Source: Nitrospira sp.
GTDB lineage: Bacteria > Nitrospirota > Nitrospiria > Nitrospirales > Nitrospiraceae
Direction of reading: 5' to 3'
Assembly (NCBI GenBank): GCA_035761895.1
Contig: DASTQE010000298.1
Coordinates: forward strand, 1,110 to 65,109
DNA length: 64,000 bases
Program-made: the position numbers and the translations under genes
Shown here: positions 1 through 64,000 of the stretch, in pieces
Position numbering within the stretch: position 1 is the first letter of the stretch
Layout of the letters: every line of letters begins with the position of its first letter
The notes under the pieces: model-generated
Databases searched by the model: none
What the model was told of the DNA's origin: nothing
The model's input: only the letters and a program-made list of their open reading frames with translations

Positions 1-204
1 GACAACCTTGGAGTGAAATACGACGCGCGCGGCAGCGTGGCGGTCGATGAAAACTTCATGACCAACCTCGATGGCGTCTTTGCCGGCGGCGACACGAAAC
101 GCGGCGCCTCCCTCATCGTGTGGGCGATCGCCGAAGGCCGGAAGATGGCCGCGGGGATCGACAAGTATCTGCACGCCGGAAAGTCCGCCAAGCAGTCAGC
201 CTAG
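1..204 (+). CDS. gltD: Glutamate synthase small subunit, C-terminal fragment (runs off window start)
   Basis: Frame open from base 1; T(N)LDGVFAGGDTKRGASLIVWAIAEGRKMAAGIDKYL is the typical GltD C-terminus. Confidence 0.88.
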   Translation, partial: DNLGVKYDARGSVAVDENFMTNLDGVFAGGDTKRGASLIVWAIAEGRKMAAGIDKYLHAGKSAKQSA

Positions 205-658
205 GGACTGGCTCCGGCCTTGCCGATGCCTGTCCCCGTTCCTCTTTCGCCGGCGCCTGTCCCTGCTCCTACGACGTCCTCTCACCCGACACGTTGGAAC
301 GTTCTATTCAAAAAGTAGATTGACATGATTCTTGGAAGAAGTCGGTCATTGTGAAGGCTGAGCATCGCGGTTGAGTCTGTTAGGACGTCGTAAAGTCGTC
401 AACATGAAAAAAGAGGGCACCACTGGCAGAAGCTGAATCGCCAAATGACCGATCGCTCACGCCACAGGAGAGAAGAGGTGTAGATTTTCTCGCCACGGCG
501 GCCGCGTCGGTTCTTGCCAAAGAATAGTTCCATCTCGCAAACTTCCTCAGAATTCTGTAGAAAAGATCGCGGTTGCGCTCCCGCGCTCAGCCTGTTCCTG
601 TACTTTTCCGTGGCACATCGGTATGGTGTGCCCACCGTTCACGGAGGTAGGTTGCCTA

Positions 659-1096
659 ATGGCGGATCACGCCTATCCGCGCAGCCCCAAAGCCCTCCTC
701 GGTGGCATTGCCCACCTCGGCCGATTCATCGACAAGATTCAAATGCGGAACGCGGGACTGATTCAGGACTACAACTACATCACTGTGGGATTCGACAAGC
801 ATCTGATCGATTTTCTCAACATCGATCCGAAGGCGTTCGAAGCACGGGTGTTGGCCGGCGGGTCCGACGAGGATTTCCTCGCCTGGGTCCAGACGCACGG
901 CGAGCCAAGGACACCGGAAGAGATGGCACAATGGAACCACATGCTACTGTCCTCCCGTCCGAAGGATGACGCCGCTCGTCATCGGTTTCAGGGCCGGCTG
1001 CAAGAAATAGCCGCCAAACGCGGGGTACCGGTCAGTTCGTTGCCGGCCGTTTCGACGTGGGCGGACGTGATCGAATTGGATGAAAATCGCCTGTAA
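659..1096 (+). CDS. DUF5069 domain protein
   Basis: GGAGG upstream of ATG 659; PRSPKALLGGIAHLGRFIDKI...Y...GFDKHLIDFLNID pattern and terminal IELDENR resemble DUF5069. Confidence 0.75.
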   Translation: MADHAYPRSPKALLGGIAHLGRFIDKIQMRNAGLIQDYNYITVGFDKHLIDFLNIDPKAFEARVLAGGSDEDFLAWVQTHGEPRTPEEMAQWNHMLLSSRPKDDAARHRFQGRLQEIAAKRGVPVSSLPAVSTWADVIELDENRL

Positions 1097-1122
1097 GGTT
1101 CTGTTGAAGGAGGGAAGTCCGC

Positions 1123-1428
1123 ATGCATATGCTCATGGTCGTCTTCCGAGAGTCACTCAAAGAACGGGTGCACGAATTACTCCATCGATGCGATGTGAAA
1201 GCGTTCACTGAAGTCAACGAGACGGTCGGCTACGGCCAGACGGGTCCAGCCGAAGGGCTGGCGTTTTACCCTGGGACCAATTCCGTCATCTTGGTCGCTC
1301 TGGATCCGGATCACGTGGCACGGGTCACCAGGGCGGTCAGACTGTGGTATGGAGAGGCTGCCAAGCACCCCGGCTGGGAAAAACCCGCTCTCCGTGTGTT
1401 CTCATGGCCCACCGAACAAGTTGTGTAG
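1123..1428 (+). CDS. P-II-fold small protein (PG0541-like family)
   Basis: 101 aa; AAGGAGG RBS; aligns by eye with GlnB-like beta-alpha-beta-beta-alpha-beta pattern (AFTEVNETVGYGQTG; final RVFSWPTEQVV strand). Confidence 0.6.
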   Translation: MHMLMVVFRESLKERVHELLHRCDVKAFTEVNETVGYGQTGPAEGLAFYPGTNSVILVALDPDHVARVTRAVRLWYGEAAKHPGWEKPALRVFSWPTEQVV

Positions 1429-1515
1429 AGAGTGCGGTTTGGATTCCTGCACATCTACGTCAGAGGATTTCGTACAAGTTTCTTGTCTAAGGACATGAGA
1501 TTCAGCGGAATTCGT

Positions 1516-1543
1516 TTGCCTCGGGCTTCTCTCACACTATACT
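1516..1543 (+). promoter_or_regulatory. Putative sigma70 promoter of REC-GGDEF-EAL gene
   Basis: TTGCCT-N16-TATACT, 34 nt before ATG 1578. Confidence 0.5.
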
Positions 1544-1577
1544 GCAAACAGACAACGGGTAAGGGGGCAGAGACGGC

Positions 1578-3293
1578 ATGTCCACGAGCCTCAACTTCCT
1601 ACTGCTGGAAGATTCCGCGGCCGATGCGGAGTTGATGATCGAAGCGCTTCGTGAGTCGGGGTTTGACCCCAACTGCCGCCGTGTCGACACGAAAGACGAC
1701 TATCTTCGAGAACTCGACCAGCCTCCTGATTTCATTCTGTCCGATTATTCCATGCCGCAGTTTACGGCCCCGGATGCGCTCCGGCTGATGAAAGAGCGGG
1801 GATTGGATTTGCCGTTCATTATCGTCTCAGGATGCATCGGCGAAGATATGGCGGTGGAATGCATGAAAGCGGGTGCCGCCGACTATCTCTTGAAGGACCG
1901 GCTGGGGCGGCTTGGTCACGCCGTCACTCAGGCACTCGAACGCAAACGGCTGATCGAGGAGAAACGCCAGGCTGAGCAGCGCTTGTTTCTGGAGACGTTC
2001 CACGATTCGTTGACGGGTCTGCCGAATCGCGCCTTGTTCATGGACCGGTTGGAGCGTGTCTTCCTGCAAACCCGCCGCCAACCCGGTCATATGTTTGCCC
2101 TGCTGCACGTGAACTTGGACGGCTTGAACATGGTGCATAGCGGGCTTGGCCCGTCCCCCGCCGATCGCCTGCTGATTGAGGTGAGTCAGCGCATCCTGCG
2201 TCGAGTCCGTTCCGCCGATACCGTGGCGAGAATGGAAGGAGATGCCTTCACGCTGCTCGTCGATAATCTCAAGGCGGTGGGCAATGCCACACGGGTCGCT
2301 GAGCGCCTCCAACAGGAGTTTGCGACGCCCTTCGTCCTGGAGCAGGGGGAGGTCTTCCTGACACCTTGCATCGGTATCGCGTGCAGTCATGCTGGATATG
2401 AAAGCGGAGAGCATTTGTTGCGGGATGCCACCACGGCCATGCTGCAAGCCAAGGCGGCAGGCCGCGCCGGCTTCGTGATCTTCGACAAGGCCATGCATCA
2501 GCAGGCAATGGCTCGTCTGAAGCTCGAAGGAGATCTTCGGCAGGCGCTGGACCGCAAGGAATTTCGACTCGTCTACCAACCCATTGTGGACTTGGCGGAG
2601 GGACGCGTGGCGGGGTTCGAATCCTTGCTACGATGGCAACATCCGGAGCATGGATTGACGAGACCGGATGTCTTCTTGGATATCGCCACGGAACTCGGAC
2701 TGATGAAGGGCATCGGGGAATGGAGTCTCGGTGAGGCCTGCCGTCAGCTCACGGTCTGGCAGGAGCAGTTCCCCCGGATCGGGCCGCTGACCGTCAGCGT
2801 CAATTTTTCCATTCAGCACTTTGCCGAAGACCATTTGACGAAACTGATCAAAAAGGTCAGGGAACGGACTGGGATTAAGGCTTCCAGCCTCAAACTTGAA
2901 ATTACCGAATCGGAGATGATGAAGAATCCGGAAGTCGTCAGGAAGGCGCTCGCCGAGATCAAAGCGCAACAGATCGACACGTGTTTGGACGATTTCGGGA
3001 CGGGCTATTCTTCCTTGAGCCATCTGCAGCAGCTGGCCATTCGGTTTCTGAAAATCGACCAGTCGTTTGTGCGCCGTTTAGGGACAGACGACGACGCCCT
3101 CGCGATCGTGAAAACCATCATTGCGCTGGCCCATCAACTCGGACGACAGGTCATTGCCGAAGGCGTCGAGACCGCTGAGCACCTCGTCATTTTGCGGTCG
3201 CTGGGCTGCGAATATGCTCAAGGGTATTTCTTCGCCAAACCGCTTGACCCGGAAGAGGTCGAGGCACTGCTGGCCTCGGCCCGGCGGTGGTAG
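1578..3293 (+). CDS. REC-GGDEF(degenerate)-EAL c-di-GMP signalling protein, likely phosphodiesterase
   Basis: Receiver (LLLEDS...ILSDYSMP...YLLKD), HDSLTGLPNR, GGDEF site reads EGDAF, GFESLLRW, DDFGTGYSSLSHL, VIAEGVET, QGYFFAKP. Confidence 0.92.
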   Translation: MSTSLNFLLLEDSAADAELMIEALRESGFDPNCRRVDTKDDYLRELDQPPDFILSDYSMPQFTAPDALRLMKERGLDLPFIIVSGCIGEDMAVECMKAGAADYLLKDRLGRLGHAVTQALERKRLIEEKRQAEQRLFLETFHDSLTGLPNRALFMDRLERVFLQTRRQPGHMFALLHVNLDGLNMVHSGLGPSPADRLLIEVSQRILRRVRSADTVARMEGDAFTLLVDNLKAVGNATRVAERLQQEFATPFVLEQGEVFLTPCIGIACSHAGYESGEHLLRDATTAMLQAKAAGRAGFVIFDKAMHQQAMARLKLEGDLRQALDRKEFRLVYQPIVDLAEGRVAGFESLLRWQHPEHGLTRPDVFLDIATELGLMKGIGEWSLGEACRQLTVWQEQFPRIGPLTVSVNFSIQHFAEDHLTKLIKKVRERTGIKASSLKLEITESEMMKNPEVVRKALAEIKAQQIDTCLDDFGTGYSSLSHLQQLAIRFLKIDQSFVRRLGTDDDALAIVKTIIALAHQLGRQVIAEGVETAEHLVILRSLGCEYAQGYFFAKPLDPEEVEALLASARRW

Positions 3294-3356
3294 CTCGTCG
3301 TCATCGCCTCTCACCGCGTCCCTCCTGTTAAGATGGTCTCTCGTAAGGATTGAGCT

Positions 3357-4094
3357 GTGACGTCTATTCAGCGCTTCACCGCGAAGGTCATCGGTGTGCG
3401 GCAACTCACGCACGATGTCCGACAGATCGACCTCGGACTGATCGAGCCGCCTGAAATCCGGTTCAAGGCCGGCCAATTCGTCTCGTTCGAGGTTCCGGAT
3501 GCCAGAACGGGGCGGACGGTCACCAGACCCTATTCGATTGCGTCCTCGCCGAGCTCTTTGCACATGGTTTCACTGCTGCTCAACCTGGTGCCGCATGGGC
3601 CGGGATCCACCTATCTCTTTGGTTTGCGTGAAGGGGACGAGACCCGTTTTTCGGGGCCGGCGGGGAATTTTTACCTGCGGGAGGATCCTGGACGGGATTT
3701 GTTGCTTGTCGCCACTGGCACCGGCATTGCGCCGCTACGATCGATGTTATTGGCCAATGCGGATCGTCCTCAGCCGAGTCGCACGACGTTGTTTTGGGGG
3801 CTACGAAGCCAACGCGATCTGTATTATGGTGACGAGCTGGCGCGCATGAGCCGTGAAATGACGGGAAGCTCGCACGTCATCACGCTTTCACGGCCCGAGC
3901 CTGGATGGCAGGGACCCTCGGGAAGAGTGACGACGCTGATCGAACGAGAGGTTCACGATGTCAAGCGGTTCGCGGTCTATCTCTGCGGCAATAGCGGCAT
4001 GATTACGGACGTCACTCGCATTATTCAAGCAAAGGGACTTTGTCCGATCTTCCGGGAAAAATACTATGATGATGCGTCCGGTGGTGATGACTAA
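3357..4094 (+). CDS. FNR-family FAD/NAD(P)-binding oxidoreductase without a ferredoxin domain
   Basis: RPYSIAS (FAD), LVATGTGIAPLRSML (NAD), LFWGLR, VYLCG motifs. Confidence 0.88.
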   Translation: MTSIQRFTAKVIGVRQLTHDVRQIDLGLIEPPEIRFKAGQFVSFEVPDARTGRTVTRPYSIASSPSSLHMVSLLLNLVPHGPGSTYLFGLREGDETRFSGPAGNFYLREDPGRDLLLVATGTGIAPLRSMLLANADRPQPSRTTLFWGLRSQRDLYYGDELARMSREMTGSSHVITLSRPEPGWQGPSGRVTTLIEREVHDVKRFAVYLCGNSGMITDVTRIIQAKGLCPIFREKYYDDASGGDD

Positions 4095-4244
4095 TGGCGG
4101 CATTCGAGTGGAGGTGACTGAGGCGAAAATTGGGATACGTGTGTAGTATTCCCGCTTCACAAGTGATACGCCACCGGAACGTCCTTGAATTCCCAGAAAG
4201 CGTGAACTGCACTTGAAATCAGGGATTGGTCATTGCGGTGGAAC

Positions 4245-4260
4245 TGGCACCGGGTTTGCT
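4245..4260 (+). promoter_or_regulatory. Sigma54 (-24/-12) promoter
   Basis: TGGCAC-CGGGT-TTGCT, exact consensus, in an intergenic region about 65 nt upstream of ATG 4326. Confidence 0.75.
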
Positions 4261-4325
4261 CTAAAGTGTGGCGCCCATTACGGGGAATTGGTCCCTGGCA
4301 CTGGGAATTTCACGAGGAGGATAGG

Positions 4326-4652
4326 ATGATGAAGACGATGTCCGCTTTGACCGCTGCTGTAGTCTTTGCCGCATGTGCCACGGCATTCGCCCAGGCCCCT
4401 GCTCCAGAACCGGTTCCTGCGCCAATACCCGCTCCCAATCAAGACATGATGACTGCCCCGCCCACTGAGGCTGCACCGCCGAATATCGGAGAAGAGAAGA
4501 AGGCCGACAAGCCGATGAAACGCGGGAAGGGCAAAGGAAAAGCCAAAGGCCACGCGAAGAAGGCAAACAAGAAGCATGGACTGGATCGCGCGGATGAGGC
4601 GGCCGGACAGCATGGCAAGCAGGGCCGGGAGAGGGCTCGCGCGAATCAATAG
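4326..4652 (+). CDS. Small secreted low-complexity protein (Pro/Ala-rich then Lys/His/Gly-rich)
   Basis: GAGGAGG RBS; signal peptide MMKTMSALTAAVVFAACATAFA; tail KKHGLDRADEAAGQHGKQGRERARANQ. Confidence 0.75.
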   Translation: MMKTMSALTAAVVFAACATAFAQAPAPEPVPAPIPAPNQDMMTAPPTEAAPPNIGEEKKADKPMKRGKGKGKAKGHAKKANKKHGLDRADEAAGQHGKQGRERARANQ

Positions 4653-4676
4653 ATCGGGAGGAGTGTCGGGAACAAG

Positions 4677-4699
4677 ACAGGCGGCCAATGGCCGCCTGT
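4677..4699. terminator. Hairpin between convergent genes, probable terminator
   Basis: ACAGGCGGCC-AAT-GGCCGCCTGT, perfect 10-bp stem. Confidence 0.6.
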
Positions 4700-4712
4700 T
4701 TCCCGGAGCTGA

Positions 4713-5090
4713 TCAGGCAGCCGCTTTGGTGACGAGTTTCTTCACTTCCACGTGCGCAAAAATGACGTCGGGTTCCCGTTGTAGCGCCTCGTAATAGCTG
4801 CGTTCGAATCCGTCGCCCTCTTCCGAGGGCCTGATAAGGGCGCGCACATCGGCCAGGAAATGTTCTACTTCGACTGTGGTCAGTTCCTCGCCCTCGTCCA
4901 ACAATTCATCCACGCGAATGACCAGTTGCGACAAGGGATGCAGCCAGGTAAACCACGGGTCGTTCAGCACCAACTGCAGTAATTGTCCGGTTGACCCCAC
5001 ACGACCGTTGATTCGTTCGTAGGTCAGCTGCTCCGCGACGATGAGCGCTTTGTGCAACCCCAGCAGGCCGCGGCGCACCTCCGTCAGCAT
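4713..5090 (-). CDS. Conserved hypothetical helical protein (paralog A); start could extend to 5141
   Basis: LHKALIVAEQLTYER...DPWFTWLHP...GFERSYYEAL; clearly homologous to 5594-6025. Confidence 0.8.
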   Translation of the reverse strand: MLTEVRRGLLGLHKALIVAEQLTYERINGRVGSTGQLLQLVLNDPWFTWLHPLSQLVIRVDELLDEGEELTTVEVEHFLADVRALIRPSEEGDGFERSYYEALQREPDVIFAHVEVKKLVTKAAA

Positions 5091-5210
5091 GCGTCTCCAG
5101 CCTTCCCGGGTTTCTATTGATGATCCTGCCGATCGCATCATGAGTTCATTGTACCAGCTCGAAGCAAAAATGTGATCTCTTTCAATGAAAACTCGTTCGA
5201 CACCATGACG

Positions 5211-5546
5211 TCAGCGGCCCCCATGTCCGCCGCCGGAATATGGAGCGGGAGCTGATGGAGACGGCATGAGCGGACGATTGGGATGGAAAGGCAGCACGGG
5301 GGCCGGCGTGAGTTGATTCGGCGGCGATGGCGCGCCGAATGGCGTCGTTGTTCGTGGAGGCAGGGGGCCTTGAGGAGCCGCAGGAGCTGGAACTCGAGCA
5401 TCGTCCTCCGGGCGAATCCCCCCTGGAGCGGTGAGGCTCTGTGTACCGTCAAACGGCTCGACCCGGGTCGCGCTGTCGGCCTGCGAGAGACCGGCGGCCA
5501 GCAGCACCACGACACCGATGATTCCTGCGGGTTCGCGCGCGCCCAT
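5211..5546 (-). CDS. Hypothetical secreted Pro-rich protein
   Basis: Hydrophobic N-terminus (IIGVVVLLAAGLSQA), AAGGAAG upstream, Pro-rich disordered body. Confidence 0.55.
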   Translation of the reverse strand: MGAREPAGIIGVVVLLAAGLSQADSATRVEPFDGTQSLTAPGGIRPEDDARVPAPAAPQGPLPPRTTTPFGAPSPPNQLTPAPVLPFHPNRPLMPSPSAPAPYSGGGHGGR

Positions 5547-5593
5547 GGCAGCTTCCTTGCGGGGTTGCCCTTATTGTAACAAAGTCAGCGCCG

Positions 5594-6025
5594 CTACTCA
5601 GCCTTGGACAGAAGTTTTCTCACGCGGAAGTGTGCGAGCACGACGTCGGGAGCCCGATCCATCGCTTCATAATACGCGCGTTCGAACCCTTCCCCTTCCA
5701 CCGACGGATGCAGCAAGGCATCAACCTCCCGCAGGAGATGGTCGACGTTCTCATCCGTGATGTCGCAGGTGTCGTCCTCGAGCAGGTGATCCATGCGGAC
5801 GAGGAGATCGGCGATCGGATGGAGCCAGGTGAACCACGGATCCTTCTGCAGGAGATCGATCAGGACGTCTACCGACGGAACCGGCCCGCTCAAGCGTTCA
5901 TAGGTCTGTTGCTCGGCAATGATGAGGGCACCGTGCAGCTGGACGAGATGTTCCCGCATGGAGCGCACGATGCGTCTCCGGGGATCCACCGGAATGAGCG
6001 CGGTCGAGTTCGCGGACGCTCTCAT
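5594..6025 (-). CDS. Conserved hypothetical helical protein (paralog B)
   Basis: LHGALIIAEQQTYER...DPWFTWLHP...GFERAYYEAM; ATG 6025 lies 7 nt from an extended -10 box. Confidence 0.8.
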   Translation of the reverse strand: MRASANSTALIPVDPRRRIVRSMREHLVQLHGALIIAEQQTYERLSGPVPSVDVLIDLLQKDPWFTWLHPIADLLVRMDHLLEDDTCDITDENVDHLLREVDALLHPSVEGEGFERAYYEAMDRAPDVVLAHFRVRKLLSKAE

Positions 6026-6032
6026 ACCTTCA

Positions 6033-6041
6033 AGTGTAGCA
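6033..6041 (-). promoter_or_regulatory. Extended -10 promoter, possibly leaderless transcript of paralog B
   Basis: Minus strand TG-C-TACACT followed by 7 nt then ATG (6025). Confidence 0.45.
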
Positions 6042-6160
6042 GGCTTGTGCGAATCGGCCAGCGGGGCAGGCAGTTCCACGGAGTGTGTCATGAAAGCCCG
6101 AGGATGAATTTACGGCGTATCCGCGGTATTCTTGGGACTACCATCGACGAGGGCTGTCAC

Positions 6161-6490
6161 ATGGAGCGACGGAAACACCGGCGCGTGCCTCTCCAGCTTC
6201 AGGGTTTGTTGTTGGGTAACTCGCATGAGATCGAAGGACATACACTCGATCTCTCCTTGGGCGGAGCAAGGTTCGAGAGCGATCTGGACGTGTTTCCCGG
6301 CAAGACGATCATGGTGCGTCTGGTGGTTCCGGGGGCCGAGTCGCCGTTGTCCATCCAGGATGCAAGGGTACGATGGGTGGATCAGCAAACGTTTGGCGTC
6401 GAATTCCAGAACGTTCGGCCGGATGACCTTGATGAGTTGGAAGAGCTGATCAACGAGTTTGATGAGGCGGAGCAGGGCGGCCATGCCTGA
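6161..6490 (+). CDS. PilZ domain c-di-GMP receptor protein
   Basis: ERRKHRRVP (RxxxR) and DLSLGG (DxSxGG) motifs; GVEF near the C-terminus. Confidence 0.88.
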   Translation: MERRKHRRVPLQLQGLLLGNSHEIEGHTLDLSLGGARFESDLDVFPGKTIMVRLVVPGAESPLSIQDARVRWVDQQTFGVEFQNVRPDDLDELEELINEFDEAEQGGHA

Positions 6491-6520
6491 GGCGCACGAT
6501 CTCCCAGCCCGCCCGCACGC

Positions 6521-6685
6521 TCAATTCTCGTAGTAGACGACGATGGTCGCCTTGCTGCACTTGCAGCAGGTGCCTTGACCCGTCATGGGTGTTTGTCCCG
6601 AGGCTTCCGCTGCTTTGACCTGCGCGTCCTCGACGCGTCCCACCTTGTTATAGCAGTCGCTGCAATAGGTCGCTGTCTTGCCCAT
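6521..6685 (-). CDS. 54-aa Cys-rich microprotein, putative metal-binding (not in ORF track)
   Basis: Manual translation: MGKTATYCSDCYNKVGRVEDAQVKAAEASGQTPMTGQGTCCKCSKATIVVYYEN*; strong SD TAAGGAGGAG just upstream of the ATG. Confidence 0.8.
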   Translation of the reverse strand: MGKTATYCSDCYNKVGRVEDAQVKAAEASGQTPMTGQGTCCKCSKATIVVYYEN

Positions 6686-6790
6686 ATCTCCTCCTTAGGT
6701 AAAGGCCGACGCACGACGTCCAATAACGTCATGATCCAAGTATAGCGCGATTACGCAAAATTGCTTGATGCGGGCTGGAGGTCGGGGAGG

Positions 6791-7480
6791 CTAGAGGCCC
6801 GCCTGGCTGCCGAAGGCGGCAAACAGCTGGCCGGTCAGGTACGCAGTATTAGCTGGATCGTCGAAATCTTTCCGCCGGATATAGTCATTGAGGACGCGCC
6901 CTTCGGCTGTACGATGGACGTGCGGGAGCGCGAGGTTCATCCGGTACCGCTCGATGGCGCCGGCCACGCGGCTGATAAACACCACCGTCCCGTCCCGCTC
7001 CTGGCGTTCGACGATCCCGACATGGGTGAGAGGGTCGTTGATGAGTCCATCGCCGTTGTAATCCCAGGTATTGTCGAAAAAGACTAGATCCCCTGGGCGG
7101 ACAACCGGCCCCTGGTGAAATTTGCCATGCTGGCTGATGTGGTGGTGGATGAGCCTGACTCCGTTCGCTTTCGGATCTGGAGAACCGCTGGCATAGAGAT
7201 CGATGCCGTGTGCGAGAAAGATAGCGCGGGTGACGCCGGCGCAGTCATAGGCAATGCGTTTCCCATTGGCTTGGATGGTCGCGGCCCCGACCAGCTTGGA
7301 TGCGGTCCGCACGATCGCTGCTCGACGCGAGGAGGCCTGGACCGACTTGCAACAGGACAGTTCTGGAGCGGCGCGGTGTGGACGATCCCCTGTGGATGTG
7401 GCGCAGCCGACCAGCGTCGCGAGGGCGACAATAAATCCGATAAACACCATTCGGCCGAGGGAGGCGTAAGGGGCGTGCAT
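6791..7480 (-). CDS. NlpC/P60-family peptidoglycan hydrolase lipoprotein (start 7480 or 7450)
   Basis: Lipobox LVGC; YDCAG catalytic Cys; PGDLVFF; THVGIV catalytic His. Confidence 0.8.
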   Translation of the reverse strand: MHAPYASLGRMVFIGFIVALATLVGCATSTGDRPHRAAPELSCCKSVQASSRRAAIVRTASKLVGAATIQANGKRIAYDCAGVTRAIFLAHGIDLYASGSPDPKANGVRLIHHHISQHGKFHQGPVVRPGDLVFFDNTWDYNGDGLINDPLTHVGIVERQERDGTVVFISRVAGAIERYRMNLALPHVHRTAEGRVLNDYIRRKDFDDPANTAYLTGQLFAAFGSQAGL

Positions 7481-7561
7481 GTGCAATGTCCCACGCCAAC
7501 GTACCACGAGAGTGGCGACCATCCAAGCGATCCCGCACTTTGGAAATGTCATCGATGTCGG

Positions 7562-8470
7562 TCATGGTCGGCCTGTTCCTTCGGTGACGACCGACGATCG
7601 GGCGCAGCGGAAGCCGATCGTGGCGGACCGCTGGTCGGGACTGAAGCCGCTGCGGGTTGCGGTACGGAGCATGATGATCTTGCTCTTCCAGGAGCCCCCA
7701 CGCACGCCCTTGTACCGGCCGCTCGTCGGTCCAGGAGGATTTCTTCCTGGCATGTAGGCGTAGTAGTCGAGTCCAAACCAATCGTGCACCCATTCCGCCA
7801 CGTTGCCAGCCATGTGATGCAGGCCGTAGGGGCTCCGGCCAGGAAGATGGGAATCGACGGCAGCCAGAATCGGAATTTCATGGACATGATGCTGACCGAA
7901 CATGGCATGGTCACTGTCCGGAGCCGTGTCGCCCCACGGAAACAGCAGGCCGTCGGCCCCGCGAGCGGCTTTCTCCCATTCCGCCTCAGTGGGCAAGCGC
8001 TTTCCGTGTGACGCGCAGAATCCCACTGCCTCCTGCCACGTGACATACAGGACCGGCCAGCGCGTCAGCGTCTGATCGGACACCGAATGCACGGTGATCA
8101 CATGCCAGATCAGTTTCTGCAATTCCTCGGGAGGATGTTGCTTATGGCGGGCGAGATAGGCCAGGTACTCTCCCAGGCTGACTTCGTGCCGGTCCATCGC
8201 GAACTCGTCCAGCCAGACCCGCTGTTGCGGGAGCTCCGTGTCATCGAACTGGGTCCAGAGACCGTAGGGATCATCGTCGATCCGCTTGCTGCCAAGGGTG
8301 AACTCGCCGGCGGGAATCGTGACGGCTGGAGCCGCCTGCGCCAGGGCCGCGATGCGCGTGAGATGACGGGCCAGTTCGGGCGAAGGCGTGGGTGCGTTCG
8401 CCCCTTCCGTCCTGCTTGTCCCCAGGAACAGAAGGGCGAACAGCGCAAGCCCGACGATGACGCTGGACAT
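7562..8470 (-). CDS. Formylglycine-generating-enzyme (SUMF1/FGE-sulfatase) domain protein
   Basis: IPAGEFTLGS, RLPTEAEWEKAARG, PYGLHHMAGNVAEW, RGGSW, IGFRCA; N-terminal signal/TM; TGATG coupling to the upstream gene. Confidence 0.9.
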   Translation of the reverse strand: MSSVIVGLALFALLFLGTSRTEGANAPTPSPELARHLTRIAALAQAAPAVTIPAGEFTLGSKRIDDDPYGLWTQFDDTELPQQRVWLDEFAMDRHEVSLGEYLAYLARHKQHPPEELQKLIWHVITVHSVSDQTLTRWPVLYVTWQEAVGFCASHGKRLPTEAEWEKAARGADGLLFPWGDTAPDSDHAMFGQHHVHEIPILAAVDSHLPGRSPYGLHHMAGNVAEWVHDWFGLDYYAYMPGRNPPGPTSGRYKGVRGGSWKSKIIMLRTATRSGFSPDQRSATIGFRCARSSVVTEGTGRP

Positions 8471-9198
8471 CAAGTTTTACTAGGGGCGGCGAGGGCTTTG
8501 CTCACTTCACCGATCAGACGGCGTTCAATTTCAGCGGTTTCTTCCGCGCTGACGCTCAAGATCCGACCGCCCTGCGCCAGCTTCTCGAATTCAGCCTTCA
8601 CGCTGAGGCGCGTCACGTTCAACGGCTGCGCCTGGACGGCGATCACGTATTGATTTCGGAAGCCGGCTACTTCCAGTGAGACGGGATTCGAGACCTTGCG
8701 GTCCGTCACGATCACGGCCTTTTGATCGGCTTTGATGCTGACTCTGACTTGGTAGCCGTTGCGGGCGAGCGCTTCCTCGACGGACTTGGTGACGGCATTC
8801 AAGGGCCGTGGGAGGTCTTCGTATTGAGCGCCCTTTTGCTCAATATGGATATTCTGGGCTGCCTGCTCGAGGGCCGTTTTCTTGATGTCCGCCGTCAACT
8901 TGCGGGCCTGCACTAGCTGGTGGTCGAGCTGCTCGGCGGCGGCCTTGGCTTCGGCCTTTGCGCTCTCGGCGGCTTTTTTTGCGTCGCGGATCTCCTGGTT
9001 GAGCAGATCGATCTGTTGCTGCATCACCTTGTTGCCGTCCTGCAGTGAGGTGACGAGAGATTCCTGTCTCGCGAGCTGCTTCTTGAGCGTGTCGTTCTCG
9101 GCTCGAAAGGGGGAATCATCCGGTTTGCATCCGGAGAGGACGAGAAAGGCCGGCAATGCGAGGGTAAGCGTAAGGGAGGTACGAGGAAGCCGCCACAT
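8470..9198 (-). CDS. Hypothetical coiled-coil lipoprotein
   Basis: Lipobox LSGC, long Ala/Lys/Gln heptad region, then an alpha/beta C-terminal domain. Confidence 0.75.
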   Translation of the reverse strand: MWRLPRTSLTLTLALPAFLVLSGCKPDDSPFRAENDTLKKQLARQESLVTSLQDGNKVMQQQIDLLNQEIRDAKKAAESAKAEAKAAAEQLDHQLVQARKLTADIKKTALEQAAQNIHIEQKGAQYEDLPRPLNAVTKSVEEALARNGYQVRVSIKADQKAVIVTDRKVSNPVSLEVAGFRNQYVIAVQAQPLNVTRLSVKAEFEKLAQGGRILSVSAEETAEIERRLIGEVSKALAAPSKT

Positions 9199-9260
9199 GG
9201 GTTGACGGATTATCCATGCTTCAGAGCCGCTTGTCCATCGTGATTTTGTTTTTGCCGTCA

Positions 9261-9290
9261 TTGACCGCCCCGCCGCGGCCACGCTATCCT
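9261..9290 (+). promoter_or_regulatory. Sigma70 promoter immediately before ATG 9297 (leaderless candidate)
   Basis: TTGACC-N18-TATCCT then 6 nt then ATG; no SD. Confidence 0.55.
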
Positions 9291-9296
9291 CCGACG

Positions 9297-9956
9297 ATGC
9301 GGCGCATCCTCTGCGTATCGGCCCTCATTGCGATCCTTCTCTTCGCATCGTTCACGTGCCTTCCTCCTGTGCTGTCGGCGGAACCTGACGAACCTCCTGT
9401 CGTGCCGACCGAAGACTATCCGCTCTATGACCTCATCGTCGACGAAAAATTTCTCACCCCTGAGACCAAACTGGTCTTGCTCGAACGTGGGACCCTCACG
9501 CGGCTGCATCCCGAACAGCAAGGACCCCTCGGTGTGGAGACCTTTCAAGAGTATGAAATCTTCGACGGCCGTCTTCCGATCGAGCTGGTGCGCGATTTTC
9601 TCTTCAAGAACCAAACGCCTTCCAAACTGGAAGCACATTTCGGCTTCGGCGTCCGTTATCGCTTCGTCTCGGGCAACGGCGCCGAGCAGCAGGAGACCTC
9701 TCTGGCTCCGGTGCCGGTGTCGCACGGCGGGCCGCGTCTTCTTCAGGACGCGCCGCTCGATGAGCCGCCGGCGGTCATCGACCGGCTGAGCTTCTCCCGC
9801 GTCGCTTATACGTTCGCGCGCGACCACGCCTTCGTCTATGTCGAATACAACCGGCCGGATGGCAGCGGAGGAGGATTCGCCGTCTGGCTTCGCCCCACCG
9901 GGCCTCGCTGGGGCATTTTTGACAGCGAATTGGTATGGGCGGCGCGGACACGATAA
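9297..9956 (+). CDS. Hypothetical exported protein
   Basis: Signal peptide MRRILCVSALIAILLFASFTCLPPVLSA; 219-aa globular-looking sequence. Confidence 0.7.
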   Translation: MRRILCVSALIAILLFASFTCLPPVLSAEPDEPPVVPTEDYPLYDLIVDEKFLTPETKLVLLERGTLTRLHPEQQGPLGVETFQEYEIFDGRLPIELVRDFLFKNQTPSKLEAHFGFGVRYRFVSGNGAEQQETSLAPVPVSHGGPRLLQDAPLDEPPAVIDRLSFSRVAYTFARDHAFVYVEYNRPDGSGGGFAVWLRPTGPRWGIFDSELVWAARTR

Positions 9957-9995
9957 AGGCGAACACGGCCTGTACAGTGTCCGGCTTCCAGTCGG

Positions 9996-10024
9996 TTGCA
10001 GACCGAAGGAACCGGGCGTAGCAT
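9996..10024 (+). promoter_or_regulatory. Putative sigma70 promoter of MBL hydrolase
   Basis: TTGCAG-N17-TAGCAT; supports ATG 10044 as the start. Confidence 0.5.
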
Positions 10025-10043
10025 GTTTCATCATGGCCTTGGG

Positions 10044-10682
10044 ATGGCTGGACTGATCCGCAAAACGTTTTCAGTGCCCCCGCTTGGCTGCAATTGCTCG
10101 ATCATCGGCGATCCCGTGAGCAAACAGGCCATCGTCGTAGACCCCGGAGGAGCGCCGGAACGGATCCTTCGTGAGGTGCGGGAGCTCGGTTTGACCGTGA
10201 CCAAGATTCTTCACACACACGCCCACTTCGATCACTTTCTGGCGTCCGGCGAAATGAAGAAGGCCACCGGGGCCGTCCTCTGCCTGCATCAGGACGACCT
10301 TGAGTTATGGGACATGCTCGACGTTCAGTGCCGGGCGTTTGGGGTGCCGTACACGGCCGTTCCCCCGCCGGATCACTGGATCCTGGACGAAGAAAAAGTG
10401 TCAGTCGGCCAGGTGACGGCGATCGCTCTGCATACTCCCGGGCATACACCGGGGTCCATGAGTTTCCATCTTCCCGCAGGCGGCATCGTGCTGGCCGGCG
10501 ACACTCTCTTTCGCGGGAGCATCGGGCGAACGGATCTCTGGGGTGGAGATTTTGATGCGATTGAGCGGTCCATCCGTGACCGCTTGTACAGTCTCGATGA
10601 CTCGACGCTCGTCGTGACGGGACATGGCCCCGAGACGGAAATTGGATGGGAGAAGGAGAGCAATCAATTCGTCCGCGCATGA
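10044..10682 (+). CDS. MBL-fold metallo-hydrolase (glyoxalase II/YcbL-like)
   Basis: HTHAHFDH, TPGHTPG, GDTLF...GRTDL, GHG motifs. Confidence 0.92.
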   Translation: MAGLIRKTFSVPPLGCNCSIIGDPVSKQAIVVDPGGAPERILREVRELGLTVTKILHTHAHFDHFLASGEMKKATGAVLCLHQDDLELWDMLDVQCRAFGVPYTAVPPPDHWILDEEKVSVGQVTAIALHTPGHTPGSMSFHLPAGGIVLAGDTLFRGSIGRTDLWGGDFDAIERSIRDRLYSLDDSTLVVTGHGPETEIGWEKESNQFVRA

Positions 10683-10700
10683 ACGGATCAGGAGGTAATT

Positions 10701-11204
10701 ATGAGGACAAGCGCTCGATGGCTGATGTTGTTCCTGCTGTCGTTTGGCTGCGGCTCCCCCGTCGTGCATGCGGAACCCGGCTCTTCGCAGCCCGATCAGG
10801 TCACGATTTCCGACGTGAAAGTGCGCATCTCCGACCATGGACCGGTCGTGCTCCTGCAGGCGGAAGGGAAGACCATCCCGATCTTCGTCGACCTCACCGT
10901 CGCCGTATCCATCCAGGGGGCGTTGAATGGTGAGCAGCTGCACCGGCCCTTGTCCCACGACCTCATGCATACGATTCTGAAAACGTTCGGCGCCAAAGTC
11001 ACGCAATCGGTCATTACCCTCAAGGGCGGAACCTATTATGGAGCGCTGAGCGTGGCGTTCGGCGGCGATGTCAAAGTCTTCGACAGCCGCTCGTCGGACT
11101 CCATTGCACTGGCGATTCACTTCAAGGCGCCGATTATCGTCGGGCGTGACCTGCTGAATTCCGCGGGCGTGGTGCAGGAAAAGTCGAAGACGGAGGACCT
11201 CTGA
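10701..11204 (+). CDS. Bifunctional nuclease (DUF151/BFN) family protein with N-terminal signal peptide
   Basis: IPIFV...A.SI...RPLSHDL...YYG.L...DSRSSDSIALAI..KAPI match BFN; GGAGG RBS; hydrophobic leader ending VHA. Confidence 0.8.
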   Translation: MRTSARWLMLFLLSFGCGSPVVHAEPGSSQPDQVTISDVKVRISDHGPVVLLQAEGKTIPIFVDLTVAVSIQGALNGEQLHRPLSHDLMHTILKTFGAKVTQSVITLKGGTYYGALSVAFGGDVKVFDSRSSDSIALAIHFKAPIIVGRDLLNSAGVVQEKSKTEDL

Positions 11205-11210
11205 GTCCTT

Positions 11211-11507
11211 TTATTCCTTGGCCATTCGCTCGTTCAACCGGGCGAGACGTTTCTCGGTCGACTGTCTGATGAAGTCCATGTTTTCGGCGAGGTGCTGCTG
11301 GGCCGTGATCCGGCCCTCTTCCCGGCGCTTCAGCTGACTCAAGCCGAATTGCGCGATGAGCGGACCGTCTTCGTTGTAGAGTTCCTTCCAGATCTCCATG
11401 CAGCGTGCCTGTTTGGCAGGAGGAAAGGCGTCGCAGGGAGGATCAACCGCCCTTGCCGGCTCTGCAGAGAGACCCACGAGCGTGAGGATCACCGCCAACC
11501 GTTTCAT
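11211..11507 (-). CDS. Hypothetical small secreted protein
   Basis: Signal peptide MKRLAVILTLVGLSAEPARA; two Cys (probable disulfide); helical. Confidence 0.65.
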   Translation of the reverse strand: MKRLAVILTLVGLSAEPARAVDPPCDAFPPAKQARCMEIWKELYNEDGPLIAQFGLSQLKRREEGRITAQQHLAENMDFIRQSTEKRLARLNERMAKE

Positions 11508-11532
11508 ATCCCTCTGGTCATCCGCGCTGCGG

Positions 11533-12528
11533 CTAGATCTGCATCGCCTCGGTCACTTCATGAAGCGTCGCCTTCGCCACCGCGCCGGCCTTCCGGCTGC
11601 CGTCCTCCACGATCTCATCGATGCGCGAAGGATGGTTGACGAGAGCCGTCCGCGCCGCCCAGATCGGCGCCAAGGTGTCGACCACTCGGTCGGCCACCAG
11701 CTTCTTACAGTCGATGCAGCCGATTTCGGCCGTGCGGCATTCGCGGTTGACCTGCTCGATAATCGGGAGCGGGGAGAACATCTTGTGGAAGTCGAACACC
11801 GGGCACAGCTCAGGGTTGCCGGGATCCATGCGTCTCACCCGTGCGGGGTCCGTGACCATCGTTTTGAGTTTCTGGCGGACCACCGGCTCGCTATCGGAAA
11901 GGTTGATCGTATTGCCGTAGCTCTTGCTCATCTTCCGGCCGTCCGTGCCAGGGACCTTCGGAAATTTAGTGAGATGTTCCTTCGGCTCGGGAAACACCGC
12001 CTGCTTGTAGAGGTCGTTGAACCGCCGTGCCACTTCCCGGGTCAGCTCCAGGTGAGGCAGCTGATCCTTCCCCACGGGGACGAAATGCGGTTTGTACAGG
12101 AGAATGTCGGCCGCTTGAAGGACAGGATACCCGAGGAAGCCGTAGGTGCTGAGATCCTTCTCCTTGATCTCCTCCTGTTTTTCTTTATACGTGGGGTTGC
12201 GCTCCAACCACGACACCGGAATCATCATCGAAAACAATAAATGTAACACGGCGTGTTCCGGAATGCGTGATTGAATGAACACGATCGAGCGATTCGGATC
12301 GATGCCCGCCGCCAGCCAGTCAATGAGCAGCTCACGCACGTACTCTCGGATGCGGCTCGTGTCGGCGTAGTTTGTCGAGAGCGCATGCCAATCTGCGACA
12401 AAGAAGTAACACTCATGCTCGGCCTGGAGCTGCTTCCAATTCTGAAGCGCCCCGAGATAGTTTCCCAGGTGCAGGAGGCCGCTGGGCTGCATACCGCTCA
12501 GCACCCGTTTCTTGCCTTCGGTCGTCAT
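11533..12528 (-). CDS. trpS: Tryptophanyl-tRNA synthetase
   Basis: SGMQPSG.LHLGNY (HIGH-like), GYPVLQAADIL, VPVGKDQLPHLE, KMSKS. Confidence 0.97.
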   Translation of the reverse strand: MTTEGKKRVLSGMQPSGLLHLGNYLGALQNWKQLQAEHECYFFVADWHALSTNYADTSRIREYVRELLIDWLAAGIDPNRSIVFIQSRIPEHAVLHLLFSMMIPVSWLERNPTYKEKQEEIKEKDLSTYGFLGYPVLQAADILLYKPHFVPVGKDQLPHLELTREVARRFNDLYKQAVFPEPKEHLTKFPKVPGTDGRKMSKSYGNTINLSDSEPVVRQKLKTMVTDPARVRRMDPGNPELCPVFDFHKMFSPLPIIEQVNRECRTAEIGCIDCKKLVADRVVDTLAPIWAARTALVNHPSRIDEIVEDGSRKAGAVAKATLHEVTEAMQI

Positions 12529-13268
12529 GGCGAGGCTCCCGCACTGAATCCCACTACCGCCGAAAGGATTGTACCCGAAAGGCCGGAAGCGAATGTACTG
12601 GTAAAGGTATGGATGATTCGCAGCTCGCGGTCAAATACGAGCAGTCCCACGAGGATCATCATGCCGTAGGGTTCCATTCGCGCAAGCGCCAGCGCGGGGC
12701 GTGGCGGCAGCACACTCACCATGATGCGGCCGCCGTCGAGCGGCGGGATGGGCATCAGATTGAAGATGCCGAGAAAGACATTGACCAGGACGGAATAGAA
12801 CGCCATGACCGCGAGAGGCAGGAGAATCACGGGAGCCCAGGTGGTGTCGTGGTCCGGCGCGGCAGGGCGCGAGTCTGACGACAGGAGAGAGGGATTGATG
12901 AAAAGAAGCAGCGCGAGTAGCACGGCACTGCCAACCGCCAGAAGAAAATTCATGCCCGGTCCGGCCGCCGCAACAAGGGCCATGTCGCGCCGCGGCTGCC
13001 TCATGTTCCGCGGATCCACAGGCACCGGCTTTGCCCACCCCAGCAGAAAGCTACCAGGCAGCATCAAGCAGAGGAAGGGGACAATGAGGGTGCCCAACAG
13101 ATCGACATGTGCCAGGGGATTCAGGGTGAGGCGTCCCTGCCTCTTCGCCGTCGCATCGCCGCATTGATTGGCGACCCAGCCGTGAGCAAATTCATGCAGC
13201 ACTATGGCAAAGAGCAGGGGCAACGCTTTATAGGAGATGGAGTAGAGGAATTGGGATAGATCGTTCAT
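12525..13268 (-). CDS. Site-2 protease family (M50) membrane metalloprotease
   Basis: HEFAHG, GWAKPVPV, AAAGPGMN, FNLMPIPPLDGG. Confidence 0.93.
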   Translation of the reverse strand: MNDLSQFLYSISYKALPLLFAIVLHEFAHGWVANQCGDATAKRQGRLTLNPLAHVDLLGTLIVPFLCLMLPGSFLLGWAKPVPVDPRNMRQPRRDMALVAAAGPGMNFLLAVGSAVLLALLLFINPSLLSSDSRPAAPDHDTTWAPVILLPLAVMAFYSVLVNVFLGIFNLMPIPPLDGGRIMVSVLPPRPALALARMEPYGMMILVGLLVFDRELRIIHTFTSTFASGLSGTILSAVVGFSAGASP

Positions 13269-13273
13269 GGACG

Positions 13274-15277
13274 TCAATCGACTTGTGTGAACCGTCCGCG
13301 CTTGACCTGAATCAGAAACAGAGGACGGTTCAGCGTGCCGTCCTGAGCGAACGCGGCCGGGCCTGCCAGTGCGGGCAAATCCTGCTGCACCGTGAGGTAC
13401 TCGCGAATCGCCTCGCCTGAGGTGGCCCCTTTCTTGATGGCCTCGATCACAAATTTCGCCGCCTCATAGCCTTGCATGGCAAACAGCGTCGGGGAATTCT
13501 GAAACCGCTTCTTATAGCGGTCAACGAAATCCTGCACGGTGGGATTGGGGCTATCGACAAAAAAGCCGTCGACAAAGACGGCGCCGTCGATTGATTGATC
13601 CGCGGTGCGGGCGAAGTCAGGAGCATTCCAACCGTTGCTCCCAAGGAAGGGGACTTTCATGTCGTGAAAGTTCAGTTGAGCGGCGATCAACCCCACATCC
13701 GCGGCCCGGCCCGGGATGAAGATGGCGTCGAACCCCGGTGTATAAAGGACTTTCCTGTCGAGCTTGGTGAGCTTACCGCCGATTTTTGTTGGATCGACGG
13801 GCACCGCAAGCCCATACTTTTTCAAGTCTTCGGTTTTCATGCGTTTCAACTGCGCCCCGACGTCGGAATCACCTTCTTTATAGGATTCGATCGCGATGAT
13901 CTCGCCGTCCCGCTGCCGCGCTTCCTGCGCGAACAAGCGGGCCATCTCGCGGCCATAGGCCGTGTCCGGATGGAGAATGCAAAAGCGGCGGAATCCGAGG
14001 TCGCCCGTGGCGTACGCCGCGATCTTCTGCGCCTGCAGCTGATAGGTCAGTGCCGTGCTGAAGGCAAAACTGCCAAGACGTCTGACGTTCGGCAGCATGG
14101 CGGTCGGCGTAATCAAGGGGGTGTGCGAACGTTCGGCCAGTTCCGCCATGACGGGCAGATTTTTCGACAGCAGGGGGCCGATCACCGCAACGGGGCGATC
14201 GTTCGCCAGGAGACCGGAGAAGTCGTCGAGGAACGAGGCCTGGGCGGATTCGATGTCTTTAACCAGCAGGCCGATCGAAGGCCCTCCGGCTCGATCGCCT
14301 GTTGACTCGACGGCGAGTTGGATGCCGCTCAGCACGTCATTCGCGAACGACGACATTTTTCCGGACAGCGGCAGCACGGTCGCGATCAAGAACTGGCTGG
14401 ACTTCAGCTTGGTCTGCAGCGCATCCAGCATTTCCGACAGCCGGCTTCGCTGCGGATGTGACGGGAAGTGAGCCAGGAATTGCTGAATCTGTCGGGAGGC
14501 TTGGTGCTCTTCGCCACGTCCCATATAAAGGTCGATCAACCGGAGAGCGGCCAGATCTCCGGGGAAGCTTCTCGGATACGCCTCCCTGATCCGCTCGAGG
14601 ACTTTCTTGTCGAAGCTTGCGTTGATGAGTTCCGTGATATTCGTGCGGATCTCCTCCGCTTGTTCCTCTGAGCTCAACGACATCTCATCAAGCCAGGCCT
14701 GAATAGCGCGGGCAGGTTCTTTTTTTTGAACGTAGAGTTCACCGCTCAAATGCACTGCTTCGCGCTTGGTGACGTCGTCTTGCGACAGGGCGCGTAAGCC
14801 GGTCAGAATCGGAAGCGCGAGATCCGGATTTCCCATCGCCGCGTGGGTACGTGCCAGCATCAACTTTCCCCGATCGGCCACCTCGGAGGAGGGAAATTCC
14901 GCCTGGAGTTGCTGCAGGTATTTCAACGCTTCTGCATATTGTTGAGCCCGATACAATGCCGCGCCGAGCAGGAGATAGGTATCGTCAAGCAGGTCCGGTT
15001 TTGGGTTGGTCCCTAGAAACCTGCGAAGGATCGTGATGGCTTCTTCCGCCTGCCCTCCGTCGATCAATCGTTTGGCCTGATTGAGCGTCGGATGGTTTGC
15101 GGGCGCGCGCTTGGCCGTTTCAGCGGCCACCGCAGCATGCCAGGCGGCATCTACGGAGAATGCCAGCAGCGCAAATGCGAGAGCCGCACAGGCTGCGGTG
15201 AATCGCCTCGACCGAGGAGGGGAGCCGCACGGCGAAACGGACCCGTCGGCAGGATAACGCTGGTGGCTCGTACGCAT
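13274..15277 (-). CDS. TPR + periplasmic-binding-protein fold (LppC/LpoA-like PBP activator); start 15277 or 15289
   Basis: Signal sequence, BamD/TPR-like repeats (YLLLGAALYR, FPSSE), then LPLSG...GIQLA, IGPLLS, YGRE, type I PBP fold. Confidence 0.8.
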   Translation of the reverse strand: MRTSHQRYPADGSVSPCGSPPRSRRFTAACAALAFALLAFSVDAAWHAAVAAETAKRAPANHPTLNQAKRLIDGGQAEEAITILRRFLGTNPKPDLLDDTYLLLGAALYRAQQYAEALKYLQQLQAEFPSSEVADRGKLMLARTHAAMGNPDLALPILTGLRALSQDDVTKREAVHLSGELYVQKKEPARAIQAWLDEMSLSSEEQAEEIRTNITELINASFDKKVLERIREAYPRSFPGDLAALRLIDLYMGRGEEHQASRQIQQFLAHFPSHPQRSRLSEMLDALQTKLKSSQFLIATVLPLSGKMSSFANDVLSGIQLAVESTGDRAGGPSIGLLVKDIESAQASFLDDFSGLLANDRPVAVIGPLLSKNLPVMAELAERSHTPLITPTAMLPNVRRLGSFAFSTALTYQLQAQKIAAYATGDLGFRRFCILHPDTAYGREMARLFAQEARQRDGEIIAIESYKEGDSDVGAQLKRMKTEDLKKYGLAVPVDPTKIGGKLTKLDRKVLYTPGFDAIFIPGRAADVGLIAAQLNFHDMKVPFLGSNGWNAPDFARTADQSIDGAVFVDGFFVDSPNPTVQDFVDRYKKRFQNSPTLFAMQGYEAAKFVIEAIKKGATSGEAIREYLTVQQDLPALAGPAAFAQDGTLNRPLFLIQVKRGRFTQVD

Positions 15278-15347
15278 GAAAATCGCCAAAGGTGACTAGT
15301 ATCGGAATCCCCCCGGGGTGTCAAGGTTCGACGCATTGCGTGGCACG

Positions 15348-15376
15348 TTGTCTTCCCTCGAATCATTGGCTATCAT
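15348..15376 (+). promoter_or_regulatory. Sigma70 promoter directly upstream of xerD ATG (leaderless candidate)
   Basis: TTGTCT-N17-TATCAT then 7 nt then ATG 15384; no SD. Confidence 0.55.
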
Positions 15377-15383
15377 CGCCGCA

Positions 15384-16301
15384 ATGGACACGGACGCTCT
15401 GGTCGAGCGCTATCTCAATCATGTCCGCGTCGAAGGCGGCCTCTCACGAAATACCATCGAGGCATACCGGCGCGACCTCGAGAAATTTCAACGCTACCTG
15501 CGTCAGCGGAAGATCGGACAGCTTGGGCTGGTGACGCCGGACACCGTCCGCGCCTTTCTCTCATCCCTTCACGCGCTGCGGCTCTCGGCAGTATCTTCGG
15601 CGCGTTGTTTGTCCGCCGTTCGAGGCTGGCTGCGGTTTCTGCATGAGCAGCAGGTCATCGAGGGGCATCCGGCACGCGACATCACGCCGGCGCGTCGCGG
15701 GACGCGATTACCCAAAACATTATCGGAGCGCGAGGTGACCGCCCTGCTGGAGGTACCGGTGCAGGCAACGGCGGAAGATCGGCGCGATCGCGTGATGCTG
15801 GAATTGCTCTACGCGACAGGGCTGCGGGTGTCAGAGCTGGTGTCTTTGGAGCTTGCCCACGTGAACCTGGAGGTCGGCTATCTGCGCGTGACGGGCAAGG
15901 GATCCAAGCAGCGCATCGTGCCGATGGGTGAGCCGGCCCGGTGTCTTCTGTTGGACTATGTTCACGCCACCAGGCCGCAATTGCTCAAGCACGGCCCTTC
16001 GCGCGTGCTCTTCGTGTCTCGTCGCGGGACCGCCCTGACCAGACAGGCGTTCTGGAAGTCGTTGCGTGCTCGAGCACGGCGAGCCGGGGTGAGCAAAGCC
16101 GTTTCCCCTCACATGCTGCGGCATTCCTTTGCCACGCATCTGCTGGGAGGAGGGGCCGATCTGCGTTCCGTTCAAACGATGCTGGGACACGCCGACATCG
16201 CCACCACACAAATCTACACGCACGTCGAACGCGAGCGGCTGAAACAAGTGCATGCAAGGTTTTTCCCTCGGCAGGCACGCCGGAGTCGAAAATCGCTGTG
16301 A
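15384..16301 (+). CDS. xerD: Site-specific tyrosine recombinase XerD
   Basis: GLSRNTIEAYRRDL, RLPKTLS, LELLYATGLRVSEL, GKGSKQRIVP, SPHMLRHSFATHLL.GGADLRSVQTMLGHADIATTQIYTHV. Confidence 0.93.
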   Translation: MDTDALVERYLNHVRVEGGLSRNTIEAYRRDLEKFQRYLRQRKIGQLGLVTPDTVRAFLSSLHALRLSAVSSARCLSAVRGWLRFLHEQQVIEGHPARDITPARRGTRLPKTLSEREVTALLEVPVQATAEDRRDRVMLELLYATGLRVSELVSLELAHVNLEVGYLRVTGKGSKQRIVPMGEPARCLLLDYVHATRPQLLKHGPSRVLFVSRRGTALTRQAFWKSLRARARRAGVSKAVSPHMLRHSFATHLLGGGADLRSVQTMLGHADIATTQIYTHVERERLKQVHARFFPRQARRSRKSL

Positions 16302-16352
16302 CAACAAGCCCAGGAATAGCCGCAGAATCTGCAAGAACAGTGCGAGATTCGG

Positions 16353-16381
16353 TTGACAAGGGGAGATGGACTTGGTAGCAT
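16353..16381 (+). promoter_or_regulatory. Sigma70 promoter of tRNA-Val
   Basis: TTGACA-N17-TAGCAT, 22 nt before the tRNA 5' end. Confidence 0.75.
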
Positions 16382-16403
16382 CCGCCAGCTTGCTAAGAAA
16401 ATC

Positions 16404-16479
16404 GGGCGGATAGCTCAGTTGGAAGAGCGCTGCCCTTACAAGGCAGAGGTCACAGGTTCGATCCCTGTTCCGCCTACCA
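16404..16479 (+). tRNA. tRNA-Val(TAC)
   Basis: GGGCGGA/TCCGCCT acceptor stem, anticodon arm CTGCC-CTTACAA-GGCAG, GGTTCGATCCC T-arm, encoded CCA. Confidence 0.97.
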
Positions 16480-16592
16480 CGGATGCAATGTGGATCGAGG
16501 CCGTGAATTCAGGGAAAGCAAATCGTTTAGACTGGACCATCCGCTATATATAGTCTTGTCGATCGAATCATCCGCTATAGGTAGAGCCACGA

Positions 16593-16671
16593 GGGGCCGT
16601 CGTTCAGCCTGGTTTAGGACGCCAGATTGTCAATCTGGAGGTCGCGGGTTCAAATCCCGTCGGCCCCGCCA
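16593..16671 (+). tRNA. tRNA-Asp(GTC)
   Basis: GGGGCCG/CGGCCCC acceptor stem, anticodon arm CCAGA-TTGTCAA-TCTGG, GGTTCAAATCC T-arm, GCCA end. Confidence 0.97.
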
Positions 16672-16854
16672 CGTTTTTCGTCTCGCATTGACAGATCAAG
16701 AGAAGAGAGCTGCGGCTGGTTCCGATATTGCCCAGCTCTCTTTCTGGAGTGCGGCACAGAAAGCCTCTATCCCCCGAGCACCATTTTCTACAGCGTCTGT
16801 TAGACTCGAACAGGTGCCTGGAGTGCTCATGCGAGCAGGAAAGGGTATAGACCA

Positions 16855-17550
16855 ATGTTCCAAATCGGTTTGACAGGCCTGTTGGGATCGTTGGGCGCCG
16901 TCTCAAAGGCGGTGCTGCTGTTGCTCTTCCTCTTTTCCGTCGTGTCGTGGGCCATCATCATTTTCAAGTGGCGCGCGTTTGCGACGGCGGACCGGATGGA
17001 TCACCAGTTCATGACGCTGCTCGCGAAAGCCAAAGATTTGGACGATCTCTGCCGTCAGGTACGGCGAATGGAGTCCAGTCCTGCCGCGGTGCTTTTCGAA
17101 GGCGTCATGGACCGGATCGCGGGCTTGCGTGGCCAGGACGGCGCCCCCGCACCGGCCGACCGGCAGCTCATCGAGCGCACAGCCTCTCATCTGTCGCACA
17201 GCCAGTTGTCCAGGCTGGAGTCATACCTTCCTTTTCTAGCCACGACCGGGAACATCACTCCGTTTATCGGGCTGCTGGGCACCGTCATGGGCATCATCGA
17301 TGCCTTCCGTGAGATTGGCGCCCAAGGGACGGCGAGCATCGCGGCGGTGGCGCCGGGCGTCGCCGAAGCGCTGATCGCGACGGCAGCGGGCCTGTTTACG
17401 GCCATTCCTGCAGTCATTGCCTACAACTATTTTCTCAGCCGCATCCGGCGAACGGCCTTCCGAATGGATACTGTCACGATTGAGCTGATGACGTCCCTCT
17501 CCGTGCCCGTGGTCAAGGCGAAACCCGTCCCGGTCGGAGCACAACGATGA
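16855..17550 (+). CDS. tolQ: TolQ (MotA/TolQ/ExbB family)
   Basis: LPFLATTGNITPFIGLLGTVMGII.AF...SIAAVAPGVAEALIATAAGLFTAIPAVIAYN. Confidence 0.93.
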   Translation: MFQIGLTGLLGSLGAVSKAVLLLLFLFSVVSWAIIIFKWRAFATADRMDHQFMTLLAKAKDLDDLCRQVRRMESSPAAVLFEGVMDRIAGLRGQDGAPAPADRQLIERTASHLSHSQLSRLESYLPFLATTGNITPFIGLLGTVMGIIDAFREIGAQGTASIAAVAPGVAEALIATAAGLFTAIPAVIAYNYFLSRIRRTAFRMDTVTIELMTSLSVPVVKAKPVPVGAQR

Positions 17551-17999
17551 TGTACGAAGCCCGCCAGCGGCGCTTTATGGCGGAAATCAACGTGATTCCG
17601 CTCGTCGATGTGGTGTTGGTGCTGCTCGTGATTTTTATGGTGACCGCGCCGATGCTGTATCGCGGGATGGACATCAACCTGCCCAAATCTGCGACGAACA
17701 CGATTAAGCCGGAAATGCGAACTGTGCTGACCATTGAGAAGGATCAACGGCTCTATCTGGACAAGGATCCCGTCGGCGTCGCGCAGCTTGAGCAAAAGTT
17801 AAAAAATTTGAAGCATGAGCATGCAGATGTTTCGCTCTACCTCCGTGCCGACCGGGAAGTCCCCTACGGGGTCGTCGTGCAGGTGATGGACGGAGTGAAG
17901 AAGGCTGGGATTGAGAAGATCGGAATGGTGACCGAGCCGGTGGGACCGGAGCGGGTCGGGGGGGCACCGATTCCGCGCACACCCTCTCGAAAAAGTTAA
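17547..17999 (+). CDS. tolR: TolR (ExbD/TolR family)
   Basis: AEINVIPLVDVVLVLLVIFMVTAP; RADREVPYG; ATGA overlap with tolQ. Confidence 0.93.
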   Translation: MMYEARQRRFMAEINVIPLVDVVLVLLVIFMVTAPMLYRGMDINLPKSATNTIKPEMRTVLTIEKDQRLYLDKDPVGVAQLEQKLKNLKHEHADVSLYLRADREVPYGVVVQVMDGVKKAGIEKIGMVTEPVGPERVGGAPIPRTPSRKS

Positions 18000-18026
18000 C
18001 ACGGTTGCTCGTGAGAGGGAGTTGGG

Positions 18027-19022
18027 ATGGTTGCTCCCGCACAGGTGTATGCGGCGTTCTGGTTCGACCGGGATGAGCAGGACCGGTTTTTCCGTTGCCT
18101 GGGACGGACGCTCTCCATTTCTCTTGCCCTGCATGTGGTTGCGCTGCTGGTGATGATGGGAATCAGGCTGGCACCCCACGGCGAGCGGCCGTTGGCAGCG
18201 GTTGAAGTGACTCTCGTCAATGTGCCAACCCCTGTGAAAACTATCGAACATCCCAGGCCGGTGGAACCGGTCAAGCGTGCGGAAGCCAGACCGTCTCCCG
18301 CCCCCGCGCCGCCGGTGAAAACGGCTGCGCCTACGGCGACCCCGGTCTCGGTGCCTGCACGCGCGAGCGTGGCAAAGGATATTCTGAAAGATCTCGAACT
18401 CCCGCCCGACGCACCGAAATTCGGAGAGTTGACACCTGCGAAGGCCGTGGCGCAGCCCCGTCCTCAGGCGCCGGCCAAAGTCCAGGTTCCGGACCTCCCG
18501 CGTATCCCAGATGTGATGCCTGATCAGGCGGTGAAGACTCCCCAGCGGAGCTCCATCAGTGAGGAACTCAACCGGGAGCTCGAGGAAGAGCTCAAGAAGG
18601 TTAAGGAGTACAAGCCAGCCGCGAAGCTGGAGATTCCCAAAGAGGCGCCGGTGAAACCGGTTCCGCAGCAGGAAGCGGCCATACCCCAAGTGAAGGGGCC
18701 TCAGACACAACTGAAAACGTCCGGCACCTCAGGCACGAATCCGTTTTGGGGTCGGGTGGAGGCGATTATCAAAAGCCAGTGGGAACCCCCTCCGATCGAC
18801 GTCACGGGGCAAACGTATAGTGCAGTCATCCGATTCCGGTACTATCGAAACGGGACAGTCAAGGATGTGGCGATTCAAGAAACATCCGGCAACAGCTACT
18901 TTGACATGGCAGGTCAGCGGGCAGTCCTCAAACCGCGTCAGTTTCCCGTCTTCCCTGCCGATATGACCGAGGCGTATCAAGACGTGGAAATGGTATTTCG
19001 AGTCGGGGAGAGCGTGGGATGA
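18027..19022 (+). CDS. tolA: TolA/TonB-like energy transducer
   Basis: Single N-terminal TM, Pro/Ala/Lys-rich spacer, TonB_2-like C-domain (IKSQWEPP...SGNSYFD); position in tol operon. Confidence 0.8.
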   Translation: MVAPAQVYAAFWFDRDEQDRFFRCLGRTLSISLALHVVALLVMMGIRLAPHGERPLAAVEVTLVNVPTPVKTIEHPRPVEPVKRAEARPSPAPAPPVKTAAPTATPVSVPARASVAKDILKDLELPPDAPKFGELTPAKAVAQPRPQAPAKVQVPDLPRIPDVMPDQAVKTPQRSSISEELNRELEEELKKVKEYKPAAKLEIPKEAPVKPVPQQEAAIPQVKGPQTQLKTSGTSGTNPFWGRVEAIIKSQWEPPPIDVTGQTYSAVIRFRYYRNGTVKDVAIQETSGNSYFDMAGQRAVLKPRQFPVFPADMTEAYQDVEMVFRVGESVG

Positions 19023-20347
19023 ACCAACGAACATTCATCGGGCTTATTCTCTGCAGTCTCTGCGCATTGGCCGGAGTGGTCTTTGCGGCAGACGTGTTTC
19101 TGGAGGCCACAAGACCGGACTTTCAAAAAATTCCACTCGGCGTCGTGAGCATCGAGAACACTGGAGGGCCGGACTGGCTCGGCGGACGTCTCGAAGAGGT
19201 GTTGAAGAAGGACGTCAAGCGTTCGCTCGTCTTCGAGCTGATGGACCTCCCGAGTCTGGGGATCAAGGTCCGCGACGTCGGCAATGGCCTGGGCAACGGC
19301 TCAAAGGACATCTTCAAGCAGGCATCGGAAAACGGGGTATCGGTCTTGGTATGGGGAAAGGCGGGGCTGAAAAAGGGAGAAAAAGAAGACGACATCAATA
19401 TGGAGGGGTTTGTCTACGACAGCGGCAGCGACGAGGTGGTCGGCGGCAAGCGATATGCCGGTTCGCCGTCGGTCGTACGTCTGATGGCCCACCGGTTTGC
19501 CGACGAGCTGGTGTTTCGCTACACCGGCGAACCGGGGATCGCCAGAACAAAAATTGCGTATGTTTCGGCCCACGGAGCGGCCCGGGAGCTATTCGTCATG
19601 GACTATGACGGCTATGATGCGCGTCAGCTGACTGCAGACGGGTTCTTGAATCTGATGCCCCGCTGGTCTCCGGACCGCCGGTTTTTGGTGTTTACCGCCT
19701 ACCGTAATCGCAATACGCAGGATATCGATATGATCGAACTCGCGACGGGTAAGCGGTGGACGCTGGTCTCATACGGAGGTTTGAACATTACTCCAGCCTT
19801 GTCCCCGGACGGAAATTTTCTTGCCTTTGCTTCCAGTCATGAGGGGAACTCTGAGCTGTACCGCCTGGATACGAGGACCAAGGCCGTCCAGCGGCTGACC
19901 ACCAATCCGGCCGGGGAACTGTCGCCAAGTTGGTCTCCGACTGGTAGAGAACTTGCTTTTGTATCCGACCGCGGTGGTGGGCCCCAGGTCTTTTTAATGA
20001 GTTCCGATGGCTCGAACGTGCGCCGGTTGACCTTTGAAGGCGATTACAACGCCGCGCCCGCCTGGTCTCCCAGAGGGAACTGGATTGCCTACGTCTGCCG
20101 CACGCCCCGGAAAGAATATAAACTGTGTCTCACCAGCCCTGACGGACAAAAGCGTATGCAATTGACTACAGGGGGTGGCATCGATGACTCACCTTCCTGG
20201 TCTCCGGACGGACGTCATCTCGTCTTCAGCTCGACGGCAGACGGTAAAAGTCACATTTATATGATTGATGCGGACGGAAAGGACCTTGAACGGCTGACGT
20301 TTGAGGGGACTCATAATAGTGCGCCAACTTGGTCTCCGGCGTCTTAG
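19019..20347 (+). CDS. tolB: Tol-Pal beta-propeller protein TolB
   Basis: AHRFADE...TGEPGIARTKIAYV, MDYDG, repeated PxWSPDG motifs. Confidence 0.93.
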   Translation: MNQRTFIGLILCSLCALAGVVFAADVFLEATRPDFQKIPLGVVSIENTGGPDWLGGRLEEVLKKDVKRSLVFELMDLPSLGIKVRDVGNGLGNGSKDIFKQASENGVSVLVWGKAGLKKGEKEDDINMEGFVYDSGSDEVVGGKRYAGSPSVVRLMAHRFADELVFRYTGEPGIARTKIAYVSAHGAARELFVMDYDGYDARQLTADGFLNLMPRWSPDRRFLVFTAYRNRNTQDIDMIELATGKRWTLVSYGGLNITPALSPDGNFLAFASSHEGNSELYRLDTRTKAVQRLTTNPAGELSPSWSPTGRELAFVSDRGGGPQVFLMSSDGSNVRRLTFEGDYNAAPAWSPRGNWIAYVCRTPRKEYKLCLTSPDGQKRMQLTTGGGIDDSPSWSPDGRHLVFSSTADGKSHIYMIDADGKDLERLTFEGTHNSAPTWSPAS

Positions 20348-20402
20348 CCGCACCACCAGCCACCAGCAAGTTCTGACATACATCTAGCGAGAGGAGACAC
20401 GT

Positions 20403-21122
20403 ATGGGCACAACACCGTTTAGGATCGCCATGGCACTCGTGGCCAGCGTCGCCCTGTTGGGCGTTTCCGGTTGTTCGAAAAAGTCGGTGCAATCCGGCGG
20501 CGATACGCAATCGTCGCAGCAAAATAAGACAGCGAAGAGCGAGAGCATGGAAGGTTCCAAGAGCGGCGTCGGGAGTTTCCCGGACACCAGCATGCAGTCC
20601 GGCGGAAGCTCCGGTCTTCGGGGGCTGGATAAGAATCCTTCGGAAGAACGTGTGGGGAGTGGCGGCGGGGGCAGCAGCGCGGAAAGCGGCATGGGCGGCT
20701 CCTTGTTAGCCAAGGCCGATACGGGCGACACGTCAGGCCGCCAGTTGGAGGAGATCCGGGCGGAACAGGCAGCCTCGGCTGCCGCCGGGCTTCGTGACGT
20801 GTTTTTCGGCTATGACAGCTGGACGATTTCGGATGATCAGCGGCAGTCGCTGAATCGCGACGCCGAGTGGCTGAAATCGAACCCCGGCGCCATGATCAAG
20901 GTTGAAGGTCATTGCGACGAGCGTGGAACGTCGGCGTACAACCTGGTGCTCGGAGAAAAGCGTGCCAAGGCCGTGCGCAACTATCTTGTGGAACTGGGCA
21001 TCAGCGCCAACCGGTTGTCCGTCGTCTCCTATGGAAAGGAGCGTCCGTCCTGTCTTGAACACGCCGAATCCTGCTATCAGCAAAACCGTCGCGGGCATCT
21101 CGTCGTGAAGACAGGTAAGTAA
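20403..21122 (+). CDS. pal: Peptidoglycan-associated lipoprotein Pal with long Ser/Gly-rich linker
   Basis: Lipobox VSGC; VFFGYD, EGHCDERGTSAYNLVLGEKRA, VSYGKERP, NRR. Confidence 0.93.
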   Translation: MGTTPFRIAMALVASVALLGVSGCSKKSVQSGGDTQSSQQNKTAKSESMEGSKSGVGSFPDTSMQSGGSSGLRGLDKNPSEERVGSGGGGSSAESGMGGSLLAKADTGDTSGRQLEEIRAEQAASAAAGLRDVFFGYDSWTISDDQRQSLNRDAEWLKSNPGAMIKVEGHCDERGTSAYNLVLGEKRAKAVRNYLVELGISANRLSVVSYGKERPSCLEHAESCYQQNRRGHLVVKTGK

Positions 21123-21147
21123 GAACGTGTCAAGTGTAGGTGGCACC

Positions 21148-22725
21148 ATGAGTATCACGTGGTATGTGCGGAGCGTCGGAACGGTGGTGTGTCTGCTCTC
21201 AATGAGCCTCTTGAGCGGTTGCGTGGCCCAGCAGGCGGATTTGAAGAGTGCAGAGCGCCGGTTCAAAGAATCCAACGAGGCGCTGGCTCAGCGGGGGGCT
21301 CAGCAACGGCAGGAACTCGAAGAGCTGAAGAGCCACGAGCTTCCAAGGCTGCGCGGCGAACTGGAAAAAGCACAGCACCAGGCCCAGGAAATTCAACGAG
21401 CCCAGGACGACATCCGGCAACGGTCGGCGGTGCTCGAACAGCAAACGCGAAAGTTGGAGCAGCTGTCCTCGAAGCTCGAAGCGGAAAGCGCCAATCGCTA
21501 TACGCAGGTGCGCGAAAGCCTCAATGCCCAGGACGTCAAGAACAAGGCGGACCGCGACCAGCTGCGGGTGGACGTGAATACGCGCCTCGATGACGTCAAC
21601 CGCCAAATGGAGGTGCTGCGCAAGGAAATCATCGACGCGGTGCAGAAAACCAACACCGCGTTCGCGAAAAGCTTGGACGTCAAACTGGACGAGCAGCGCA
21701 AAGCCTTGGCGGACACTCAGGCCCGCAACGAACAGTTGTCGGCGAAATTTACGCAGTTCAACCAGGCCTTGACGGGTTTCCGGGACTCCTTGACGTCTCT
21801 GAGTGAGCGCATGGGGCAGGAAGAGCAGGCCAACAAGGCTCTTGCGGCCAAGATGGACGCCGACACCAAGGCCTCGGCATCCCACATCAACGAGACGACG
21901 AAAACGATGTCGGGACACTTAAGCGAGGTGAATAAGAGTGTCGCCGCGGTGGCGCAGAAGCTCGCGGCCCGTATCGATGAACAGGTCGGCGAAGTCAATA
22001 AGACTGTGACACGGCTCGATGCGCGCATGACGGACCAAGAGCGCCGTGTCGATGGGCTCGCTAAAAATGTGGATCACGTGACTCATGAAGTTCAGGGGCG
22101 GGGCGCGAATCCGAAGGGCGCACGCCAGCAACAAACGACGACCAAGTCGACGCAGCGGTCGTCCATGACCGCGCCGGTTGAGCCGGCTCAGCCTGAACCA
22201 GTCGCGGCCGCCCGTCCGGAACCGGTCGCGGCGACCCATCAGGAGCCGGAACTGACCAATCACGCGGTTGAACGTGCCGCGGCACCGGCGGCGGAAGAAA
22301 CCCCGGAACCGGTCCAGGTTGCCGCGGCTCGACCGTCCGAACGGTCAGATAGGGCGGAGTACGAGCGGATTCTGGCCTATTTTAAAGAGGGCAATCTGGA
22401 TGGATCCCGGGAAGGGTTTTCAGCATTTCTGGCTGAGTATCCGAACTCCGATCTGGCCCCGAATGCCCGCTATTGGCTTGGGGAATCGCATTACGGTAAA
22501 AAGGACTACAAACAGGCCATCGATTCCTATGACCGCGTCGAGTTGGACTACCCGCAGAGCGAAAAAGTGCCGGCCGCGATTCTCAAGAAAGGGTTTGCCT
22601 ATCTTGCTCTAAAAGACAAGAAGCGCGCGTCGTCGGCGTTCAAACAGGTGGTGACCTTGTATCCGAAGAGTCCCGAGGCGGGAAAAGCCTACGACAAACT
22701 GAATCAACTGAAGGAGCTGCGTTAA
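21148..22725 (+). CDS. CpoB/YbgF-like lipoprotein with very long coiled coil
   Basis: Lipobox LSGC; about 330-aa heptad region; C-terminal TPR (APNARYWLGESHY, KVPAAILKKG, YPKSPEA). Confidence 0.8.
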   Translation: MSITWYVRSVGTVVCLLSMSLLSGCVAQQADLKSAERRFKESNEALAQRGAQQRQELEELKSHELPRLRGELEKAQHQAQEIQRAQDDIRQRSAVLEQQTRKLEQLSSKLEAESANRYTQVRESLNAQDVKNKADRDQLRVDVNTRLDDVNRQMEVLRKEIIDAVQKTNTAFAKSLDVKLDEQRKALADTQARNEQLSAKFTQFNQALTGFRDSLTSLSERMGQEEQANKALAAKMDADTKASASHINETTKTMSGHLSEVNKSVAAVAQKLAARIDEQVGEVNKTVTRLDARMTDQERRVDGLAKNVDHVTHEVQGRGANPKGARQQQTTTKSTQRSSMTAPVEPAQPEPVAAARPEPVAATHQEPELTNHAVERAAAPAAEETPEPVQVAAARPSERSDRAEYERILAYFKEGNLDGSREGFSAFLAEYPNSDLAPNARYWLGESHYGKKDYKQAIDSYDRVELDYPQSEKVPAAILKKGFAYLALKDKKRASSAFKQVVTLYPKSPEAGKAYDKLNQLKELR

Positions 22726-22727
22726 CT

Positions 22728-23495
22728 GTGACGCGCGGCCTGGCGACAGTGGGGCTGGGGCTCGCGACCGCGGCGGCCTTCATGGCCTTAGCCGGTTGTG
22801 CCAAGCACGCGGATTTCGTCGAACTGCGCGACCACCTCGCCACCGTGGCGAAATCGCAAGATCAGGATCAAAAGCGGCTGGATGCGTTGCAGCGGCGGTT
22901 GGACTCACTCGAGCGCGTCAGGGACGGAGAGCCGTCGAAGATGAAGCTGGATGATCTCACTGGCAGGCTGCAGAAACTCGAAGCGCGGCTGAACAAGCTG
23001 GACGAGCTCCCTGTGGCATCCACTGCGTCGAAACTTGACACGGTGCCGGCCGACCCCGTGAAGACAGCGAAGCCGCAAAAACCCGGAGGGGCGGAGCCTA
23101 TCATTCCCAATGTGCCCGCGATTACGCCCACGTCCGCATTCAATTTGTCCTACAACGACTACTTGAACGGCAAGTACGACCTGGCGGTTGCCGGCTTCCA
23201 GCGGTTCGTCAAGGATTTCCCCGGCACGTCGCTGACGCCGAACGCCCATTATTGGCTGGGCGAATCCTACTACCAACAGAAAGATTACGCCCGGGCGATG
23301 CAGGCGTTCGAGTACGTGTCCACGGAATTTCCCGGCAATGAAAAGGTGCCCGCCGCGCTGTACAAACTGGGCCTGGCGGCGGCAGAAACCGGAGATCTGG
23401 TGAAGTCAAAAAGGAATTTGAAGCGGGTCCTTGAAGAGTTTCCCACCTCGGATGAAGCCAAGCTCGCTAAGAACAAGCTGGCCGAAATCCGATGA
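22728..23495 (+). CDS. cpoB: Tol-Pal protein CpoB/YbgF (second copy)
   Basis: Lipobox LAGC; short coiled coil; TPNAHYWLGESYY, KVPAALYKLG, FPTSDEAKLA. Confidence 0.85.
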   Translation: MTRGLATVGLGLATAAAFMALAGCAKHADFVELRDHLATVAKSQDQDQKRLDALQRRLDSLERVRDGEPSKMKLDDLTGRLQKLEARLNKLDELPVASTASKLDTVPADPVKTAKPQKPGGAEPIIPNVPAITPTSAFNLSYNDYLNGKYDLAVAGFQRFVKDFPGTSLTPNAHYWLGESYYQQKDYARAMQAFEYVSTEFPGNEKVPAALYKLGLAAAETGDLVKSKRNLKRVLEEFPTSDEAKLAKNKLAEIR

Positions 23496-23521
23496 TGGGC
23501 CGGGCGTTGGGAGTGTAATCG

Positions 23522-25321
23522 GTGCCCGCTGCGCGTTGTTCGCCGACGATTCAGGTGCTGCCGGGCGAGGTCGTGAGCCGCATTGCAGCCGGCGAGGTGA
23601 TCGAGCGGCCCGCGGCGGTCGTCAAGGAGCTTGTTGAAAACAGCCTTGATGCGGGTGCCCGGCACCTTGTGATCGACATCAAGGATGGAGGCCGCTCCCT
23701 CATCCGCGTCACCGATGACGGCGAAGGGATCCGCCGCGCTGATCTTCTTCTCGCTTTCGAGCGTCACGCCACGAGCAAACTCCGCTCCGACGAAGATCTC
23801 GCCTCGATCACCACCATGGGATTCCGCGGCGAAGCGCTGCCGAGCATTGCCGCCGTGTCTCACGTACAGGTGGCAACGGCCAGGAGAGAAGACGCCGTCG
23901 GGGCACAGGTATCGTTGATCGGCGGTGTGCAGCAGGGGATCACCGACGCCCCGCCGGTGGCCGGCACGAGAATCGAAGTCGCGGATCTCTTTTACAACCA
24001 GCCGGCGCGAAAAAAGTTCCTCAAGTCCGTGCCGACCGAATTCTCGCATATCAGCCTCGCAATTCAGCAGGCGGCACTGGCCTGGCCGTCCGTGCACTTC
24101 CGGCTGACGCACAATGGTCACGAGATTTTGAACTATTCGGCCGTGACATCGGACCGCGAGAGGATTCTACAGGTCTACCGGCCGGCGTTTCTTGACAAGA
24201 CGGTGGAGGTGCGCGGCCGGATGGCCGGCTGCACGCTCAGCGGCGTGATGATCGATCCGGTGCAGGCCCGCGCATCCAAGACACCTCAGGATTTGTTCGT
24301 GAATCGCCGTCCGGTCAGGAACGCCGCGGTGTTTCATGCCGTGATCGATGGATATGGGTCGTTGCTTCCCAAAGCCCATCATCCTGCGTATGTCCTATTC
24401 CTGGATATCGATCCGGAGCGCATTGACGTCAACGTGCACCCAGCGAAGCGCGAGATTCGGTTTGCGGATCAGGAAGTGGTCCACCGCTTCGTCCGCCAGA
24501 CGGTGCGTCATGCGTTTAGCGGCGTCGAACGCAAGCTGGTGCTTGGCATGGCTCCCGAGCAGGCTGCGGCTGCCTCGGGGGCTCCGGCGTCCCGGCGCGG
24601 TGAAGAGGCTACAACCACCGTGCCTTCGGGACGAGAGCAGACGACCACAAACGGACCGTCGAATTCAGGCGACATCCCCGGTGCCTCCTCGCTGTTTGTC
24701 AGCGAACGATCGGCTTCTTATGCGCGTTCGCAGGACGTGGCGATCATTCCGTTCGGGCAGGTGCTTCAAACCTATCTCGTGGCCCAGGTCGGGCGCGAAC
24801 TACACGTGATTGACCAACATACCGCCCATGAGCGGGTGCTGTTCCAACGTCTGTGGCGAATGTGGATGCAACGACGGATGGTCATCCAACCGCTGCTCAT
24901 TCCGGAACCGATCGAGTTGACCGTCGCAGAAACCACACTCTTGCAGAAATATGCAGGAGAACTGGAACAGTTGGGACTTCTTGTCGAAGCGTTTGGGCCG
25001 TCCGCCGTCCTTCTCAGAGGCGTGCCGGTCGGCCTTGGACCTGTGGACGGCGCCTTGCTCGTTCGCGAGTTGCTGGAGGACATGGCGGAATGGGCGGTGG
25101 CCTCCTCCTTTGACGCGCGCGCGCAGCCGATACTCGCCACACTGGCGTGCAAAAGCGCGGTCCAGGCGGGGCGGACCATGGCGCTTCCCGAGATTGAGCA
25201 TCTCGTCCGCGACTGGGTGGACGAAGGATTGATGACGACCTGCCCGCACGGAAGGCGCACCGCGTTCCGTTTTTCTCCAGAGGATCTCGACAAACTCTTC
25301 GGCCGGACCGGATGGGCGTGA
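23522..25321 (+). CDS. mutL: DNA mismatch repair endonuclease MutL
   Basis: IAAGEVIERPAAVVKELVENSLDAGA, TMGFRGEAL, DVNVHPAKREIRF, DQHTAHER, TCPHGR. Confidence 0.96.
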   Translation: MPAARCSPTIQVLPGEVVSRIAAGEVIERPAAVVKELVENSLDAGARHLVIDIKDGGRSLIRVTDDGEGIRRADLLLAFERHATSKLRSDEDLASITTMGFRGEALPSIAAVSHVQVATARREDAVGAQVSLIGGVQQGITDAPPVAGTRIEVADLFYNQPARKKFLKSVPTEFSHISLAIQQAALAWPSVHFRLTHNGHEILNYSAVTSDRERILQVYRPAFLDKTVEVRGRMAGCTLSGVMIDPVQARASKTPQDLFVNRRPVRNAAVFHAVIDGYGSLLPKAHHPAYVLFLDIDPERIDVNVHPAKREIRFADQEVVHRFVRQTVRHAFSGVERKLVLGMAPEQAAAASGAPASRRGEEATTTVPSGREQTTTNGPSNSGDIPGASSLFVSERSASYARSQDVAIIPFGQVLQTYLVAQVGRELHVIDQHTAHERVLFQRLWRMWMQRRMVIQPLLIPEPIELTVAETTLLQKYAGELEQLGLLVEAFGPSAVLLRGVPVGLGPVDGALLVRELLEDMAEWAVASSFDARAQPILATLACKSAVQAGRTMALPEIEHLVRDWVDEGLMTTCPHGRRTAFRFSPEDLDKLFGRTGWA

Positions 25322-25341
25322 CGACCTGTCCTCTGCACACG

Positions 25342-26337
25342 ATGGCTTCTCTGACCGAGGGACAAGTCCGCCGGAAGCCGCTGGTCGTCATCCTTGGACC
25401 GACCGCCGTCGGTAAAAGCCGCGTGGCCATCGAGGTGGCCAAACGGCTCGACAGTGAAATTCTGACGGCCGACTCGCGTCAAGTCTATCGGGGGATGAAT
25501 GTCGGGACGGACAAGCCACCGGTGGCCGCCCGTGAGGGCATTGCCCATCGCCTTATCGATCTCGTCGATCCTGACGAGCCGTTCAATGCGGGTGTTTTTC
25601 AGCGCTATGCGACCCGGCTGATTGAAGGGCTTCATCAACGCCGGTCTCTTCCGCTGGTGGTCGGGGGCACAGGGTTGTATGTTCGGATCCTCCTGCAGGG
25701 GTTGTGCGAAGCGCCGCCGAGTGATCCGGGATTGCGGGCGCAATTATGCGAAGAAGCCCGAGAGCAGGGCCCCATGCATATGTATGAGCGCCTCACGGCG
25801 GCTGACCCGCTGACCGCAGCGAAGATGCATCCTCGTGATACCTCGAAGGTCATCCGAGCCTTGGAGGTCCAGCATCTCTCCGGCATTCCGATGTCGTCGT
25901 TTCAAGCCGGACATGGTTTTACCGACCGGCCATTTTCGGCGCTCGTCATTGGACTGAATAGAGAGCGGGAGCATCTCAACCGTCGCATCGAGGAGCGCAT
26001 CGATTGGCAGCTCGCCAATGGACTTATTGAAGAGACCCGTGATCTGCTCGCCCGGGGATGCCGGCGGGACAGCCCGGCGATGACAGGATTGGGCTATCGA
26101 CATGTGGCCGCTCATTTAGCCGGTGAATACGATCGGGAGGAAATGGTCAGGCTCTTCAAGCGCGATACGAGGCGATTTGCCAAGCGGCAAATGACCTGGT
26201 TTCGGCGGGAGCCGGGGACGACCTGGCTCATGATCGACGAATCAGAGCCGCTGGAAGAGACGGTGGCCCGCGCCGTACGGCTGATTGATTCCTTTCTTTC
26301 AGCGCTTGAGGCGGATGAGGGACACCAGGTCTCATAG
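25342..26337 (+). CDS. miaA: tRNA dimethylallyltransferase
   Basis: GPTAVGKS, ADSRQVYRGMNVGTDKP, VGGTGLY, TRRFAKRQMTWF; follows mutL. Confidence 0.96.
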   Translation: MASLTEGQVRRKPLVVILGPTAVGKSRVAIEVAKRLDSEILTADSRQVYRGMNVGTDKPPVAAREGIAHRLIDLVDPDEPFNAGVFQRYATRLIEGLHQRRSLPLVVGGTGLYVRILLQGLCEAPPSDPGLRAQLCEEAREQGPMHMYERLTAADPLTAAKMHPRDTSKVIRALEVQHLSGIPMSSFQAGHGFTDRPFSALVIGLNREREHLNRRIEERIDWQLANGLIEETRDLLARGCRRDSPAMTGLGYRHVAAHLAGEYDREEMVRLFKRDTRRFAKRQMTWFRREPGTTWLMIDESEPLEETVARAVRLIDSFLSALEADEGHQVS

Positions 26338-26361
26338 AGCGCAGAAGGAGACAGACGCGTC

Positions 26362-27261
26362 ATGGGGAAGTGGACTCGCAGAACTCGTGCGGATATCGGC
26401 ATTATCGGCGGAAGCGGACTCTATGACATCGACGGGCTTCACCAGGTCAAACGAGTGACGGTGCCGACGCCGTTCGGGTCTCCCTCGAGTCCTGTCGTGG
26501 TCGGCGAACTGGATGGCGTTCGGGTGGCGTTTCTTTCGCGGCATGGCCAAGGCCACCGCTTCAGTCCGTCGGACATCAACTATCGTGGAAATATTTATGC
26601 CTTGAAAGCGCTCGGCGTGCGCCGGGTCATCTCGGTAAGCGCCGTGGGCAGCATGAAGGAATCGATGAAACCGGGTGATGTGGTCCTGCCGGATCAGTTC
26701 ATGGATCTCACCAAGCGGCGAATCTCCACTTTTTTTGAGGGCGGCGTCGCGGTTCATGTGGCGTTCGGCGATCCGGTCTGCGCCTCGCTCAGCGCGTCGC
26801 TGCTGGCGGCAGGCCAATCGGTCGGCGCCACCGTTCATCAGGGTGGCACCTACCTGTGCATGGAAGGGCCACAGTTCTCAACAAAGGCGGAGTCGCATCT
26901 GTATCGTCAGTGGGGCGTCAGCGTCATCGGTATGACGAATATGCCGGAGGCCAAACTCGCCCGTGAAGCCGAACTGTGCTATGCCACGGTTGCGTTGGTG
27001 ACCGATTACGATTGCTGGCATCAGACGGAAGAGCCCGTGACGGTCGAAGCGATTCTGGCGACGCTATGTGCGAATGTGGCGTTGGCCAAGCGACTTCTAC
27101 GCGCCGCCGTCAAATCCGCGGCCTCGGTCACGACCTGTGCGTGCCAGGAGGCGCTCCAGCACGCGATCGTCACGGCACCGGACATGATCCCTTCGGGGCT
27201 TCGGCGAAAACTGGCGCTCTTGACGGAACGGGCGCGTCCCTCAGCGAAAGGAAAGCGTTGA
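26362..27261 (+). CDS. mtnP: S-methyl-5'-thioadenosine phosphorylase
   Basis: IGIIGGSGLY, FLSRHG, EGPQFSTKAES, IGMTNMPEAKLAREAELCY, VTDYDCW. Confidence 0.9.
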   Translation: MGKWTRRTRADIGIIGGSGLYDIDGLHQVKRVTVPTPFGSPSSPVVVGELDGVRVAFLSRHGQGHRFSPSDINYRGNIYALKALGVRRVISVSAVGSMKESMKPGDVVLPDQFMDLTKRRISTFFEGGVAVHVAFGDPVCASLSASLLAAGQSVGATVHQGGTYLCMEGPQFSTKAESHLYRQWGVSVIGMTNMPEAKLAREAELCYATVALVTDYDCWHQTEEPVTVEAILATLCANVALAKRLLRAAVKSAASVTTCACQEALQHAIVTAPDMIPSGLRRKLALLTERARPSAKGKR

Positions 27262-27264
27262 ATC

Positions 27265-28179
27265 ATGGGCAAACTATTAGTTGTGGGTTCGGTCGCGTTG
27301 GACACCGTGAAGACGCCGTTCGGTGAGGCGAGCGAGGTGCTCGGTGGATCCGCCACGTATTTCTCCGCGTCGGCAAGCTATTTCACGACGGTTGATCTCA
27401 TCGCCGTCGTCGGCGACGATTTTCCGTCGCAACACCTGGCTTTTCTGAAAAGCCGAAATATCGATCTTACCGGCCTCGAGCGCCGGCCCGGTGCCACATT
27501 CCGGTGGAGGGGCGAGTACAGTCACCAGCTCAATGAAGCGCATACGCTCGATACGAAACTCAATGTGTTCGAAACCTTCCGCCCCAAAATCCCTGAGTCG
27601 TACCGATCGCCGGAGGTGCTGTTTCTGGGCAACATTGATCCCGAATTACAACTTGACGTGCTCAATAAGATTCCGCGGCCCCCCTTGGTGGCCTGCGACA
27701 CGATGAATTTCTGGATCAACGGCAAGCGCGATGCCCTCTGGCGCGTGCTCGAAAAGGTGGACATTCTCATCATTAATGACGGAGAGGCGCGCGCGCTTGG
27801 CGCTGATTCGAATCTGGTGAAAGTGGCCGGTACGGTCCTGGCGCGCGGACCGAAGCATCTCATCATCAAGCGCGGAGAATACGGCGTCCTCATGTTCAGC
27901 GGGAATCAGGTGTTCGGGGCCCCCGCGTTCCCCTTAGAGGATGTCCGCGATCCGACCGGCGCCGGCGACACGTTCGCGGGCGGCTTTCTCGGCTATCTTG
28001 CGGCGACGGGGAACCGATCGGTCGACTCCTTCAAACAAGCGATCATCTTCGGGAGCGTCATGGCCTCCTTTACGGTAGAATCCTTTAGTCTTGACCGTTT
28101 GAGAGTCCTGGATTACAAAGAGATCCAGGATCGCTTCCGGGCGTTCAAACGTCTCACCCATTTTGAGGACCTTCCGTGA
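27265..28179 (+). CDS. PfkB-family carbohydrate/nucleoside kinase
   Basis: VVGSVALD, LGGSATY, DPTGAGDTFAGG signature. Confidence 0.9.
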   Translation: MGKLLVVGSVALDTVKTPFGEASEVLGGSATYFSASASYFTTVDLIAVVGDDFPSQHLAFLKSRNIDLTGLERRPGATFRWRGEYSHQLNEAHTLDTKLNVFETFRPKIPESYRSPEVLFLGNIDPELQLDVLNKIPRPPLVACDTMNFWINGKRDALWRVLEKVDILIINDGEARALGADSNLVKVAGTVLARGPKHLIIKRGEYGVLMFSGNQVFGAPAFPLEDVRDPTGAGDTFAGGFLGYLAATGNRSVDSFKQAIIFGSVMASFTVESFSLDRLRVLDYKEIQDRFRAFKRLTHFEDLP

Positions 28180-28856
28180 ACCGGTCAGACTCACATCTGC
28201 GCATGAGCGGCGGCCTGGCCGCGGTGTGCCTTTTGACGGCGTCGTTCATCGGAGGCTGTGCCACTTCAGAGGAAACGAAGCAGAAATCGAAGGGCTATTA
28301 TCAGGAGGGCATGGCCAGTCTGGAGGGTGACCGGCAGAAAGCCTATGTCTCATTCCAAAAGGCCGTGCAGCTGGATCCGGAGAACAAGGAAGCGCGCTAC
28401 GGATTAGGCCACATTCTGGTTTATCAGGGAAAGCTCCATCAGGCGGAAGCCGAGTTTCGAGCAGCCACGAAGATCGATGATAACTATTCCGAAGCGCATA
28501 CCTACCTCGGCCAAGTGTTGGCATATCAGGACCGGTGGCCAGAGGCGATCACCGAGTTCCGGCGCGCGTTGAGCAACCCCCTCTACAGCACGCCCGACCT
28601 GGCCCGCTTCCATCTTGGCAAGGCCCTGGCTCATGAGGGCGATTATCAGGGTGCGATGGAGGCGTTGGAAGATGCGCTGGTGGTCAACCCTCCCAATGTG
28701 CCTCCGGCGATGCTGCAGCTGGAATTGGGGAAGGTCTACTACAAGCTCGGATTCGAACGCCGGGCGAAAGAGGCCCTGACGAAAGTGACCACCTTGGACA
28801 AGACCGGCCCTCACGCCGCCGCGGCCAAGGAAATTCTGGCACGGCTGAAGCCGTAA
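28176..28856 (+). CDS. TPR lipoprotein (PilF/PilW-like)
   Basis: Lipobox IGGC; serial TPRs; ALSNPLYSTP motif; directly upstream of rodZ. Confidence 0.75.
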   Translation: MNRSDSHLRMSGGLAAVCLLTASFIGGCATSEETKQKSKGYYQEGMASLEGDRQKAYVSFQKAVQLDPENKEARYGLGHILVYQGKLHQAEAEFRAATKIDDNYSEAHTYLGQVLAYQDRWPEAITEFRRALSNPLYSTPDLARFHLGKALAHEGDYQGAMEALEDALVVNPPNVPPAMLQLELGKVYYKLGFERRAKEALTKVTTLDKTGPHAAAAKEILARLKP

Positions 28857-28866
28857 AGAGAGACGC

Positions 28867-29808
28867 ATGGAGTCGATCGGAGATTTTTTCAAGCAGGTGA
28901 GGGAAACCAAGGGCCTGACCGTGGATGAGGTCGCCTCCAAGACCAGAATCCGAACGGATTTTGTCAAGGCGCTCGAAGAGGGCAATTTCGCGAAACTGCC
29001 CGATCAGGTGTTCGCCCGCGGATTCGTCCGATCCTATGCCCGCTCTCTGGGATTGGATGAAGAGGACGCCATCCACCGGTTTATTCAATCGGCCGGAGCT
29101 TTTTATGAGAAACAGGACGAACGTGAGCGTCTTAAAGTCAGGCAGGCGGAAGAGGAACGGAAGCGGCGGGCCAATCGAAAGGCCGTCGCTGTCGCCATCG
29201 GTATTGCGATTCTCACATTGGTGATTTTACTGAGCCGTGAGCAATCGTCGCTGCTGGTCAGGCGGACGCAGACCGAACCGCCCTCGACCGCGGCAAAGCG
29301 TGTGACGCCTCCGGAGGCGGGGAAGCTGGAGGCGCCGGTGCGAGCGGAACCTGAGAGCCCCGCGGGTTCCGCAAAGACGAAGGTGCCGGAACCGCCTGCT
29401 CCGCCTCAGGCAACGGCTCGTCATGAAGCAGCTGCCGGACGCGGAGCGGCCTCCGGCGGAGTTGCTGCAGGGCCTGCTCAGCCGCAAGTCGCCGCTCCCG
29501 CCCATCCGCCGGTCAGCACCGAAGGGCCGCTCAGCCCCCTCTCGCTCGAGGCCGCCACACACACGGAGGAGCCCTTGGTGCTGGATCTCGAAGCGACCGA
29601 ATTGAGCTGGGTCGTCATCCAAATCGATGGCGGCAGTCCCCAGGAAGCCTTGCTGCGCCCTGGTGAAAAAGCCAAGTGGAAGGGGCAGGACCAATTCATG
29701 TTAACGCTTGGAAATGCCGGCGGCGTCAAGGCCGAGCTGAATGGGAAACCGCAAAAGCCGTTCGGCCCCAGCGGAAAAGTGGCTCGCGACATCCTGCTGA
29801 AGCGATAA
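28867..29808 (+). CDS. rodZ: Cell-shape protein RodZ-like (HTH-TM-DUF4115)
   Basis: HTH (IGDFFKQVRE...ALEEG...RGFVRSYA), one TM, C-domain with LGNAGGV. Confidence 0.85.
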   Translation: MESIGDFFKQVRETKGLTVDEVASKTRIRTDFVKALEEGNFAKLPDQVFARGFVRSYARSLGLDEEDAIHRFIQSAGAFYEKQDERERLKVRQAEEERKRRANRKAVAVAIGIAILTLVILLSREQSSLLVRRTQTEPPSTAAKRVTPPEAGKLEAPVRAEPESPAGSAKTKVPEPPAPPQATARHEAAAGRGAASGGVAAGPAQPQVAAPAHPPVSTEGPLSPLSLEAATHTEEPLVLDLEATELSWVVIQIDGGSPQEALLRPGEKAKWKGQDQFMLTLGNAGGVKAELNGKPQKPFGPSGKVARDILLKR

Positions 29809-30058
29809 ATCTTCCTTAAGGATTCCCTGACAGTTGCTCCGGCTGTGGCAGTGCGGCATCGCGCTGTGGCGTAATGGTCTTCTACACGACCGTGAGTCCT
29901 GCCGATTCGAGTGTTGCCGCTGTAACTTAGCGGAATTGCAAATTGCGAACAATTGACCAATGTGGCATGACGTTTGATTGATGAACAACAGTAGCCGGTC
30001 ATCGAGACACTTTGTCACGGCCTAGCGCATGACTGGTGACGTATCCTGAGCAGTTTGC

Positions 30059-30088
30059 TTGACAAGCTTAAAACGGCATTGCTATAGT
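30059..30088 (+). promoter_or_regulatory. Sigma70 promoter of cytochrome c gene
   Basis: TTGACA-N18-TATAGT in an AT-rich intergenic region. Confidence 0.65.
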
Positions 30089-30175
30089 CCCGACGCTTTC
30101 TTACATTCATGCAACAGCCAGTGGCCTTTGAGGCCCTGTGGATGTGCGGTGATTCAACAACAAGGAGGAAGTCTG

Positions 30176-30625
30176 ATGGGGTATTTTTCTAAGTTTTTAG
30201 GAGTCGCAGCAGCCATCACGTTGCTCTCGGTCACAGTGGTCGGAGCAGAGGAGAAGGACCCGCTGAAGCCTCGTGTTCCGCCGGACCAGCTCGCGGATGC
30301 CAAAGCCTTGAAGAACCCTGTGGCGAATACTCCCGAGAACATTGCCAAGGGCAAGGCTCTGTTTGAAGGAAAGGGCACATGCTTCAATTGCCATGGCAAG
30401 GAAGGAAAAGGCGACGGTCCAGCCGGCGCCATCCTCAATCCGAGCCCGCGGAACTTTACGAATTGCAAGTTCCACAAGAAGCGGAAAGACGGCGAGCTCT
30501 TCTGGGTCATCAAAAACGGCAGCGCCGGCACGGGGATGGTTTCACTGATTCCCGCCGCCATCAACGAAGAGGAAGCCTGGACCATCATCAACTACGAGCG
30601 GAGCTTCTGCAAGGGCGACGAGTAA
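30176..30625 (+). CDS. Periplasmic monoheme cytochrome c
   Basis: AAGGAGG RBS; signal peptide; CFNCH; GDGPAG...PSPRNFT; likely axial Met in GTGMV. Confidence 0.92.
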   Translation: MGYFSKFLGVAAAITLLSVTVVGAEEKDPLKPRVPPDQLADAKALKNPVANTPENIAKGKALFEGKGTCFNCHGKEGKGDGPAGAILNPSPRNFTNCKFHKKRKDGELFWVIKNGSAGTGMVSLIPAAINEEEAWTIINYERSFCKGDE

Positions 30626-30647
30626 CTCCGGTTCATGCGGTACGACG

Positions 30648-30680
30648 GGGTGGAGGACATTGTCCTCCACCCTTTTTTTT
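30648..30680 (+). terminator. Rho-independent terminator
   Basis: GGGTGGAGGAC-ATT-GTCCTCCACCC followed by T8. Confidence 0.9.
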
Positions 30681-30699
30681 GCTTTCTGGGATTCGCATG

Positions 30700-32607
30700 T
30701 CAGGGCGAGTCGGACGCCCGGAGGACGGCGAGTTTGGTGAGGGCGAGTCCAGTTATTGGATCGGTCGCTTTCAGCGGTGGCACCACGGCAGGACGCTGCT
30801 CTTGACCGAATTGCGTTTTGGACGCCCACACCACTTTTTGATTGAGATAGGCAATGATTTCTCCCAGTGTCACTTCACCGTCACGGTTCACGTCTGACTC
30901 TCCCCTCATCGCACGCAGGAGGTAGTAGGTGAACAGGCCATGCCGGCGGTCTTCGTCCTCGAGGACCTTTCCCACTCCGTTCGTGGCGACGAGATGAATG
31001 GTAGAACTCCCTGGGGGATTCCATTGAGGAAGGACTCCCTTCGCGCGGCCGTCCGCTCCTGCGCCCGTTTTTGCAAGCATCCCATCAAAAACAAACAGCG
31101 TCTGCTTGGCCTTCAAACGTGAGAGCGCCGCTTCCAGGTCCTTGAGCGGGTAGGAGCGCGACGAGGTGGCCAGGCTGCCGTCATACGGAACGAGAAAGAC
31201 GTCTCCGTTTGGGGCAACTGTCGCGAGCCCCGCGAAGTAGACGATCACCACCGCTTCCTTGTTCATGTGTCCCGGCAGCCAGTCCAGCAGCGCTTCGTCG
31301 ATGTCCGGGCGAAGGGCCTTCCAATCTTGAAGGAGGCGTACGTTTGACGCGGGCAAACCGCCGAGGGACTGGAAGTAGGCGGCGACTAATTCGGCGTCGG
31401 ATGCTGCGAATTTGCGGACGGAGAGTTGTTGATCGCGATACGAGCCGATGCCGATCGAGACCAAGTAGGTATGAGGACGTTTGAAACCGACGGGCATGGC
31501 CGGGACCTGATCCACATCGTCGCTCTTGAGACCAGTGGGTTGAATCGAGAGGGAAAGGCTCTGTGAAGGCGGCGCAACGGTCGCCGGATCGACGACGCTG
31601 ACCTGTAAATCGGCTTTCTGCGGTTGTACGCCCTGGGGAAGGGTCGCAACGAACTCGATAGACCGTGACTGTCCTGGCTGCAGGCGGCCAGCCGTCAGCG
31701 TGGTGGCAGGAAATTGCGAGAGGACGAGCGGAGTGCCCGACAGGCTGGCGGTGACGTTCTGCAGTTCCTGCGGTCCCGTATTCACCACGTCGACGCGGAC
31801 GCGAATCCGCTCCCCGCCCTCGAACACCAGGTTGCTGTTGTCGTCCAACACGGTGGCCTTAAATGAAAGGGCCGTGGCTCCCGAAGGGGCCGGTCGGCTT
31901 GGCACGGGCACGGGAATGGCCGCCGGTGCCGCCGCGGCCGTTGTCGTTGCGGCCGGTGCAGTCATTGGCGCTGCCGAGGCTGTCGTGACGGGCGTTCCCG
32001 CTGCAGGCGCGAGCCTCTGCCGGGACGCTTGAGACACTTTTTGAGCAAATTCCCTGGCCGCACCCTGAATGAAATCGTCCAACATGTAATCGCAGTTTTT
32101 TTGGATCGGCTCGATACGGACGCGCCCTTTCTGGACGACGTGTACGTCCTGCTCTCCCAAAGCGGTGCCTGCTTGATCAAGCAAGGACACAAGGCCGCCG
32201 AGTTGAATGTCGGTTTGCGCGCGATCATAGACACCGTCCATGCGCAGGCTGAAATTTGACTGAACCAGATTGACGCGGACGACCACGTCAGCCTTACCCC
32301 CGGACCCAGGCCGGACGACAGACGCGAATGTCCGGTTCGCCGCTTCGAAGAGCATGTCCTGCAGGGTAGAGCCGAGGTCGACAATCTGCATATGACCGCA
32401 ATTGTCGACGTATTCCGCCTTCGATTCGAGCAAGGACGGCGATAGCTCCAGAGCGGCGGTCTGCGAGAGACGCGGCTCTAAGTCGGACGCCTCCTGTTTG
32501 GTACAGCCCGCGAAGAGGATGGTCAACAGGAGTCCTGTGCGACAGACGGTCACGCCGAGGGATCGCAGGCTGGACGTGTCCGGATTGAGACGGACGGTGG
32601 TACGCAT
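30700..32607 (-). CDS. Multi-domain lipoprotein with Ig-like domain and catalytically degenerate caspase-like (C14) domain
   Basis: Lipobox FAGC; Ala/Pro linker; CARDB-like (IRVRVDVVNTG); C14 fold (LVSIGIGSY...DA...YFAGLA...VFDGM...GLFTYYLL.AMRG..D.N.DG). Confidence 0.75.
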   Translation of the reverse strand: MRTTVRLNPDTSSLRSLGVTVCRTGLLLTILFAGCTKQEASDLEPRLSQTAALELSPSLLESKAEYVDNCGHMQIVDLGSTLQDMLFEAANRTFASVVRPGSGGKADVVVRVNLVQSNFSLRMDGVYDRAQTDIQLGGLVSLLDQAGTALGEQDVHVVQKGRVRIEPIQKNCDYMLDDFIQGAAREFAQKVSQASRQRLAPAAGTPVTTASAAPMTAPAATTTAAAAPAAIPVPVPSRPAPSGATALSFKATVLDDNSNLVFEGGERIRVRVDVVNTGPQELQNVTASLSGTPLVLSQFPATTLTAGRLQPGQSRSIEFVATLPQGVQPQKADLQVSVVDPATVAPPSQSLSLSIQPTGLKSDDVDQVPAMPVGFKRPHTYLVSIGIGSYRDQQLSVRKFAASDAELVAAYFQSLGGLPASNVRLLQDWKALRPDIDEALLDWLPGHMNKEAVVIVYFAGLATVAPNGDVFLVPYDGSLATSSRSYPLKDLEAALSRLKAKQTLFVFDGMLAKTGAGADGRAKGVLPQWNPPGSSTIHLVATNGVGKVLEDEDRRHGLFTYYLLRAMRGESDVNRDGEVTLGEIIAYLNQKVVWASKTQFGQEQRPAVVPPLKATDPITGLALTKLAVLRASDSP

Positions 32608-32648
32608 GGAAGTAGCTCACGGTACCGGAATCACTGCCTGAAAGCAAC

Positions 32649-32677
32649 TTGTCACATCCGATCGCCTGCTTTATCCT
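32649..32677 (+). promoter_or_regulatory. Sigma70 promoter abutting carbamoyltransferase ATG (leaderless candidate)
   Basis: TTGTCA-N17-TATCCT then 8 nt then ATG 32686; no SD. Confidence 0.6.
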
Positions 32678-32685
32678 ACCGCGCC

Positions 32686-34395
32686 ATGCGCATCCTGGGC
32701 CTGTCCAACATGCGCGATGCAGCGGCGGCATTAGTGGAGAACGGCCGGATCATCGCGGCTGCTGAGGAAGAACGGTTCGTCCGGATCAAGCATGTCACCG
32801 CCTTGCCGATCCACGCCGTTCGATTCTGTCTTGATACCGCGGGGATCCGACTTGAGGACCTCGACGCTGTCGCCGTGCCTTGGAAATACTGGCAGCTTGG
32901 CCGGCGCGCTGCGCTCGCGATCGGTTCCATGCTGCAATCGCCGCGGCTCTTCGCCGTCAAAGGCGCGCGCGGTGCGGAACGTCTGTCCCACGAGTGGAGG
33001 GAACTCGCGTTCTTGCGCTTCTTGCTCTCGCGCCGCGTGGACGGTACACCGTGCCCGCCGGTCGTGTTTCTCGACCACCATCTCTGCCACGCCGCGAGCG
33101 CCATGCTCGTGTCGCCGTTCGAGCACGCGGCGGTGATGGTGGTCGACGGGGCGTCGGAAGCCCACACGACAATGCTTGCTTGCGCGGACCGGGACCACAT
33201 CCGCGTCCTGACACGCGTGCCTCTTCCTCATTCGCTAGGGCAGTTCTATGCAGCGATCACGGCCTATCTCGGATTCAAACCGGACCACGACGAATACATC
33301 GTGATGGGACTGGCGGCATTCGGCGCCCCGCGGTTTGCCCAAACTCTGCGTGAACGTGTGCTGCGCACGTTGTCGGAAGGCCAGTTCAGGCTCAACACCG
33401 GGCTCCTGGACTTTCATCTGGCGCGGCATCGTGTGTTTTCGCGCGAGTTCGTCCAACTCTTCGGTCCTGTGCGACACCCCGGAGAAGACATTACGCCGCG
33501 TCATCACGATCTCGCGGCCAGCGCGCAGGTGGTGCTTGAGGAAACGCTCTTGCACCTTGCGCGACGCCTTCACACGATGACCAATGAACAACGGCTGTGT
33601 GTGGCTGGAGGGGTCGCCTATAATTGTGTCGCCAACAGCCGGCTGTTGGGGGATGCTGGGTTCGACGAGCTCTTCGTGCCTCCGGCGGCGGGCGATTCCG
33701 GAGCGGCGCTCGGGGCGGCCCTATGGCTGACGCACCGCAAGGGCGGTTTGTCAGCTCCGATGGTGATGCGCACGGCCTCTTGGGGGCCGCAATTCTCCGA
33801 AGACGCCTGCCGGGCCGCGCTGGAGACAGCGGGGCTGGACGTAGAGCGGCTTGATGAAGCACTGCTCTGTGAAAAGGTCGCCGGAGAACTCGCAGCGGGG
33901 CGGTTGATCTTCTGGTTTCAAGGGCGGATGGAGTGGGGGCCTCGCGCCTTGGGGAACCGGAGCCTGTTGGCTGATCCACGTCGCGAGGACATGCGGGCGC
34001 TGATCAATCTGAAAGTGAAATTGCGAGAGCCGTTTCGACCCTTTGCTCCTTCAGTGTTGGAGGAGCAGGCTCGTGAGTACTTCGAGATTTCCAGGCCTTC
34101 TCCCTTCATGGCGCAGACGGTTCGGGTACAAGCTTCCATGAAAGGGGTGATTCCCGCGGTCGTCCATGTCGATGGCACGGCGAGAGTGCAGACCGTCGAT
34201 GTCGATTCAAACCCCCGTTACCGCCGGTTGCTGGAGGCCTTTGCGCGTCGGACCGGCGTCCCGGTCCTCTTGAATACGTCATTCAATGTCAACGAGCCGA
34301 TCGTGTGTACGCCGCACGAGGCGGTGTCTTGCTTCCTCAAGACGCAGGTGGAGTGGTTGGTCATGGAAAATCTATTGGCCAGACGACGGTCCTGA
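32686..34395 (+). CDS. O-carbamoyltransferase, NodU/CmcH/TobZ family
   Basis: AAAEEERF.RIKH, HHLCHAASA, GGVAYNCVAN, PAAGDSG, GRMEWGPRALGNRS, REPFRPFAP, HVDGTARVQTV, LNTSFN. Confidence 0.94.
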   Translation: MRILGLSNMRDAAAALVENGRIIAAAEEERFVRIKHVTALPIHAVRFCLDTAGIRLEDLDAVAVPWKYWQLGRRAALAIGSMLQSPRLFAVKGARGAERLSHEWRELAFLRFLLSRRVDGTPCPPVVFLDHHLCHAASAMLVSPFEHAAVMVVDGASEAHTTMLACADRDHIRVLTRVPLPHSLGQFYAAITAYLGFKPDHDEYIVMGLAAFGAPRFAQTLRERVLRTLSEGQFRLNTGLLDFHLARHRVFSREFVQLFGPVRHPGEDITPRHHDLAASAQVVLEETLLHLARRLHTMTNEQRLCVAGGVAYNCVANSRLLGDAGFDELFVPPAAGDSGAALGAALWLTHRKGGLSAPMVMRTASWGPQFSEDACRAALETAGLDVERLDEALLCEKVAGELAAGRLIFWFQGRMEWGPRALGNRSLLADPRREDMRALINLKVKLREPFRPFAPSVLEEQAREYFEISRPSPFMAQTVRVQASMKGVIPAVVHVDGTARVQTVDVDSNPRYRRLLEAFARRTGVPVLLNTSFNVNEPIVCTPHEAVSCFLKTQVEWLVMENLLARRRS

Positions 34396-34402
34396 TCCGC
34401 CG

Positions 34403-35971
34403 ATGAGCGCCCCTCGCGCAAGCGCCTGTCCATCGATGCCCCTTCCCGGCATTGTCCATCCGTCGTTGGCGCGCACCTCTGCGTTCGCTCTTCTGCTATT
34501 GATCGTCATCGTCAACTTTGCGTTGCAACCACTCACCGAGCCGGATTTCGGGTGGCATTTACGAACGGGTTTGGATGTGCTGCACAACGGAATGCCCCTT
34601 CCCCTCACCGATCCCTATTCCCATACCATGCCGGATTGGCGGTGGGTGGAACATGCCTGGCTGACGGATGTGCTGATCGCCGGGGTCTATTCATTGTTCG
34701 GCGGCTTGGGCGTCATCCTGTTATTTGGAGTCGTGACGATCAGTGCCTGGCTGCTCGCAGCAGCAGTGGCCTCAGTGAGCCTGCCGTTCCGCTTGCTGGC
34801 ATGCGCTCTGTCTCTGTGGGTCGCGCTGCCCTATCTCGGAGCACGGACGCAACTCGTCACCCTGTTGGGACTCGCGCTGCTCTCTTGGATGTTGAAACGC
34901 TGGCATGACGGCAGTACTTCCGTCCAATGGTGGATTCCGCCGCTGTTTCTCCTCTGGGCAAACCTGCACGGAGGGTTCCTGGCCGGATTGTTGTTCTTGG
35001 CCCTTATTGTTGCGACGACAGCAATCGTCAGGTGGTTGTCGGACCGGCGAATCTTCCTGAGGGGACAGTGTGATGAGCCCCTCTTCTCTCGAAAGGATCT
35101 GATGCGGCTCACCCTGCTCACGACCGTCTCGGCCTGCCTCACGCTTATGAATCCCTACGGATGGCGTTTGCACGAAGAAATCCTCGATTCGCTCTCGAAC
35201 CGCTTCATGCTCGAGACGTTGCAGGAATGGCAGCCGTTGTCGATGGCCGGGCTGGCCGGACGCATGTATACACTATACCTTGCAGCACTGGGCGTTGCGA
35301 TGGCGTTGTGGTATCGGCGGGTCCAGCCGGTTCGATGGGTCGTCGCAACCGTGTTTTTGGCATTGTCGTTTCGACACATGCGCAATATTCCGTTCTTCCT
35401 CATCGTGAGCCTTCCGTTCTGTGCAGAAGTCCTTTCAGAAGGCTACGAACGACTCTGGCGCTGCCTGTCCTGGGGCGAGGTGGCGGCCAGAAGAAGTGGT
35501 CTCGCCGCCACTGTTCTGATGACAATCATGTTGGTGTGGCTGGGCCCTGAACACCTGCATCGCATCGCCTTCTCAGGGACCAGGCCGATGGAATATTTCA
35601 AGGAGACGTCCTATCCCGTCGAAGCGGTGCAATGGATATGGGCCAACCATGATCAAGCCGGACAACGTTTGTACAACGACTACGGCTATGGCGGGTTTTT
35701 GCTGTGGTGGTTGCCCGATACGAAGATTTTCATCGATGGCCGGATGCCGGCTTGGCGGAGCGGAGAACGCGCCATCCTGCAGGACTACATGGCACTCACT
35801 GGAGCGGATCCGGATTTCAGCATCCTGAGGAAATATTCGGTCGATTGGGCCCTGGTCAAAAGGCAGACACCCTTGGAGGAAAGTTTGGCTCGCGACACAG
35901 CCTGGCGGCGCGTCTATGACGATCACAAGGCAGCGATCTACCGGCTGAAGACTACGATGCAGGCATTCTGA
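34403..35971 (+). CDS. Polytopic membrane protein, putative GT-C-fold glycosyltransferase
   Basis: Many TMs; acidic EPD after TM1 in DFGWHLRTG; DPYS; WANLHGGF; NPYG; C-terminal YNDYGYGG...FIDGR domain. Confidence 0.65.
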   Translation: MSAPRASACPSMPLPGIVHPSLARTSAFALLLLIVIVNFALQPLTEPDFGWHLRTGLDVLHNGMPLPLTDPYSHTMPDWRWVEHAWLTDVLIAGVYSLFGGLGVILLFGVVTISAWLLAAAVASVSLPFRLLACALSLWVALPYLGARTQLVTLLGLALLSWMLKRWHDGSTSVQWWIPPLFLLWANLHGGFLAGLLFLALIVATTAIVRWLSDRRIFLRGQCDEPLFSRKDLMRLTLLTTVSACLTLMNPYGWRLHEEILDSLSNRFMLETLQEWQPLSMAGLAGRMYTLYLAALGVAMALWYRRVQPVRWVVATVFLALSFRHMRNIPFFLIVSLPFCAEVLSEGYERLWRCLSWGEVAARRSGLAATVLMTIMLVWLGPEHLHRIAFSGTRPMEYFKETSYPVEAVQWIWANHDQAGQRLYNDYGYGGFLLWWLPDTKIFIDGRMPAWRSGERAILQDYMALTGADPDFSILRKYSVDWALVKRQTPLEESLARDTAWRRVYDDHKAAIYRLKTTMQAF

Positions 35972-36767
35972 ACCGGCTGGCGCCCACTTGCATTAATTCG
36001 GAGGAGAAGGATGGACGGTGATAGCGTCCGTGATGGTGATTTCGCCTGATCACCGCCAAGTCGCGAAGCATGGCGAGGCCGTCTCTGAGCACGTGCACTT
36101 TCGAGCCTGGCTGGTCTGACCAATTTACGGGGACCTCCGTAATCCGGTATCCACGCTGCTGCGCCAAATAGAGTACTTCAAGATCGAATCCGAACCCATC
36201 GATCGTGCCATAGCCGAACAGTTCTTGCGCGACGATCCGGCGAAAGAGCTTGAAGCCGCATTGGGTATCGGAAATGCCTGTGATGCCGCTTTGTCGAACG
36301 ACCGCGTTGAACACCGTACCAAGCACGCTTCGATAGACACGCGCATGGACGGCGAACCCGGGAAGTCGCGCGGCGAGCGCTCTGGATCCTATGGCCATAT
36401 CCGCCCCTCCGGCCAGGGCCTTTTCGAGACGAGCGAGTTCCTGAATGGGTGTGGCGCCGTCAGCGTCGGCGAACAATTGAAGACAGCCGACAGCCGACTG
36501 CATACCATGGCGCACAGCGGCCCCTTTGCCCCGGCAGGAAGGCAAACGCAGTAACCGCACTGCCGAATGAACCCGAGCCCAGCTAGCGACGACTAATGAC
36601 GTGTCGTCTGTGCTGCCGTCATCGACAACCAGCAGCTCATATGAGCGGCGTTGCCGTTCGCAGTAGGTGGTGATCTGTCGCAGGTAAGGCAGAATGCGAC
36701 CAGCCTCGTTATGGGCTGGAATCACGATCGATAACTCGGGAGAACGGGGGTTGTGCGAACGAGGCAT
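35952..36767 (-). CDS. GT2 polyprenyl-phosphate glycosyltransferase (dolichyl-phosphate beta-glucosyltransferase-like)
   Basis: LSIVIPAHNE, VDDGSTD, GKGAAVRHG, FADADGAT, DTQCGFKLF, FGFDLE, EVPVNW. Confidence 0.9.
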   Translation of the reverse strand: MPRSHNPRSPELSIVIPAHNEAGRILPYLRQITTYCERQRRSYELLVVDDGSTDDTSLVVASWARVHSAVRLLRLPSCRGKGAAVRHGMQSAVGCLQLFADADGATPIQELARLEKALAGGADMAIGSRALAARLPGFAVHARVYRSVLGTVFNAVVRQSGITGISDTQCGFKLFRRIVAQELFGYGTIDGFGFDLEVLYLAQQRGYRITEVPVNWSDQPGSKVHVLRDGLAMLRDLAVIRRNHHHGRYHRPSFSSELMQVGASRFRMPAS

Positions 36768-36944
36768 AGGACCCTGCGATTCCGGGATAGGAGGAGCGCT
36801 GTGAGTCCGTCTCTTAGGTCGTACGGTAGCCGAGCTTGAGGGCAAAATACAAGAGGAAACGTGGACTTGACAGGGCCGGCATACCGGAGCGAACGTATCA
36901 CAGCAGAGCCAACCATGGCGACGTTCGAACAGGGGGGATGGGCA

Positions 36945-37721
36945 ATGCGTGGAATCGTCATGATGACAGGCGGGCTGTTGAGTGCGGTGCTTTTCACCGC
37001 GTGCGCATCAGCCGTTCCGCCGAATCGGCTTGGCGACTATGTTTCCACCGAGCGCCAGGTGAGCCAAGATGTCTTGACGCAGGTTGAACCGCGGCCGCTC
37101 AAGGCCGGCCTCGTCCTCGTGTCCGACACGGCCGAACCTGGGGCGGCACCGAATCTTCCCGACGCGGCGTTGGTCCGCCTCGGTGAAACTTTAACGGAAG
37201 ACATTAGTCGCGCGATTCCCGTGACCATTACCGAGGTGCTGCCAGCGGAGAATATTCGTCCCCAGCTGAATGGAGATTGGGCGCAATTTGCCGAGCTAGG
37301 GCGCCAGCACGGCCTCGATTATCTCGCCGTCGTGGTGCTGTCCAGTACCGAACAGGAATATCCAGTCACCTTGTTTCTCGGGTGGACAGCCCATGCACAG
37401 CCCGGCCTTCGCCGCGACAACTGGTCGCTGCTGGAATTCGCGCTACTGGACTTGAAGAACAAAGTCTCGCTGATACAAGCGGAGGGACGGGGCTGGGCGA
37501 CGTTGGACTGGCCAACGGCCCCTGGAATCAATCAATGGTACCCCGTGGTGTACCTCCGGCCTCAGGATCCGGAGCGAAGAATTTGGCCTCCGACATACGA
37601 GGGAGCGCCGAACACGTTACGGGTGGTGTCATTCGACCAGGCGGCAAAGCGCCTGACGTTGAAACTTCAGAATTCGTACATCGGGCAGCTCCAGGCCATG
37701 GCGGAGAGGCCCGCCTCATAG
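36945..37721 (+). CDS. Hypothetical lipoprotein
   Basis: Lipobox FTAC; alpha/beta periplasmic domain. Confidence 0.7.
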   Translation: MRGIVMMTGGLLSAVLFTACASAVPPNRLGDYVSTERQVSQDVLTQVEPRPLKAGLVLVSDTAEPGAAPNLPDAALVRLGETLTEDISRAIPVTITEVLPAENIRPQLNGDWAQFAELGRQHGLDYLAVVVLSSTEQEYPVTLFLGWTAHAQPGLRRDNWSLLEFALLDLKNKVSLIQAEGRGWATLDWPTAPGINQWYPVVYLRPQDPERRIWPPTYEGAPNTLRVVSFDQAAKRLTLKLQNSYIGQLQAMAERPAS

Positions 37722-37889
37722 CCTGCATCCTCGATCATCGCTGTCGGCGGATCGCCGTCCCATTCGGGTGGCTTGTGCTTCCCGAAGGGGACGATTAGTC
37801 TTTGAAGGCCTTGGAATGGATAGTGTAGAATGCATGGGTTCATACCCATCTCATCAGGATATTGAATAACCTTCCGGAGGATTACGGTC

Positions 37890-39419
37890 ATGGCTACGTG
37901 GCGTGAGAACGGTGGTGCTCTTGGCTTCGCGAGTTGTGTGTGTGTCTTTGCTCTTGCCTGTACCCTGAGCCCGCTCGCAGGCGATCCCGCAGCGACGGCT
38001 GCGGGGGTTCCCCCTTCAATGGCGCAGGGCTTTGCTGAGATTGTGAAAAAAGTGACGCCTGCGGTGGTCAACATCGCCGTGACCGGCGGAAGCGAAGGTG
38101 GCCGAGGGAGGCGACCGCTGCCTCCGGGCCCATTCGGCGGGCCTCCTGGCGGGCCTCCTGGAGGACCGCCCGGTGAAGAGCCAGGCGGCGAACTGCCGAC
38201 ACCTCCACCGATGCCTCCGGGTCCGCATGGACGGCCTGATCAAAGCGCCGGGTCAGGTGTCATTCTCGATCCCAACGGCTATATCGTCACGAACAACCAC
38301 GTTGTGGAAGGCGCGACACAGATCACGGTGACGTTGAGTGACCGGCGGGAATTTCCCGCCAAAATCGTCGGCACGGATCCCAAGACGGATCTCGCCGTCG
38401 TGAAAATCGAGGCCAAGGATCTTCCCTCGGTCAAATGGGCCGAATATGAAAAGCTGCAGGTGGGAGATCTGGTGTTGGCCATCGGCAGCCCATTCGGCCT
38501 GAGTTCGACAGTGACCTTGGGCATCATCAGTGCCCTCGGCCGAGGCAATGTCGGAATCGCGGATTACGAGGATTTCATCCAAACTGATGCCGCGATCAAC
38601 CCCGGCAACTCCGGCGGAGCGCTGGTGAATATGAACGGCGACCTGATCGGGATCAACACGGCGATTTTCTCGAGAACGGGCGGTTCAGAAGGCATCGGAT
38701 TTGCCATCCCGAGCAGCATCGCGTTGGACATCGTCGACAGTCTGCAGAAGACCGGCAAGGTCGTGCGTGGCTGGATGGGAGTGGCCATCCAGGAAATCAC
38801 GCCGGCACTCGCCAAGTCCTTCAAATTGCCGGAACAGCGGAAAGGGGTCCTGATCAGCGATGTCAATGAAAACGGCCCCTCGCATGCCGCCGGCGTCAAG
38901 CGGGGCGACGTCGTGGTGGCCTTCAACGGGAAGGAGGTCCAAAGCGTCAGCCAGTTGCGCAATCTGGTGGCGCGCACAGTCGTCGGCAAGGACGCGCAGA
39001 TCAAAATTCTCCGCGAGGGGAAGGAGCAGACGCTCTCCGTGCGGGTGGCCGAGCGGCCGTCCGATGAAATCTTGGCAAAAAAGGAGGCTGCACCGCCGAA
39101 GGAGCAGGGGGAGACGATTAAGCCGCCTGACAACGTGCTGGCATCGCTGAAGGTCCAGGCGTTGGACAATGCGACGATGAGCCAGCTCAATATTCCGGCG
39201 AAAACCGCCGGCGTCGTCGTCTCAGCCGTTGAACCGGGCGGGCCGGCGGAAGCCGCCGGCATTCAGCGGGGTGACGTCATTCAGGAAGTCAACCACGAAG
39301 TGGTCAAGAACCTGGACGAATATCAAAAGGCGGCGCACAAGATCAAGAAAGAGGAACTGGCCGTTCTGCTGCTCAGCCGGCAAGGGAACAACCTCTTCGT
39401 GGCGGTCAATCCGAAGTAA
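37890..39419 (+). CDS. degP: DegP/DegQ (HtrA, Do family) serine protease with two PDZ domains
   Basis: GGAGG RBS; GSGVI...TNNHVV, D in TDPKTDLAV, FIQTDAAINPGNSGG; two PDZ. Confidence 0.93.
   Translation: MATWRENGGALGFASCVCVFALACTLSPLAGDPAATAAGVPPSMAQGFAEIVKKVTPAVVNIAVTGGSEGGRGRRPLPPGPFGGPPGGPPGGPPGEEPGGELPTPPPMPPGPHGRPDQSAGSGVILDPNGYIVTNNHVVEGATQITVTLSDRREFPAKIVGTDPKTDLAVVKIEAKDLPSVKWAEYEKLQVGDLVLAIGSPFGLSSTVTLGIISALGRGNVGIADYEDFIQTDAAINPGNSGGALVNMNGDLIGINTAIFSRTGGSEGIGFAIPSSIALDIVDSLQKTGKVVRGWMGVAIQEITPALAKSFKLPEQRKGVLISDVNENGPSHAAGVKRGDVVVAFNGKEVQSVSQLRNLVARTVVGKDAQIKILREGKEQTLSVRVAERPSDEILAKKEAAPPKEQGETIKPPDNVLASLKVQALDNATMSQLNIPAKTAGVVVSAVEPGGPAEAAGIQRGDVIQEVNHEVVKNLDEYQKAAHKIKKEELAVLLLSRQGNNLFVAVNPK
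38136..38174 (+). repeat. 12-nt tandem repeat encoding (GGPP)x3 inside degP
   Basis: GGCGGGCCTCCT twice exactly plus a degenerate third unit. Confidence 0.8.
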
Positions 39420-39428
39420 CCGAGGAAG

Positions 39429-39457
39429 GCGGCGCGCGGGTCATGCCCGCGCGTCGC
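39429..39457 (+). other. GC-rich hairpin between degP and tatC
   Basis: 12-bp stem (one G-U), loop TCATG; no U-tract. Confidence 0.55.
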
Positions 39458-39475
39458 GACTCTGCTGGGGGCGCA

Positions 39476-40411
39476 GTGCTGAACGATTTCAACCGGTGGC
39501 TGCAAGATTCCGTCTTCAAGCCGCTGGAAGACAAGAAAATGCCGGTCATGGAGCATCTGGTCGAGCTCCAGGTCCGGCTCACACGGGCGGTGATCGCAAC
39601 GGCGGTCGTCTTCGTCGGCACTTTTTTTTACGCCGACACCCTCGTGAAGTGGCTGCGCATCCCCCTTCAGAATATGTTCGTGCCCGGTTCGCTCTCGTGG
39701 GTCCCGACCGATCTTCCGACAGTGCCATTTGTCTTCCTCGCGCCGGCAGAAGCCCTCTGGCAAAACGTCAAAGTCGCCGGCCTGTTCGCCCTTGTGCTCG
39801 CGACGCCGTACATCCTCCTGGAGATCTGGCAGTTCGTCGTGCCGGGCCTTCACGCGCAGGAGCGCCGATTCGTCGGGCCCTTCGTGGTGTTGAGCACGCT
39901 CGCGTTCTACGCCGGTGTCGGATTTTCTTTCTTCTTTGTGCTGCCCTTTGCGCTGAATTTTCTTGTGTCCTATGGGGTGAGCGCCGGTTTCATTCCCCAG
40001 CTGTCAATCGCGCAGTATGTTGGGTTTGCCCTCTGGTTTCTGATGGTCTTTGGATTGATCTTCGAAGTGCCGTTGGCCATTACGTTGATGGCCAAGCTGG
40101 GCTGGGTCGATGCGCCTTTCCTGAAGCGCTATCGGAAATGGGCCTTACTGGGCGCCTTTATTGTTGCCGCCGTTCTGACCCCCACCCCGGATCCCTTCAA
40201 TCAGTGTCTGATGGCGCTGCCGATGTACATTTTTTATGAGGTCGGCATCGTCAGCGCAGGGTTTTTCAACAGAAAGCCGGCGCCGGTCGCAGAACCGGGC
40301 GGTTCTCTGGCCCCCGTCGGTCCGAAAGTGATGGCGCCGGCGCCGGCCATGTCAGGTGCGGGCGACGGCGAGTACCTCGGCGTACCGACCGGCCCAAGCA
40401 GGCGGCGATAG
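39476..40411 (+). CDS. tatC: Twin-arginine translocase subunit TatC (start GTG 39476 or ATG 39443)
   Basis: MPVMEHLVEL..RL, PGL..QERRF, FEVPL, AAVLTPTPDP. Confidence 0.92.
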   Translation: MLNDFNRWLQDSVFKPLEDKKMPVMEHLVELQVRLTRAVIATAVVFVGTFFYADTLVKWLRIPLQNMFVPGSLSWVPTDLPTVPFVFLAPAEALWQNVKVAGLFALVLATPYILLEIWQFVVPGLHAQERRFVGPFVVLSTLAFYAGVGFSFFFVLPFALNFLVSYGVSAGFIPQLSIAQYVGFALWFLMVFGLIFEVPLAITLMAKLGWVDAPFLKRYRKWALLGAFIVAAVLTPTPDPFNQCLMALPMYIFYEVGIVSAGFFNRKPAPVAEPGGSLAPVGPKVMAPAPAMSGAGDGEYLGVPTGPSRRR

Positions 40412-40458
40412 CCCCGGGGAAAGGGTCACAGGTTCAACGCTAGAAAGGGTCGTGAACA

Positions 40459-41409
40459 ATGCCTCGCGAACTCAATGTCATTTCCACACCGACGTCCGGG
40501 GGCAGCGATGCCTGCACCTACATGTGGGCCTGCGCGATTTGCGACGAAAACGAATCGTGTCAGAAGGATAAGGAAGGGCATAGCCGCTGGCTGGTCGCCA
40601 AGCGGATGGAGCGGATTGAGTATAAAGTCCTGATCATGAGCAACAAGGGCGGGGTGGGAAAGAGCACCTGCACGACCAATCTCGCCGTGAGTCTGGCGCT
40701 CAAGGGATGGCATGTCGGCATCTGCGACATGGACATCCACGGGCCCAACATTCCCAAGATGGTCGGCGCTGAGGGACAAAAGCTCAAGATCAGCACGTCC
40801 GGGGGCATCATTCCGTTCCAAGCCTACAATCTCAAGATCGCCTCCATGTCCTTTCTATTGCAGAACCCCGACGATCCCATCATTTGGCGAGATGCCTACA
40901 AGTACGAGTTCATCAACCAGTTGTTGGGAGGGGTGGAATGGCAGGACCTCAACTTCTTGTTGATCGATTTGCCTCCCGGGACGGGCAACGAATCGGTGAC
41001 GACCATCGACTTGCTGGGCAATGTGAGCGGCGCCGTCATTATCACGACTCCGCAAGAGGTGGCCCTTCTGGATTCGCGTAAATCGGTCACGTTCTGCAAG
41101 GACAGCGAAGTGCCGATCATCGGCATCGTCGAGAACATGAGCGGTCTGGAATGTCCCCATTGTCATCAACAGATCGAGGTGTTTCGCAAGGGCGGGGGGG
41201 AAGCCTCGGCGCAGGACATGGGCGTGCCCTTTTTGGGGCGGATTCCGCTCGATCCGGACGTGGTCACTCAATCGGATGCCGGCGAGCCGTTTGCGATGTT
41301 TTATTCCGACACGCCCACGGCTGAGGCCTATCATGAGATCGCCAACAAGGTCGAAGCCTTCTGCAAGAAGAGCGGGTCATTGGTGAATGTCGCTCCACGG
41401 CGGCATTAA
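40459..41409 (+). CDS. mrp: Mrp/NBP35 (ApbC) Fe-S cluster carrier ATPase
   Basis: SNKGGVGKST, DMDIHGPNIPKM, IDLPPGTG, TTPQEVA, ENMSGLECPHC. Confidence 0.92.
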   Translation: MPRELNVISTPTSGGSDACTYMWACAICDENESCQKDKEGHSRWLVAKRMERIEYKVLIMSNKGGVGKSTCTTNLAVSLALKGWHVGICDMDIHGPNIPKMVGAEGQKLKISTSGGIIPFQAYNLKIASMSFLLQNPDDPIIWRDAYKYEFINQLLGGVEWQDLNFLLIDLPPGTGNESVTTIDLLGNVSGAVIITTPQEVALLDSRKSVTFCKDSEVPIIGIVENMSGLECPHCHQQIEVFRKGGGEASAQDMGVPFLGRIPLDPDVVTQSDAGEPFAMFYSDTPTAEAYHEIANKVEAFCKKSGSLVNVAPRRH

Positions 41410-41444
41410 ATGAAAACCGGGTTGTTTAACAGCCTAGTGGAACG

Positions 41445-42743
41445 ATGAAAGCCAAAGATGCCATGGCCGGCCTCACGCCACTCGACGAGGCGCAAAAAAT
41501 CGTCTTGGAAGCGACCCCCGTCCTGGGATTGGAAAAAATCCCACTGCTGGATGCGTTAGGACGGGTGTTGGGCGAGGACATCATCGTCGAACGGGACAAT
41601 CCGCCGTGGGACAACAGCGCCATGGATGGATTTGCGGTGCGCTGGGAGGACATCAAGCAGGAACACGCGATCCAAAAGCCCGTTACATTGACGGTCATTG
41701 AGGACGTGCCGGCCGGCAAGATGCCGACCAAGACGGTGGGCCCCGGTCAGGCGATCCGGATCATGACCGGTGCGCCGATCCCCAAAGGCGCGGACACCGT
41801 GCTGAAAGTGGAAGATACGGAGCATCAGCCCGATTCCGTGCGCGTCTTCAAGCCGGAACAAAAGGGCGCGAACATCCGTCCCCAGGGCGAGGATGTTAAG
41901 AAGGGCGAGCGGATCATTGCGAGGGGCACACGTATCCGACCCGGTGAAGCCGGAATGCTGGCGATTCTCGCCAAGTCCTTTGTCTTCGCCTATCAACGTC
42001 CCCGGGTGGCAATCCTCTCGACGGGCGACGAGCTGGCCGACTTGGATGAGCGTTTCAGCGAGGAAAAGATCATCAACTCCAACAGCTACGGCCTTGCGGC
42101 CGCCGTGCAGGATGCGGGCGGCATTCCATTTTTGCTCGGCATCGCCAAGGATACGCCCGCCGCGCTAAAGGAAAAAATCTCGCACGGCCTGACTGCCGAC
42201 ATTGTGGTGTTGTCAGGCGGCGTGTCGATGGGCGATTACGATTTTACGAAAGCAGTGTTTCGCGACCTCGGCGCCGAGATGAATTTTTGGAAGCTGGCCA
42301 TCAAACCGGGCCAGCCGCTGGCCTTCGGGAAAATCCAAGGCAAGCTCGCCTTCGGACTGCCAGGAAATCCCGTCTCTTCCATGGTGACCTTCGAGCAACT
42401 GGTGCGTCCCGCGATGCTGAAAATGAGCGGGCATCGGAGCTACGGCCGGCCGGTCGTGCAGGCGGTATTCCAGGAAAAGTTCTCCAAACGGCCCGATCGC
42501 CGGCACTTTCTTCGCGGCGTGCTGACCCCGGAGGACGGCGTCTTCAAGGTGAGAACGACCGGTGATCAAGGATCTGGGATTCTGACCTCCATGGTGAAGG
42601 CCAACTGCCTGATCGACGTGCCGACCGAAGTTGAACGTCTCAATCCCGGAGATCTGGTGTCCGTGCAATTGCTGAGCGGAGAAGCCTGGACAAATCAGTC
42701 CGAATCGAGTCAGACCGGTCCACACCGGCTGTCTTGCTGTTGA
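41445..42743 (+). CDS. moeA: Molybdopterin molybdenumtransferase
   Basis: DNSAMDGFAV, IMTGAPIP.GAD, STGDEL, SGGVSMGDYD, KPGQP, GLPGNPVSS. Confidence 0.95.
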   Translation: MKAKDAMAGLTPLDEAQKIVLEATPVLGLEKIPLLDALGRVLGEDIIVERDNPPWDNSAMDGFAVRWEDIKQEHAIQKPVTLTVIEDVPAGKMPTKTVGPGQAIRIMTGAPIPKGADTVLKVEDTEHQPDSVRVFKPEQKGANIRPQGEDVKKGERIIARGTRIRPGEAGMLAILAKSFVFAYQRPRVAILSTGDELADLDERFSEEKIINSNSYGLAAAVQDAGGIPFLLGIAKDTPAALKEKISHGLTADIVVLSGGVSMGDYDFTKAVFRDLGAEMNFWKLAIKPGQPLAFGKIQGKLAFGLPGNPVSSMVTFEQLVRPAMLKMSGHRSYGRPVVQAVFQEKFSKRPDRRHFLRGVLTPEDGVFKVRTTGDQGSGILTSMVKANCLIDVPTEVERLNPGDLVSVQLLSGEAWTNQSESSQTGPHRLSCC

Positions 42744-42831
42744 GAAAGGAGTCACTGGTCAATGGTCATTGGTCACTGGAGTAGAGAACAGCGCTCCATC
42801 GCCAGACGATTGATCATTGACCGTTGACGGC

Positions 42832-43356
42832 ATGCCGGTCCCCATCGTTTGCTTCGTCGGAAAATCGAACAGCGGCAAGACGACGTTCATTGAACGAGTC
42901 ATTCCGGAACTTGTCAGAGGCGGATACAAAATCGCCACGGTCAAGCATGCGGGGCATGGCTTTGATCTCGATACGGAAGGCAAGGACAGTTGGCGCCATA
43001 AACAAGCCGGCGCGAGTAGCGTGGTGATTCTCTCGAAGGGCAGCATGGCCATGTTCGCCGACGTGTCGGATCAGCTGAAGGTCGAAGACATCCGTGACCG
43101 CTATCTGGACGGCTCTTATGACTTGATCATCGCAGAGGGCTGGAAGCACGAAGGTTATCCCAAAATCGTCATCATTCGTGAGCAGATCGGGGAGATTCCG
43201 ATATCTCCGGACGGCTTATTGGCGGTCGTGTCAGACAAACCGATCGACTTGCACGTCCCCCGGTTCGATTTGAATGACGTCCAGGCAGTGGCGGCGCTGA
43301 TCATGAAGCATTTCCCTCTGCGACGTGCGCGCGCGGAGCATGAACTGGACGTCTAG
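42832..43356 (+). CDS. mobB: Molybdopterin-guanine dinucleotide biosynthesis protein B
   Basis: VGKSNSGKTT, VKHAGH.FD.D.EGKDSWRH, DLIIAEGWK. Confidence 0.93.
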   Translation: MPVPIVCFVGKSNSGKTTFIERVIPELVRGGYKIATVKHAGHGFDLDTEGKDSWRHKQAGASSVVILSKGSMAMFADVSDQLKVEDIRDRYLDGSYDLIIAEGWKHEGYPKIVIIREQIGEIPISPDGLLAVVSDKPIDLHVPRFDLNDVQAVAALIMKHFPLRRARAEHELDV

Positions 43357-44047
43357 AACCACCATTATCCTGGTTCTAGCCGCCGGAGCCCTGGCGCTCG
43401 GTGCCGTCGCCGTTCCCTTGACCAACCATCCGAAATTCTGCGCCAGTTGCCACACGATCAAGCCATCACACGACAGTTGGGTCACATCCTCTCACAAAGA
43501 GGTGACGTGTGTGACCTGCCATGTGAGGCCGGGAGTGGCTGGATGGATCCATGACAAGGCCTGGGCCGGAACAAAAGACGTGGCTATCTATTTCTTTGGT
43601 ACACCGACGGAGCCGCATAATCTTAGAGCCAGGGTCGACTCTAATGTCTGTCTCAGTTGTCATCAGCACATTCTTCGCACGTCGGAAGTGGCGCCCAGGG
43701 ATCTTCCTGCGCCGGTCAAGGACGTTGGTCTTGTGATGAGCCATCGAAAACACATGGAGGCCTTCGGCGTCCGCAATCAAGGTGAGGGGTGTACGACGTG
43801 CCATGCGGGGGTCGTGCACGATCGGCCGATCAAGGGTTATCCCGTGGTCATCCCTCGCGGGCACGTGTCCACCGATACCAAACCCTGGAATCCGGATTAT
43901 CCTGAGGGGTCGTATCTTCGAACCCGGGCCCTTGCGGATTGCTTTCGTTGCCACGACGGCAAGGCTGAACATCAAGGCAACGTGCTGGATCGCAAGTGCG
44001 AGACCTGTCACCTGCCGGAAAAAATCAAGGATTTCTTGTCATTCTAA
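43340..44047 (+). CDS. Membrane-anchored hexaheme cytochrome c with NapC/NirT/NrfH-type N-terminal domain
   Basis: One N-terminal TM; six CxxCH (CASCH, CVTCH, CLSCH, CTTCH, CFRCH, CETCH). Confidence 0.88.
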   Translation: MNWTSRTTIILVLAAGALALGAVAVPLTNHPKFCASCHTIKPSHDSWVTSSHKEVTCVTCHVRPGVAGWIHDKAWAGTKDVAIYFFGTPTEPHNLRARVDSNVCLSCHQHILRTSEVAPRDLPAPVKDVGLVMSHRKHMEAFGVRNQGEGCTTCHAGVVHDRPIKGYPVVIPRGHVSTDTKPWNPDYPEGSYLRTRALADCFRCHDGKAEHQGNVLDRKCETCHLPEKIKDFLSF

Positions 44048-44078
44048 ACACACTGAACACACCACGCCGATCCCGGCC

Positions 44079-44810
44079 ATGACGACACCAATCCTCCAAG
44101 CCAGTCACTTGCAAAAACGGTTCGGCGACTTCACCGCCGTTGATGACATCTCCTTTTCCATCCGTCCGGGCGAGATCCTCGGCTTGCTGGGGCCGAACGG
44201 AGCGGGAAAGACCACGACGATTCACATGTTGTTGGGCCTCATCACGCCGACGGCCGGCTCTGTCCACGTCTTCGGGATGGATCTGGCCACCCATCGCGAG
44301 CAGATTCTTCAGCAGGTGAATTTCTCCTCGACCTATATTTCGATGCCGCTCGCGCTCACCGTGGAAGAGAATCTGTGGGTGGTCGCCCGATTGTATGGCC
44401 TCTCTGACATCAAGCGGCGCGTTGACGAGATCGTCAAGAAGCTCGAAATGGAGGATTTCCGTCAGAAGATCACGCGAAAGCTGTCCTCCGGGCAGATGAC
44501 AAGGTTGACGCTGGCGAAGGCCTTTCTCACCGAGCCGAAAATCCTGTTCCTGGATGAGCCGACGGCCAGCCTCGACCCGGACATCGCCCATAAAATCCGC
44601 GCCCTCTTGAAAGAGGAGCGGCGCTCGGCGGGCCTCAGCATTCTCTACACTTCGCATAACATGCGCGAAATGGAAGAGATGTCGGATCGCATCATCTTTC
44701 TCCAGCGAGGAAAGATCGTGGCCGAAGGAACGGCACAGGAAATCGTTTCGCGGTTCGGCCAGGCGGATCTTGAAGAGGTCTTTCTTAAAATCGCGCGCGA
44801 GTCTCGCTAG
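44079..44810 (+). CDS. ABC transporter ATP-binding subunit (ABC-2 exporter type)
   Basis: GPNGAGKTT, LSSGQ, FLDEPT, SH switch. Confidence 0.93.
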   Translation: MTTPILQASHLQKRFGDFTAVDDISFSIRPGEILGLLGPNGAGKTTTIHMLLGLITPTAGSVHVFGMDLATHREQILQQVNFSSTYISMPLALTVEENLWVVARLYGLSDIKRRVDEIVKKLEMEDFRQKITRKLSSGQMTRLTLAKAFLTEPKILFLDEPTASLDPDIAHKIRALLKEERRSAGLSILYTSHNMREMEEMSDRIIFLQRGKIVAEGTAQEIVSRFGQADLEEVFLKIARESR

Positions 44811-44830
44811 AATTCCTAAGCGGAAAGGGT

Positions 44831-45250
44831 ATGCCACACACCGTCATTGATTTTGGCATGGGCACGATCATCGGGGGGTTGGCGCTCAGCGCGTGCTGGG
44901 GCTGGCTGTGGTTCACCATCGGCACGGTTGGCCTTGCGCGCGGTGTCTGCAGCGTCCGCGTGGTGATCAATAGTTTGGCGGTGGGTCTCAGCCCTCTCTT
45001 GCTCGGATGGGGCATCTGGTGGATGAGGGCTGAAGTCTTCGTGCCCAACACCGCCTTTGTCGCAGGACTGTTCGTCATGCCGCTGGCATTGGTCGGACTC
45101 GGCCTGCGCAAGGCCCCCGACGGACGTCGTGCGGGCCTCCACATGGCCGAAGGCATACGACACCTCAGGGACGAGTTGCTGGGGCTGCATCATGACTGTG
45201 GGGGGTGCGGGCATGATCATGGCACGGGCACCACGGGAGGGCCCACGTGA
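44831..45250 (+). CDS. Small membrane protein (about 3 TM) with C-terminal HHDCGGCGHDH motif
   Basis: GGAAAGGG upstream; hydrophobic segments; stop overlaps permease start (GTGA). Confidence 0.7.
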   Translation: MPHTVIDFGMGTIIGGLALSACWGWLWFTIGTVGLARGVCSVRVVINSLAVGLSPLLLGWGIWWMRAEVFVPNTAFVAGLFVMPLALVGLGLRKAPDGRRAGLHMAEGIRHLRDELLGLHHDCGGCGHDHGTGTTGGPT

Positions 45251-46038
45251 AGTTCCACCGTGTCAGCGCGCTGGTCGCGCGCCATCTCTATCTCTACCGG
45301 CGGAGTTTGCCCAGAATCATGGAGATTTTCTATTGGCCCTTTCTGGACCTCGTCATCTGGGGATTCATCACGATGTACCTGGTGAAGTACCAGCCTCAGG
45401 TCCCGGGATTCGTGACGTTCTTCCTGGGAGCCTTGATTCTCTGGGATATGCTGTTTCGTGCTCAGCAAGGCATCACAATCTCGTTTCTTGAAGAATTGTG
45501 GGCGAGAAATCTCATGAATCTGTTCGCGAGTCCGCTTACGCCCGCCGAGTTCCTCGCGTCGACCATCGCGATGAGTATTTTCAAAGTGACGTGCGTTTCG
45601 TTTGTGATGGGCATCTGTGCATGGCTGTTCTATGGGTACAACGTGCTGGTCATGGGGGTGTGGCTGCTGCCGTTCGTTTTGAATCTCGTCATGACAGGGT
45701 GGATTATCGGGGTGCTGACCACCTCCCTGATCATGCGGTTCGGACAGGAGGCGGAGATTCTCGCCTGGAGCCTCGTGTTTCTGTTCCAGCCCATTTCCTG
45801 CGTCTTTTATCCTCTCGAGGTCCTGCCCCTGTGGCTTCAGGCCGTGGCCTGGATCAACCCTGCGGCGCACATCTTCGAAGGCATGCGTGCGGTGCTTAAG
45901 GGCGGCGCTGCTCCGCTCTCCCATCTTGCCTGGGCCGCCGGGTTGAACGGAGCACTTCTCATCGGGGCCGTCGTGTTGTTTTACAAAACGTTTGCCTATT
46001 GCAAGGTGCAAGGCTCGCTGGTGCGGGTCGGAGAATGA
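45247..46038 (+). CDS. ABC-2 type permease
   Basis: About 6 TM; NLMNLFASPLTP.EF; VFYP.EVLP.WLQ.VA..NP. Confidence 0.9.
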   Translation: MKFHRVSALVARHLYLYRRSLPRIMEIFYWPFLDLVIWGFITMYLVKYQPQVPGFVTFFLGALILWDMLFRAQQGITISFLEELWARNLMNLFASPLTPAEFLASTIAMSIFKVTCVSFVMGICAWLFYGYNVLVMGVWLLPFVLNLVMTGWIIGVLTTSLIMRFGQEAEILAWSLVFLFQPISCVFYPLEVLPLWLQAVAWINPAAHIFEGMRAVLKGGAAPLSHLAWAAGLNGALLIGAVVLFYKTFAYCKVQGSLVRVGE

Positions 46039-46297
46039 CGACGGGCTTACACACTTGCCTTCTTGCGATATGACTTAGGTTGTAAACCGTCATGCCCTGT
46101 GTTAGGGTCGAGTGATCTTCGTCGTATGGGCCTCGCGGCGAAGCCGGTTCGTGTGGAGGCCCGGAACATCGATGTTGCCTTGTCCGGGAATTTCGTCGGA
46201 AGTCAGACCCAAGTCGCCGCATGTCTCGCGCCTTCGGCCCGCTCCTTCCCGTTCCTCGCGCTCAAGACAATGTCATTTATTAAAGGAGGAACCCACG

Positions 46298-46630
46298 ATG
46301 GGTTCGAAGATTTACGTCGGTGGTCTGCCCTATTCGGCAACTGAGCAGCAGTTGAGCGATCTCTTCAGCGCGCATGGCGCGGTGGCCTCTGCGCGGATTA
46401 TCACGGACAAGTTCACGGGCCAATCCCGCGGATTTGGATTCGTAGAGATGTCCTCGGACTCCGAGGCACAGGCCGCGATTTCGGCGCTCAACGGCTCGGA
46501 CATGGGCGGCCGGACGTTGACGGTGAATGAAGCGCGTCCCCAGGAGCCTCGTAGCGGGGGGGGCGGCGGCCGCGGCGGTTTCGGTGGCGGTGGAGGCCGT
46601 GGTCCCGGCGGAAAGCGCGATCGCTGGTAA
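46298..46630 (+). CDS. RRM RNA-binding protein with Gly-rich tail
   Basis: AAAGGAGG RBS; RNP2 IYVGGL, RNP1 RGFGFVEM, LTVNEARP, GGGGGRGG tail. Confidence 0.95.
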   Translation: MGSKIYVGGLPYSATEQQLSDLFSAHGAVASARIITDKFTGQSRGFGFVEMSSDSEAQAAISALNGSDMGGRTLTVNEARPQEPRSGGGGGRGGFGGGGGRGPGGKRDRW

Positions 46631-46653
46631 GCGGAGCAAGACCTGGAGCTTTT

Positions 46654-46685
46654 CAAGGGGCGCCATCACGAGATGGCGCCCCTTG
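46654..46685. terminator. Bidirectional intrinsic terminator
   Basis: CAAGGGGCGCCATC-ACGA-GATGGCGCCCCTTG (14 bp) between convergent genes; TATTTT follows on +. Confidence 0.8.
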
Positions 46686-46726
46686 TATTTTGTGGATGAG
46701 TGATGGGAAGCGCACGAACGCAGGGA

Positions 46727-47239
46727 TTAATCAAACCACTCGTCAGCCCCCTTGAATCCGCTGGTATGTTCTTTTTGCAGCGACTCGACAGTAGGCGGAG
46801 GAGCCTGAAGCGTGTCGTGGGCCAGGCTCACCAGCGCCCGGGCTTCCAACGGTTTCGTGATAAACGGGACGCATCCACGGCTGATCCCGTAGCCTTGCAG
46901 GTCCTTGTCGAGATTGGCCGACATCAGAATCACATGCAGTTCTTTCCGCATGCGTAGCGCGCGGATCGCGAGTTCATGCCCGTGCACATGGGGAAACTCA
47001 TTGTCGCCTGAGGCAAAGGAAAAATCCGGAGGCGGCATCACCAAGTCCGTAATCAGCAGATGAATGGGCCCTGCATGGGTCTTACAGATCTTGAGTGCCT
47101 CCGAGCTCCCGGTCGCCGACAGGACCGAGAATCCCGCTTTTTCCAAAAATACGCGGCACAATTGCAAGGCATCGGGATCATCGTCGACCGCCAAAACCGT
47201 TGTCCCCTGAGCGGATGGAGGAGCGTTGAGAGGTGGCAT
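46727..47239 (-). CDS. Stand-alone response regulator receiver with loop insertion
   Basis: VLAVDDD, LLITDLVMP, ILMSA, FITKP; AAGAGGAGG RBS. Confidence 0.85.
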   Translation of the reverse strand: MPPLNAPPSAQGTTVLAVDDDPDALQLCRVFLEKAGFSVLSATGSSEALKICKTHAGPIHLLITDLVMPPPDFSFASGDNEFPHVHGHELAIRALRMRKELHVILMSANLDKDLQGYGISRGCVPFITKPLEARALVSLAHDTLQAPPPTVESLQKEHTSGFKGADEWFD

Positions 47240-47314
47240 GAGCGACCTCCTCTTACGTGGAACACTCGATTACCTCTCAGCCTAGCGCAAGGCGAGACAT
47301 TCGCCTAGTGAAAG

Positions 47315-48772
47315 CTAAAATCCGGCGGGTGGCTCCGTTTCATTGCGTGCTTTGAGTGCATTCAGCCGCGTGGCATCCAATTGCACGTGAATCGACTGTT
47401 CACGGGTCACGAGTACGGTGCCGGGCGCCTGTCCTTTGGCGGCCTTCACCCATTTGCGCCTGGTATAGATGACTTCCCCTTTCCCGCTTTTCCTGAGGTC
47501 GCTGTACAGCAACGCAAGTGTCGCTGCGTCCCTCAACGTTTCCGGTGGAGGATCCGCGCCTTTGGCCAGCCGGACGACGACGTGGGAGCCGGGCGTCCCT
47601 CGCGCGTGGAGCCAGAGGTCCTCGCTCTTTGCCAGGTGAAAGGTCAGCTCCTCGTTCTCCTTGGCATTGCGTCCGACGAAAATAGGCAGGCCGTCCGTAG
47701 AGATGAACCGGCGGAAGGGACCGCGTCGCTTTTGGGCGGGCGGCCGCCGGCTCGAGTCAGCTCCTGGGACGGGAGGTACTGGACGGGTGGGCAGGGGTGG
47801 GCTCCAAGTGCCTTCCTGGATGGATGTGATTTCGCGGCGTACGGCGTCGACCTCCTGCTCGGCATTGGCGATACGCGGACGCAGTTCTCGTTCGGCCGTC
47901 ACATATTTACGGTGCTTTTTGAAATACTCATTCATGTTGTGAAGCGCCGATTTCGTCCGGTCGAGCGGGAGCGTGACTTCGGGGAGCGATGCGTCGTAGT
48001 AATCCACAAGCGTGATTCGGTCCATGCCTGTGGCGATGGCCTTGAGATTCGCTTTCAAGAGTTCGCCATAGCGCGCATAATCCCGGTACGCCGCGGCCTT
48101 GGTCAGATCCCCACGCCAGGCCTCGATCCGTCGAATCATTCTTGCGAGCGATTTCTTGAGTGCGCGAAGCCGCTCGTGTCTTGCGCGGTCGCCCGCCAGC
48201 AGACGTTCCTTGTCCTCATAGTGCGCTTCGATGGCCTGGGAAACCGGAAAGCGGCCAGCCGCGGCCGGTGGATCGAAGCGCGGGGCGTTACCTTTCGTCG
48301 AGGGGGGCCGACGCTGGGAGGGCGCCTCGTAAGAACGACCGACAAGGTCGTGCTGACGATTCAGGTCGCGCAGAATCTGGCGCTGCTCATCCAGCACGAG
48401 CAGATTGGCGGTGTGTCCCGTGAGTTCACAGACAATCGTCCTTGGCCCCTGCCTCGTCGAGACCGTCAAGCTTACGATCCGATCCTCTTCCAGTTGACGG
48501 ATGTCATCCAACCGGGATCCTTGAAGCTGAGCGCGTACAAACTGGCAAAAGGACGGAGGACTGAGGGGGTTGCCCATGGGTTGGCTCAGCAGATGCAGAC
48601 GGGCAGTCTCGGGTTCACAGGACATCAGCAGCCGATGAGTTTCGCCTGGCACGCGGACTTCGAACAGCAGGACGCGGTCGCGGGGTTGGTGGATTTTTTG
48701 AATTCGCCCGTGGAGGAGCACCGGGGCAATCTCCCGTAGCACTAGCGCAATTTCGGTGGCGGTGAGTGCCAT
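47315..48772 (-). CDS. NFACT-family ribosome quality-control protein (RqcH/FbpA-like)
   Basis: GRIQKIHQP, Q...DRIV, CELTGHTANL; C-terminal NFACT-R VGRNAKENEEL...DLWLHARGTPGSHVVV. Confidence 0.88.
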   Translation of the reverse strand: MALTATEIALVLREIAPVLLHGRIQKIHQPRDRVLLFEVRVPGETHRLLMSCEPETARLHLLSQPMGNPLSPPSFCQFVRAQLQGSRLDDIRQLEEDRIVSLTVSTRQGPRTIVCELTGHTANLLVLDEQRQILRDLNRQHDLVGRSYEAPSQRRPPSTKGNAPRFDPPAAAGRFPVSQAIEAHYEDKERLLAGDRARHERLRALKKSLARMIRRIEAWRGDLTKAAAYRDYARYGELLKANLKAIATGMDRITLVDYYDASLPEVTLPLDRTKSALHNMNEYFKKHRKYVTAERELRPRIANAEQEVDAVRREITSIQEGTWSPPLPTRPVPPVPGADSSRRPPAQKRRGPFRRFISTDGLPIFVGRNAKENEELTFHLAKSEDLWLHARGTPGSHVVVRLAKGADPPPETLRDAATLALLYSDLRKSGKGEVIYTRRKWVKAAKGQAPGTVLVTREQSIHVQLDATRLNALKARNETEPPAGF

Positions 48773-49011
48773 GCAGACACGTGGGTGCAGGGTGCGTGGA
48801 ACAGAAATGTGCCGACCCGGTCGCTGTCACGAGAGTATGGCGCGTGATTGTAGCACAGGGCTTCGGCGAGACTCATGAGCACGCCGCTCGTTGCTCCATG
48901 TCACGACAGACACGTACAATCCACACGAGGTTCTGCGCATAGAATTGCAAATCACGTGACGCGTTTCTTCAGGTGTGAGAGTATCCCTTACGTCGAGCGA
49001 ATGGCTGAACG

Positions 49012-49308
49012 ATGACTGATGCGAGTGGTCCCACCGCCGTTCGAGCCAGGATCTCCGTTTCAGGACGAGTACAAGGCGTCGGCTATCGGGCATTCGCCAT
49101 GCGCGCCGCGACTGAGCGCGGGCTCGTGGGCGGCGTGAAAAACTGTGAAGATGGCCGGGTCGAGTTGGAGGCCGAAGGTTCCCAGGATCACATCACATCG
49201 CTGATCGAGGCGCTGAAGATCGGCCCGCCGGCTTCGCGGGTGACCGATGTTCGCGTGGAATGGCTGCCGGCGACGGGTCGGCAGACGAACTTTGCAGTGT
49301 GGTATTAG
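49012..49308 (+). CDS. acyP: Acylphosphatase
   Basis: [30 protein letters not shown]. Confidence 0.93.
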
Positions 49309-49328
49309 CGGGCAATTCTGAGGTCGGA

Positions 49329-50285
49329 ATGGCGGGCAGACAGGACGATTTCTCAGACCACGATGAAGCGCGGAGGCACTCGTCGGGCCATGACGAGGAG
49401 GATGGAGCCGACCTTGAGCAGGCTTCCGATGACGAGAAATCGCGCAGCCGGTCAGAAGGTCTGGATACTCTCAAGAGCTATCTGCGGGAGATTCGCCGGT
49501 CGACGCTGTTGACCTTCAAGCAGGAGCAACAACTGGGCAAGCGGGTCATGGCCGGCGACGAGCAGGCCCGCCAGCAGATGATCGAGTCCAATCTGCGTCT
49601 GGTAATCAGCATCGGCAAGCGGTACATTCACCGCGGATTTCCGTTTTCCGATATCGTCGAAGAAGGCAACCTGGGACTGATCAAGGCCGTCGAAAAATTC
49701 AACTACAAGCGGGGCTTTCGGTTTAGCACCTATGCCTCCTGGTGGATTCGTCAGTATATCGAGCGGGCCATTATTAATCAGGGCAAGCTCGTCCGTCTCC
49801 CGGTGCACGTCGTCGAGCGGTTGAACCGCTACCTCAACAAGGTCGAGGCGCTCGTCCAGGAACTGGGGCGGGAGCCGTCCGCCGAGGAAATCGCTAAGAA
49901 AATGAAAACGACGGAAGAGGAGGTTCTGGATCTCAAGCAGGTTGTGCGCACCACCTGTTCGCTGGACAGCCCGATCAACGATCGTGCCGACACGTTCCTT
50001 CGCGACGTCATTGAGGATCCGATGGGCGTCTCGCCTGCGGATACTGCCGAAGGAGTGATGCGACGGGCCGAAATGATGACCTGGGTCAAAGAGTTGCCTG
50101 AGAAAGAGCAAACTGTTATTGTGTCGCGGTTTGGCCTCGACGGGAGCGAAGCGCGAACGCTCGAGGAGATTGGACGCGATATGGGCTTGACCCGTGAACG
50201 CGTCCGCCAGATAGAAATGGCCGCCTTGAGCCGTCTTCGCCACACCATTGAGCGGAAGACGCTGACACAATCGGATTTGCTCTGA
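49329..50285 (+). CDS. RNA polymerase sigma-70 factor, group 2 (RpoS-like)
   Basis: [51 protein letters not shown]...[10 protein letters not shown]; lacks region 1.1. Confidence 0.9.
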
Positions 50286-50289
50286 GCCA

Positions 50290-50814
50290 ATGAGCGCTGC
50301 CGAGTATCGATCCCTCATTCGTGAAGTCCCCGATTTTCCCAAGCCCGGCATCCTGTTCTACGACATCACGACTCTTCTGAAAGACCCCAAGGCCTTCGCG
50401 GCGATTGCCGACGAGCTCACGGCCTATTATGGAGGGCAGCGGGTGGCCAAGGTGGTGGGTATCGAATCACGCGGCTTCATCTATGGTGGAATTCTCGCCC
50501 AACGGCTCAATGCGGGCTTCGTGCCGGTCCGGAAGCCGGGAAAGCTGCCTGCCGATTGCTTTGAAGTCAAATATAGCCTCGAATACGGCTCGAACACGCT
50601 CGCCATCCATCGCGACGCGATCGGAATGGGAGAACGCGTGCTTATCGTCGACGACCTGCTTGCCACCGGAGGCACCGCCGCCGCCACCGTCTCGCTCGTC
50701 AGGCAGCTGGGCGGCGAGATCGTCGGGCTCGAGTTCCTGGTCGAGCTCAAAGGACTAAACGGGCGTGAGAAACTCGTGGGCTACCCTGTGCATTCGACCA
50801 TCATCTATCCCTAG
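50290..50814 (+). CDS. apt: Adenine phosphoribosyltransferase
   Basis: [42 protein letters not shown]. Confidence 0.96.
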
Positions 50815-50842
50815 GGGGCCCCAGGCCTCCTCCTACAACCCC

Positions 50843-50872
50843 TTGTCAAACTCCGACGAGCCGTGTTATAGA
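50843..50872 (+). promoter_or_regulatory. Putative sigma70 promoter of dksA-like gene
   Basis: TTGTCA-N18-TATAGA with TG extended -10. Confidence 0.55.
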
Positions 50873-50922
50873 TGCCGAACTTTTTTTGCCGTCCGGCGTT
50901 TACCCAAGGAGAGGACAACGCG

Positions 50923-51480
50923 ATGGCGACGAAAACACCGCCGAAGAAGAAGCCGATGAACAAAAGCAAAGTTTCAAACAAGTCGGTAACAAAAGCCAGA
51001 CCGGTGGCGGCTGCGGTGATCGAAAAGCCGGTCATCATGGCCGTGTCGCCGCTGGCCGCAAAACCCAAGGAGTCCGCAAAAGAACGTGAAGCGCGAGAGC
51101 GGCGCCGCGAAGCGCTGCACCACATGCTGCTGGGCAAGCGTCAGGAGATCCTTAAGGAGATTGAAGGCAGCCTGGGACAGTCCTTGACCGAAGATCAGCA
51201 GCGTCGGCTCGAATCGGCCCGCGACGTCGGTGACCAGGCGCTCATGGATCTGGACCGTGAGTTGGGCATCTCGCTTATGGAAATGCGCAATCGGCGGCGA
51301 CAAGCGATCGATGAGGCGTTGACCAGACTTCATGAAGGGACGTACGGGATCTGCGCCGAGTGCGGCGTCGAGATCAGCGAGCGGCGTTTGGAGGCCGTGC
51401 CATTTGCGAAGCTCTGCGTCGAGTGTCAAGCCAGAGAGGAACTGCTGGAAAAAATCGAGAAGGAAGAAGAGCGCGACTAG
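50923..51480 (+). CDS. dksA: DksA/TraR C4 zinc-finger transcription factor
   Basis: AAGGAGAGG RBS; coiled-coil tip DVGDQA; GTYGICAECG..I..RRLEAVPFAKLCVEC. Confidence 0.85.
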   Translation: MATKTPPKKKPMNKSKVSNKSVTKARPVAAAVIEKPVIMAVSPLAAKPKESAKEREARERRREALHHMLLGKRQEILKEIEGSLGQSLTEDQQRRLESARDVGDQALMDLDRELGISLMEMRNRRRQAIDEALTRLHEGTYGICAECGVEISERRLEAVPFAKLCVECQAREELLEKIEKEEERD

Positions 51481-51572
51481 TTTCCACTCGCCCTCCGCAT
51501 GATACCCGCATGCTCGGTCAACCCGCCGGTGCTCTCCCACGTTCTTGACGCGGTAACCACGAGGCTCGTGCG

Positions 51573-52274
51573 ATGGTCCAACCCGGAAGCTCCACTCGCG
51601 CGGTCGTCCTCGCGAGTGGGGGACTTGATTCGACCGTGACAGCCGCCCTGGCGCGAGAGGCCGGCCATGAGCTGTTGTGGTTGACCGTCGACTATGGACA
51701 GCGACACGCGATCGAGGTCGAACGGGCTCGTCAGGTGGCCGCCGCCATGGGAGCGGCCAAGCACACTGTGCTCGTGGTAAATCTGCGCGCCCTCGCCGGG
51801 TCTGCCTTGACCGGCGACCTCCCGGTGCCGAAGGACCGCCACAGTGCAGAGCGGAGCCGCGGCATACCGGTCACCTATGTCCCCGGCCGGAACCTTGTCT
51901 TGCTCTCTCTGGCTGCGGCTCATGCCGAAGCGGAGGGCGCATCTCTCATTTATTTTGGCGCGAACGTGCTGGACTATTCCGGATATCCGGATTGCCGTCC
52001 TGAATTCATCCGTGCGTTCGAAGCGGCCGTCAATGCCGGAACGAAGGCCGCTGCGGAAGGAGCCACGCTGCGCGTCCGTGCCCCTTTACTCGAAATGACG
52101 AAGGCCGACATTATTCGGACGGGGATCCGGCTCGGTGTGCCCTTGCACCTCACCCATAGCTGTTACGATCCGGTGGGGGACCTCGCGTGCGGACGGTGCG
52201 ATAGCTGTCTGATCAGACGGGAAGGATTCTCAAGAGCCGGGGTTGAGGATCCCACCAGGTATGCAGTAACCTGA
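51573..52274 (+). CDS. queC: 7-cyano-7-deazaguanine synthase
   Basis: SGGLDST, YGQRH..E, TYVPGRN, YSGYPDCRPEF, SCY...CGRCDSC..R. Confidence 0.96.
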   Translation: MVQPGSSTRAVVLASGGLDSTVTAALAREAGHELLWLTVDYGQRHAIEVERARQVAAAMGAAKHTVLVVNLRALAGSALTGDLPVPKDRHSAERSRGIPVTYVPGRNLVLLSLAAAHAEAEGASLIYFGANVLDYSGYPDCRPEFIRAFEAAVNAGTKAAAEGATLRVRAPLLEMTKADIIRTGIRLGVPLHLTHSCYDPVGDLACGRCDSCLIRREGFSRAGVEDPTRYAVT

Positions 52275-52341
52275 TCGGAAGTCCCTTCGTTTGCGGCAGT
52301 GTTCCGGTGCCGAACCTCGGCGTCGACAGGCGGTGTGGAGC

Positions 52342-52506
52342 ATGAGCGTCTCTCCGGAAGAGTTTTTCATGTATCTCACGATCGGGTTGATCGTCATCGC
52401 GCCGATCGGCGCACGCCTCTATCGCCGCATGACGCTTCAGCGAACACAGAGGATGCTGCGCGAGCAGTTTGAGGCGCACGCCGGACGGCAAGAGGAGCGG
52501 CGTTGA
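52342..52506 (+). CDS. 54-aa single-pass membrane protein
   Basis: GGAG upstream; one hydrophobic helix then basic tail; stop overlaps the next start (TTGA). Confidence 0.55.
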   Translation: MSVSPEEFFMYLTIGLIVIAPIGARLYRRMTLQRTQRMLREQFEAHAGRQEERR

Positions 52507-52901
52507 TTCTGCAGTCGTCGACCGGGCCACTCTCGATGCTGGCGATGACCGTCGCTTTTACGGTGATGGCCGCGTGCGACTCTTCCCCCCCAAAGCCTCC
52601 TGTCGGTGATGCTGCAGTTCCGGCTGAATTCCAGGCCGGCGAGGCGAAGTTCAACGCTCATTGCTCCGCTTGCCATGGGCCTCGGGCCACCGGCACGAAG
52701 CAAGGCCCTCCGCTCGTGCATAAGATTTATGAGCCCAACCACCACGGTGACGCGGCCTTTCTGCGCGCTGCGGAATTCGGCGTCAAAGCCCATCACTGGG
52801 AGTTCGGCAACATGCCGAAGGTCGATGGGGTCTCTTCTGCGGACGTCGAGCAGATCACCGGCTACGTTCGCTGGCTGCAACGGCAGGCCGGCATCTCCTA
52901 A
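52503..52901 (+). CDS. Monoheme cytochrome c lipoprotein (start 52503 or 52536)
   Basis: Lipobox MAAC; CSACH; GPPLVHKIYEPNHHGD...GVKAHHWEFGNMP. Confidence 0.88.
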   Translation: MILQSSTGPLSMLAMTVAFTVMAACDSSPPKPPVGDAAVPAEFQAGEAKFNAHCSACHGPRATGTKQGPPLVHKIYEPNHHGDAAFLRAAEFGVKAHHWEFGNMPKVDGVSSADVEQITGYVRWLQRQAGIS

Positions 52902-52949
52902 CCTGCCGGCGCCTCCCTCCTTTCTGATTCCTGTTCTCCAGCCTTCGGT

Positions 52950-52979
52950 TTGACATTGTTCGCAAGCGCTTCGTAAGGT
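52950..52979 (+). promoter_or_regulatory. Putative sigma70 promoter of SPFH gene
   Basis: TTGACA-N18-TAAGGT. Confidence 0.5.
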
Positions 52980-53068
52980 AAACCTACGAGGTCACGCGGC
53001 TATTGGCCAGAGCGATATTTCGACGCCGTCCTAACTATCGATCGACACACACGTAGAGGAGGGGGCTT

Positions 53069-53902
53069 ATGAGGAGACCAATCGGAGGCATTCTCAGCAT
53101 CGTGCTCGGCGGGTTGCTGCTGGGGCTGTCGGCATGTGCGGCGATCGATGCGGGACACGAAGGGGTGCTCGTTGAGCAACCGTTCTTCTTTGGACACGGC
53201 GGCGTTGATCCGGTTCCGTCAAAGACGGGGCGCGTGTGGCTGGCGCCGACGACACATGTGGTGGATGTGGATGTCCGGCCGGTCCAATATTCGGAACACT
53301 TCGACATCATTTCGGCAGAGAACGCCCCGGTGTCCTTCGACGCATTCTTGATCGCGAACGTGGTGGAAGGCCGTTCGCCGGAATTGATCTCGCGCTACGG
53401 TCCGCATTGGTATCAAAACAACGTGAAGGAGGCCTTCCGGACGTTCGTGCGCGAAGAAGTGCAGAAGTATCCGCTGTTCCAGTTGACCACGGATCCGACA
53501 ACCCGCACCAAATTGCAGGAAGCCATTGCCAGAGAAGTGCAGGTCAAATTGATCGAGAAACAAAATATCCCCGTGCGGCTGAACCGCGTTGTCGTCGGCA
53601 GCATCCTGCCGCCCAAGGGCGTGGTCGAGCAGACGACGCAAACCATCGTGCAGGAACAACGCAAAATCACCATGGTTGAGTTTCAGAAGGCGGAGGAAGC
53701 TCGCGAAAAGGCTGAAAAGCAACGCGGCATTGCCGATCGGGCCTACCGCGAATCGTTGGGCCTGACGGCCCCGGAGTTTGTGGATTTGCGGCGGATCGAA
53801 GTGCAGAAGGAAATTGTCCAACACTCGCCGTCGGCGCTGACGGTGATCATGGGGCTGGAGCGAATCGGAATTAATCTGCCGCCTTTTGGGGCGGAGAAAT
53901 AG
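53069..53902 (+). CDS. SPFH/band-7 (prohibitin-like) lipoprotein
   Basis: AGGAGG RBS; lipobox LSAC; IDAGHEGVLVE; EAEKAREKAEKQR coiled region. Confidence 0.82.
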   Translation: MRRPIGGILSIVLGGLLLGLSACAAIDAGHEGVLVEQPFFFGHGGVDPVPSKTGRVWLAPTTHVVDVDVRPVQYSEHFDIISAENAPVSFDAFLIANVVEGRSPELISRYGPHWYQNNVKEAFRTFVREEVQKYPLFQLTTDPTTRTKLQEAIAREVQVKLIEKQNIPVRLNRVVVGSILPPKGVVEQTTQTIVQEQRKITMVEFQKAEEAREKAEKQRGIADRAYRESLGLTAPEFVDLRRIEVQKEIVQHSPSALTVIMGLERIGINLPPFGAEK

Positions 53903-53911
53903 GACATGACC

Positions 53912-53942
53912 AAGGCGGAGCCGTACAACACGGCTCCGCCTT
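53912..53942 (+). terminator. Perfect hairpin after SPFH gene (no U-tract)
   Basis: AAGGCGGAGCCGT-ACAAC-ACGGCTCCGCCTT, 13 bp. Confidence 0.55.
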
Positions 53943-54187
53943 CCTGCGACTGAGCCTTTGTCATGCGATCTCACGTGCCCACTCGAATCGACTTGCGCTC
54001 CACATCTGTGCGATCCGATGCCCGCGGCCCGCTGCGCTGCCTTGACCTGGCCCACGGTTGAGGTTTAGGTGCGACGGCCACTGTCCTGCCACTAGGCATA
54101 TCCCTGAATGCGCTTCCGACAGAACTATGGAAAGTTCCGGGCGGTGGCAATCGGACAGCAGCCTATGCTGGTTGAAGGAGGCGTGAG

Positions 54188-54442
54188 ATGAAGCGACGAT
54201 CGTCGGAAGATTCGTGGGATGCGCTCAACATCGTGACCGACGCGGCGGAACGTTATCTCAACCGCTCGCCACGATTCAAGCGTCTCGAAGCAGAACGCCA
54301 GGCCTTGCTGGATGCCATCCGGCGAGCTCAGCTCATGCTGTCGGTGAAACGATTGCCGGTGGGTTCCGAATCCGCGTCGGGGGCCTTGACCGTTCCTCGA
54401 AGTCGAGGACACCATCGGCGTAGGAGCGCGCACTCGAGGTGA
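54188..54442 (+). CDS. Small hypothetical protein
   Basis: AAGGAGG RBS; helical-hairpin-like sequence (ALNIVTDAAERYL...LEAERQALLDAIRRAQ). Confidence 0.55.
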   Translation: MKRRSSEDSWDALNIVTDAAERYLNRSPRFKRLEAERQALLDAIRRAQLMLSVKRLPVGSESASGALTVPRSRGHHRRRSAHSR

Positions 54443-54463
54443 CTGCGCGCGAAAGACGGTCGG

Positions 54464-55150
54464 TTATAACAAGGATGTTGGAAAGGCGCCACCGGCGCTG
54501 ACAGCATATCGTTTTGACCAGATCAACCGTCGCTCCTTGAACAGGCTTGCTTCGTGTTGAAATCCGACCTTTTCAATCACATGCCGTGACGGCGAATTGG
54601 ATCCGAAGACGGTCACGTAAGCCTGCCGGGCCCCTGTCACGTCCCGTGCGTCGTGCAAGAGGCGGCAGAGCGCTTGGTAGTACAGCCCGCGGCCTCTTGC
54701 AAGGGGATGCGTGAAGTGGTCAAACAGGACGGCGGTTTCAGGAGGGGGAAAATAGGCCTGGTTTACCCATCCGTCTTCACCCCGCGTCTGTCGCTCAATA
54801 AGCCATGCGTAATGGAGAAGGCGGCCGCCTGCGACGAACGTGTAGAGGTGAAAGCCCTGCGCTCTTCGCTCGACCGCCATCCGCCGGTACACGTCGGGCG
54901 TCTGTTGTTCTTTGGCCGAACGTTCGTAATACCTGAGATCGTCGAGGCAGTTGCGTCGGAAGATGGTGGGGCGCGGAAGGGGTGGCGCCTCTTCGAGAGG
55001 GTAACGGTAGATCCGCAGTTCGCGGCAATACCAGAGACGGCTTCTGCCGGCGTTCAAGAGGCGAGAAGGCCACGAGGACGGGGAAAGGAGTGAAACAACC
55101 GATGAGTCGTGTGAGCTGGCGGGAGAAGAGATGTCCGCATGGCGGATCAT
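54464..55150 (-). CDS. GNAT-family acetyltransferase-like protein (start uncertain)
   Basis: LFDHFTHPLARGRGLY acetyl-CoA motif A; N.PSRHVIEKVGF. Confidence 0.72.
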   Translation of the reverse strand: MIRHADISSPASSHDSSVVSLLSPSSWPSRLLNAGRSRLWYCRELRIYRYPLEEAPPLPRPTIFRRNCLDDLRYYERSAKEQQTPDVYRRMAVERRAQGFHLYTFVAGGRLLHYAWLIERQTRGEDGWVNQAYFPPPETAVLFDHFTHPLARGRGLYYQALCRLLHDARDVTGARQAYVTVFGSNSPSRHVIEKVGFQHEASLFKERRLIWSKRYAVSAGGAFPTSLL

Positions 55151-55161
55151 GGGGCGACCTC

Positions 55162-56127
55162 CTAGGCGGCATGCCCGGGAGGGCGACTGCGGGTGGCCTT
55201 CTCGTTAGCCTGACCGGCGGCCTTGCGAGGGTCGGCCACTTGCGCGTCGGGAGCCGGAACAATGCGCTCGCCGAGCCGGTTCGCATACACCTGAGTGAAC
55301 TCGGCCCCATATAATAGGATCTGTGCCGAATAATAGACCCACAGGAGAATGAGAACCAACGATCCCGCTGCGCCGTACGCCGAGGCGACGTTGCTTTTGC
55401 CAAGATAGAGGCCGAGCGCGTATTTTCCGATCGTGAATAAGGTCGCTGTAAGCAGCGCGCCAACCCAGACGTCCCTCCAAGCCACTTTGGCGTCCGGCAG
55501 CACCTTAAAGATCAATGCAAATAAGCCAGTGACGACCACGAAGGACAGCGCGAAGTTGAAGAGATGCAGCAGGGCTTCGGGCAACGGCAGCAACCCGCTG
55601 AACCAATTCCCGAACGCGGCCAAGGCGCTGCTGAGAAGCAAGGACACCAGCAGGAGAAAGCCGGTGCCAAGCACGGCGACAAAAGAAAGAAAACGGTCTT
55701 TGATGAAGCCCCACACGCCTCGACCTTCCTTCGGTTCCACGCCCCACACGGTGTTCAGCGCATCCTGCAGTTGTCCGAAGACCCCCGACGCGCCGAATAG
55801 CAGCGTCACGACCGCGAGGACGGTTGCCACGAGCCCCGTGGACGGCTGATCGGCCCGTCGAATCATGTCCTTGATGGCCGCTGCGCTCTGGTCTCCGACC
55901 ATCGTGGCGATGTGCGACAGGATCGCTGATTGGGCCGCTTCCTGTCCGAGGACCAGGCCGATCAGGGCGATGACGACGACGAGGAAGGGCACCAGAGAAA
56001 ACACCGTGTAATAGGCCAAGGCGGCGCCCAAACGTGGCGCACGATCGTGGCTCCAGTCGGCAGCGGCCTCCTTGATCAGATGCCACAAGGTGCGCGGCCC
56101 GAATGCGTCGGACCAATAGTTTCCCAT
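55162..56127 (-). CDS. YihY/virulence factor BrkB family membrane protein
   Basis: AALAYYTVFSLVP, GASGVFGQLQDALNTVW, YGAAGSLVLILLWVYYSAQILLYGAE. Confidence 0.92.
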   Translation of the reverse strand: MGNYWSDAFGPRTLWHLIKEAAADWSHDRAPRLGAALAYYTVFSLVPFLVVVIALIGLVLGQEAAQSAILSHIATMVGDQSAAAIKDMIRRADQPSTGLVATVLAVVTLLFGASGVFGQLQDALNTVWGVEPKEGRGVWGFIKDRFLSFVAVLGTGFLLLVSLLLSSALAAFGNWFSGLLPLPEALLHLFNFALSFVVVTGLFALIFKVLPDAKVAWRDVWVGALLTATLFTIGKYALGLYLGKSNVASAYGAAGSLVLILLWVYYSAQILLYGAEFTQVYANRLGERIVPAPDAQVADPRKAAGQANEKATRSRPPGHAA

Positions 56128-56187
56128 TTGTGACTCCCCGGTTGGCGTTTCACTTAATCGCGAAAAGAACTGCAAAAGTCGCGCAAC

Positions 56188-56203
56188 TGCAAGAGATGCG
56201 CCG
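56188..56203 (-). promoter_or_regulatory. Possible sigma54 promoter for yihY-like gene
   Basis: Minus strand CGGCGC-ATCTC-TTGCA (GG-N10-GC), about 60 nt upstream of ATG 56127. Confidence 0.4.
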
Positions 56204-56379
56204 ATATGGATTATGGCCGAAATCTTCGATCCATCTTGTCCTGGGAGCCAGGGCCATGGGACAGATTGTCCCGCAGATCTAGCACTCCTCACGCCCGGAT
56301 CCTTAGCAAACCCCGAGGCGAGCTTGATTTTGTGGATAGTTGAGGCGAGAATGGAAAAATTTTCGAGCGGAGCGGATGG

Positions 56380-58734
56380 ATGCGTGGTCACAACCATCAC
56401 ATCACAGAGGCCGCCGCATATCTCGCTGCGGTCATAGATTCCTCTCACGACGCGATCATCACCAAAAATCTGTCCGGGATCATCCAGACGTGGAACAAAT
56501 CCGCCGAGCGCATGTTCGGGTATTCCGCGGAAGAAGCCGTCAACCAACCTATCTTCTTGATTATTCCCCCTGACCTCCATGCCGAAGAGGCGTCCATACT
56601 TGCCCGTCTCCGCAGCGGCGAGCTCATCGAGACCTACGAGACCCTGCGTCGCCGCAAAGACGGCCGGCTCATTGATGTCGCCTTGACAGTCTCGCCGGTG
56701 CGGGACGCAAATGGGACGCTCATCGCCGCCTCAAAAATCATCCGTGACATCACCGAGCGCAAGCAAGCCAACCGGACGATTGCGCAAGTGCAAGGCTTGC
56801 TGTCCTTGATCGTTGCGTCGAGTGACGACGCGATCCTGAGCAAAGATCTCAACGGCACCATCACGAGCTGGAACAGGGGGGCGGAGCGCATGTTCGGGTA
56901 TACGGCGGAAGAAATGATTGGTTCGTCCATCCTCCGCATCATTCCACCCGACCGTCATTCCGAAGAGGCCGCCATCCTGTCTAAGCTTCGCAGAGGCGAG
57001 CGCATCGATCATTATGAAACCGTGCGGCGCAAGAAGGACGGCCGCCTGTTTGACATCTCCATCACCGTGTCTCCGCTGACCGATGAAGGAGGCAACGTCG
57101 TCGGCGCCTCAAAGATCGCGCGCGACATCTCCGAACAGAAACGCGCCCAGCGGGCCCTGCATGAGAGCGAAGAACGGTGGCGAGTGACGCTGGAAAGTAT
57201 TGGGGATGCCGTCGTCGCCACCGATGCTTCTGCGGAGGTGACCTTCGTTAATCAGGTCGCTGCTGGAATCATGGGACGGCCCATTGAAGATATCCAGGGT
57301 CGGCCGTTGGCCGACGTGTTCAAGATCGTGAACGAAGGGACGCGTCTTGCCGTCGAGAGTCCGGTGGATCGGGTGATCCGAGAAGGACTCGTGGTCGGAC
57401 TCGCGAACCATACCGTCGTCATCAGACCCGACGGTACCGAAGTACCGATTGATGATAGTGCGGCTCCAATCCGGGATCGGGACGGGCGCCTGCTCGGCGT
57501 GGTGCTCGTCTTCCGGGACATCTCGGAGCACAAGAAGACCGAGGTCCAACTGCAGCGCTGGAATGCGGAACTCGAGGTTCGCGTGAGGGAACGCACCGCC
57601 GAGCTCGTCAAGTCGCAGGAGCGACTGCGGGCGTTGGCCTCGCAACTGAATATGACGGAGCAGAGGGAACGCCGCCGGTTGGCCGGCGACCTGCACGACT
57701 ACCTGGCGCAACTGCTGGCGTTGATCCGGATCAAATTGGGCCAGGTGCTGCAGCGACTGCCCGACCATCTGTCGGACGGACGTGCCTCGCTCACGGCCAT
57801 TGATGACCTCCTGCAGGAGTGTCTGCAGTACGCACGCACACTGATGGCACAGTTGAGCCCGTCCGTACTACAAGATTTGGGACTCATACCCGCCATCCAT
57901 TGGCTCGCGGAACAGATGGCTCAACAGGGACTCAAGGTGGAGGTGAATGTCCTGACGGAGGAGACGCCGTCGTTCAGCGAGCACCAGGCGGATTTGCTCT
58001 TCCAAGCCTTGCGGGAGTTACTGACGAACGTCGTCAAGCACGCAGGCGTGCCCACGGCGTCCGTGACGATTCACAAACAGGATCGGGACACCTGGTTGCT
58101 CACGGTACGCGATCACGGCCTTGGATTCGACATCAATGCGGTGCACTATCAGCCGTCGGGGGAGCATTTTGGACTGTTCAGTATCCAGGAGCGCATGGAA
58201 GCCATGTCGGGATGGTGCAGGATCGATTCGGCCGTCGGGCAGGGCACCAGCGTCGAATTGGGGTTGGCAGCCATGCCATCCGATGCGAAACCAAGAGCGC
58301 ATGTACTGAGAACGGCCCGTCGGATGCCTGAAGTCATGCGGCTGACGGAACCCTCGCGGTGGCGGGTGTTACTCGTCGATGACCACGCCATGGTGCGTCA
58401 AGGGCTCCGGAGCATCCTCGAGACGTATCCCGACCTGGAAGTCGTGGCCGAGGCCTCCGACGGTGAAAGGGCGGTGGAGTCAGCGATCAGCCACAAACCG
58501 GACGTCGTTGTCATGGACATCAATCTGCCCCGGCTGAACGGGATTGACGCCACCAGGCGCATCAAGAATGAGGCGCCGGATACGGTGGTCATCGGCTTGT
58601 CGGTGCATTACTCGTCACAGACCTACGCTGCGGTCATCGAGGCGGGTGCCTCTGCCGTGCTAAGCAAGGAACAGGCGACTGAAGACTTGTATCGAACCAT
58701 CACGCGGTTCCTGAAGGACCCGGTCGAGCAATGA
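56380..58734 (+). CDS. Hybrid sensor kinase: 3x PAS, HisKA_3, HATPase, NarL-type receiver
   Basis: Two near-duplicate PAS-PAC (DAI.SK.L.G.I.SWN.GAERMFGY), third PAS, ERRRLAGDLHD, ELLTNVVKHA, DHGLGF, GTSV, DDHAMVRQG...MDINLP. Confidence 0.92.
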   Translation: MRGHNHHITEAAAYLAAVIDSSHDAIITKNLSGIIQTWNKSAERMFGYSAEEAVNQPIFLIIPPDLHAEEASILARLRSGELIETYETLRRRKDGRLIDVALTVSPVRDANGTLIAASKIIRDITERKQANRTIAQVQGLLSLIVASSDDAILSKDLNGTITSWNRGAERMFGYTAEEMIGSSILRIIPPDRHSEEAAILSKLRRGERIDHYETVRRKKDGRLFDISITVSPLTDEGGNVVGASKIARDISEQKRAQRALHESEERWRVTLESIGDAVVATDASAEVTFVNQVAAGIMGRPIEDIQGRPLADVFKIVNEGTRLAVESPVDRVIREGLVVGLANHTVVIRPDGTEVPIDDSAAPIRDRDGRLLGVVLVFRDISEHKKTEVQLQRWNAELEVRVRERTAELVKSQERLRALASQLNMTEQRERRRLAGDLHDYLAQLLALIRIKLGQVLQRLPDHLSDGRASLTAIDDLLQECLQYARTLMAQLSPSVLQDLGLIPAIHWLAEQMAQQGLKVEVNVLTEETPSFSEHQADLLFQALRELLTNVVKHAGVPTASVTIHKQDRDTWLLTVRDHGLGFDINAVHYQPSGEHFGLFSIQERMEAMSGWCRIDSAVGQGTSVELGLAAMPSDAKPRAHVLRTARRMPEVMRLTEPSRWRVLLVDDHAMVRQGLRSILETYPDLEVVAEASDGERAVESAISHKPDVVVMDINLPRLNGIDATRRIKNEAPDTVVIGLSVHYSSQTYAAVIEAGASAVLSKEQATEDLYRTITRFLKDPVEQ

Positions 58735-58972
58735 GCCGCTGCACCTCCCCATCAACCTGAGCCGGGCCGCAGGTCGTACCGCCCAGTGGCACTCCGTAGT
58801 CCTGCCGCGGTTCCTTCCTACATATGCATTCAGACAGCGGCGCGATCTCCTCCCAGGCAAGTGCCTCTTTTTGCATACGCCTGACAGCAACTTTGGCCAA
58901 GGCGCGGCCTGAAACCAGACCCTCGATAGCAGGAAAAACCAACGGTTAGCTTCCGGCTGCACCGGCGCCGAA

Positions 58973-58988
58973 CGGTATTGCTTTTGCG
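58973..58988 (+). promoter_or_regulatory. Possible sigma54 promoter upstream of lipoprotein-HExxH genes
   Basis: CGGTAT-TGCTT-TTGCG (GG-N10-GC). Confidence 0.35.
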
Positions 58989-59003
58989 AGAGTCTGGCGC
59001 AGG

Positions 59004-59678
59004 ATGAAGATTAAAACAGTCTATGCTCAAGCCTGCCGCAGAGCGACTGGAGTGCTATTTCTCATCGCGGTGAGTGTCCTGCAGTACGGGTGTCTCGCTG
59101 CGGCGTGGGTCGCGGCGGTTGGTGCCGACTCCATGAGAACCGGCGATGTGCGCTTTCATCCGTTCGAAGCATCCTGGGTCGCGACGGAACATCCGTTGGC
59201 AAGCTCTGACCGTCCTTCGTTGACGAGCGTGGCGCTGATGCCGCTCGATGGTGACGAGGCGATGGGTGCCAGACTGACCAAACTTCTGATGAGTGAAACC
59301 GCCTTGCGCGTCGTGACGCCGGTCAGGCGCGATGGATGGCGTCCAGTGGCAGCGGCGGATCGGGAGCGTGCCGTGCTCGCGCGCAGCCTCTCACGTGAAC
59401 TCGCCGTGGATGCCGTCCTGTATGGACATGTCGTGGGTGCGGCTGCGCGGTCGAGCGAATGGGGGTGGACAGCGGAAGAACCCCGTCGATTATTTCTTTA
59501 CATGATCGATCGCGACGGACGCTTGTTGTGGAAGGATGAACTGCCGTTTGTCATCGTGACTGGGACAAAACCACCGCATGAGGAGTCGGTCCAAATGTCC
59601 CTGACACGACACTTCATGGACCATGTTCGTGACCTTGGCCTTGACGACGTCGGCTATTTGCCCTCCAAGTCGTCCTAG
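59004..59678 (+). CDS. Hypothetical exported/lipoprotein, alpha/beta (CsgG/LpoB-like) fold suspected
   Basis: Hydrophobic leader ending QYGC; VALMPL...AVDAVLYGHV...MIDRDGRLLWKD pattern. Confidence 0.65.
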   Translation: MKIKTVYAQACRRATGVLFLIAVSVLQYGCLAAAWVAAVGADSMRTGDVRFHPFEASWVATEHPLASSDRPSLTSVALMPLDGDEAMGARLTKLLMSETALRVVTPVRRDGWRPVAAADRERAVLARSLSRELAVDAVLYGHVVGAAARSSEWGWTAEEPRRLFLYMIDRDGRLLWKDELPFVIVTGTKPPHEESVQMSLTRHFMDHVRDLGLDDVGYLPSKSS

Positions 59679-59743
59679 CCACCATCTCCTTGCGGCCTTT
59701 GCCGCGCTCCGGTAGAGTTCGCCGCTCCATCATTGTAAGGAAG

Positions 59744-61309
59744 ATGATGTCCTTGCTCGACGCGGCGGCAATCATCCGCTTGCAGATCGAATTCTGCCAA
59801 TCCATGCGAACCCTCCTTATCGGGCTCTGCCGCGATATCGAGCGCCACTATGCGGAACCGGCCGCACGGCTCGATCTGCCCGTGGACTTTTTCCGGTTTC
59901 TCGCGCACACCTTCGATCGCACTGCCTTCTCGAATTGGAAGGTGGTCGGGTGGATCGAAGCGCTCAATGACCTCGTCTATTTTCTTGACCTGCTCATGCA
60001 GGTCCGTCAGGAGCATGATCAGCGAGGCTTTGCCGAGCAACTTTTTGCGGAATGTGAGGAGAACTTTTTCGAGAACAGTTATCTTGATGAATTATTCCCG
60101 CGCGGGCAGGCGCAGGCCCGGGGACTGGCAGGACGCCTGCAGCGGCTGTGCATGAGGCTGGCCCGCGAGGTCACGCAGGAATCGCTTTTCTTCGATCCAC
60201 GACAGGCGCTCCAATGGATGAAGCGGCAGGGCCGGCGTTCGTGGGCCGTATCCGGCCGCTTGGAGGCGTCTTTTGAACGGGCGGAACAGGCCTTTACCAT
60301 TCCGATCGGAATCGATGGGAGCGTGCTGATGGCGCCGGCTTCTGTCCGACGGGCCGTCGGCCGACCATCGCGGTGTCTGACCTTTGTCCTCAATGCACAG
60401 GAGATGGCGCTCCGGGTAGGCCGTTCATTTCCTCTCTGCACATGGGGAGGAACTCTCGTGCAATGGCACTGGCCGCGGCGGGAACCCGTTCACACAGCCG
60501 CAGCGCCCTGCGGACCACCGAGCATCGGCCCCACCCTGCGCTACGGGAGCAACCGCGAGCCGAAAGCGCTTTCGGTCACCGACGCGCAACAGGTCGCCCG
60601 CATCAGCCGAGCTTGGGAGACCCTCCGACGAGCGTGGCCCCAAGGGCATGACTTGTTGGAGCTGCTCACTTCCCGCGTGGTGCCGCTCCGCGCGTCCGGT
60701 GTGGTCAGCTTCAGTTACCGGCACCGGCCCGGCCTCTCGTTCATCAACTGCTTCGACCGCGACAACCTGGATCTCATGGACGACTTGATTCATGAGAACA
60801 GTCATCACCATTTGAATCTGCTCTTGCGCAAGCACGTCCTGTATCAGCATGACCGCAATCAACAAATCTTCTACTCCCCCTGGCGGAGAAGCCTGAGGCC
60901 CCTTCGAGGGATTCTACATGCCACATTTACGTTCACGATGGGCGCGCTGCTCTTCGCCCGGCTGTCCACGTGGGCCGAGACCGCACAGGGGAAAGGACAG
61001 TGGCGCGAAGGAGGACTCAGCGCAGGGCACCTTGCGCGCGCGCGTTTCCGCTGTCTGGAAGAGATCGAGTCGGTTCGCTACTCCCTTCAGGACCTCGAGT
61101 ATGCCGGGCGGCATCTCAAGTGGATGACGGCCTCCGGCGCGCGTCTGGTCCAACAGCTCGAAGACGCCATCGTGAAGGCGGAGCAGCAGATCTCCCGTTA
61201 CCGCAAAGTGGTTCTCGCTTCTCCATTCGGCCCCTCGTTGCGCAGGCATGTCGCCGAACTTCGGCACGCGCGTGAAACCTATGGGCCCATAAACCTCAAG
61301 CAAGTGTGA
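59744..61309 (+). CDS. HExxH-motif putative peptide-modification enzyme (alphaKG-HExxH type)
   Basis: AAGGA RBS; LIHENSHHHL, YSPWRRSLRPLRGILHA motifs. Confidence 0.82.
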   Translation: MMSLLDAAAIIRLQIEFCQSMRTLLIGLCRDIERHYAEPAARLDLPVDFFRFLAHTFDRTAFSNWKVVGWIEALNDLVYFLDLLMQVRQEHDQRGFAEQLFAECEENFFENSYLDELFPRGQAQARGLAGRLQRLCMRLAREVTQESLFFDPRQALQWMKRQGRRSWAVSGRLEASFERAEQAFTIPIGIDGSVLMAPASVRRAVGRPSRCLTFVLNAQEMALRVGRSFPLCTWGGTLVQWHWPRREPVHTAAAPCGPPSIGPTLRYGSNREPKALSVTDAQQVARISRAWETLRRAWPQGHDLLELLTSRVVPLRASGVVSFSYRHRPGLSFINCFDRDNLDLMDDLIHENSHHHLNLLLRKHVLYQHDRNQQIFYSPWRRSLRPLRGILHATFTFTMGALLFARLSTWAETAQGKGQWREGGLSAGHLARARFRCLEEIESVRYSLQDLEYAGRHLKWMTASGARLVQQLEDAIVKAEQQISRYRKVVLASPFGPSLRRHVAELRHARETYGPINLKQV

Positions 61310-61361
61310 GCACAGAGCCTACCTGCATGTTCCCCTAGCTCCGCCCTGGCCGGCCGGCCGC

Positions 61362-61367
61362 TACACT
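61362..61367 (+). promoter_or_regulatory. -10 box 6 nt before ATG 61374 (leaderless candidate; no clear -35)
   Basis: TACACT-CGTGAG-ATG; no SD. Confidence 0.35.
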
Positions 61368-61373
61368 CGTGAG

Positions 61374-62963
61374 ATGGCAAAGGGTGGGCTAAAGATCATG
61401 GCGGGGGTGGGACTGCTGGTGCTCCTGCTCATCACTGGCGCGGCAGTTCTCATTGACGAGCCGTTGCGCTCGTACATCGAGCAAAAGATGAACCGCAGCC
61501 TGAGGGGCTACACGGTGCGCATCGGCTCGCTTGATTTTCATCCCATCGGATTTTCGGTGGATCTGAAGGATGTGCGCCTTCTGCGCATCGACAAACCCGA
61601 TCCTCCGGTGGCGACGCTTGCACGCTGGTCGGCGAGCCTCCATTGGAAGGCACTCCTGTCCGGGCGTCTGGTGAACGACCAGTACATCGAACGGCCCAGG
61701 TTCCACATCACCCGGTCACTGGCAAAGCAGGAAGCCGGTGATGACACGCCGGTCAAAGATCGCGGTTGGCAGGATGCCGTGGAAAGCGTCTACCCGTTCA
61801 AGATCAACCAGATCAGGATCGACGACGCTGAACTGACGTACATCGATGAGGCGAAGTCTGAACGTCCGCTGCGAGCTGGCCACATCAATATCTATGCATC
61901 CAACATCCGAAATGTGCAGTCCGCCGATCAGGACTATCCCTCGGAATTCTTTCTGGAAGGCACGCTGTTCGAATCTGGAAAAATCCGCCTCGATGGACAC
62001 GCGGATTTTCTGGCGGAGCCATATGTGGCCGTCAAGGCTGATCTCCTGTTGGACGGCGTGTCGTTGGGGTCATTGATGCCAGTGACGGCTCGCTACAACG
62101 TTCAACTCAGTGGTGGCACCATGTCGGCGGAAGGCTCGGTGGAATATGCTCCCTCGGTGAAAGTGGTGAACTTGAAGCGTCTCGCCATCGACGGGCTGCA
62201 CGCCGACTACGTGCATGCCGCGCACACTCGACGGGCCGAAGCCGAAAGGGCGAAGGCGACGGTCAGCACCGCGCACTCAATTAATGCGAACGAAGAAACC
62301 CTGGTGCGCGTGGATCAGATCCACATTGACGGTGGCGAACTGGGGTTCGTCAATCAGGCCGCGAAACCTGAGTACCGGGTCTATCTGGCCGATGCGGACG
62401 TGACACTGGAACACTATAGCAACCAGTTTCGGGATGGGCCGGCGTCGATGCTCATTCGGGGAAAATTCATGGGAACCGGTGACACGCAGATCTCTGGCGT
62501 CGTGCGTCCCCCACAGGACTCGCCCGATCTTGAGCTGAAAGTTAAAATCGCCGGCACGCAGATCAGGTCGATGAACAACCTGTTGCGGGCGCACGGCAAT
62601 TTCGATGTGGTGGGAGGCGTCTTCTCCTGTTATTCGGAGATCAGACTCGATGACGGTTCGATTCGAGGTTATGTGAAGCCGTTGATCAGGAAGTTGGATG
62701 TCTACGATCCGGGACAGGACCGGGATAAAAACGCGCTGGACAAGGTACGGGAGGGGGCGATCGAAGATCTCTCCTCCCTATTGGAAAATGTCCCGCGTGA
62801 GGAAGTCGCCACCAAAGCGGATGTGTCGGGACACGTGGCCCGGCCACGGACCGAGAAAGTCCAGATCGTCGTTGGTCTCATCGTAAATGCCTTCTTCAAG
62901 GCCATCCTGCCGGGGTTCGAGCGGGAATTCGGAGCAACACACACCAAAGCCGGACGTGGCTGA
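61374..62963 (+). CDS. DUF748 / AsmA-like bridge protein
   Basis: N-terminal TM, amphipathic beta-strand repeats, GSIRGYVKPL, IVVGLIVNAFFKAILPGF C-terminus. Confidence 0.78.
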   Translation: MAKGGLKIMAGVGLLVLLLITGAAVLIDEPLRSYIEQKMNRSLRGYTVRIGSLDFHPIGFSVDLKDVRLLRIDKPDPPVATLARWSASLHWKALLSGRLVNDQYIERPRFHITRSLAKQEAGDDTPVKDRGWQDAVESVYPFKINQIRIDDAELTYIDEAKSERPLRAGHINIYASNIRNVQSADQDYPSEFFLEGTLFESGKIRLDGHADFLAEPYVAVKADLLLDGVSLGSLMPVTARYNVQLSGGTMSAEGSVEYAPSVKVVNLKRLAIDGLHADYVHAAHTRRAEAERAKATVSTAHSINANEETLVRVDQIHIDGGELGFVNQAAKPEYRVYLADADVTLEHYSNQFRDGPASMLIRGKFMGTGDTQISGVVRPPQDSPDLELKVKIAGTQIRSMNNLLRAHGNFDVVGGVFSCYSEIRLDDGSIRGYVKPLIRKLDVYDPGQDRDKNALDKVREGAIEDLSSLLENVPREEVATKADVSGHVARPRTEKVQIVVGLIVNAFFKAILPGFEREFGATHTKAGRG

Positions 62964-63157
62964 TGACACCAGGTGGAGATTAGTAAATCAAGGACAGGAT
63001 GTTCAAAAAACAGATGAGACCGAAGTCCGCCGTGGTTGCTCGTAAGTGAGGGCGACGTTTGTGTAGTCACAGCACTACGTCGAGGAGGCCGATCGAGAAC
63101 AACCGCGCCGGACGAGAGAATCGGCTGGTGCGGCAGATGTGTCATGGATTACCGGGC

Positions 63158-64000
63158 TCAAGGCTCCACCGTCACATCTACGAAGACCGGCATGCTGTCC
63201 GCCCCTTTCTTGTCTGTCACTCTCAGCCTGAAGCGGAAGAGTTTAGGCTCTGAGACGAACGGCGCGAGGAACGAGGCCTTCGGCATATTGAGATCCAAGA
63301 GCGGCACTTTGGCTCCGCGGACCTGGCTCCAAGTATAAAAGAGCGCTTCGCCTTCGGGGTCCCGGCTGCCCAACCCGTTGAGCTCAACCTTGGCGCCCGA
63401 TTTCACGGTGCGATCGGCCCCCGCCACGGCCACCGGCGGCTCGTTGGGCTCATCGCCGACGGCGACGTGCACGTCCAGCGACGCCTCTTTCCCGCGGTTC
63501 TTCACGGTCAGCACGGTTTTCCCATTTCCGACGATCTTGAGCATGCCGTCCGGCAACACCTCGATCACCTTGTCGTTGGAGGAATGGTAGCTGGTCCCGC
63601 TGGACGGAGCCGTGAGAGGCCTGGACACACCGTCCGCGAAATCACCGACGACGGGAAGCTCGAAGATTTTGCCCAGGACGTCCACCTGGCCATACGTGGC
63701 CAATTGACCCTCTCGTCCGAGCAGCAACGGTTTGTCCGTTTCGAAATCGATGTGCTGAAGCTCGGCTTTTGGTTCGGCATTGACCACGATCTCATCGAAG
63801 ACGGTTCTCGTTCCGAGCCGGCCTCGCGAGATGTCCGCCACCGCGAGAAGTCGCATAGGCCCGATGGCCTCCGGTGGAACCTTGAGCGGACCACCAAAGG
63901 CGGGATCCATGTCTCCTGTTGAGACGAGCACCGGCAAGGAGACAACGGAGCCGCCCACGACGCTGTCTTTTTGAAGGAACTTGTCCACCGAGACCTTGGC
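63158..64000 (-). CDS. Ig-like/PKD-domain surface protein, 5' end beyond the window
   Basis: Frame open to the window end; BIG2-like (YHSSNDKVIEV.PDG...GNGKTVLTV), PKD (NEPPVAVAG...LNG..S.DPEG..L.YTWSQ...FRLRVTD). Confidence 0.78.
   Translation of the reverse strand, partial: AKVSVDKFLQKDSVVGGSVVSLPVLVSTGDMDPAFGGPLKVPPEAIGPMRLLAVADISRGRLGTRTVFDEIVVNAEPKAELQHIDFETDKPLLLGREGQLATYGQVDVLGKIFELPVVGDFADGVSRPLTAPSSGTSYHSSNDKVIEVLPDGMLKIVGNGKTVLTVKNRGKEASLDVHVAVGDEPNEPPVAVAGADRTVKSGAKVELNGLGSRDPEGEALFYTWSQVRGAKVPLLDLNMPKASFLAPFVSEPKLFRFRLRVTDKKGADSMPVFVDVTVEP

Follow-up and report, generated by a model that had tools for sequence, protein, structure and literature searches.

Does a gene block that combines Tat export, molybdenum cofactor (Moco) synthesis and a multiheme cytochrome form an assembly line dedicated to one exported molybdoenzyme, or does it represent a housekeeping unit to which single genes were added? 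In Nitrospira, the main enzyme is a Tat-exported nitrite oxidoreductase (NXR), which carries Mo-bisPGD and Fe-S clusters. The window analyzed here, a stretch of 64,000 nucleotides from Nitrospira sp. (GCA_035761895.1, DASTQE010000298.1:1110-65109), contains eight co-directional genes on the plus strand, namely tatC, mrp, moeA, mobB, a hexaheme cytochrome gene and the genes of an ABC ATPase, a small membrane protein and an ABC-2 permease (Table 1). A preliminary description had proposed this run as a dedicated maturation and electron-transfer module for a molybdoenzyme encoded elsewhere. The positions and strand given there for the eight genes are correct, and the same holds for the 17 nt overlap of mobB and the cytochrome gene, with the cytochrome ATG at 43340. 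A catalytic molybdoenzyme of the PF00384 type is indeed lacking in the window, and none is encoded on its contig. The start of the run was placed too far downstream, since degP/htrA, located one gene upstream, belongs to the conserved run.

Table 1 Features of the gene block and its flanks (positions counted from the first nucleotide of the window).
Feature	Position	Strand	Evidence
Sigma-70-like promoter match upstream of degP	37802..37831	+	TTGAAG-18-TAGAAT, 9/12 matches
degP/htrA, periplasmic serine protease, two PDZ domains	37890..39419	+	Pfam Trypsin_2 and PDZ; start of the conserved block
tatC, Tat translocase core subunit	39443..40411	+	PF00902 209 bits; equivalog TIGR00945 185.7 vs cut-off 132.7
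mrp, Nbp35-type Mrp/NUBPL Fe-S cluster carrier ATPase	40459..41409	+	PF10609 301 bits
moeA, molybdopterin molybdotransferase	41445..42743	+	MoeA_N, MoCF_biosynth, MoeA_C
mobB, accessory GTP-binding protein of MGD synthesis	42817..43356	+	PF03205 151 bits; equivalog TIGR00176 143.2 vs cut-off 76.2
Membrane-anchored hexaheme NapC/NirT/NrfH-type cytochrome c, 235 aa	43340..44047	+	NIDE3339 / NITMOv2_3674 orthologue
ABC transporter ATP-binding protein, DrrA/NodI-like	44082..44810	+	PF00005 114 bits
Small membrane protein, variable accessory gene, 139 aa	44831..45250	+	C-terminal H-x-C-G-G-C-x-H-x-H tail
ABC-2 type permease	45247..46038	+	PF01061 48.6 bits
rbp, RRM-type RNA-binding protein	gene 46298-46630, unit to 46685	+	NF058537 109 vs cut-off 100
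Intrinsic terminator	46654-46685		14-bp stem

The genes share the same order and strand in 56/56 complete Nitrospirales loci, i.e. those holding all seven core genes, with median gaps between these genes of 47, 44, 17, 6, -32 and 23 nt. Such agreement across 56 loci is far beyond chance. The order is also retained in families f2 and f3, and degP, which ends 23 nt 5' of tatC, directly precedes it in 58/58 loci, the gap never exceeding 89 nt. No convincing internal terminator was found in the block. Altogether, the genome comparison supports a conserved, operon-like block in Nitrospira. In N. moscoviensis, the transcripts from tatC to mobB occur at similar levels, and those of the cytochrome and ABC genes are lower. 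The promoter match upstream of degP is only suggestive, because six sigma-70-like sites were found where 3.0 +/- 1.7 are expected. At the other end, the co-directional run is probably closed by rbp as its own transcription unit. The gap between the permease gene and rbp is always at least 220 nt across loci, a strong intrinsic terminator marks the end of the run, and the N. moscoviensis orthologue rbpF has transcript rank 24 compared with ranks 282-574 for the genes upstream. In the literature searched, no published functional analysis of this block (NITMOv2_3670-3679, NIDE3339) was found.

Most genes of the block encode export and Moco functions of a general kind. A second tatC paralogue (35% identity) is located on contig C316, and both paralogues are present in every Nitrospirales genome tested, including the NXR-less family f4; judged by this distribution, both predate NXR. 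MoeA shows all three Pfam domains above their cut-offs, and its NF007960 score of 402.4 bits falls just under the cut-off of 440. Both moeA and mobB are single-copy genes in a genome that also encodes the alpha subunit of a cytoplasmic formate dehydrogenase and an ActB/QrcB-like protein, and the two must also serve this formate dehydrogenase. MGD synthesis, which the preliminary description had assigned to the block, is represented by MobB; this protein is an accessory GTPase only, whereas the gene of the MobA-like guanylyltransferase is located on contig C180. With respect to the exporter, the ATPase has drrA as its best NCBIfam match, below the drrA cut-off. The permease gene overlaps that of the small membrane protein by 4 nt, and its position is conserved in all families, f4 included. 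The small membrane protein itself matched no family in Pfam or NCBIfam; its C-terminal tail is conserved in ~50 loci, and the gene is missing from ~20. No link of the ABC-2 exporter to molybdoenzymes was seen.

The phyletic distribution of the core bears directly on the proposal that all eight genes form a dedicated module for the Tat-exported NXR, with the cytochrome both anchoring this enzyme in the membrane and linking it to electron transfer. In family f4 (L102, L103), for which no nxrA match was found, tatC-moeA-mobB-abcA-abc2 is retained, and both mrp and the cytochrome gene are lacking. Outside the order, a different class of the Nitrospirota (L109) has degP, tatC and mobB side by side, this tatC being the only one of the genome. 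No TorD/NarJ-type chaperone was found among the genes of the block using Pfam and NCBIfam, and a TorD-like gene has been reported beside nxrC in N. moscoviensis, outside the block. The locus thus does not behave as a dedicated maturation operon: there is no enzyme-specific chaperone and no adjoining PF00384-type gene, and the core is present without NXR. The conserved, co-directional arrangement in NXR-bearing Nitrospirales speaks for such a module, as do the twin-arginine motif of NxrA (SRRQFLK), the restriction of mrp and the cytochrome to NXR lineages and the location of the block 45-70 kb from the NxrC/pentaheme cluster in several genomes. However, we consider it quite improbable in view of the NXR-independent core, the sharing of moeA and mobB with formate dehydrogenase, the external mobA and chaperone genes, the age of both TatC paralogues, and the loss and low transcript level of the cytochrome described below. 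Instead of a dedicated assembly line, the block thus consists mostly of housekeeping export and Moco genes plus two NXR-lineage additions. The synteny expected for such a line was found as far as gene order is concerned, but the core extends to the NXR-less family, and only mrp and the cytochrome gene are limited to NXR-bearing families.

The first of these additions encodes a member of the Mrp/ApbC/Nbp35 group, with the NUBPL P-loop domain and a CxxC motif (the bridging CPHC) as well as an N-terminal CX5CX2CX5C motif, the cysteines of which are invariant across families f1-f3. Its scores remain below the equivalog cut-offs of both MrpORP (317 vs 450) and ApbC (199 vs 348), and in N. moscoviensis, the orthologue carries the annotation of a NUBP1 homologue. 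Full-length orthologues with 75-81% identity occur only in NXR-bearing families, elsewhere only paralogues with 37-47% identity were found, and the f4 cluster lacks mrp. NxrAB is a very abundant, Fe-S-rich protein. Inserted at the base of the NXR-bearing Nitrospirales, an Nbp35-type Mrp with an extra N-terminal four-cysteine site would most likely add Fe-S delivery capacity for NxrAB.

The second addition is the cytochrome, which contains six CxxCH motifs (CASCH, CVTCH, CLSCH, CTTCH, CFRCH and CETCH). Hydrophobic residues (about 7-27) precede the heme motifs, in line with a helix at residues 3-29 in a low-confidence structure model, and residues 8-168 match PF03264 (NapC/NirT) with 42.5 bits compared with a cut-off of 24.1, so that both the anchor and the four CxxCH motifs of this family are present; PF14522 is matched with 42.6. 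Conservation is complete or almost complete for D72, K73, G77 and D80 as well as for six extra histidines. Among solved structures, NrfH comes closest (2J7A chain C, E = 2e-7), and the invariant K73 and D80 align to its FKAIAGARD stretch, which holds the Lys and Asp after heme 2 that we take to be the quinol-site residues. The transmembrane helix, the PF03264 match and this alignment support the earlier assignment as a quinol-dehydrogenase-type membrane multiheme protein. A narrower assignment, as an NrfH-type small subunit through which electrons from quinol reach a nitrite reductase that forms ammonium (NrfA or the octaheme ONR), has been suggested for the NS4 Nitrospira genome (PMC12542776), and NrfH is also the best NCBIfam match (TIGR03153, E = 1.7e-16). 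However, its 60.5 bits do not reach the equivalog cut-off of 134.2, the protein has six hemes instead of four, and heme 1 reads CASCHTI without the methionine of CxxCHxM, with I40 being invariant in 31 homologues. Furthermore, the cytochrome gene is flanked by mobB and the ABC ATPase gene in 76/76 loci holding both junctions, and not by nrfA, which is not found nearby; nrfAH occurs in only 23/446 Nitrospirales genomes compared with ~94% of the sampled genomes for the cytochrome. We therefore regard this assignment as highly improbable.

Among the sampled Nitrospirales, cytochrome orthologues were found in 51/54 genomes of families f1 and f2 and in 3/3 of f3; they were absent from 2/2 f4 genomes and the remainder of the phylum sample. 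A search of 1.84 billion representative proteins gave no more than 16 matches at E <= 1e-30. This distribution supports a confinement of mrp and the cytochrome to NXR-bearing Nitrospirales, and for the cytochrome it agrees with Kop et al. 2025, who list NIDE3339/NITMOv2_3674 among 140 NXR-lineage genes (Table S12) and flag no other gene of the block. However, the phyletic link to NXR is confounded with phylogeny because of a single gain event, and the distribution is common to ~140 other genes. The cytochrome gene is cleanly deleted in two species (L100, L101), which keep the NxrC/pentaheme genes and one of which has a nearly intact nxrA; the ABC ATPase gene comes straight after mobB in these loci and in the two f4 loci. 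During growth of N. moscoviensis on nitrite, the nxr genes occupy transcript ranks 1-3 and mobB ranks 282, and neither the cytochrome gene nor the ABC genes are among the 855 most transcribed genes. An essential role of the cytochrome is disfavoured by its loss in two species keeping NXR accessory genes and by this transcript rank below 855.

The relatives of the cytochrome could point to its partners. On two contigs, the closest non-Nitrospirales relatives (47% and 39% identity) directly follow a pentaheme gene, whose product is 39% (E = 2e-99) and 31% identical, respectively, to the pentaheme on contig C204. This contig also holds two EB_dh/NxrC-like genes, and the pentaheme pair shows an NXR-linked distribution like that of the cytochrome. 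The pairing of a six-heme relative with such a pentaheme is limited to these two contigs. Other six-heme relatives are found in unrelated contexts, namely in fumarate hydratase/flavoprotein clusters or with decaheme partners. This variety of partners in the wider family, which never adjoins Moco or Tat genes, would fit a general quinol:periplasmic-acceptor oxidoreductase without a tie to NXR, serving for example as a complex III bypass to soluble cytochrome c and terminal oxidases or feeding NirK, with the position after mobB being a neutral insertion kept by operon inertia. The class I cytochromes c that come after the closest relative, the equal NXR-lineage distribution of NirK and many other cytochromes, and the dispensability of the gene are in agreement with this. 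On the other hand, the two closest relatives are paired with a homologue of the NxrC-cluster pentaheme, and the ATG and mobB overlap are conserved in 8 divergent lineages, which implies selection for co-expression. A purely general role is therefore unlikely, although we would give it some weight. The NrfH-like quinol-site residues and the pentaheme-paired relatives would fit a protein that links NXR to the quinone pool in an accessory role, and the cytochrome as the membrane electron link of the molybdoenzyme, as claimed before, is possible.

Taken together, we consider it rather probable that the locus is an old housekeeping block into which mrp and the cytochrome were inserted in NXR lineages, with the cytochrome providing an accessory and dispensable route between quinone and periplasm and the block not being dedicated to NXR. 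A degP-tatC-(moeA)-mobB core would represent an old operon-like housekeeping unit of the Nitrospirota, joined by the ABC-2 exporter in the order Nitrospirales, which would provide all client enzymes of the cell with Tat translocation and with the final steps in the synthesis of the Mo-bisPGD cofactor. In the lineage ancestral to the NXR-bearing Nitrospirales, mrp and the hexaheme NapC/NrfH-type cytochrome gene would have entered the block, the latter with its start overlapping the mobB end. The cytochrome most likely oxidises quinol at the conserved Lys/Asp site beside heme 1, and the six hemes would carry the electrons onward to multiheme partners in the periplasm, for which the pentaheme cytochromes encoded with NxrC are the best candidates. 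In this way, the quinone pool would gain an accessory connection to periplasmic NXR or to the pool of cytochrome c, which could be used, for example, to reduce nitrate when H2, formate or storage compounds supply the electrons.

Several known systems resemble parts of this locus. In N. moscoviensis, NITMOv2_3670-3679 shows an identical gene content and order (htrA, tatC, nubp, moeA, mobB, cytochrome, ABC genes and rbpF), as does the N. defluvii locus around NIDE3339. The N-terminal cysteine cluster of the Mrp recalls eukaryotic Nbp35; with MrpORP of Desulfovibrio and ApbC it has the NUBPL domain in common, and it represents a third paralogue, which is confined to NXR-bearing Nitrospirales. The cytochrome shares the N-terminal helix, the PF03264 four-heme core and the Lys...Asp after heme 2 with the tetraheme quinol dehydrogenases NrfH and NapC/NirT/CymA. 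It differs from NrfH by two further hemes in a C-terminal extension, which is similar to the c7-like PF14522, besides the missing heme 1 methionine, the lower score and the lack of an adjoining reductase gene. The pentaheme quinol dehydrogenases TorC/DorC feed the Tat-exported Mo-bisPGD enzymes TorA/DorA, and here the likeness is conceptual, i.e. a NapC-type core with extra heme(s) possibly serving a periplasmic molybdoenzyme; in contrast to TorC, the cytochrome reaches only 20.7 bits for NF011606 (cut-off 455), carries the two-heme extension and has no molybdoenzyme gene next to it. Finally, its closest outside relatives show a pair of a c554-like multiheme and a NapC/NirT-type protein, as known from c554/cM552 (CycA/CycB) of ammonia oxidisers. 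Compared with CycA/CycB, however, the heme numbers are five plus six, the Nitrospirales pair is unlinked, and on thermodynamic grounds quinone reduction with nitrite-derived electrons would be uphill.

Using Pfam and NCBIfam scores, we assigned the genes of a block in a Nitrospira metagenome-assembled genome (3.33 Mb in 336 contigs, ~90% complete). The co-directional run with short gaps and overlaps that the preliminary description had reported was confirmed by these assignments and by gap measurements: intergenic gaps range from 20 to 73 nt, mobB and the cytochrome gene overlap by 17 nt, and the genes of the 139-aa membrane protein and the permease by 4 nt. Its composition had to be revised, as degP belongs to the conserved run, which had been taken to start at tatC, and MobB, previously credited with MGD synthesis, is an accessory protein only. 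Eight divergent lineages keep the start codon of the cytochrome as well as the overlap with the stop codon of mobB. In an Rfam scan, no element, Moco riboswitch included, was found in or near the block; the sole match nearby, to BjrC68, was below threshold and corresponds to the strong terminator closing rbp. The leader of rbp measures at least 220 nt in all relatives. The 286-aa protein upstream of degP, without a Pfam or NCBIfam match, is conserved there in most Nitrospiraceae loci, which does not hold for other families. The 139-aa membrane protein shows low overall identity (35–78%) and is absent from ~20 loci; its C-terminal tail H-x-C-G-G-C-x-H-x-H is kept in ~50 loci. A role as metal-binding accessory protein to the exporter is possible.

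Coordinates of the gene block, its flanks and related loci (positions in the window unless a contig, C, or locus, L, is named)
Feature	Position	Strand	Remarks
286-aa protein	36861-37721		upstream of degP
Gene block	37890-46038	+	degP/htrA, tatC, Mrp/NUBPL ATPase, moeA, mobB, 235-aa six-CxxCH protein (cytochrome), ABC ATPase, 139-aa membrane protein, ABC-2 permease
Cytochrome start codon	43340	+	ATG
139-aa membrane protein	44831-45250	+	between ABC ATPase and permease
rbp (RRM-type RNA-binding protein)	46039-46685		leader, gene and terminator; gene starts 259 nt past permease; NCBIfam
Terminator of rbp	46654-46685		
BjrC68 match	46637-46691		sub-threshold
Second TatC	C316:15412-16224 (L127:2413-3225)	minus	35% identical to window TatC
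nxrA fragment	C335:5-193		contig end; 63 N-terminal residues
NxrC/pentaheme cluster	C204 (L123:176-10962)		same genome as the block
nxrA of G209, a cytochrome-less Nitrospira	L099:1470-1560		single 1-nt insertion
Clusters with six-heme relatives	L118:2130-11608; L120:1473-12223		

To assess conservation, one genome per species was scanned, which yielded 128 cytochrome-encoding loci; 80 of these were retrieved for comparison, all belonging to Nitrospira or Nitrospiraceae (80/80). Order and strand were identical in 56/56 loci holding tatC, mrp, moeA, mobB, cytochrome, ABC ATPase and permease genes, with median junction gaps of 47, 44, 17, 6, -32 and 23 nt from tatC through the permease. Two further families of the order (L104-L106, L110) likewise have an intact block, while flanking genes differ between lineages. 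Judged by gene order and spacing, the block behaves as an operon-like unit.

The preliminary description had read this unit as a maturation and electron-transfer module dedicated to a Tat-exported molybdoenzyme. This interpretation holds only in part: two insertions do track nitrite oxidoreductase (NXR), whereas the notion of a dedicated assembly line is contradicted by four lines of evidence. First, moeA and mobB occur as one copy each in the source genome and must therefore serve formate dehydrogenase too. Second, the gene of a MobA-like guanylyltransferase lies on a different contig, and a TorD-like NXR chaperone has been reported outside the block, beside nxrC (Kop et al. 2025; Mundinger et al. 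2019). Third, the core of the block is present in family f4 of the Nitrospirales, in which no NxrA was found; this family agrees with what has been described for UBA2166, the one Nitrospirales family without NXR (Kop et al. 2025). Its loci L102 and L103 read tatC-moeA-mobB-ABC ATPase-permease, so that core order is kept in NXR-bearing and NXR-less lineages, but mrp and the cytochrome gene occur only in the former; in another class of the phylum, degP-tatC-mobB are adjacent, and this tatC is the only copy of the genome. Fourth, two TatC paralogues were found in all Nitrospirales tested, the NXR-less family included, and one in the other Nitrospirota tested. As both occur without NXR, neither paralogue is NXR-specific, and an NXR-specific TatC was rejected as an explanation. 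Altogether, an old Tat/Moco/ABC housekeeping block received two insertions coinciding with the NXR-bearing lineage; recognizing the remainder as ordinary housekeeping guards against over-reading its synteny.

Both insertions are sharply restricted. The Mrp of the block carries an invariant N-terminal motif, CTYMWACA(I/L)CDE...C (CX5CX2CX5C), and its orthologues (75–81% identity) are confined to NXR-bearing families; genomes outside these families hold only paralogues with 37–47% identity and without the Cys N-terminus. The block Mrp would add Fe-S delivery capacity for NxrAB. Full-length cytochrome orthologues (57–90% identity) were present in 51/54 sampled genomes of two NXR-bearing families and in 3/3 of a third, and were absent from 2/2 genomes of the NXR-less family. 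The rest of the phylum sample gave only weak matches to the N-terminal, NrfH-like part, and among 1.84 billion representative proteins just 16, mostly fragments, reached E <= 1e-30. In its distribution, the pair of pentahemes from the NxrC cluster agrees with the cytochrome and the block Mrp.

Next, we looked for molybdoenzymes and NXR genes in the source genome. A formate dehydrogenase alpha subunit gene adjoins a NuoF-like gene (contig C61), an ActB/QrcB-like protein gene has a pentaheme gene beside it (C283), and NuoG fragments are also present. The only trace of nxrA is a contig-end fragment 92% identical to the NxrA of a relative; NXR is thus present in the organism, and nxrAB was evidently not assembled or binned. 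Contig C204 encodes two EB_dh/NxrC-like proteins, a B12/radical SAM protein, TPR and NHL proteins and two tandem pentaheme cytochromes, a gene set matching the conserved NXR accessory cluster of Kop et al. 2025. In several relatives, this cluster lies 45–70 kb from the tatC-mobB block.

The cytochrome itself comprises an N-terminal membrane helix and a core of four hemes that matches NapC/NirT (PF03264), extended at the C-terminus by two further hemes. Among solved structures, NrfH alone (2J7A chain C, E = 2e-7) is related to it in sequence. D72, K73, G77 and D80, invariant in 31 homologues, align with a Lys...Asp stretch of NrfH that lines the menaquinol site. The histidines 52, 93, 135, 138, 160 and 175 are invariant or nearly so, and these six additional residues would suffice to give each of the six hemes bis-His ligation. 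An AlphaFold2 model from the 31-sequence alignment (mean pLDDT 40, pTM 0.23) was too poor for fold comparison.

Relatives outside the order hint at partners. Seven contexts of more distant relatives contained no Moco or Tat genes; the neighbours were redox partners. The two closest relatives, which share 47% and 39% identity and have six hemes each, are both encoded directly downstream of a pentaheme gene; these pentahemes match the second pentaheme of C204 with 39% (E = 2e-99) and 31% (E = 5e-36) identity. These two contigs, which carry no taxonomic label, suggest a conserved pentaheme-hexaheme pair whose genes lie apart in Nitrospirales. Other six-heme relatives reside in fumarate hydratase/flavoprotein/Fe-S clusters or beside decahemes. 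In loci L118 and L120, relatives with 40–43% identity accompany fumarate hydratase, FMN-bind/Fe-S proteins, an FAD flavoprotein and malic enzyme; this conserved cluster resembles a quinol-linked respiratory module of an uncharacterised kind.

The cytochrome appears dispensable in some species. It is cleanly absent from L100 and L101, two species of the same genus, with mobB and the ABC ATPase gene spaced 85–170 nt apart and the remaining block intact; both retain the pentaheme pair. In one of them (G209), nxrA is split by a single 1-nt insertion and otherwise intact, which may reflect an assembly error or early decay. Genome G194 was rejected as a case of nxrA without cytochrome, as its contig stops after moeA and mobB, too, is missing from the assembly. 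In the transcript ranks of an N. moscoviensis chemostat available from Mundinger et al. 2019, the nxr genes occupy ranks 1–3, followed by rbpF (24), htrA (107), mobB (282), tatC (448), moeA (487) and nubp (574); NITMOv2_3671-3674, comprising cytochrome and ABC genes, fall outside ranks 1–855. These ranks fit co-transcription of tatC-mobB, with the cytochrome expressed at a lower level or used under a different condition. Gene loss and low rank count against an essential role.

The cytochrome would oxidise quinol and hand the electrons on to multiheme proteins of the periplasm, with the pentahemes of the NxrC cluster as probable partners. No coupling of NapC/NrfH-type proteins to proton-motive force is known, so that, on thermodynamic reasoning, uphill quinone reduction by nitrite-derived electrons via this protein is unlikely. 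In a joint reading that we consider rather improbable as a whole, hexaheme and pentahemes would form the missing wire between periplasmic NXR and the quinone pool, for quinol-driven nitrate reduction or redox balancing, and the Cys-motif, Nbp35-like Mrp would have been recruited to carry Fe-S clusters for the assembly of NxrAB; hexaheme and Mrp would both be gains of the evolutionary step that brought NXR, integrated into the Tat/Moco operon so as to co-express cofactor supply and electron outlet. The coupling of soluble periplasmic NXR to the membrane and the quinone pool bears on reverse electron flow in these widespread nitrifiers and on how they change over to reducing nitrate with H2 or formate. 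Here, the block yields two testable candidates that came with NXR, a predicted six-heme quinol dehydrogenase and a predicted Nbp35-like Fe-S carrier.

The cytochrome is set in a locus already known and annotated. Papers naming the locus tags were looked for in the literature library, and none was found. Its orthologues NIDE3339 (N. defluvii) and NITMOv2_3674 are among 140 genes deemed diagnostic of NXR-bearing Nitrospirales (Kop et al. 2025), and it has been called nrfH-like (PMC12542776); its lineage restriction is therefore already in the literature. As that 2025 comparative study had flagged the cytochrome, the advance is modest; neither the insertion of mrp nor the stepwise assembly of the block turned up in the literature searched. 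With respect to known systems, the protein scores under the equivalog cut-offs of both NrfH and TorC. Identity with NrfH was rejected because of this score, the number of hemes, the gene context, the distribution and the motif of heme 1: heme 1 of NrfH has a Met, which heme 1 of the cytochrome lacks. From its sequence features, we classify it as a variant quinol-dehydrogenase-type cytochrome that is neither NrfH nor TorC.

Follow-up and report, generated by a model that had tools for sequence, protein, structure and literature searches.

An orphan aKG-HExxH family protein, a putative Fe(II)/2-oxoglutarate oxygenase, encoded by a near-universal core gene of the Nitrospiraceae

To our knowledge, the aKG-HExxH enzymes that have been studied all tailor natural products of the ribosomal peptide type and were found by cluster mining. 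The stretch of Nitrospira sp. DNA analyzed here (64,000 nucleotides of contig DASTQE010000298.1, referred to as the window) encodes a protein with the catalytic motifs of this family and no biosynthetic cluster around it. This locus raises the question of what such an enzyme acts on when it stands alone. The gene, its promoter-like element and the parts of the encoded protein are located as follows.

59690..59718, + strand: promoter-like element TTGCGG-N17-TAGAGT, ~25 nt 5' of the start codon
59744..61309, + strand: aKG-HExxH family gene, 521 aa, with an SD-like AAGGAAG just 5' of the start
59744..60235, + strand: N-terminal all-helical region, residues 1-164 (AF2 helices 7-161, pLDDT >90)
60236..60529, + strand: Nitrospiraceae-specific beta-rich insertion, ~residues 165-262, absent from Leptospiraceae relatives
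60605..60985, + strand: catalytic core, residues 288-414, by HMM match to TIGR04267
60791..60805, + strand: HENSH (the HExxH motif), residues 350-354, within helix 341-363
60875..60919, + strand: SPWRRSLRPLRGILH, comprising SPWRxxLRP and the third His (H392), residues 378-392, by alignment to ChlH
60986..61306, + strand: C-terminal helical bundle, residues 415-521 (AF2 helices 414-513)

The reading frame is uninterrupted over its 521 codons, and its true start is probably the ATG at 59744 or 59747, with MSLLD as the start in most orthologs. A longer TTG-initiated frame (from 59690) overlaps the promoter-like element. What appears to be an in-frame N-terminal extension of the gene is instead this conserved DNA element, TTGCrG-N17-TAsAGT. 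At least 14 of 21 Nitrospiraceae loci, spread over many genera, carry it 25-45 nt 5' of the start of the ortholog. The element occurs once within the window, for which 0.01 matches would be expected by chance. Judged by its sequence, the element is a putative promoter of the HExxH gene, which is apparently transcribed alone from it. Neither a signal peptide nor a transmembrane segment was found in the protein, which is most likely soluble and cytoplasmic.

The NCBIfam model TIGR04267 for aKG-HExxH-type peptide beta-hydroxylases (family IPR026337, curated HMM cut-off 40 bits) matches residues 288-414 with 71.5 bits, and a search at genome level gave 74 bits. The sequence match to ChlH (PDB 8s5f) has E=6e-10, or E=5e-12 with a profile, and the HExxH, SPWRxxLRP and GxLHAxF motifs are all aligned; SPWRRSLRPLRGILH pairs residue for residue with SPWREDLRPPSGLLH of ChlH. 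Residues S322, D347, H350, E351, H354, S378, P379, W380, R381, R385, H392, T396 and F397 are all present and are each conserved in at least 97% of 124 diverse relatives; the slightly more variable N335, D346 and E440 (95-96%) and H355 (94%) are present as well. The initial annotation had recognized an HExxH motif followed by PWRxxxRP and a third His, and both the motif positions and the ChlH alignment bear this out; the gap between the motifs is 23 residues in place of the 22 claimed, a trivial miscount. The protein has no CxxxCxxC by our motif scan, and the sole six-frame occurrence of this motif between 49000 and 64000 is in a shadow frame of the SPFH gene. Neither a domain nor a peptidase family was found in a Pfam search of the protein. 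By HMM, motifs and fold, the open reading frame at 59744-61309 is a genuine and intact member of the aKG-HExxH family, and its conserved residues suggest Fe(II)/2-oxoglutarate-dependent oxygenase activity.

The AlphaFold (AF2) model of the protein has a pLDDT of 90.4 and a pTM of 0.88. In a Foldseek search, just two proteins of the PDB matched its fold significantly, SjiH with E=1e-9 and the HExxH domain of ChlB with E=2e-7, both with a probability of 1.0, TM values of 0.54-0.61 on target length and 450-500 aligned columns. The rmsd values of 8-10 Å indicate domain orientations that differ. The modeled protein is of the zincin-like ChlH fold. Both comparisons that had been proposed as checks, by HMM and by structure, came out in favor of the family, with TIGR04267 above its cut-off and significant fold matches to the two solved aKG-HExxH structures only. 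A search of a viral structure library found nothing.

The initial annotation had also described about 300 residues of an unrecognized, separate N-terminal domain. This description is not supported, since residues 6-523 match full-length ~400-aa Leptospiraceae relatives in a profile-profile alignment, and it is also contradicted by the 450-500 columns shared with ChlH and SjiH. The N-terminal helical region aligns with the N-terminus of the Leptospiraceae subfamily by hhalign and is strongly conserved in orthologs, with an invariant VGW(I/V)ExxND motif (consensus KVVGWIEALNDLVYFLDLL). The C-terminal bundle is likewise aligned with this subfamily up to the C-terminus. Only the insertion of ~100 aa at about residues 165-262 is lineage-specific. 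It is rich in beta structure, with strands predicted by AF2 at 166-277, and is ~45 aa shorter in two deep genera; no PDB fold match to it was found outside HExxH proteins. [quoted passage not shown]

A finding of the present analysis is that the HExxH gene is a single-copy, near-universal and family-restricted core gene of Nitrospiraceae. There is one copy in the genome. Full-length orthologs were found in 109 of 121 Nitrospiraceae genomes, including 83 of 86 of high quality, and in 34 of 39 genera, compared to 0 of 132 genomes from other Nitrospirota families. The gene is vertically inherited. It is not essential, because one genus (g8) has lost it. Cultured strains, N. moscoviensis among them (NZ_CP011801.1, within 3460294-3472959), carry an ortholog.

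The flanks of the gene in the window are occupied by housekeeping genes only, namely those for sigma-70, PRTase, DksA, QueC, SPFH, GNAT and YihY/BrkB proteins, a PAS histidine kinase, a lipoprotein, a DUF748 protein and a PKD protein. The nearest of these are:

59004..59678, + strand: lipoprotein-like gene, 224 aa, lipobox LQYGC, 65 nt 5' of the HExxH gene
61374..62963, + strand: DUF748/AsmA-like gene (Pfam DUF748), between the HExxH gene and its usual convergent neighbor
63158..64000, - strand: exported PKD-domain protein, running over the window edge (370 aa in the contig)

In related genomes, the conserved block has the order NFACT, Zn-ribbon, (lipoprotein), HExxH, PKD, permease and giant protein, and the gap from the HExxH gene to its 3' neighbor is 12-118 bp unless the two overlap. 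The lipoprotein-like gene has no Pfam or NCBIfam match and is found 5' of the HExxH gene in just 5 of 21 loci. The DUF748 gene takes its position in the window and the closest relative only, and the PAS kinase that lies 5' in the window is not a conserved neighbor. The most conserved neighbor is the PKD gene, since 19 of 20 relatives have it beside the HExxH gene or a short way off. The PKD protein was considered as a substrate and rejected: it carries a signal peptide for export, its gene is convergent and often parted from the HExxH gene by insertions, and genus g8 keeps it despite having lost the enzyme. An Rfam search of the flanks found nothing, and no conserved short ORF was seen 5' of the HExxH gene in five loci.

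No RiPP enzyme, peptidase or exporter gene was found in the flanks of the window or in 20 related loci, so that the ortholog synteny proposed as a check also gives no RiPP-type neighborhood. The combination of a precursor with a radical SAM enzyme or MNIO and a peptidase or exporter nearby does not occur here, and neither this protein nor an adjacent one has the CxxxCxxC or SPASM signature of a fused ChlB-type radical SAM-HExxH enzyme. The contig has no radical SAM genes at all. The genome, which is only ~90% complete and whose missing part could hold an unlinked partner, encodes no radical SAM/SPASM maturase of the triceptide type. Just two SPASM proteins are present in it, an anSME (anaerobic sulfatase maturase; TIGR03942, 488 bits) and a NirJ/AhbD-like enzyme, and FxsB/XyeB-type models score far under their cut-offs. 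The single MNIO is encoded at the edge of another contig, beside a Dus gene and with no visible link. Neither Nif11 nor NHLP leader peptides were found in the genome, the NHLP search being one without a positive control, and no gene was found to co-vary with the HExxH gene. The description of this enzyme as an orphan is upheld by these searches, including the one for triceptide radical SAMs and precursors that the initial annotation had suggested. Its claim that no precursor gene is present is true for the window and does not extend to most relatives, which have a Zn-ribbon gene directly 5', a candidate precursor largely excluded below. With no RiPP neighborhood and no triceptide maturase, the substrate is best read as a protein or as a peptide encoded at a distance, as had been suggested from the initial annotation.

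Considering all of the above, we favor, with a probability of about 55%, a soluble cytoplasmic Fe(II)/2-oxoglutarate oxygenase that acts in trans on an unlinked conserved peptide or protein. This oxygenase would be of the mononuclear non-haem type, with the zincin-like aKG-HExxH fold. According to the ChlH alignment, the iron ligands would be H392 and, on the HExxH helix, H350 and H354, and the invariant arginines of SPWRxxLRP, R381 and R385, are the likely 2-oxoglutarate ligands. Hydroxylation would most likely take place at a side-chain carbon in a conserved peptide or protein whose gene lies elsewhere in the genome, so that the enzyme would act in trans as a housekeeping post-translational modifier. 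Its N-terminal helices, together with the beta insertion particular to the lineage, would form the putative substrate-binding surface. We infer the use of metal and cofactor, the hydroxylation chemistry and the nature of the substrate from the comparisons described here. That this is a new route of post-translational modification is speculation. A wider proposal can be put forward tentatively, as one that may well prove wrong: that the aKG-HExxH fold here serves a housekeeping purpose outside RiPP biosynthesis, the first such case, in which an O2/2-oxoglutarate-dependent hydroxylase modifies a conserved protein or small regulatory Zn-ribbon proteins in all Nitrospira-family nitrite oxidizers, with a parallel lineage-wide system in Leptospiraceae.

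The Zn-ribbon gene is central to a different explanation of low probability, that of a RiPP-type tailoring enzyme. At 15 of 20 Nitrospiraceae loci this gene, with a core of ~71-75 aa, precedes the HExxH gene on the same strand at a distance of 100-1200 bp. It could encode the cognate peptide, and the 6-19 copies dispersed over each genome would be the precursors. The conserved N-terminal part with its CxxC...CxxC would be the leader and the variable C-terminal tail of 20-30 aa the core. The arrangement would resemble the prochlorosins, where one promiscuous enzyme serves many dispersed precursors, and the family is expanded in Nitrospiraceae (6-19 copies per genome vs 1-5 elsewhere). However, the window's genome and its closest relative have an intact HExxH gene without an adjacent Zn-ribbon copy, and their remaining paralogs are divergent, with 79 bits vs 104-135 for the syntenic orthologs. 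The family occurs in 90 of 151 Nitrospirota, including families without the HExxH gene and genus g8. Several paralogs adjoin pairs of sigma-54-type regulators and kinases, which points to a function in regulation. No linked gene encodes an exporter or leader peptidase, and the HExxH gene's own promoter-like element lies 3' of the Zn-ribbon gene. An obligate precursor partnership is rejected from the missing adjacent copies, the multiple copies and the phylum-wide occurrence without the enzyme, and we regard a role of the Zn-ribbon protein as dedicated precursor as unlikely. An explanation in which the compound oxidized is not a peptide or protein but, for example, a lipid, a small metabolite or an intermediate linked to a polyprenyl group is given the same low standing. 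Fe/2OG enzymes are chemically versatile in general, and the sister gene of Leptospiraceae is the last in a tight four-gene operon at 13 of 17 loci, after genes for an unknown 338-aa protein, a UbiA-family prenyltransferase and a membrane-anchored thioredoxin-like protein. Orthologs of the unknown protein or UbiA gene were not found in the Nitrospira genome, so that a pathway common to both is not apparent, and all assayed family members act on peptides (PMC12636437, PMC13060819).

It should be mentioned that the HExxH motif retains its Glu and that the fold is zincin-related, as would be expected of an enzyme that is mainly a metallopeptidase hydrolyzing a cytoplasmic peptide or protein, which is how the motif was formerly read. 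PflC, a member of the family, also acts as a metal-dependent peptidase and hydrolyzes truncated substrates with Zn, Co or Fe (PMC12636437), and Foldseek gives weak matches over ~80-110 columns to snake-venom metalloproteinases. These protease matches have E>1 and are not significant, and no peptidase model matches either. The invariant SPWRxxLRP and the third His are fully conserved and specific to the 2OG-dependent family, and the relatives with solved structures and assays are oxygenases; a mainly hydrolytic role is considered quite improbable. The lowest probability is assigned to a special case of the favored oxygenase, in which it would serve as an oxygen or 2-oxoglutarate sensor that regulates its target by hydroxylation. 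This idea draws on a general analogy with eukaryotic prolyl and asparaginyl hydroxylases, and on a gene that is apparently transcribed alone and is restricted to a family of aerobic nitrite oxidizers. However, no conserved regulatory partner adjoins the gene, the PAS kinase of the window included.

The oxygenase reading bears on more than this locus. The catalytic machinery known from peptide tailoring is here a near-universal, vertically inherited gene of an ecologically central bacterial family, that of nitrite oxidizers and comammox Nitrospira, with no cluster, and the Leptospiraceae proteins form a second lineage-wide clade. Should a cellular protein be the substrate, the reach of a recently discovered oxygenase fold would be extended from secondary metabolism to core physiology, and O2-dependent protein modification would take place in organisms whose niche is set by oxygen and nitrite. 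We know of no precedent for a protein substrate of the aKG-HExxH fold. If the substrate is a small unlinked peptide, a blind spot in neighborhood-based RiPP mining would be exposed. Since the ortholog is present in strains in culture, such as N. moscoviensis, the question can be tested directly.

We have compared the Nitrospira protein to the known members of the family. ChlH, the HExxH domain of ChlB in PDB 8s5f (Morishita et al., Nat Chem 2024, cited in PMC12636437 and PMC13060819), has in common with it the HExxH helix, SPWRxxLRP and the third His, and the Fe(II)/2OG chemistry is presumed to be the same; the fold match has a probability of 1.0 and a TM of 0.58-0.61 on target length. The substrate of ChlH is a pre-cyclized RiPP precursor, and ChlH is either joined to a radical SAM cyclophane synthase in one polypeptide or encoded next to it, whereas the Nitrospira protein is without a radical SAM partner, is encoded by a core-genome gene and is ~150 aa longer, with extended N-terminal helices, the ~100-aa beta insertion and a longer C-terminal bundle. 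In structure, the best match is to SjiH, over 452 columns (PDB 22nu/22ob, where it is named 'Radical SAM core domain-containing protein'). Its sequence is less similar (E=4e-5), and it has a Q where the Nitrospira HExxH protein (P0001) and ChlH have the third His. A literature search on Nitrospira HEXXH proteins or SjiH found nothing relevant.

The stand-alone enzymes BpmH, PflC/PosC and PesO belong to the same family (IPR026337/TIGR04267) and either beta-hydroxylate Gln, Asn, Pro or Phe or cleave the backbone oxidatively (PMC12257519, PMC12636437, PMC13060819). The characterized family members all use Fe/2OG chemistry, whether to beta-hydroxylate peptides or for oxidative cleavage (PMC12636437, PMC13060819). 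The genes for BpmH, PflC/PosC and PesO are patchily distributed and belong to BGCs that also encode a precursor peptide and an MNIO, GNAT protein, peptidase or transporter. In contrast, the Nitrospira gene is without those BGC partners and occurs in nearly all members of a single bacterial family. Outside Nitrospiraceae, the proteins most closely related to it are the ~400-aa HExxH proteins of Leptospiraceae (loci L045-L061), which are without the ~100-aa insertion and match over the full length by hhalign with a probability of 100 and E=5e-64, at 36-47% core identity. Their genomic context is non-RiPP, as in Nitrospira.

The product of the HExxH gene carries the motifs of the aKG-HExxH family in a single open frame.

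59744-61309, + strand, HExxH gene, open frame of 521 residues

HENSH occupies residues 350-354 and SPWRRSLRPLRGILH residues 378-392. Both motifs named in the initial annotation are present, at a spacing of 23 residues and not the 22 given there, and no CxxxCxxC motif was found in the protein. Neither a signal peptide nor a hydrophobic segment was found in the 521 residues. The NCBIfam model TIGR04267 ("aKG-HExxH-type peptide beta-hydroxylase") scores 71.5 bits over residues 288-414, above its curated threshold of 40 bits; no Pfam model matches. On sequence evidence, the family observation is correct and a chance motif match is excluded. A longer, TTG-started frame from 59690 was rejected as the coding start and considered non-coding, because most orthologs begin MSLLD, an SD-like AAGGAAG sits before the ATG codons at 59744/59747, and the added stretch spans a conserved DNA element (59690-59718).

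Comparison with solved members of the family leads to the same assignment. ChlH from Chlorogloeopsis (PDB 8s5f) matches with E=6e-10 by sequence and 5e-12 with the ortholog profile, and its HExxH, SPWRxxLRP and GxLHAxF motifs pair residue for residue with the Nitrospira protein; the sequence match to SjiH (PDB 22nu/22ob) is weaker than that to ChlH. An AlphaFold2 model built with 22 orthologs as input is confident (mean pLDDT 90.4, pTM 0.88), with the following predicted elements.

residues 7-161, helices
residues 166-277, beta-rich region
residues 281-308, helices
residues 311-335, small sheet
residues 341-363, HExxH helix
residues 387-412, helix bearing H392
up to residue 513, C-terminal helical bundle

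In a Foldseek search of the PDB with this model, significance was reached only by SjiH, with E=1e-9, and by the HExxH domain of ChlB, with E=2e-7 and weaker; TM values were 0.54-0.61 by target length over 450-500 aligned columns; all further matches had E of about 1 or worse, and a viral structure library gave no match. The profile and fold comparisons both agree with the family originally named. Among 124 diverse relatives, one per 50%-identity cluster, S322, D347, H350, E351, H354, S378, P379, W380, R381, R385, H392, T396 and F397 are conserved in at least 97%, N335, D346 and E440 in 95-96%, and H355 in 94%. The catalytic core is intact, since every residue of this set is present in the Nitrospira protein; which of them would bind iron and which 2-oxoglutarate can be putatively assigned from the ChlH alignment.

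Among 1.84 billion representative proteins, searched exhaustively, 1111 relatives were found, with full-length matches in only about six clusters, the remaining relatives (380-510 aa) covering residues ~280-480 only. In a profile-profile alignment of the orthologs with the 36 nearest ~400-aa relatives, residues 6-523 correspond to their residues 1-409 (probability 100, E=5e-64), leaving one large gap at about residues 165-262, with which direct alignment agrees. The segment 140-300 is 161 residues long in Nitrospira versus 64 in these relatives, and 113-121 in two deep Nitrospiraceae genera. The roughly 300 unrecognised N-terminal residues of the initial annotation therefore divide into a helical part common to the nearest subfamily and a beta-rich insertion of ~100 residues, which is the lineage-specific part. 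Judged by Foldseek alignment length, the modelled helical region would partly overlap ChlH and SjiH. The N-terminal region is strongly conserved across orthologs, with invariant V68-G69-W70, E72, N75 and D76, which fits a putative functional surface; a role in substrate choice is speculative.

The names given to close homologs place the window in Nitrospira. Its genome, 3.33 Mb in size and about 90% complete, carries a single TIGR04267 gene. Full-length, single-copy orthologs with 44-75% identity were found in 109/121 Nitrospiraceae genomes, in 83 of the 86 high-quality ones and in 34/39 genera. In a phylum-wide sample, the gene is present in 19/19 Nitrospiraceae and in 0/132 genomes of other Nitrospirota families. 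One genus (g8) shows true loss at the syntenic site with the neighbour genes kept, a call that includes one 99%-complete genome. It is noted that a full-length ortholog of 65% identity (P0069, WP_455371520.1) is filed under the cyanobacterium 'Petrachloros mirabilis'; its 2.9-kb contig is probably a Nitrospira contaminant in that assembly, because the orthologs are strictly restricted to Nitrospiraceae.

The loci of 20 relatives, compared with 8 kb flanks, define an ancestral gene order.

1, - strand, NFACT/RqcH-like gene
2, + strand, small Zn-ribbon gene
3, + strand, lipoprotein gene, sometimes present
4, + strand, HExxH gene
5, - strand, exported PKD protein
6, - strand, APC-type permease
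7, + strand, ~1600-aa protein

No radical SAM, MNIO, peptidase or exporter gene was found in any of the 20 blocks, which upholds the earlier reading that no RiPP cluster surrounds the gene. An Rfam search of the flanks gave no match. The window departs from this order.

47315-48772, NFACT gene
61374-62963, DUF748 gene, inserted between the HExxH and PKD genes

NFACT lies close to the HExxH gene, within 8 kb upstream, in 14/20 relatives. In the window, ~11 kb of housekeeping genes (48773-59743: sigma-70, PRTase, DksA, QueC, SPFH, GNAT, YihY/BrkB, triple-PAS hybrid kinase, lipoprotein) separate the two, a lineage-specific rearrangement common to the window and its closest relative. The HExxH-PKD junction measures 12-118 bp where the genes are adjacent without overlap, and insertions, such as Doc-type toxin genes, are frequent there in other genomes, so that it looks like an insertion hot spot. 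The adjacency looks like inherited gene order and not coupling, since the junction often holds insertions. The toxin genes are of Fic/Doc type with an HPFxDGNKR motif (L018:9581-9973, L019:9572-9964 and others of cluster c14), and further small cassettes occupy the same junction in several Nitrospira genomes.

In at least 14 loci, spread over many Nitrospiraceae genera, the HExxH start is preceded at 25-45 nt by a TTGCrG-N17-TAsAGT element.

59690-59718, TTGCrG-N17-TAsAGT element, sole occurrence in the window, 0.01 chance matches expected

Its conservation suggests a putative promoter belonging to the gene itself. The consensus promoter scan missed it because its -35-like half matches only 3/6 consensus positions.

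RiPP partners were also sought across the genome. None of its 23 radical SAM genes lies on the contig of the HExxH gene, triceptide maturase models scored far under their cut-offs, and SPASM proteins number only two, one an anaerobic sulfatase maturase (TIGR03942, 488 bits), the other NirJ/AhbD-like; no triceptide-type radical SAM was found. The sulfatase-maturating enzyme (C25:3555-4919) has a C-terminal SEC-C-like CPCGSGRKFKRCH tail, and its host is an aerobic nitrite oxidiser. The single MNIO gene (DUF692/MbnB-TglH family, C2:3-971) is cut by the contig end, its upstream region lying outside the assembly; a tRNA-dihydrouridine synthase (Dus) gene follows it, and no link to the HExxH gene is visible. 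No Nif11 leader peptides were found, nor NHLP leader peptides in a search run without a positive control.

A RiPP-like system with dispersed Zn-ribbon peptides as substrates remains an alternative, since the Zn-ribbon gene immediately precedes the HExxH gene, in the same orientation, in 15/20 relatives. Its product has a ~71-75-aa core with a conserved N-terminal CxxC...CxxC part (M-x-C-x-x-C-x-G-L-M ... R-C-x-x-C-G-x-x-x-D) and a variable tail; no Pfam or NCBIfam model covers the family. However, the enzyme is retained with no Zn-ribbon gene beside it in the window's genome and in its closest relative, where the best paralog scores 79 bits versus 104-135 for syntenic orthologs. The family is multi-copy (6-19 per genome in Nitrospiraceae, 1-5 in other Nitrospirota) and occurs in 90/151 Nitrospirota, including families and a genus without the enzyme. 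Missing adjacent copies, multiple copies and enzyme-free lineages argue against a dedicated partner. The copies in the window's genome all lie outside the window.

C199:799-1068, C273:23739-24053, C74:253-426 and C135:9155-9433, Zn-ribbon genes
C105:6061-6231, C196:2616-2822 and C311:10595-10918, Zn-ribbon genes

Several paralogs adjoin sigma-54-type response-regulator/histidine-kinase pairs, which likewise speaks against a dedicated link, and the family may represent small regulators of a class not yet described.

When each prokaryotic species was scanned through one genome, 437 loci with a gene for a relative were found, of which the best 17 are from Leptospiraceae and the next 63 from Nitrospiraceae, including N. 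moscoviensis NSP M-1. In 13/17 Leptospiraceae loci (L045-L061), the gene for a ~400-aa HExxH protein closes a tight four-gene operon with genes for a 338-aa uncharacterised protein, a UbiA-family prenyltransferase and a membrane-anchored thioredoxin-like protein. This appears to be an uncharacterised system and is likewise a non-RiPP context. Orthologs of the 338-aa protein and the UbiA gene were not found in Nitrospira, and relatives on short metagenomic contigs have yet other gene contexts. The UbiA operon hints at a non-peptide substrate, which remains a further alternative. A mainly hydrolytic, zincin-like enzyme also stays in consideration, as PflC has metal-dependent peptidase activity on truncated substrates, while the O2/2-oxoglutarate sensor put forward in the initial annotation remains speculative. 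The best-supported reading is that of a putative cytoplasmic Fe(II)/2-oxoglutarate oxygenase with the aKG-HExxH fold. We propose that the gene would be expressed on its own and that the enzyme would work in trans, its conserved substrate being encoded elsewhere; judging by the characterised ChlH, BpmH, PflC/PosC and PesO (PMC12636437, PMC13060819, PMC12257519), the reaction would most likely be side-chain hydroxylation of a peptide or protein.

The enzyme type is already known, since public annotation pipelines assign the family, and NCBI names for the orthologs already include "aKG-HExxH-type peptide beta-hydroxylase". As far as the searchable literature goes, what appears new is a subfamily outside BGCs that spans the Nitrospiraceae lineage and has a sister clade in Leptospiraceae, its extended architecture, which includes a lineage-specific insertion, the conserved promoter-like element, and the largely negative outcome for all nearby and genomic RiPP partners. 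Only the discovery of a protein substrate would make the subfamily highly interesting. Every characterised aKG-HExxH member is embedded in a BGC, whereas the Nitrospira gene is core-genome, family-restricted and single-copy, a pattern that favours a physiological rather than a natural-product role.
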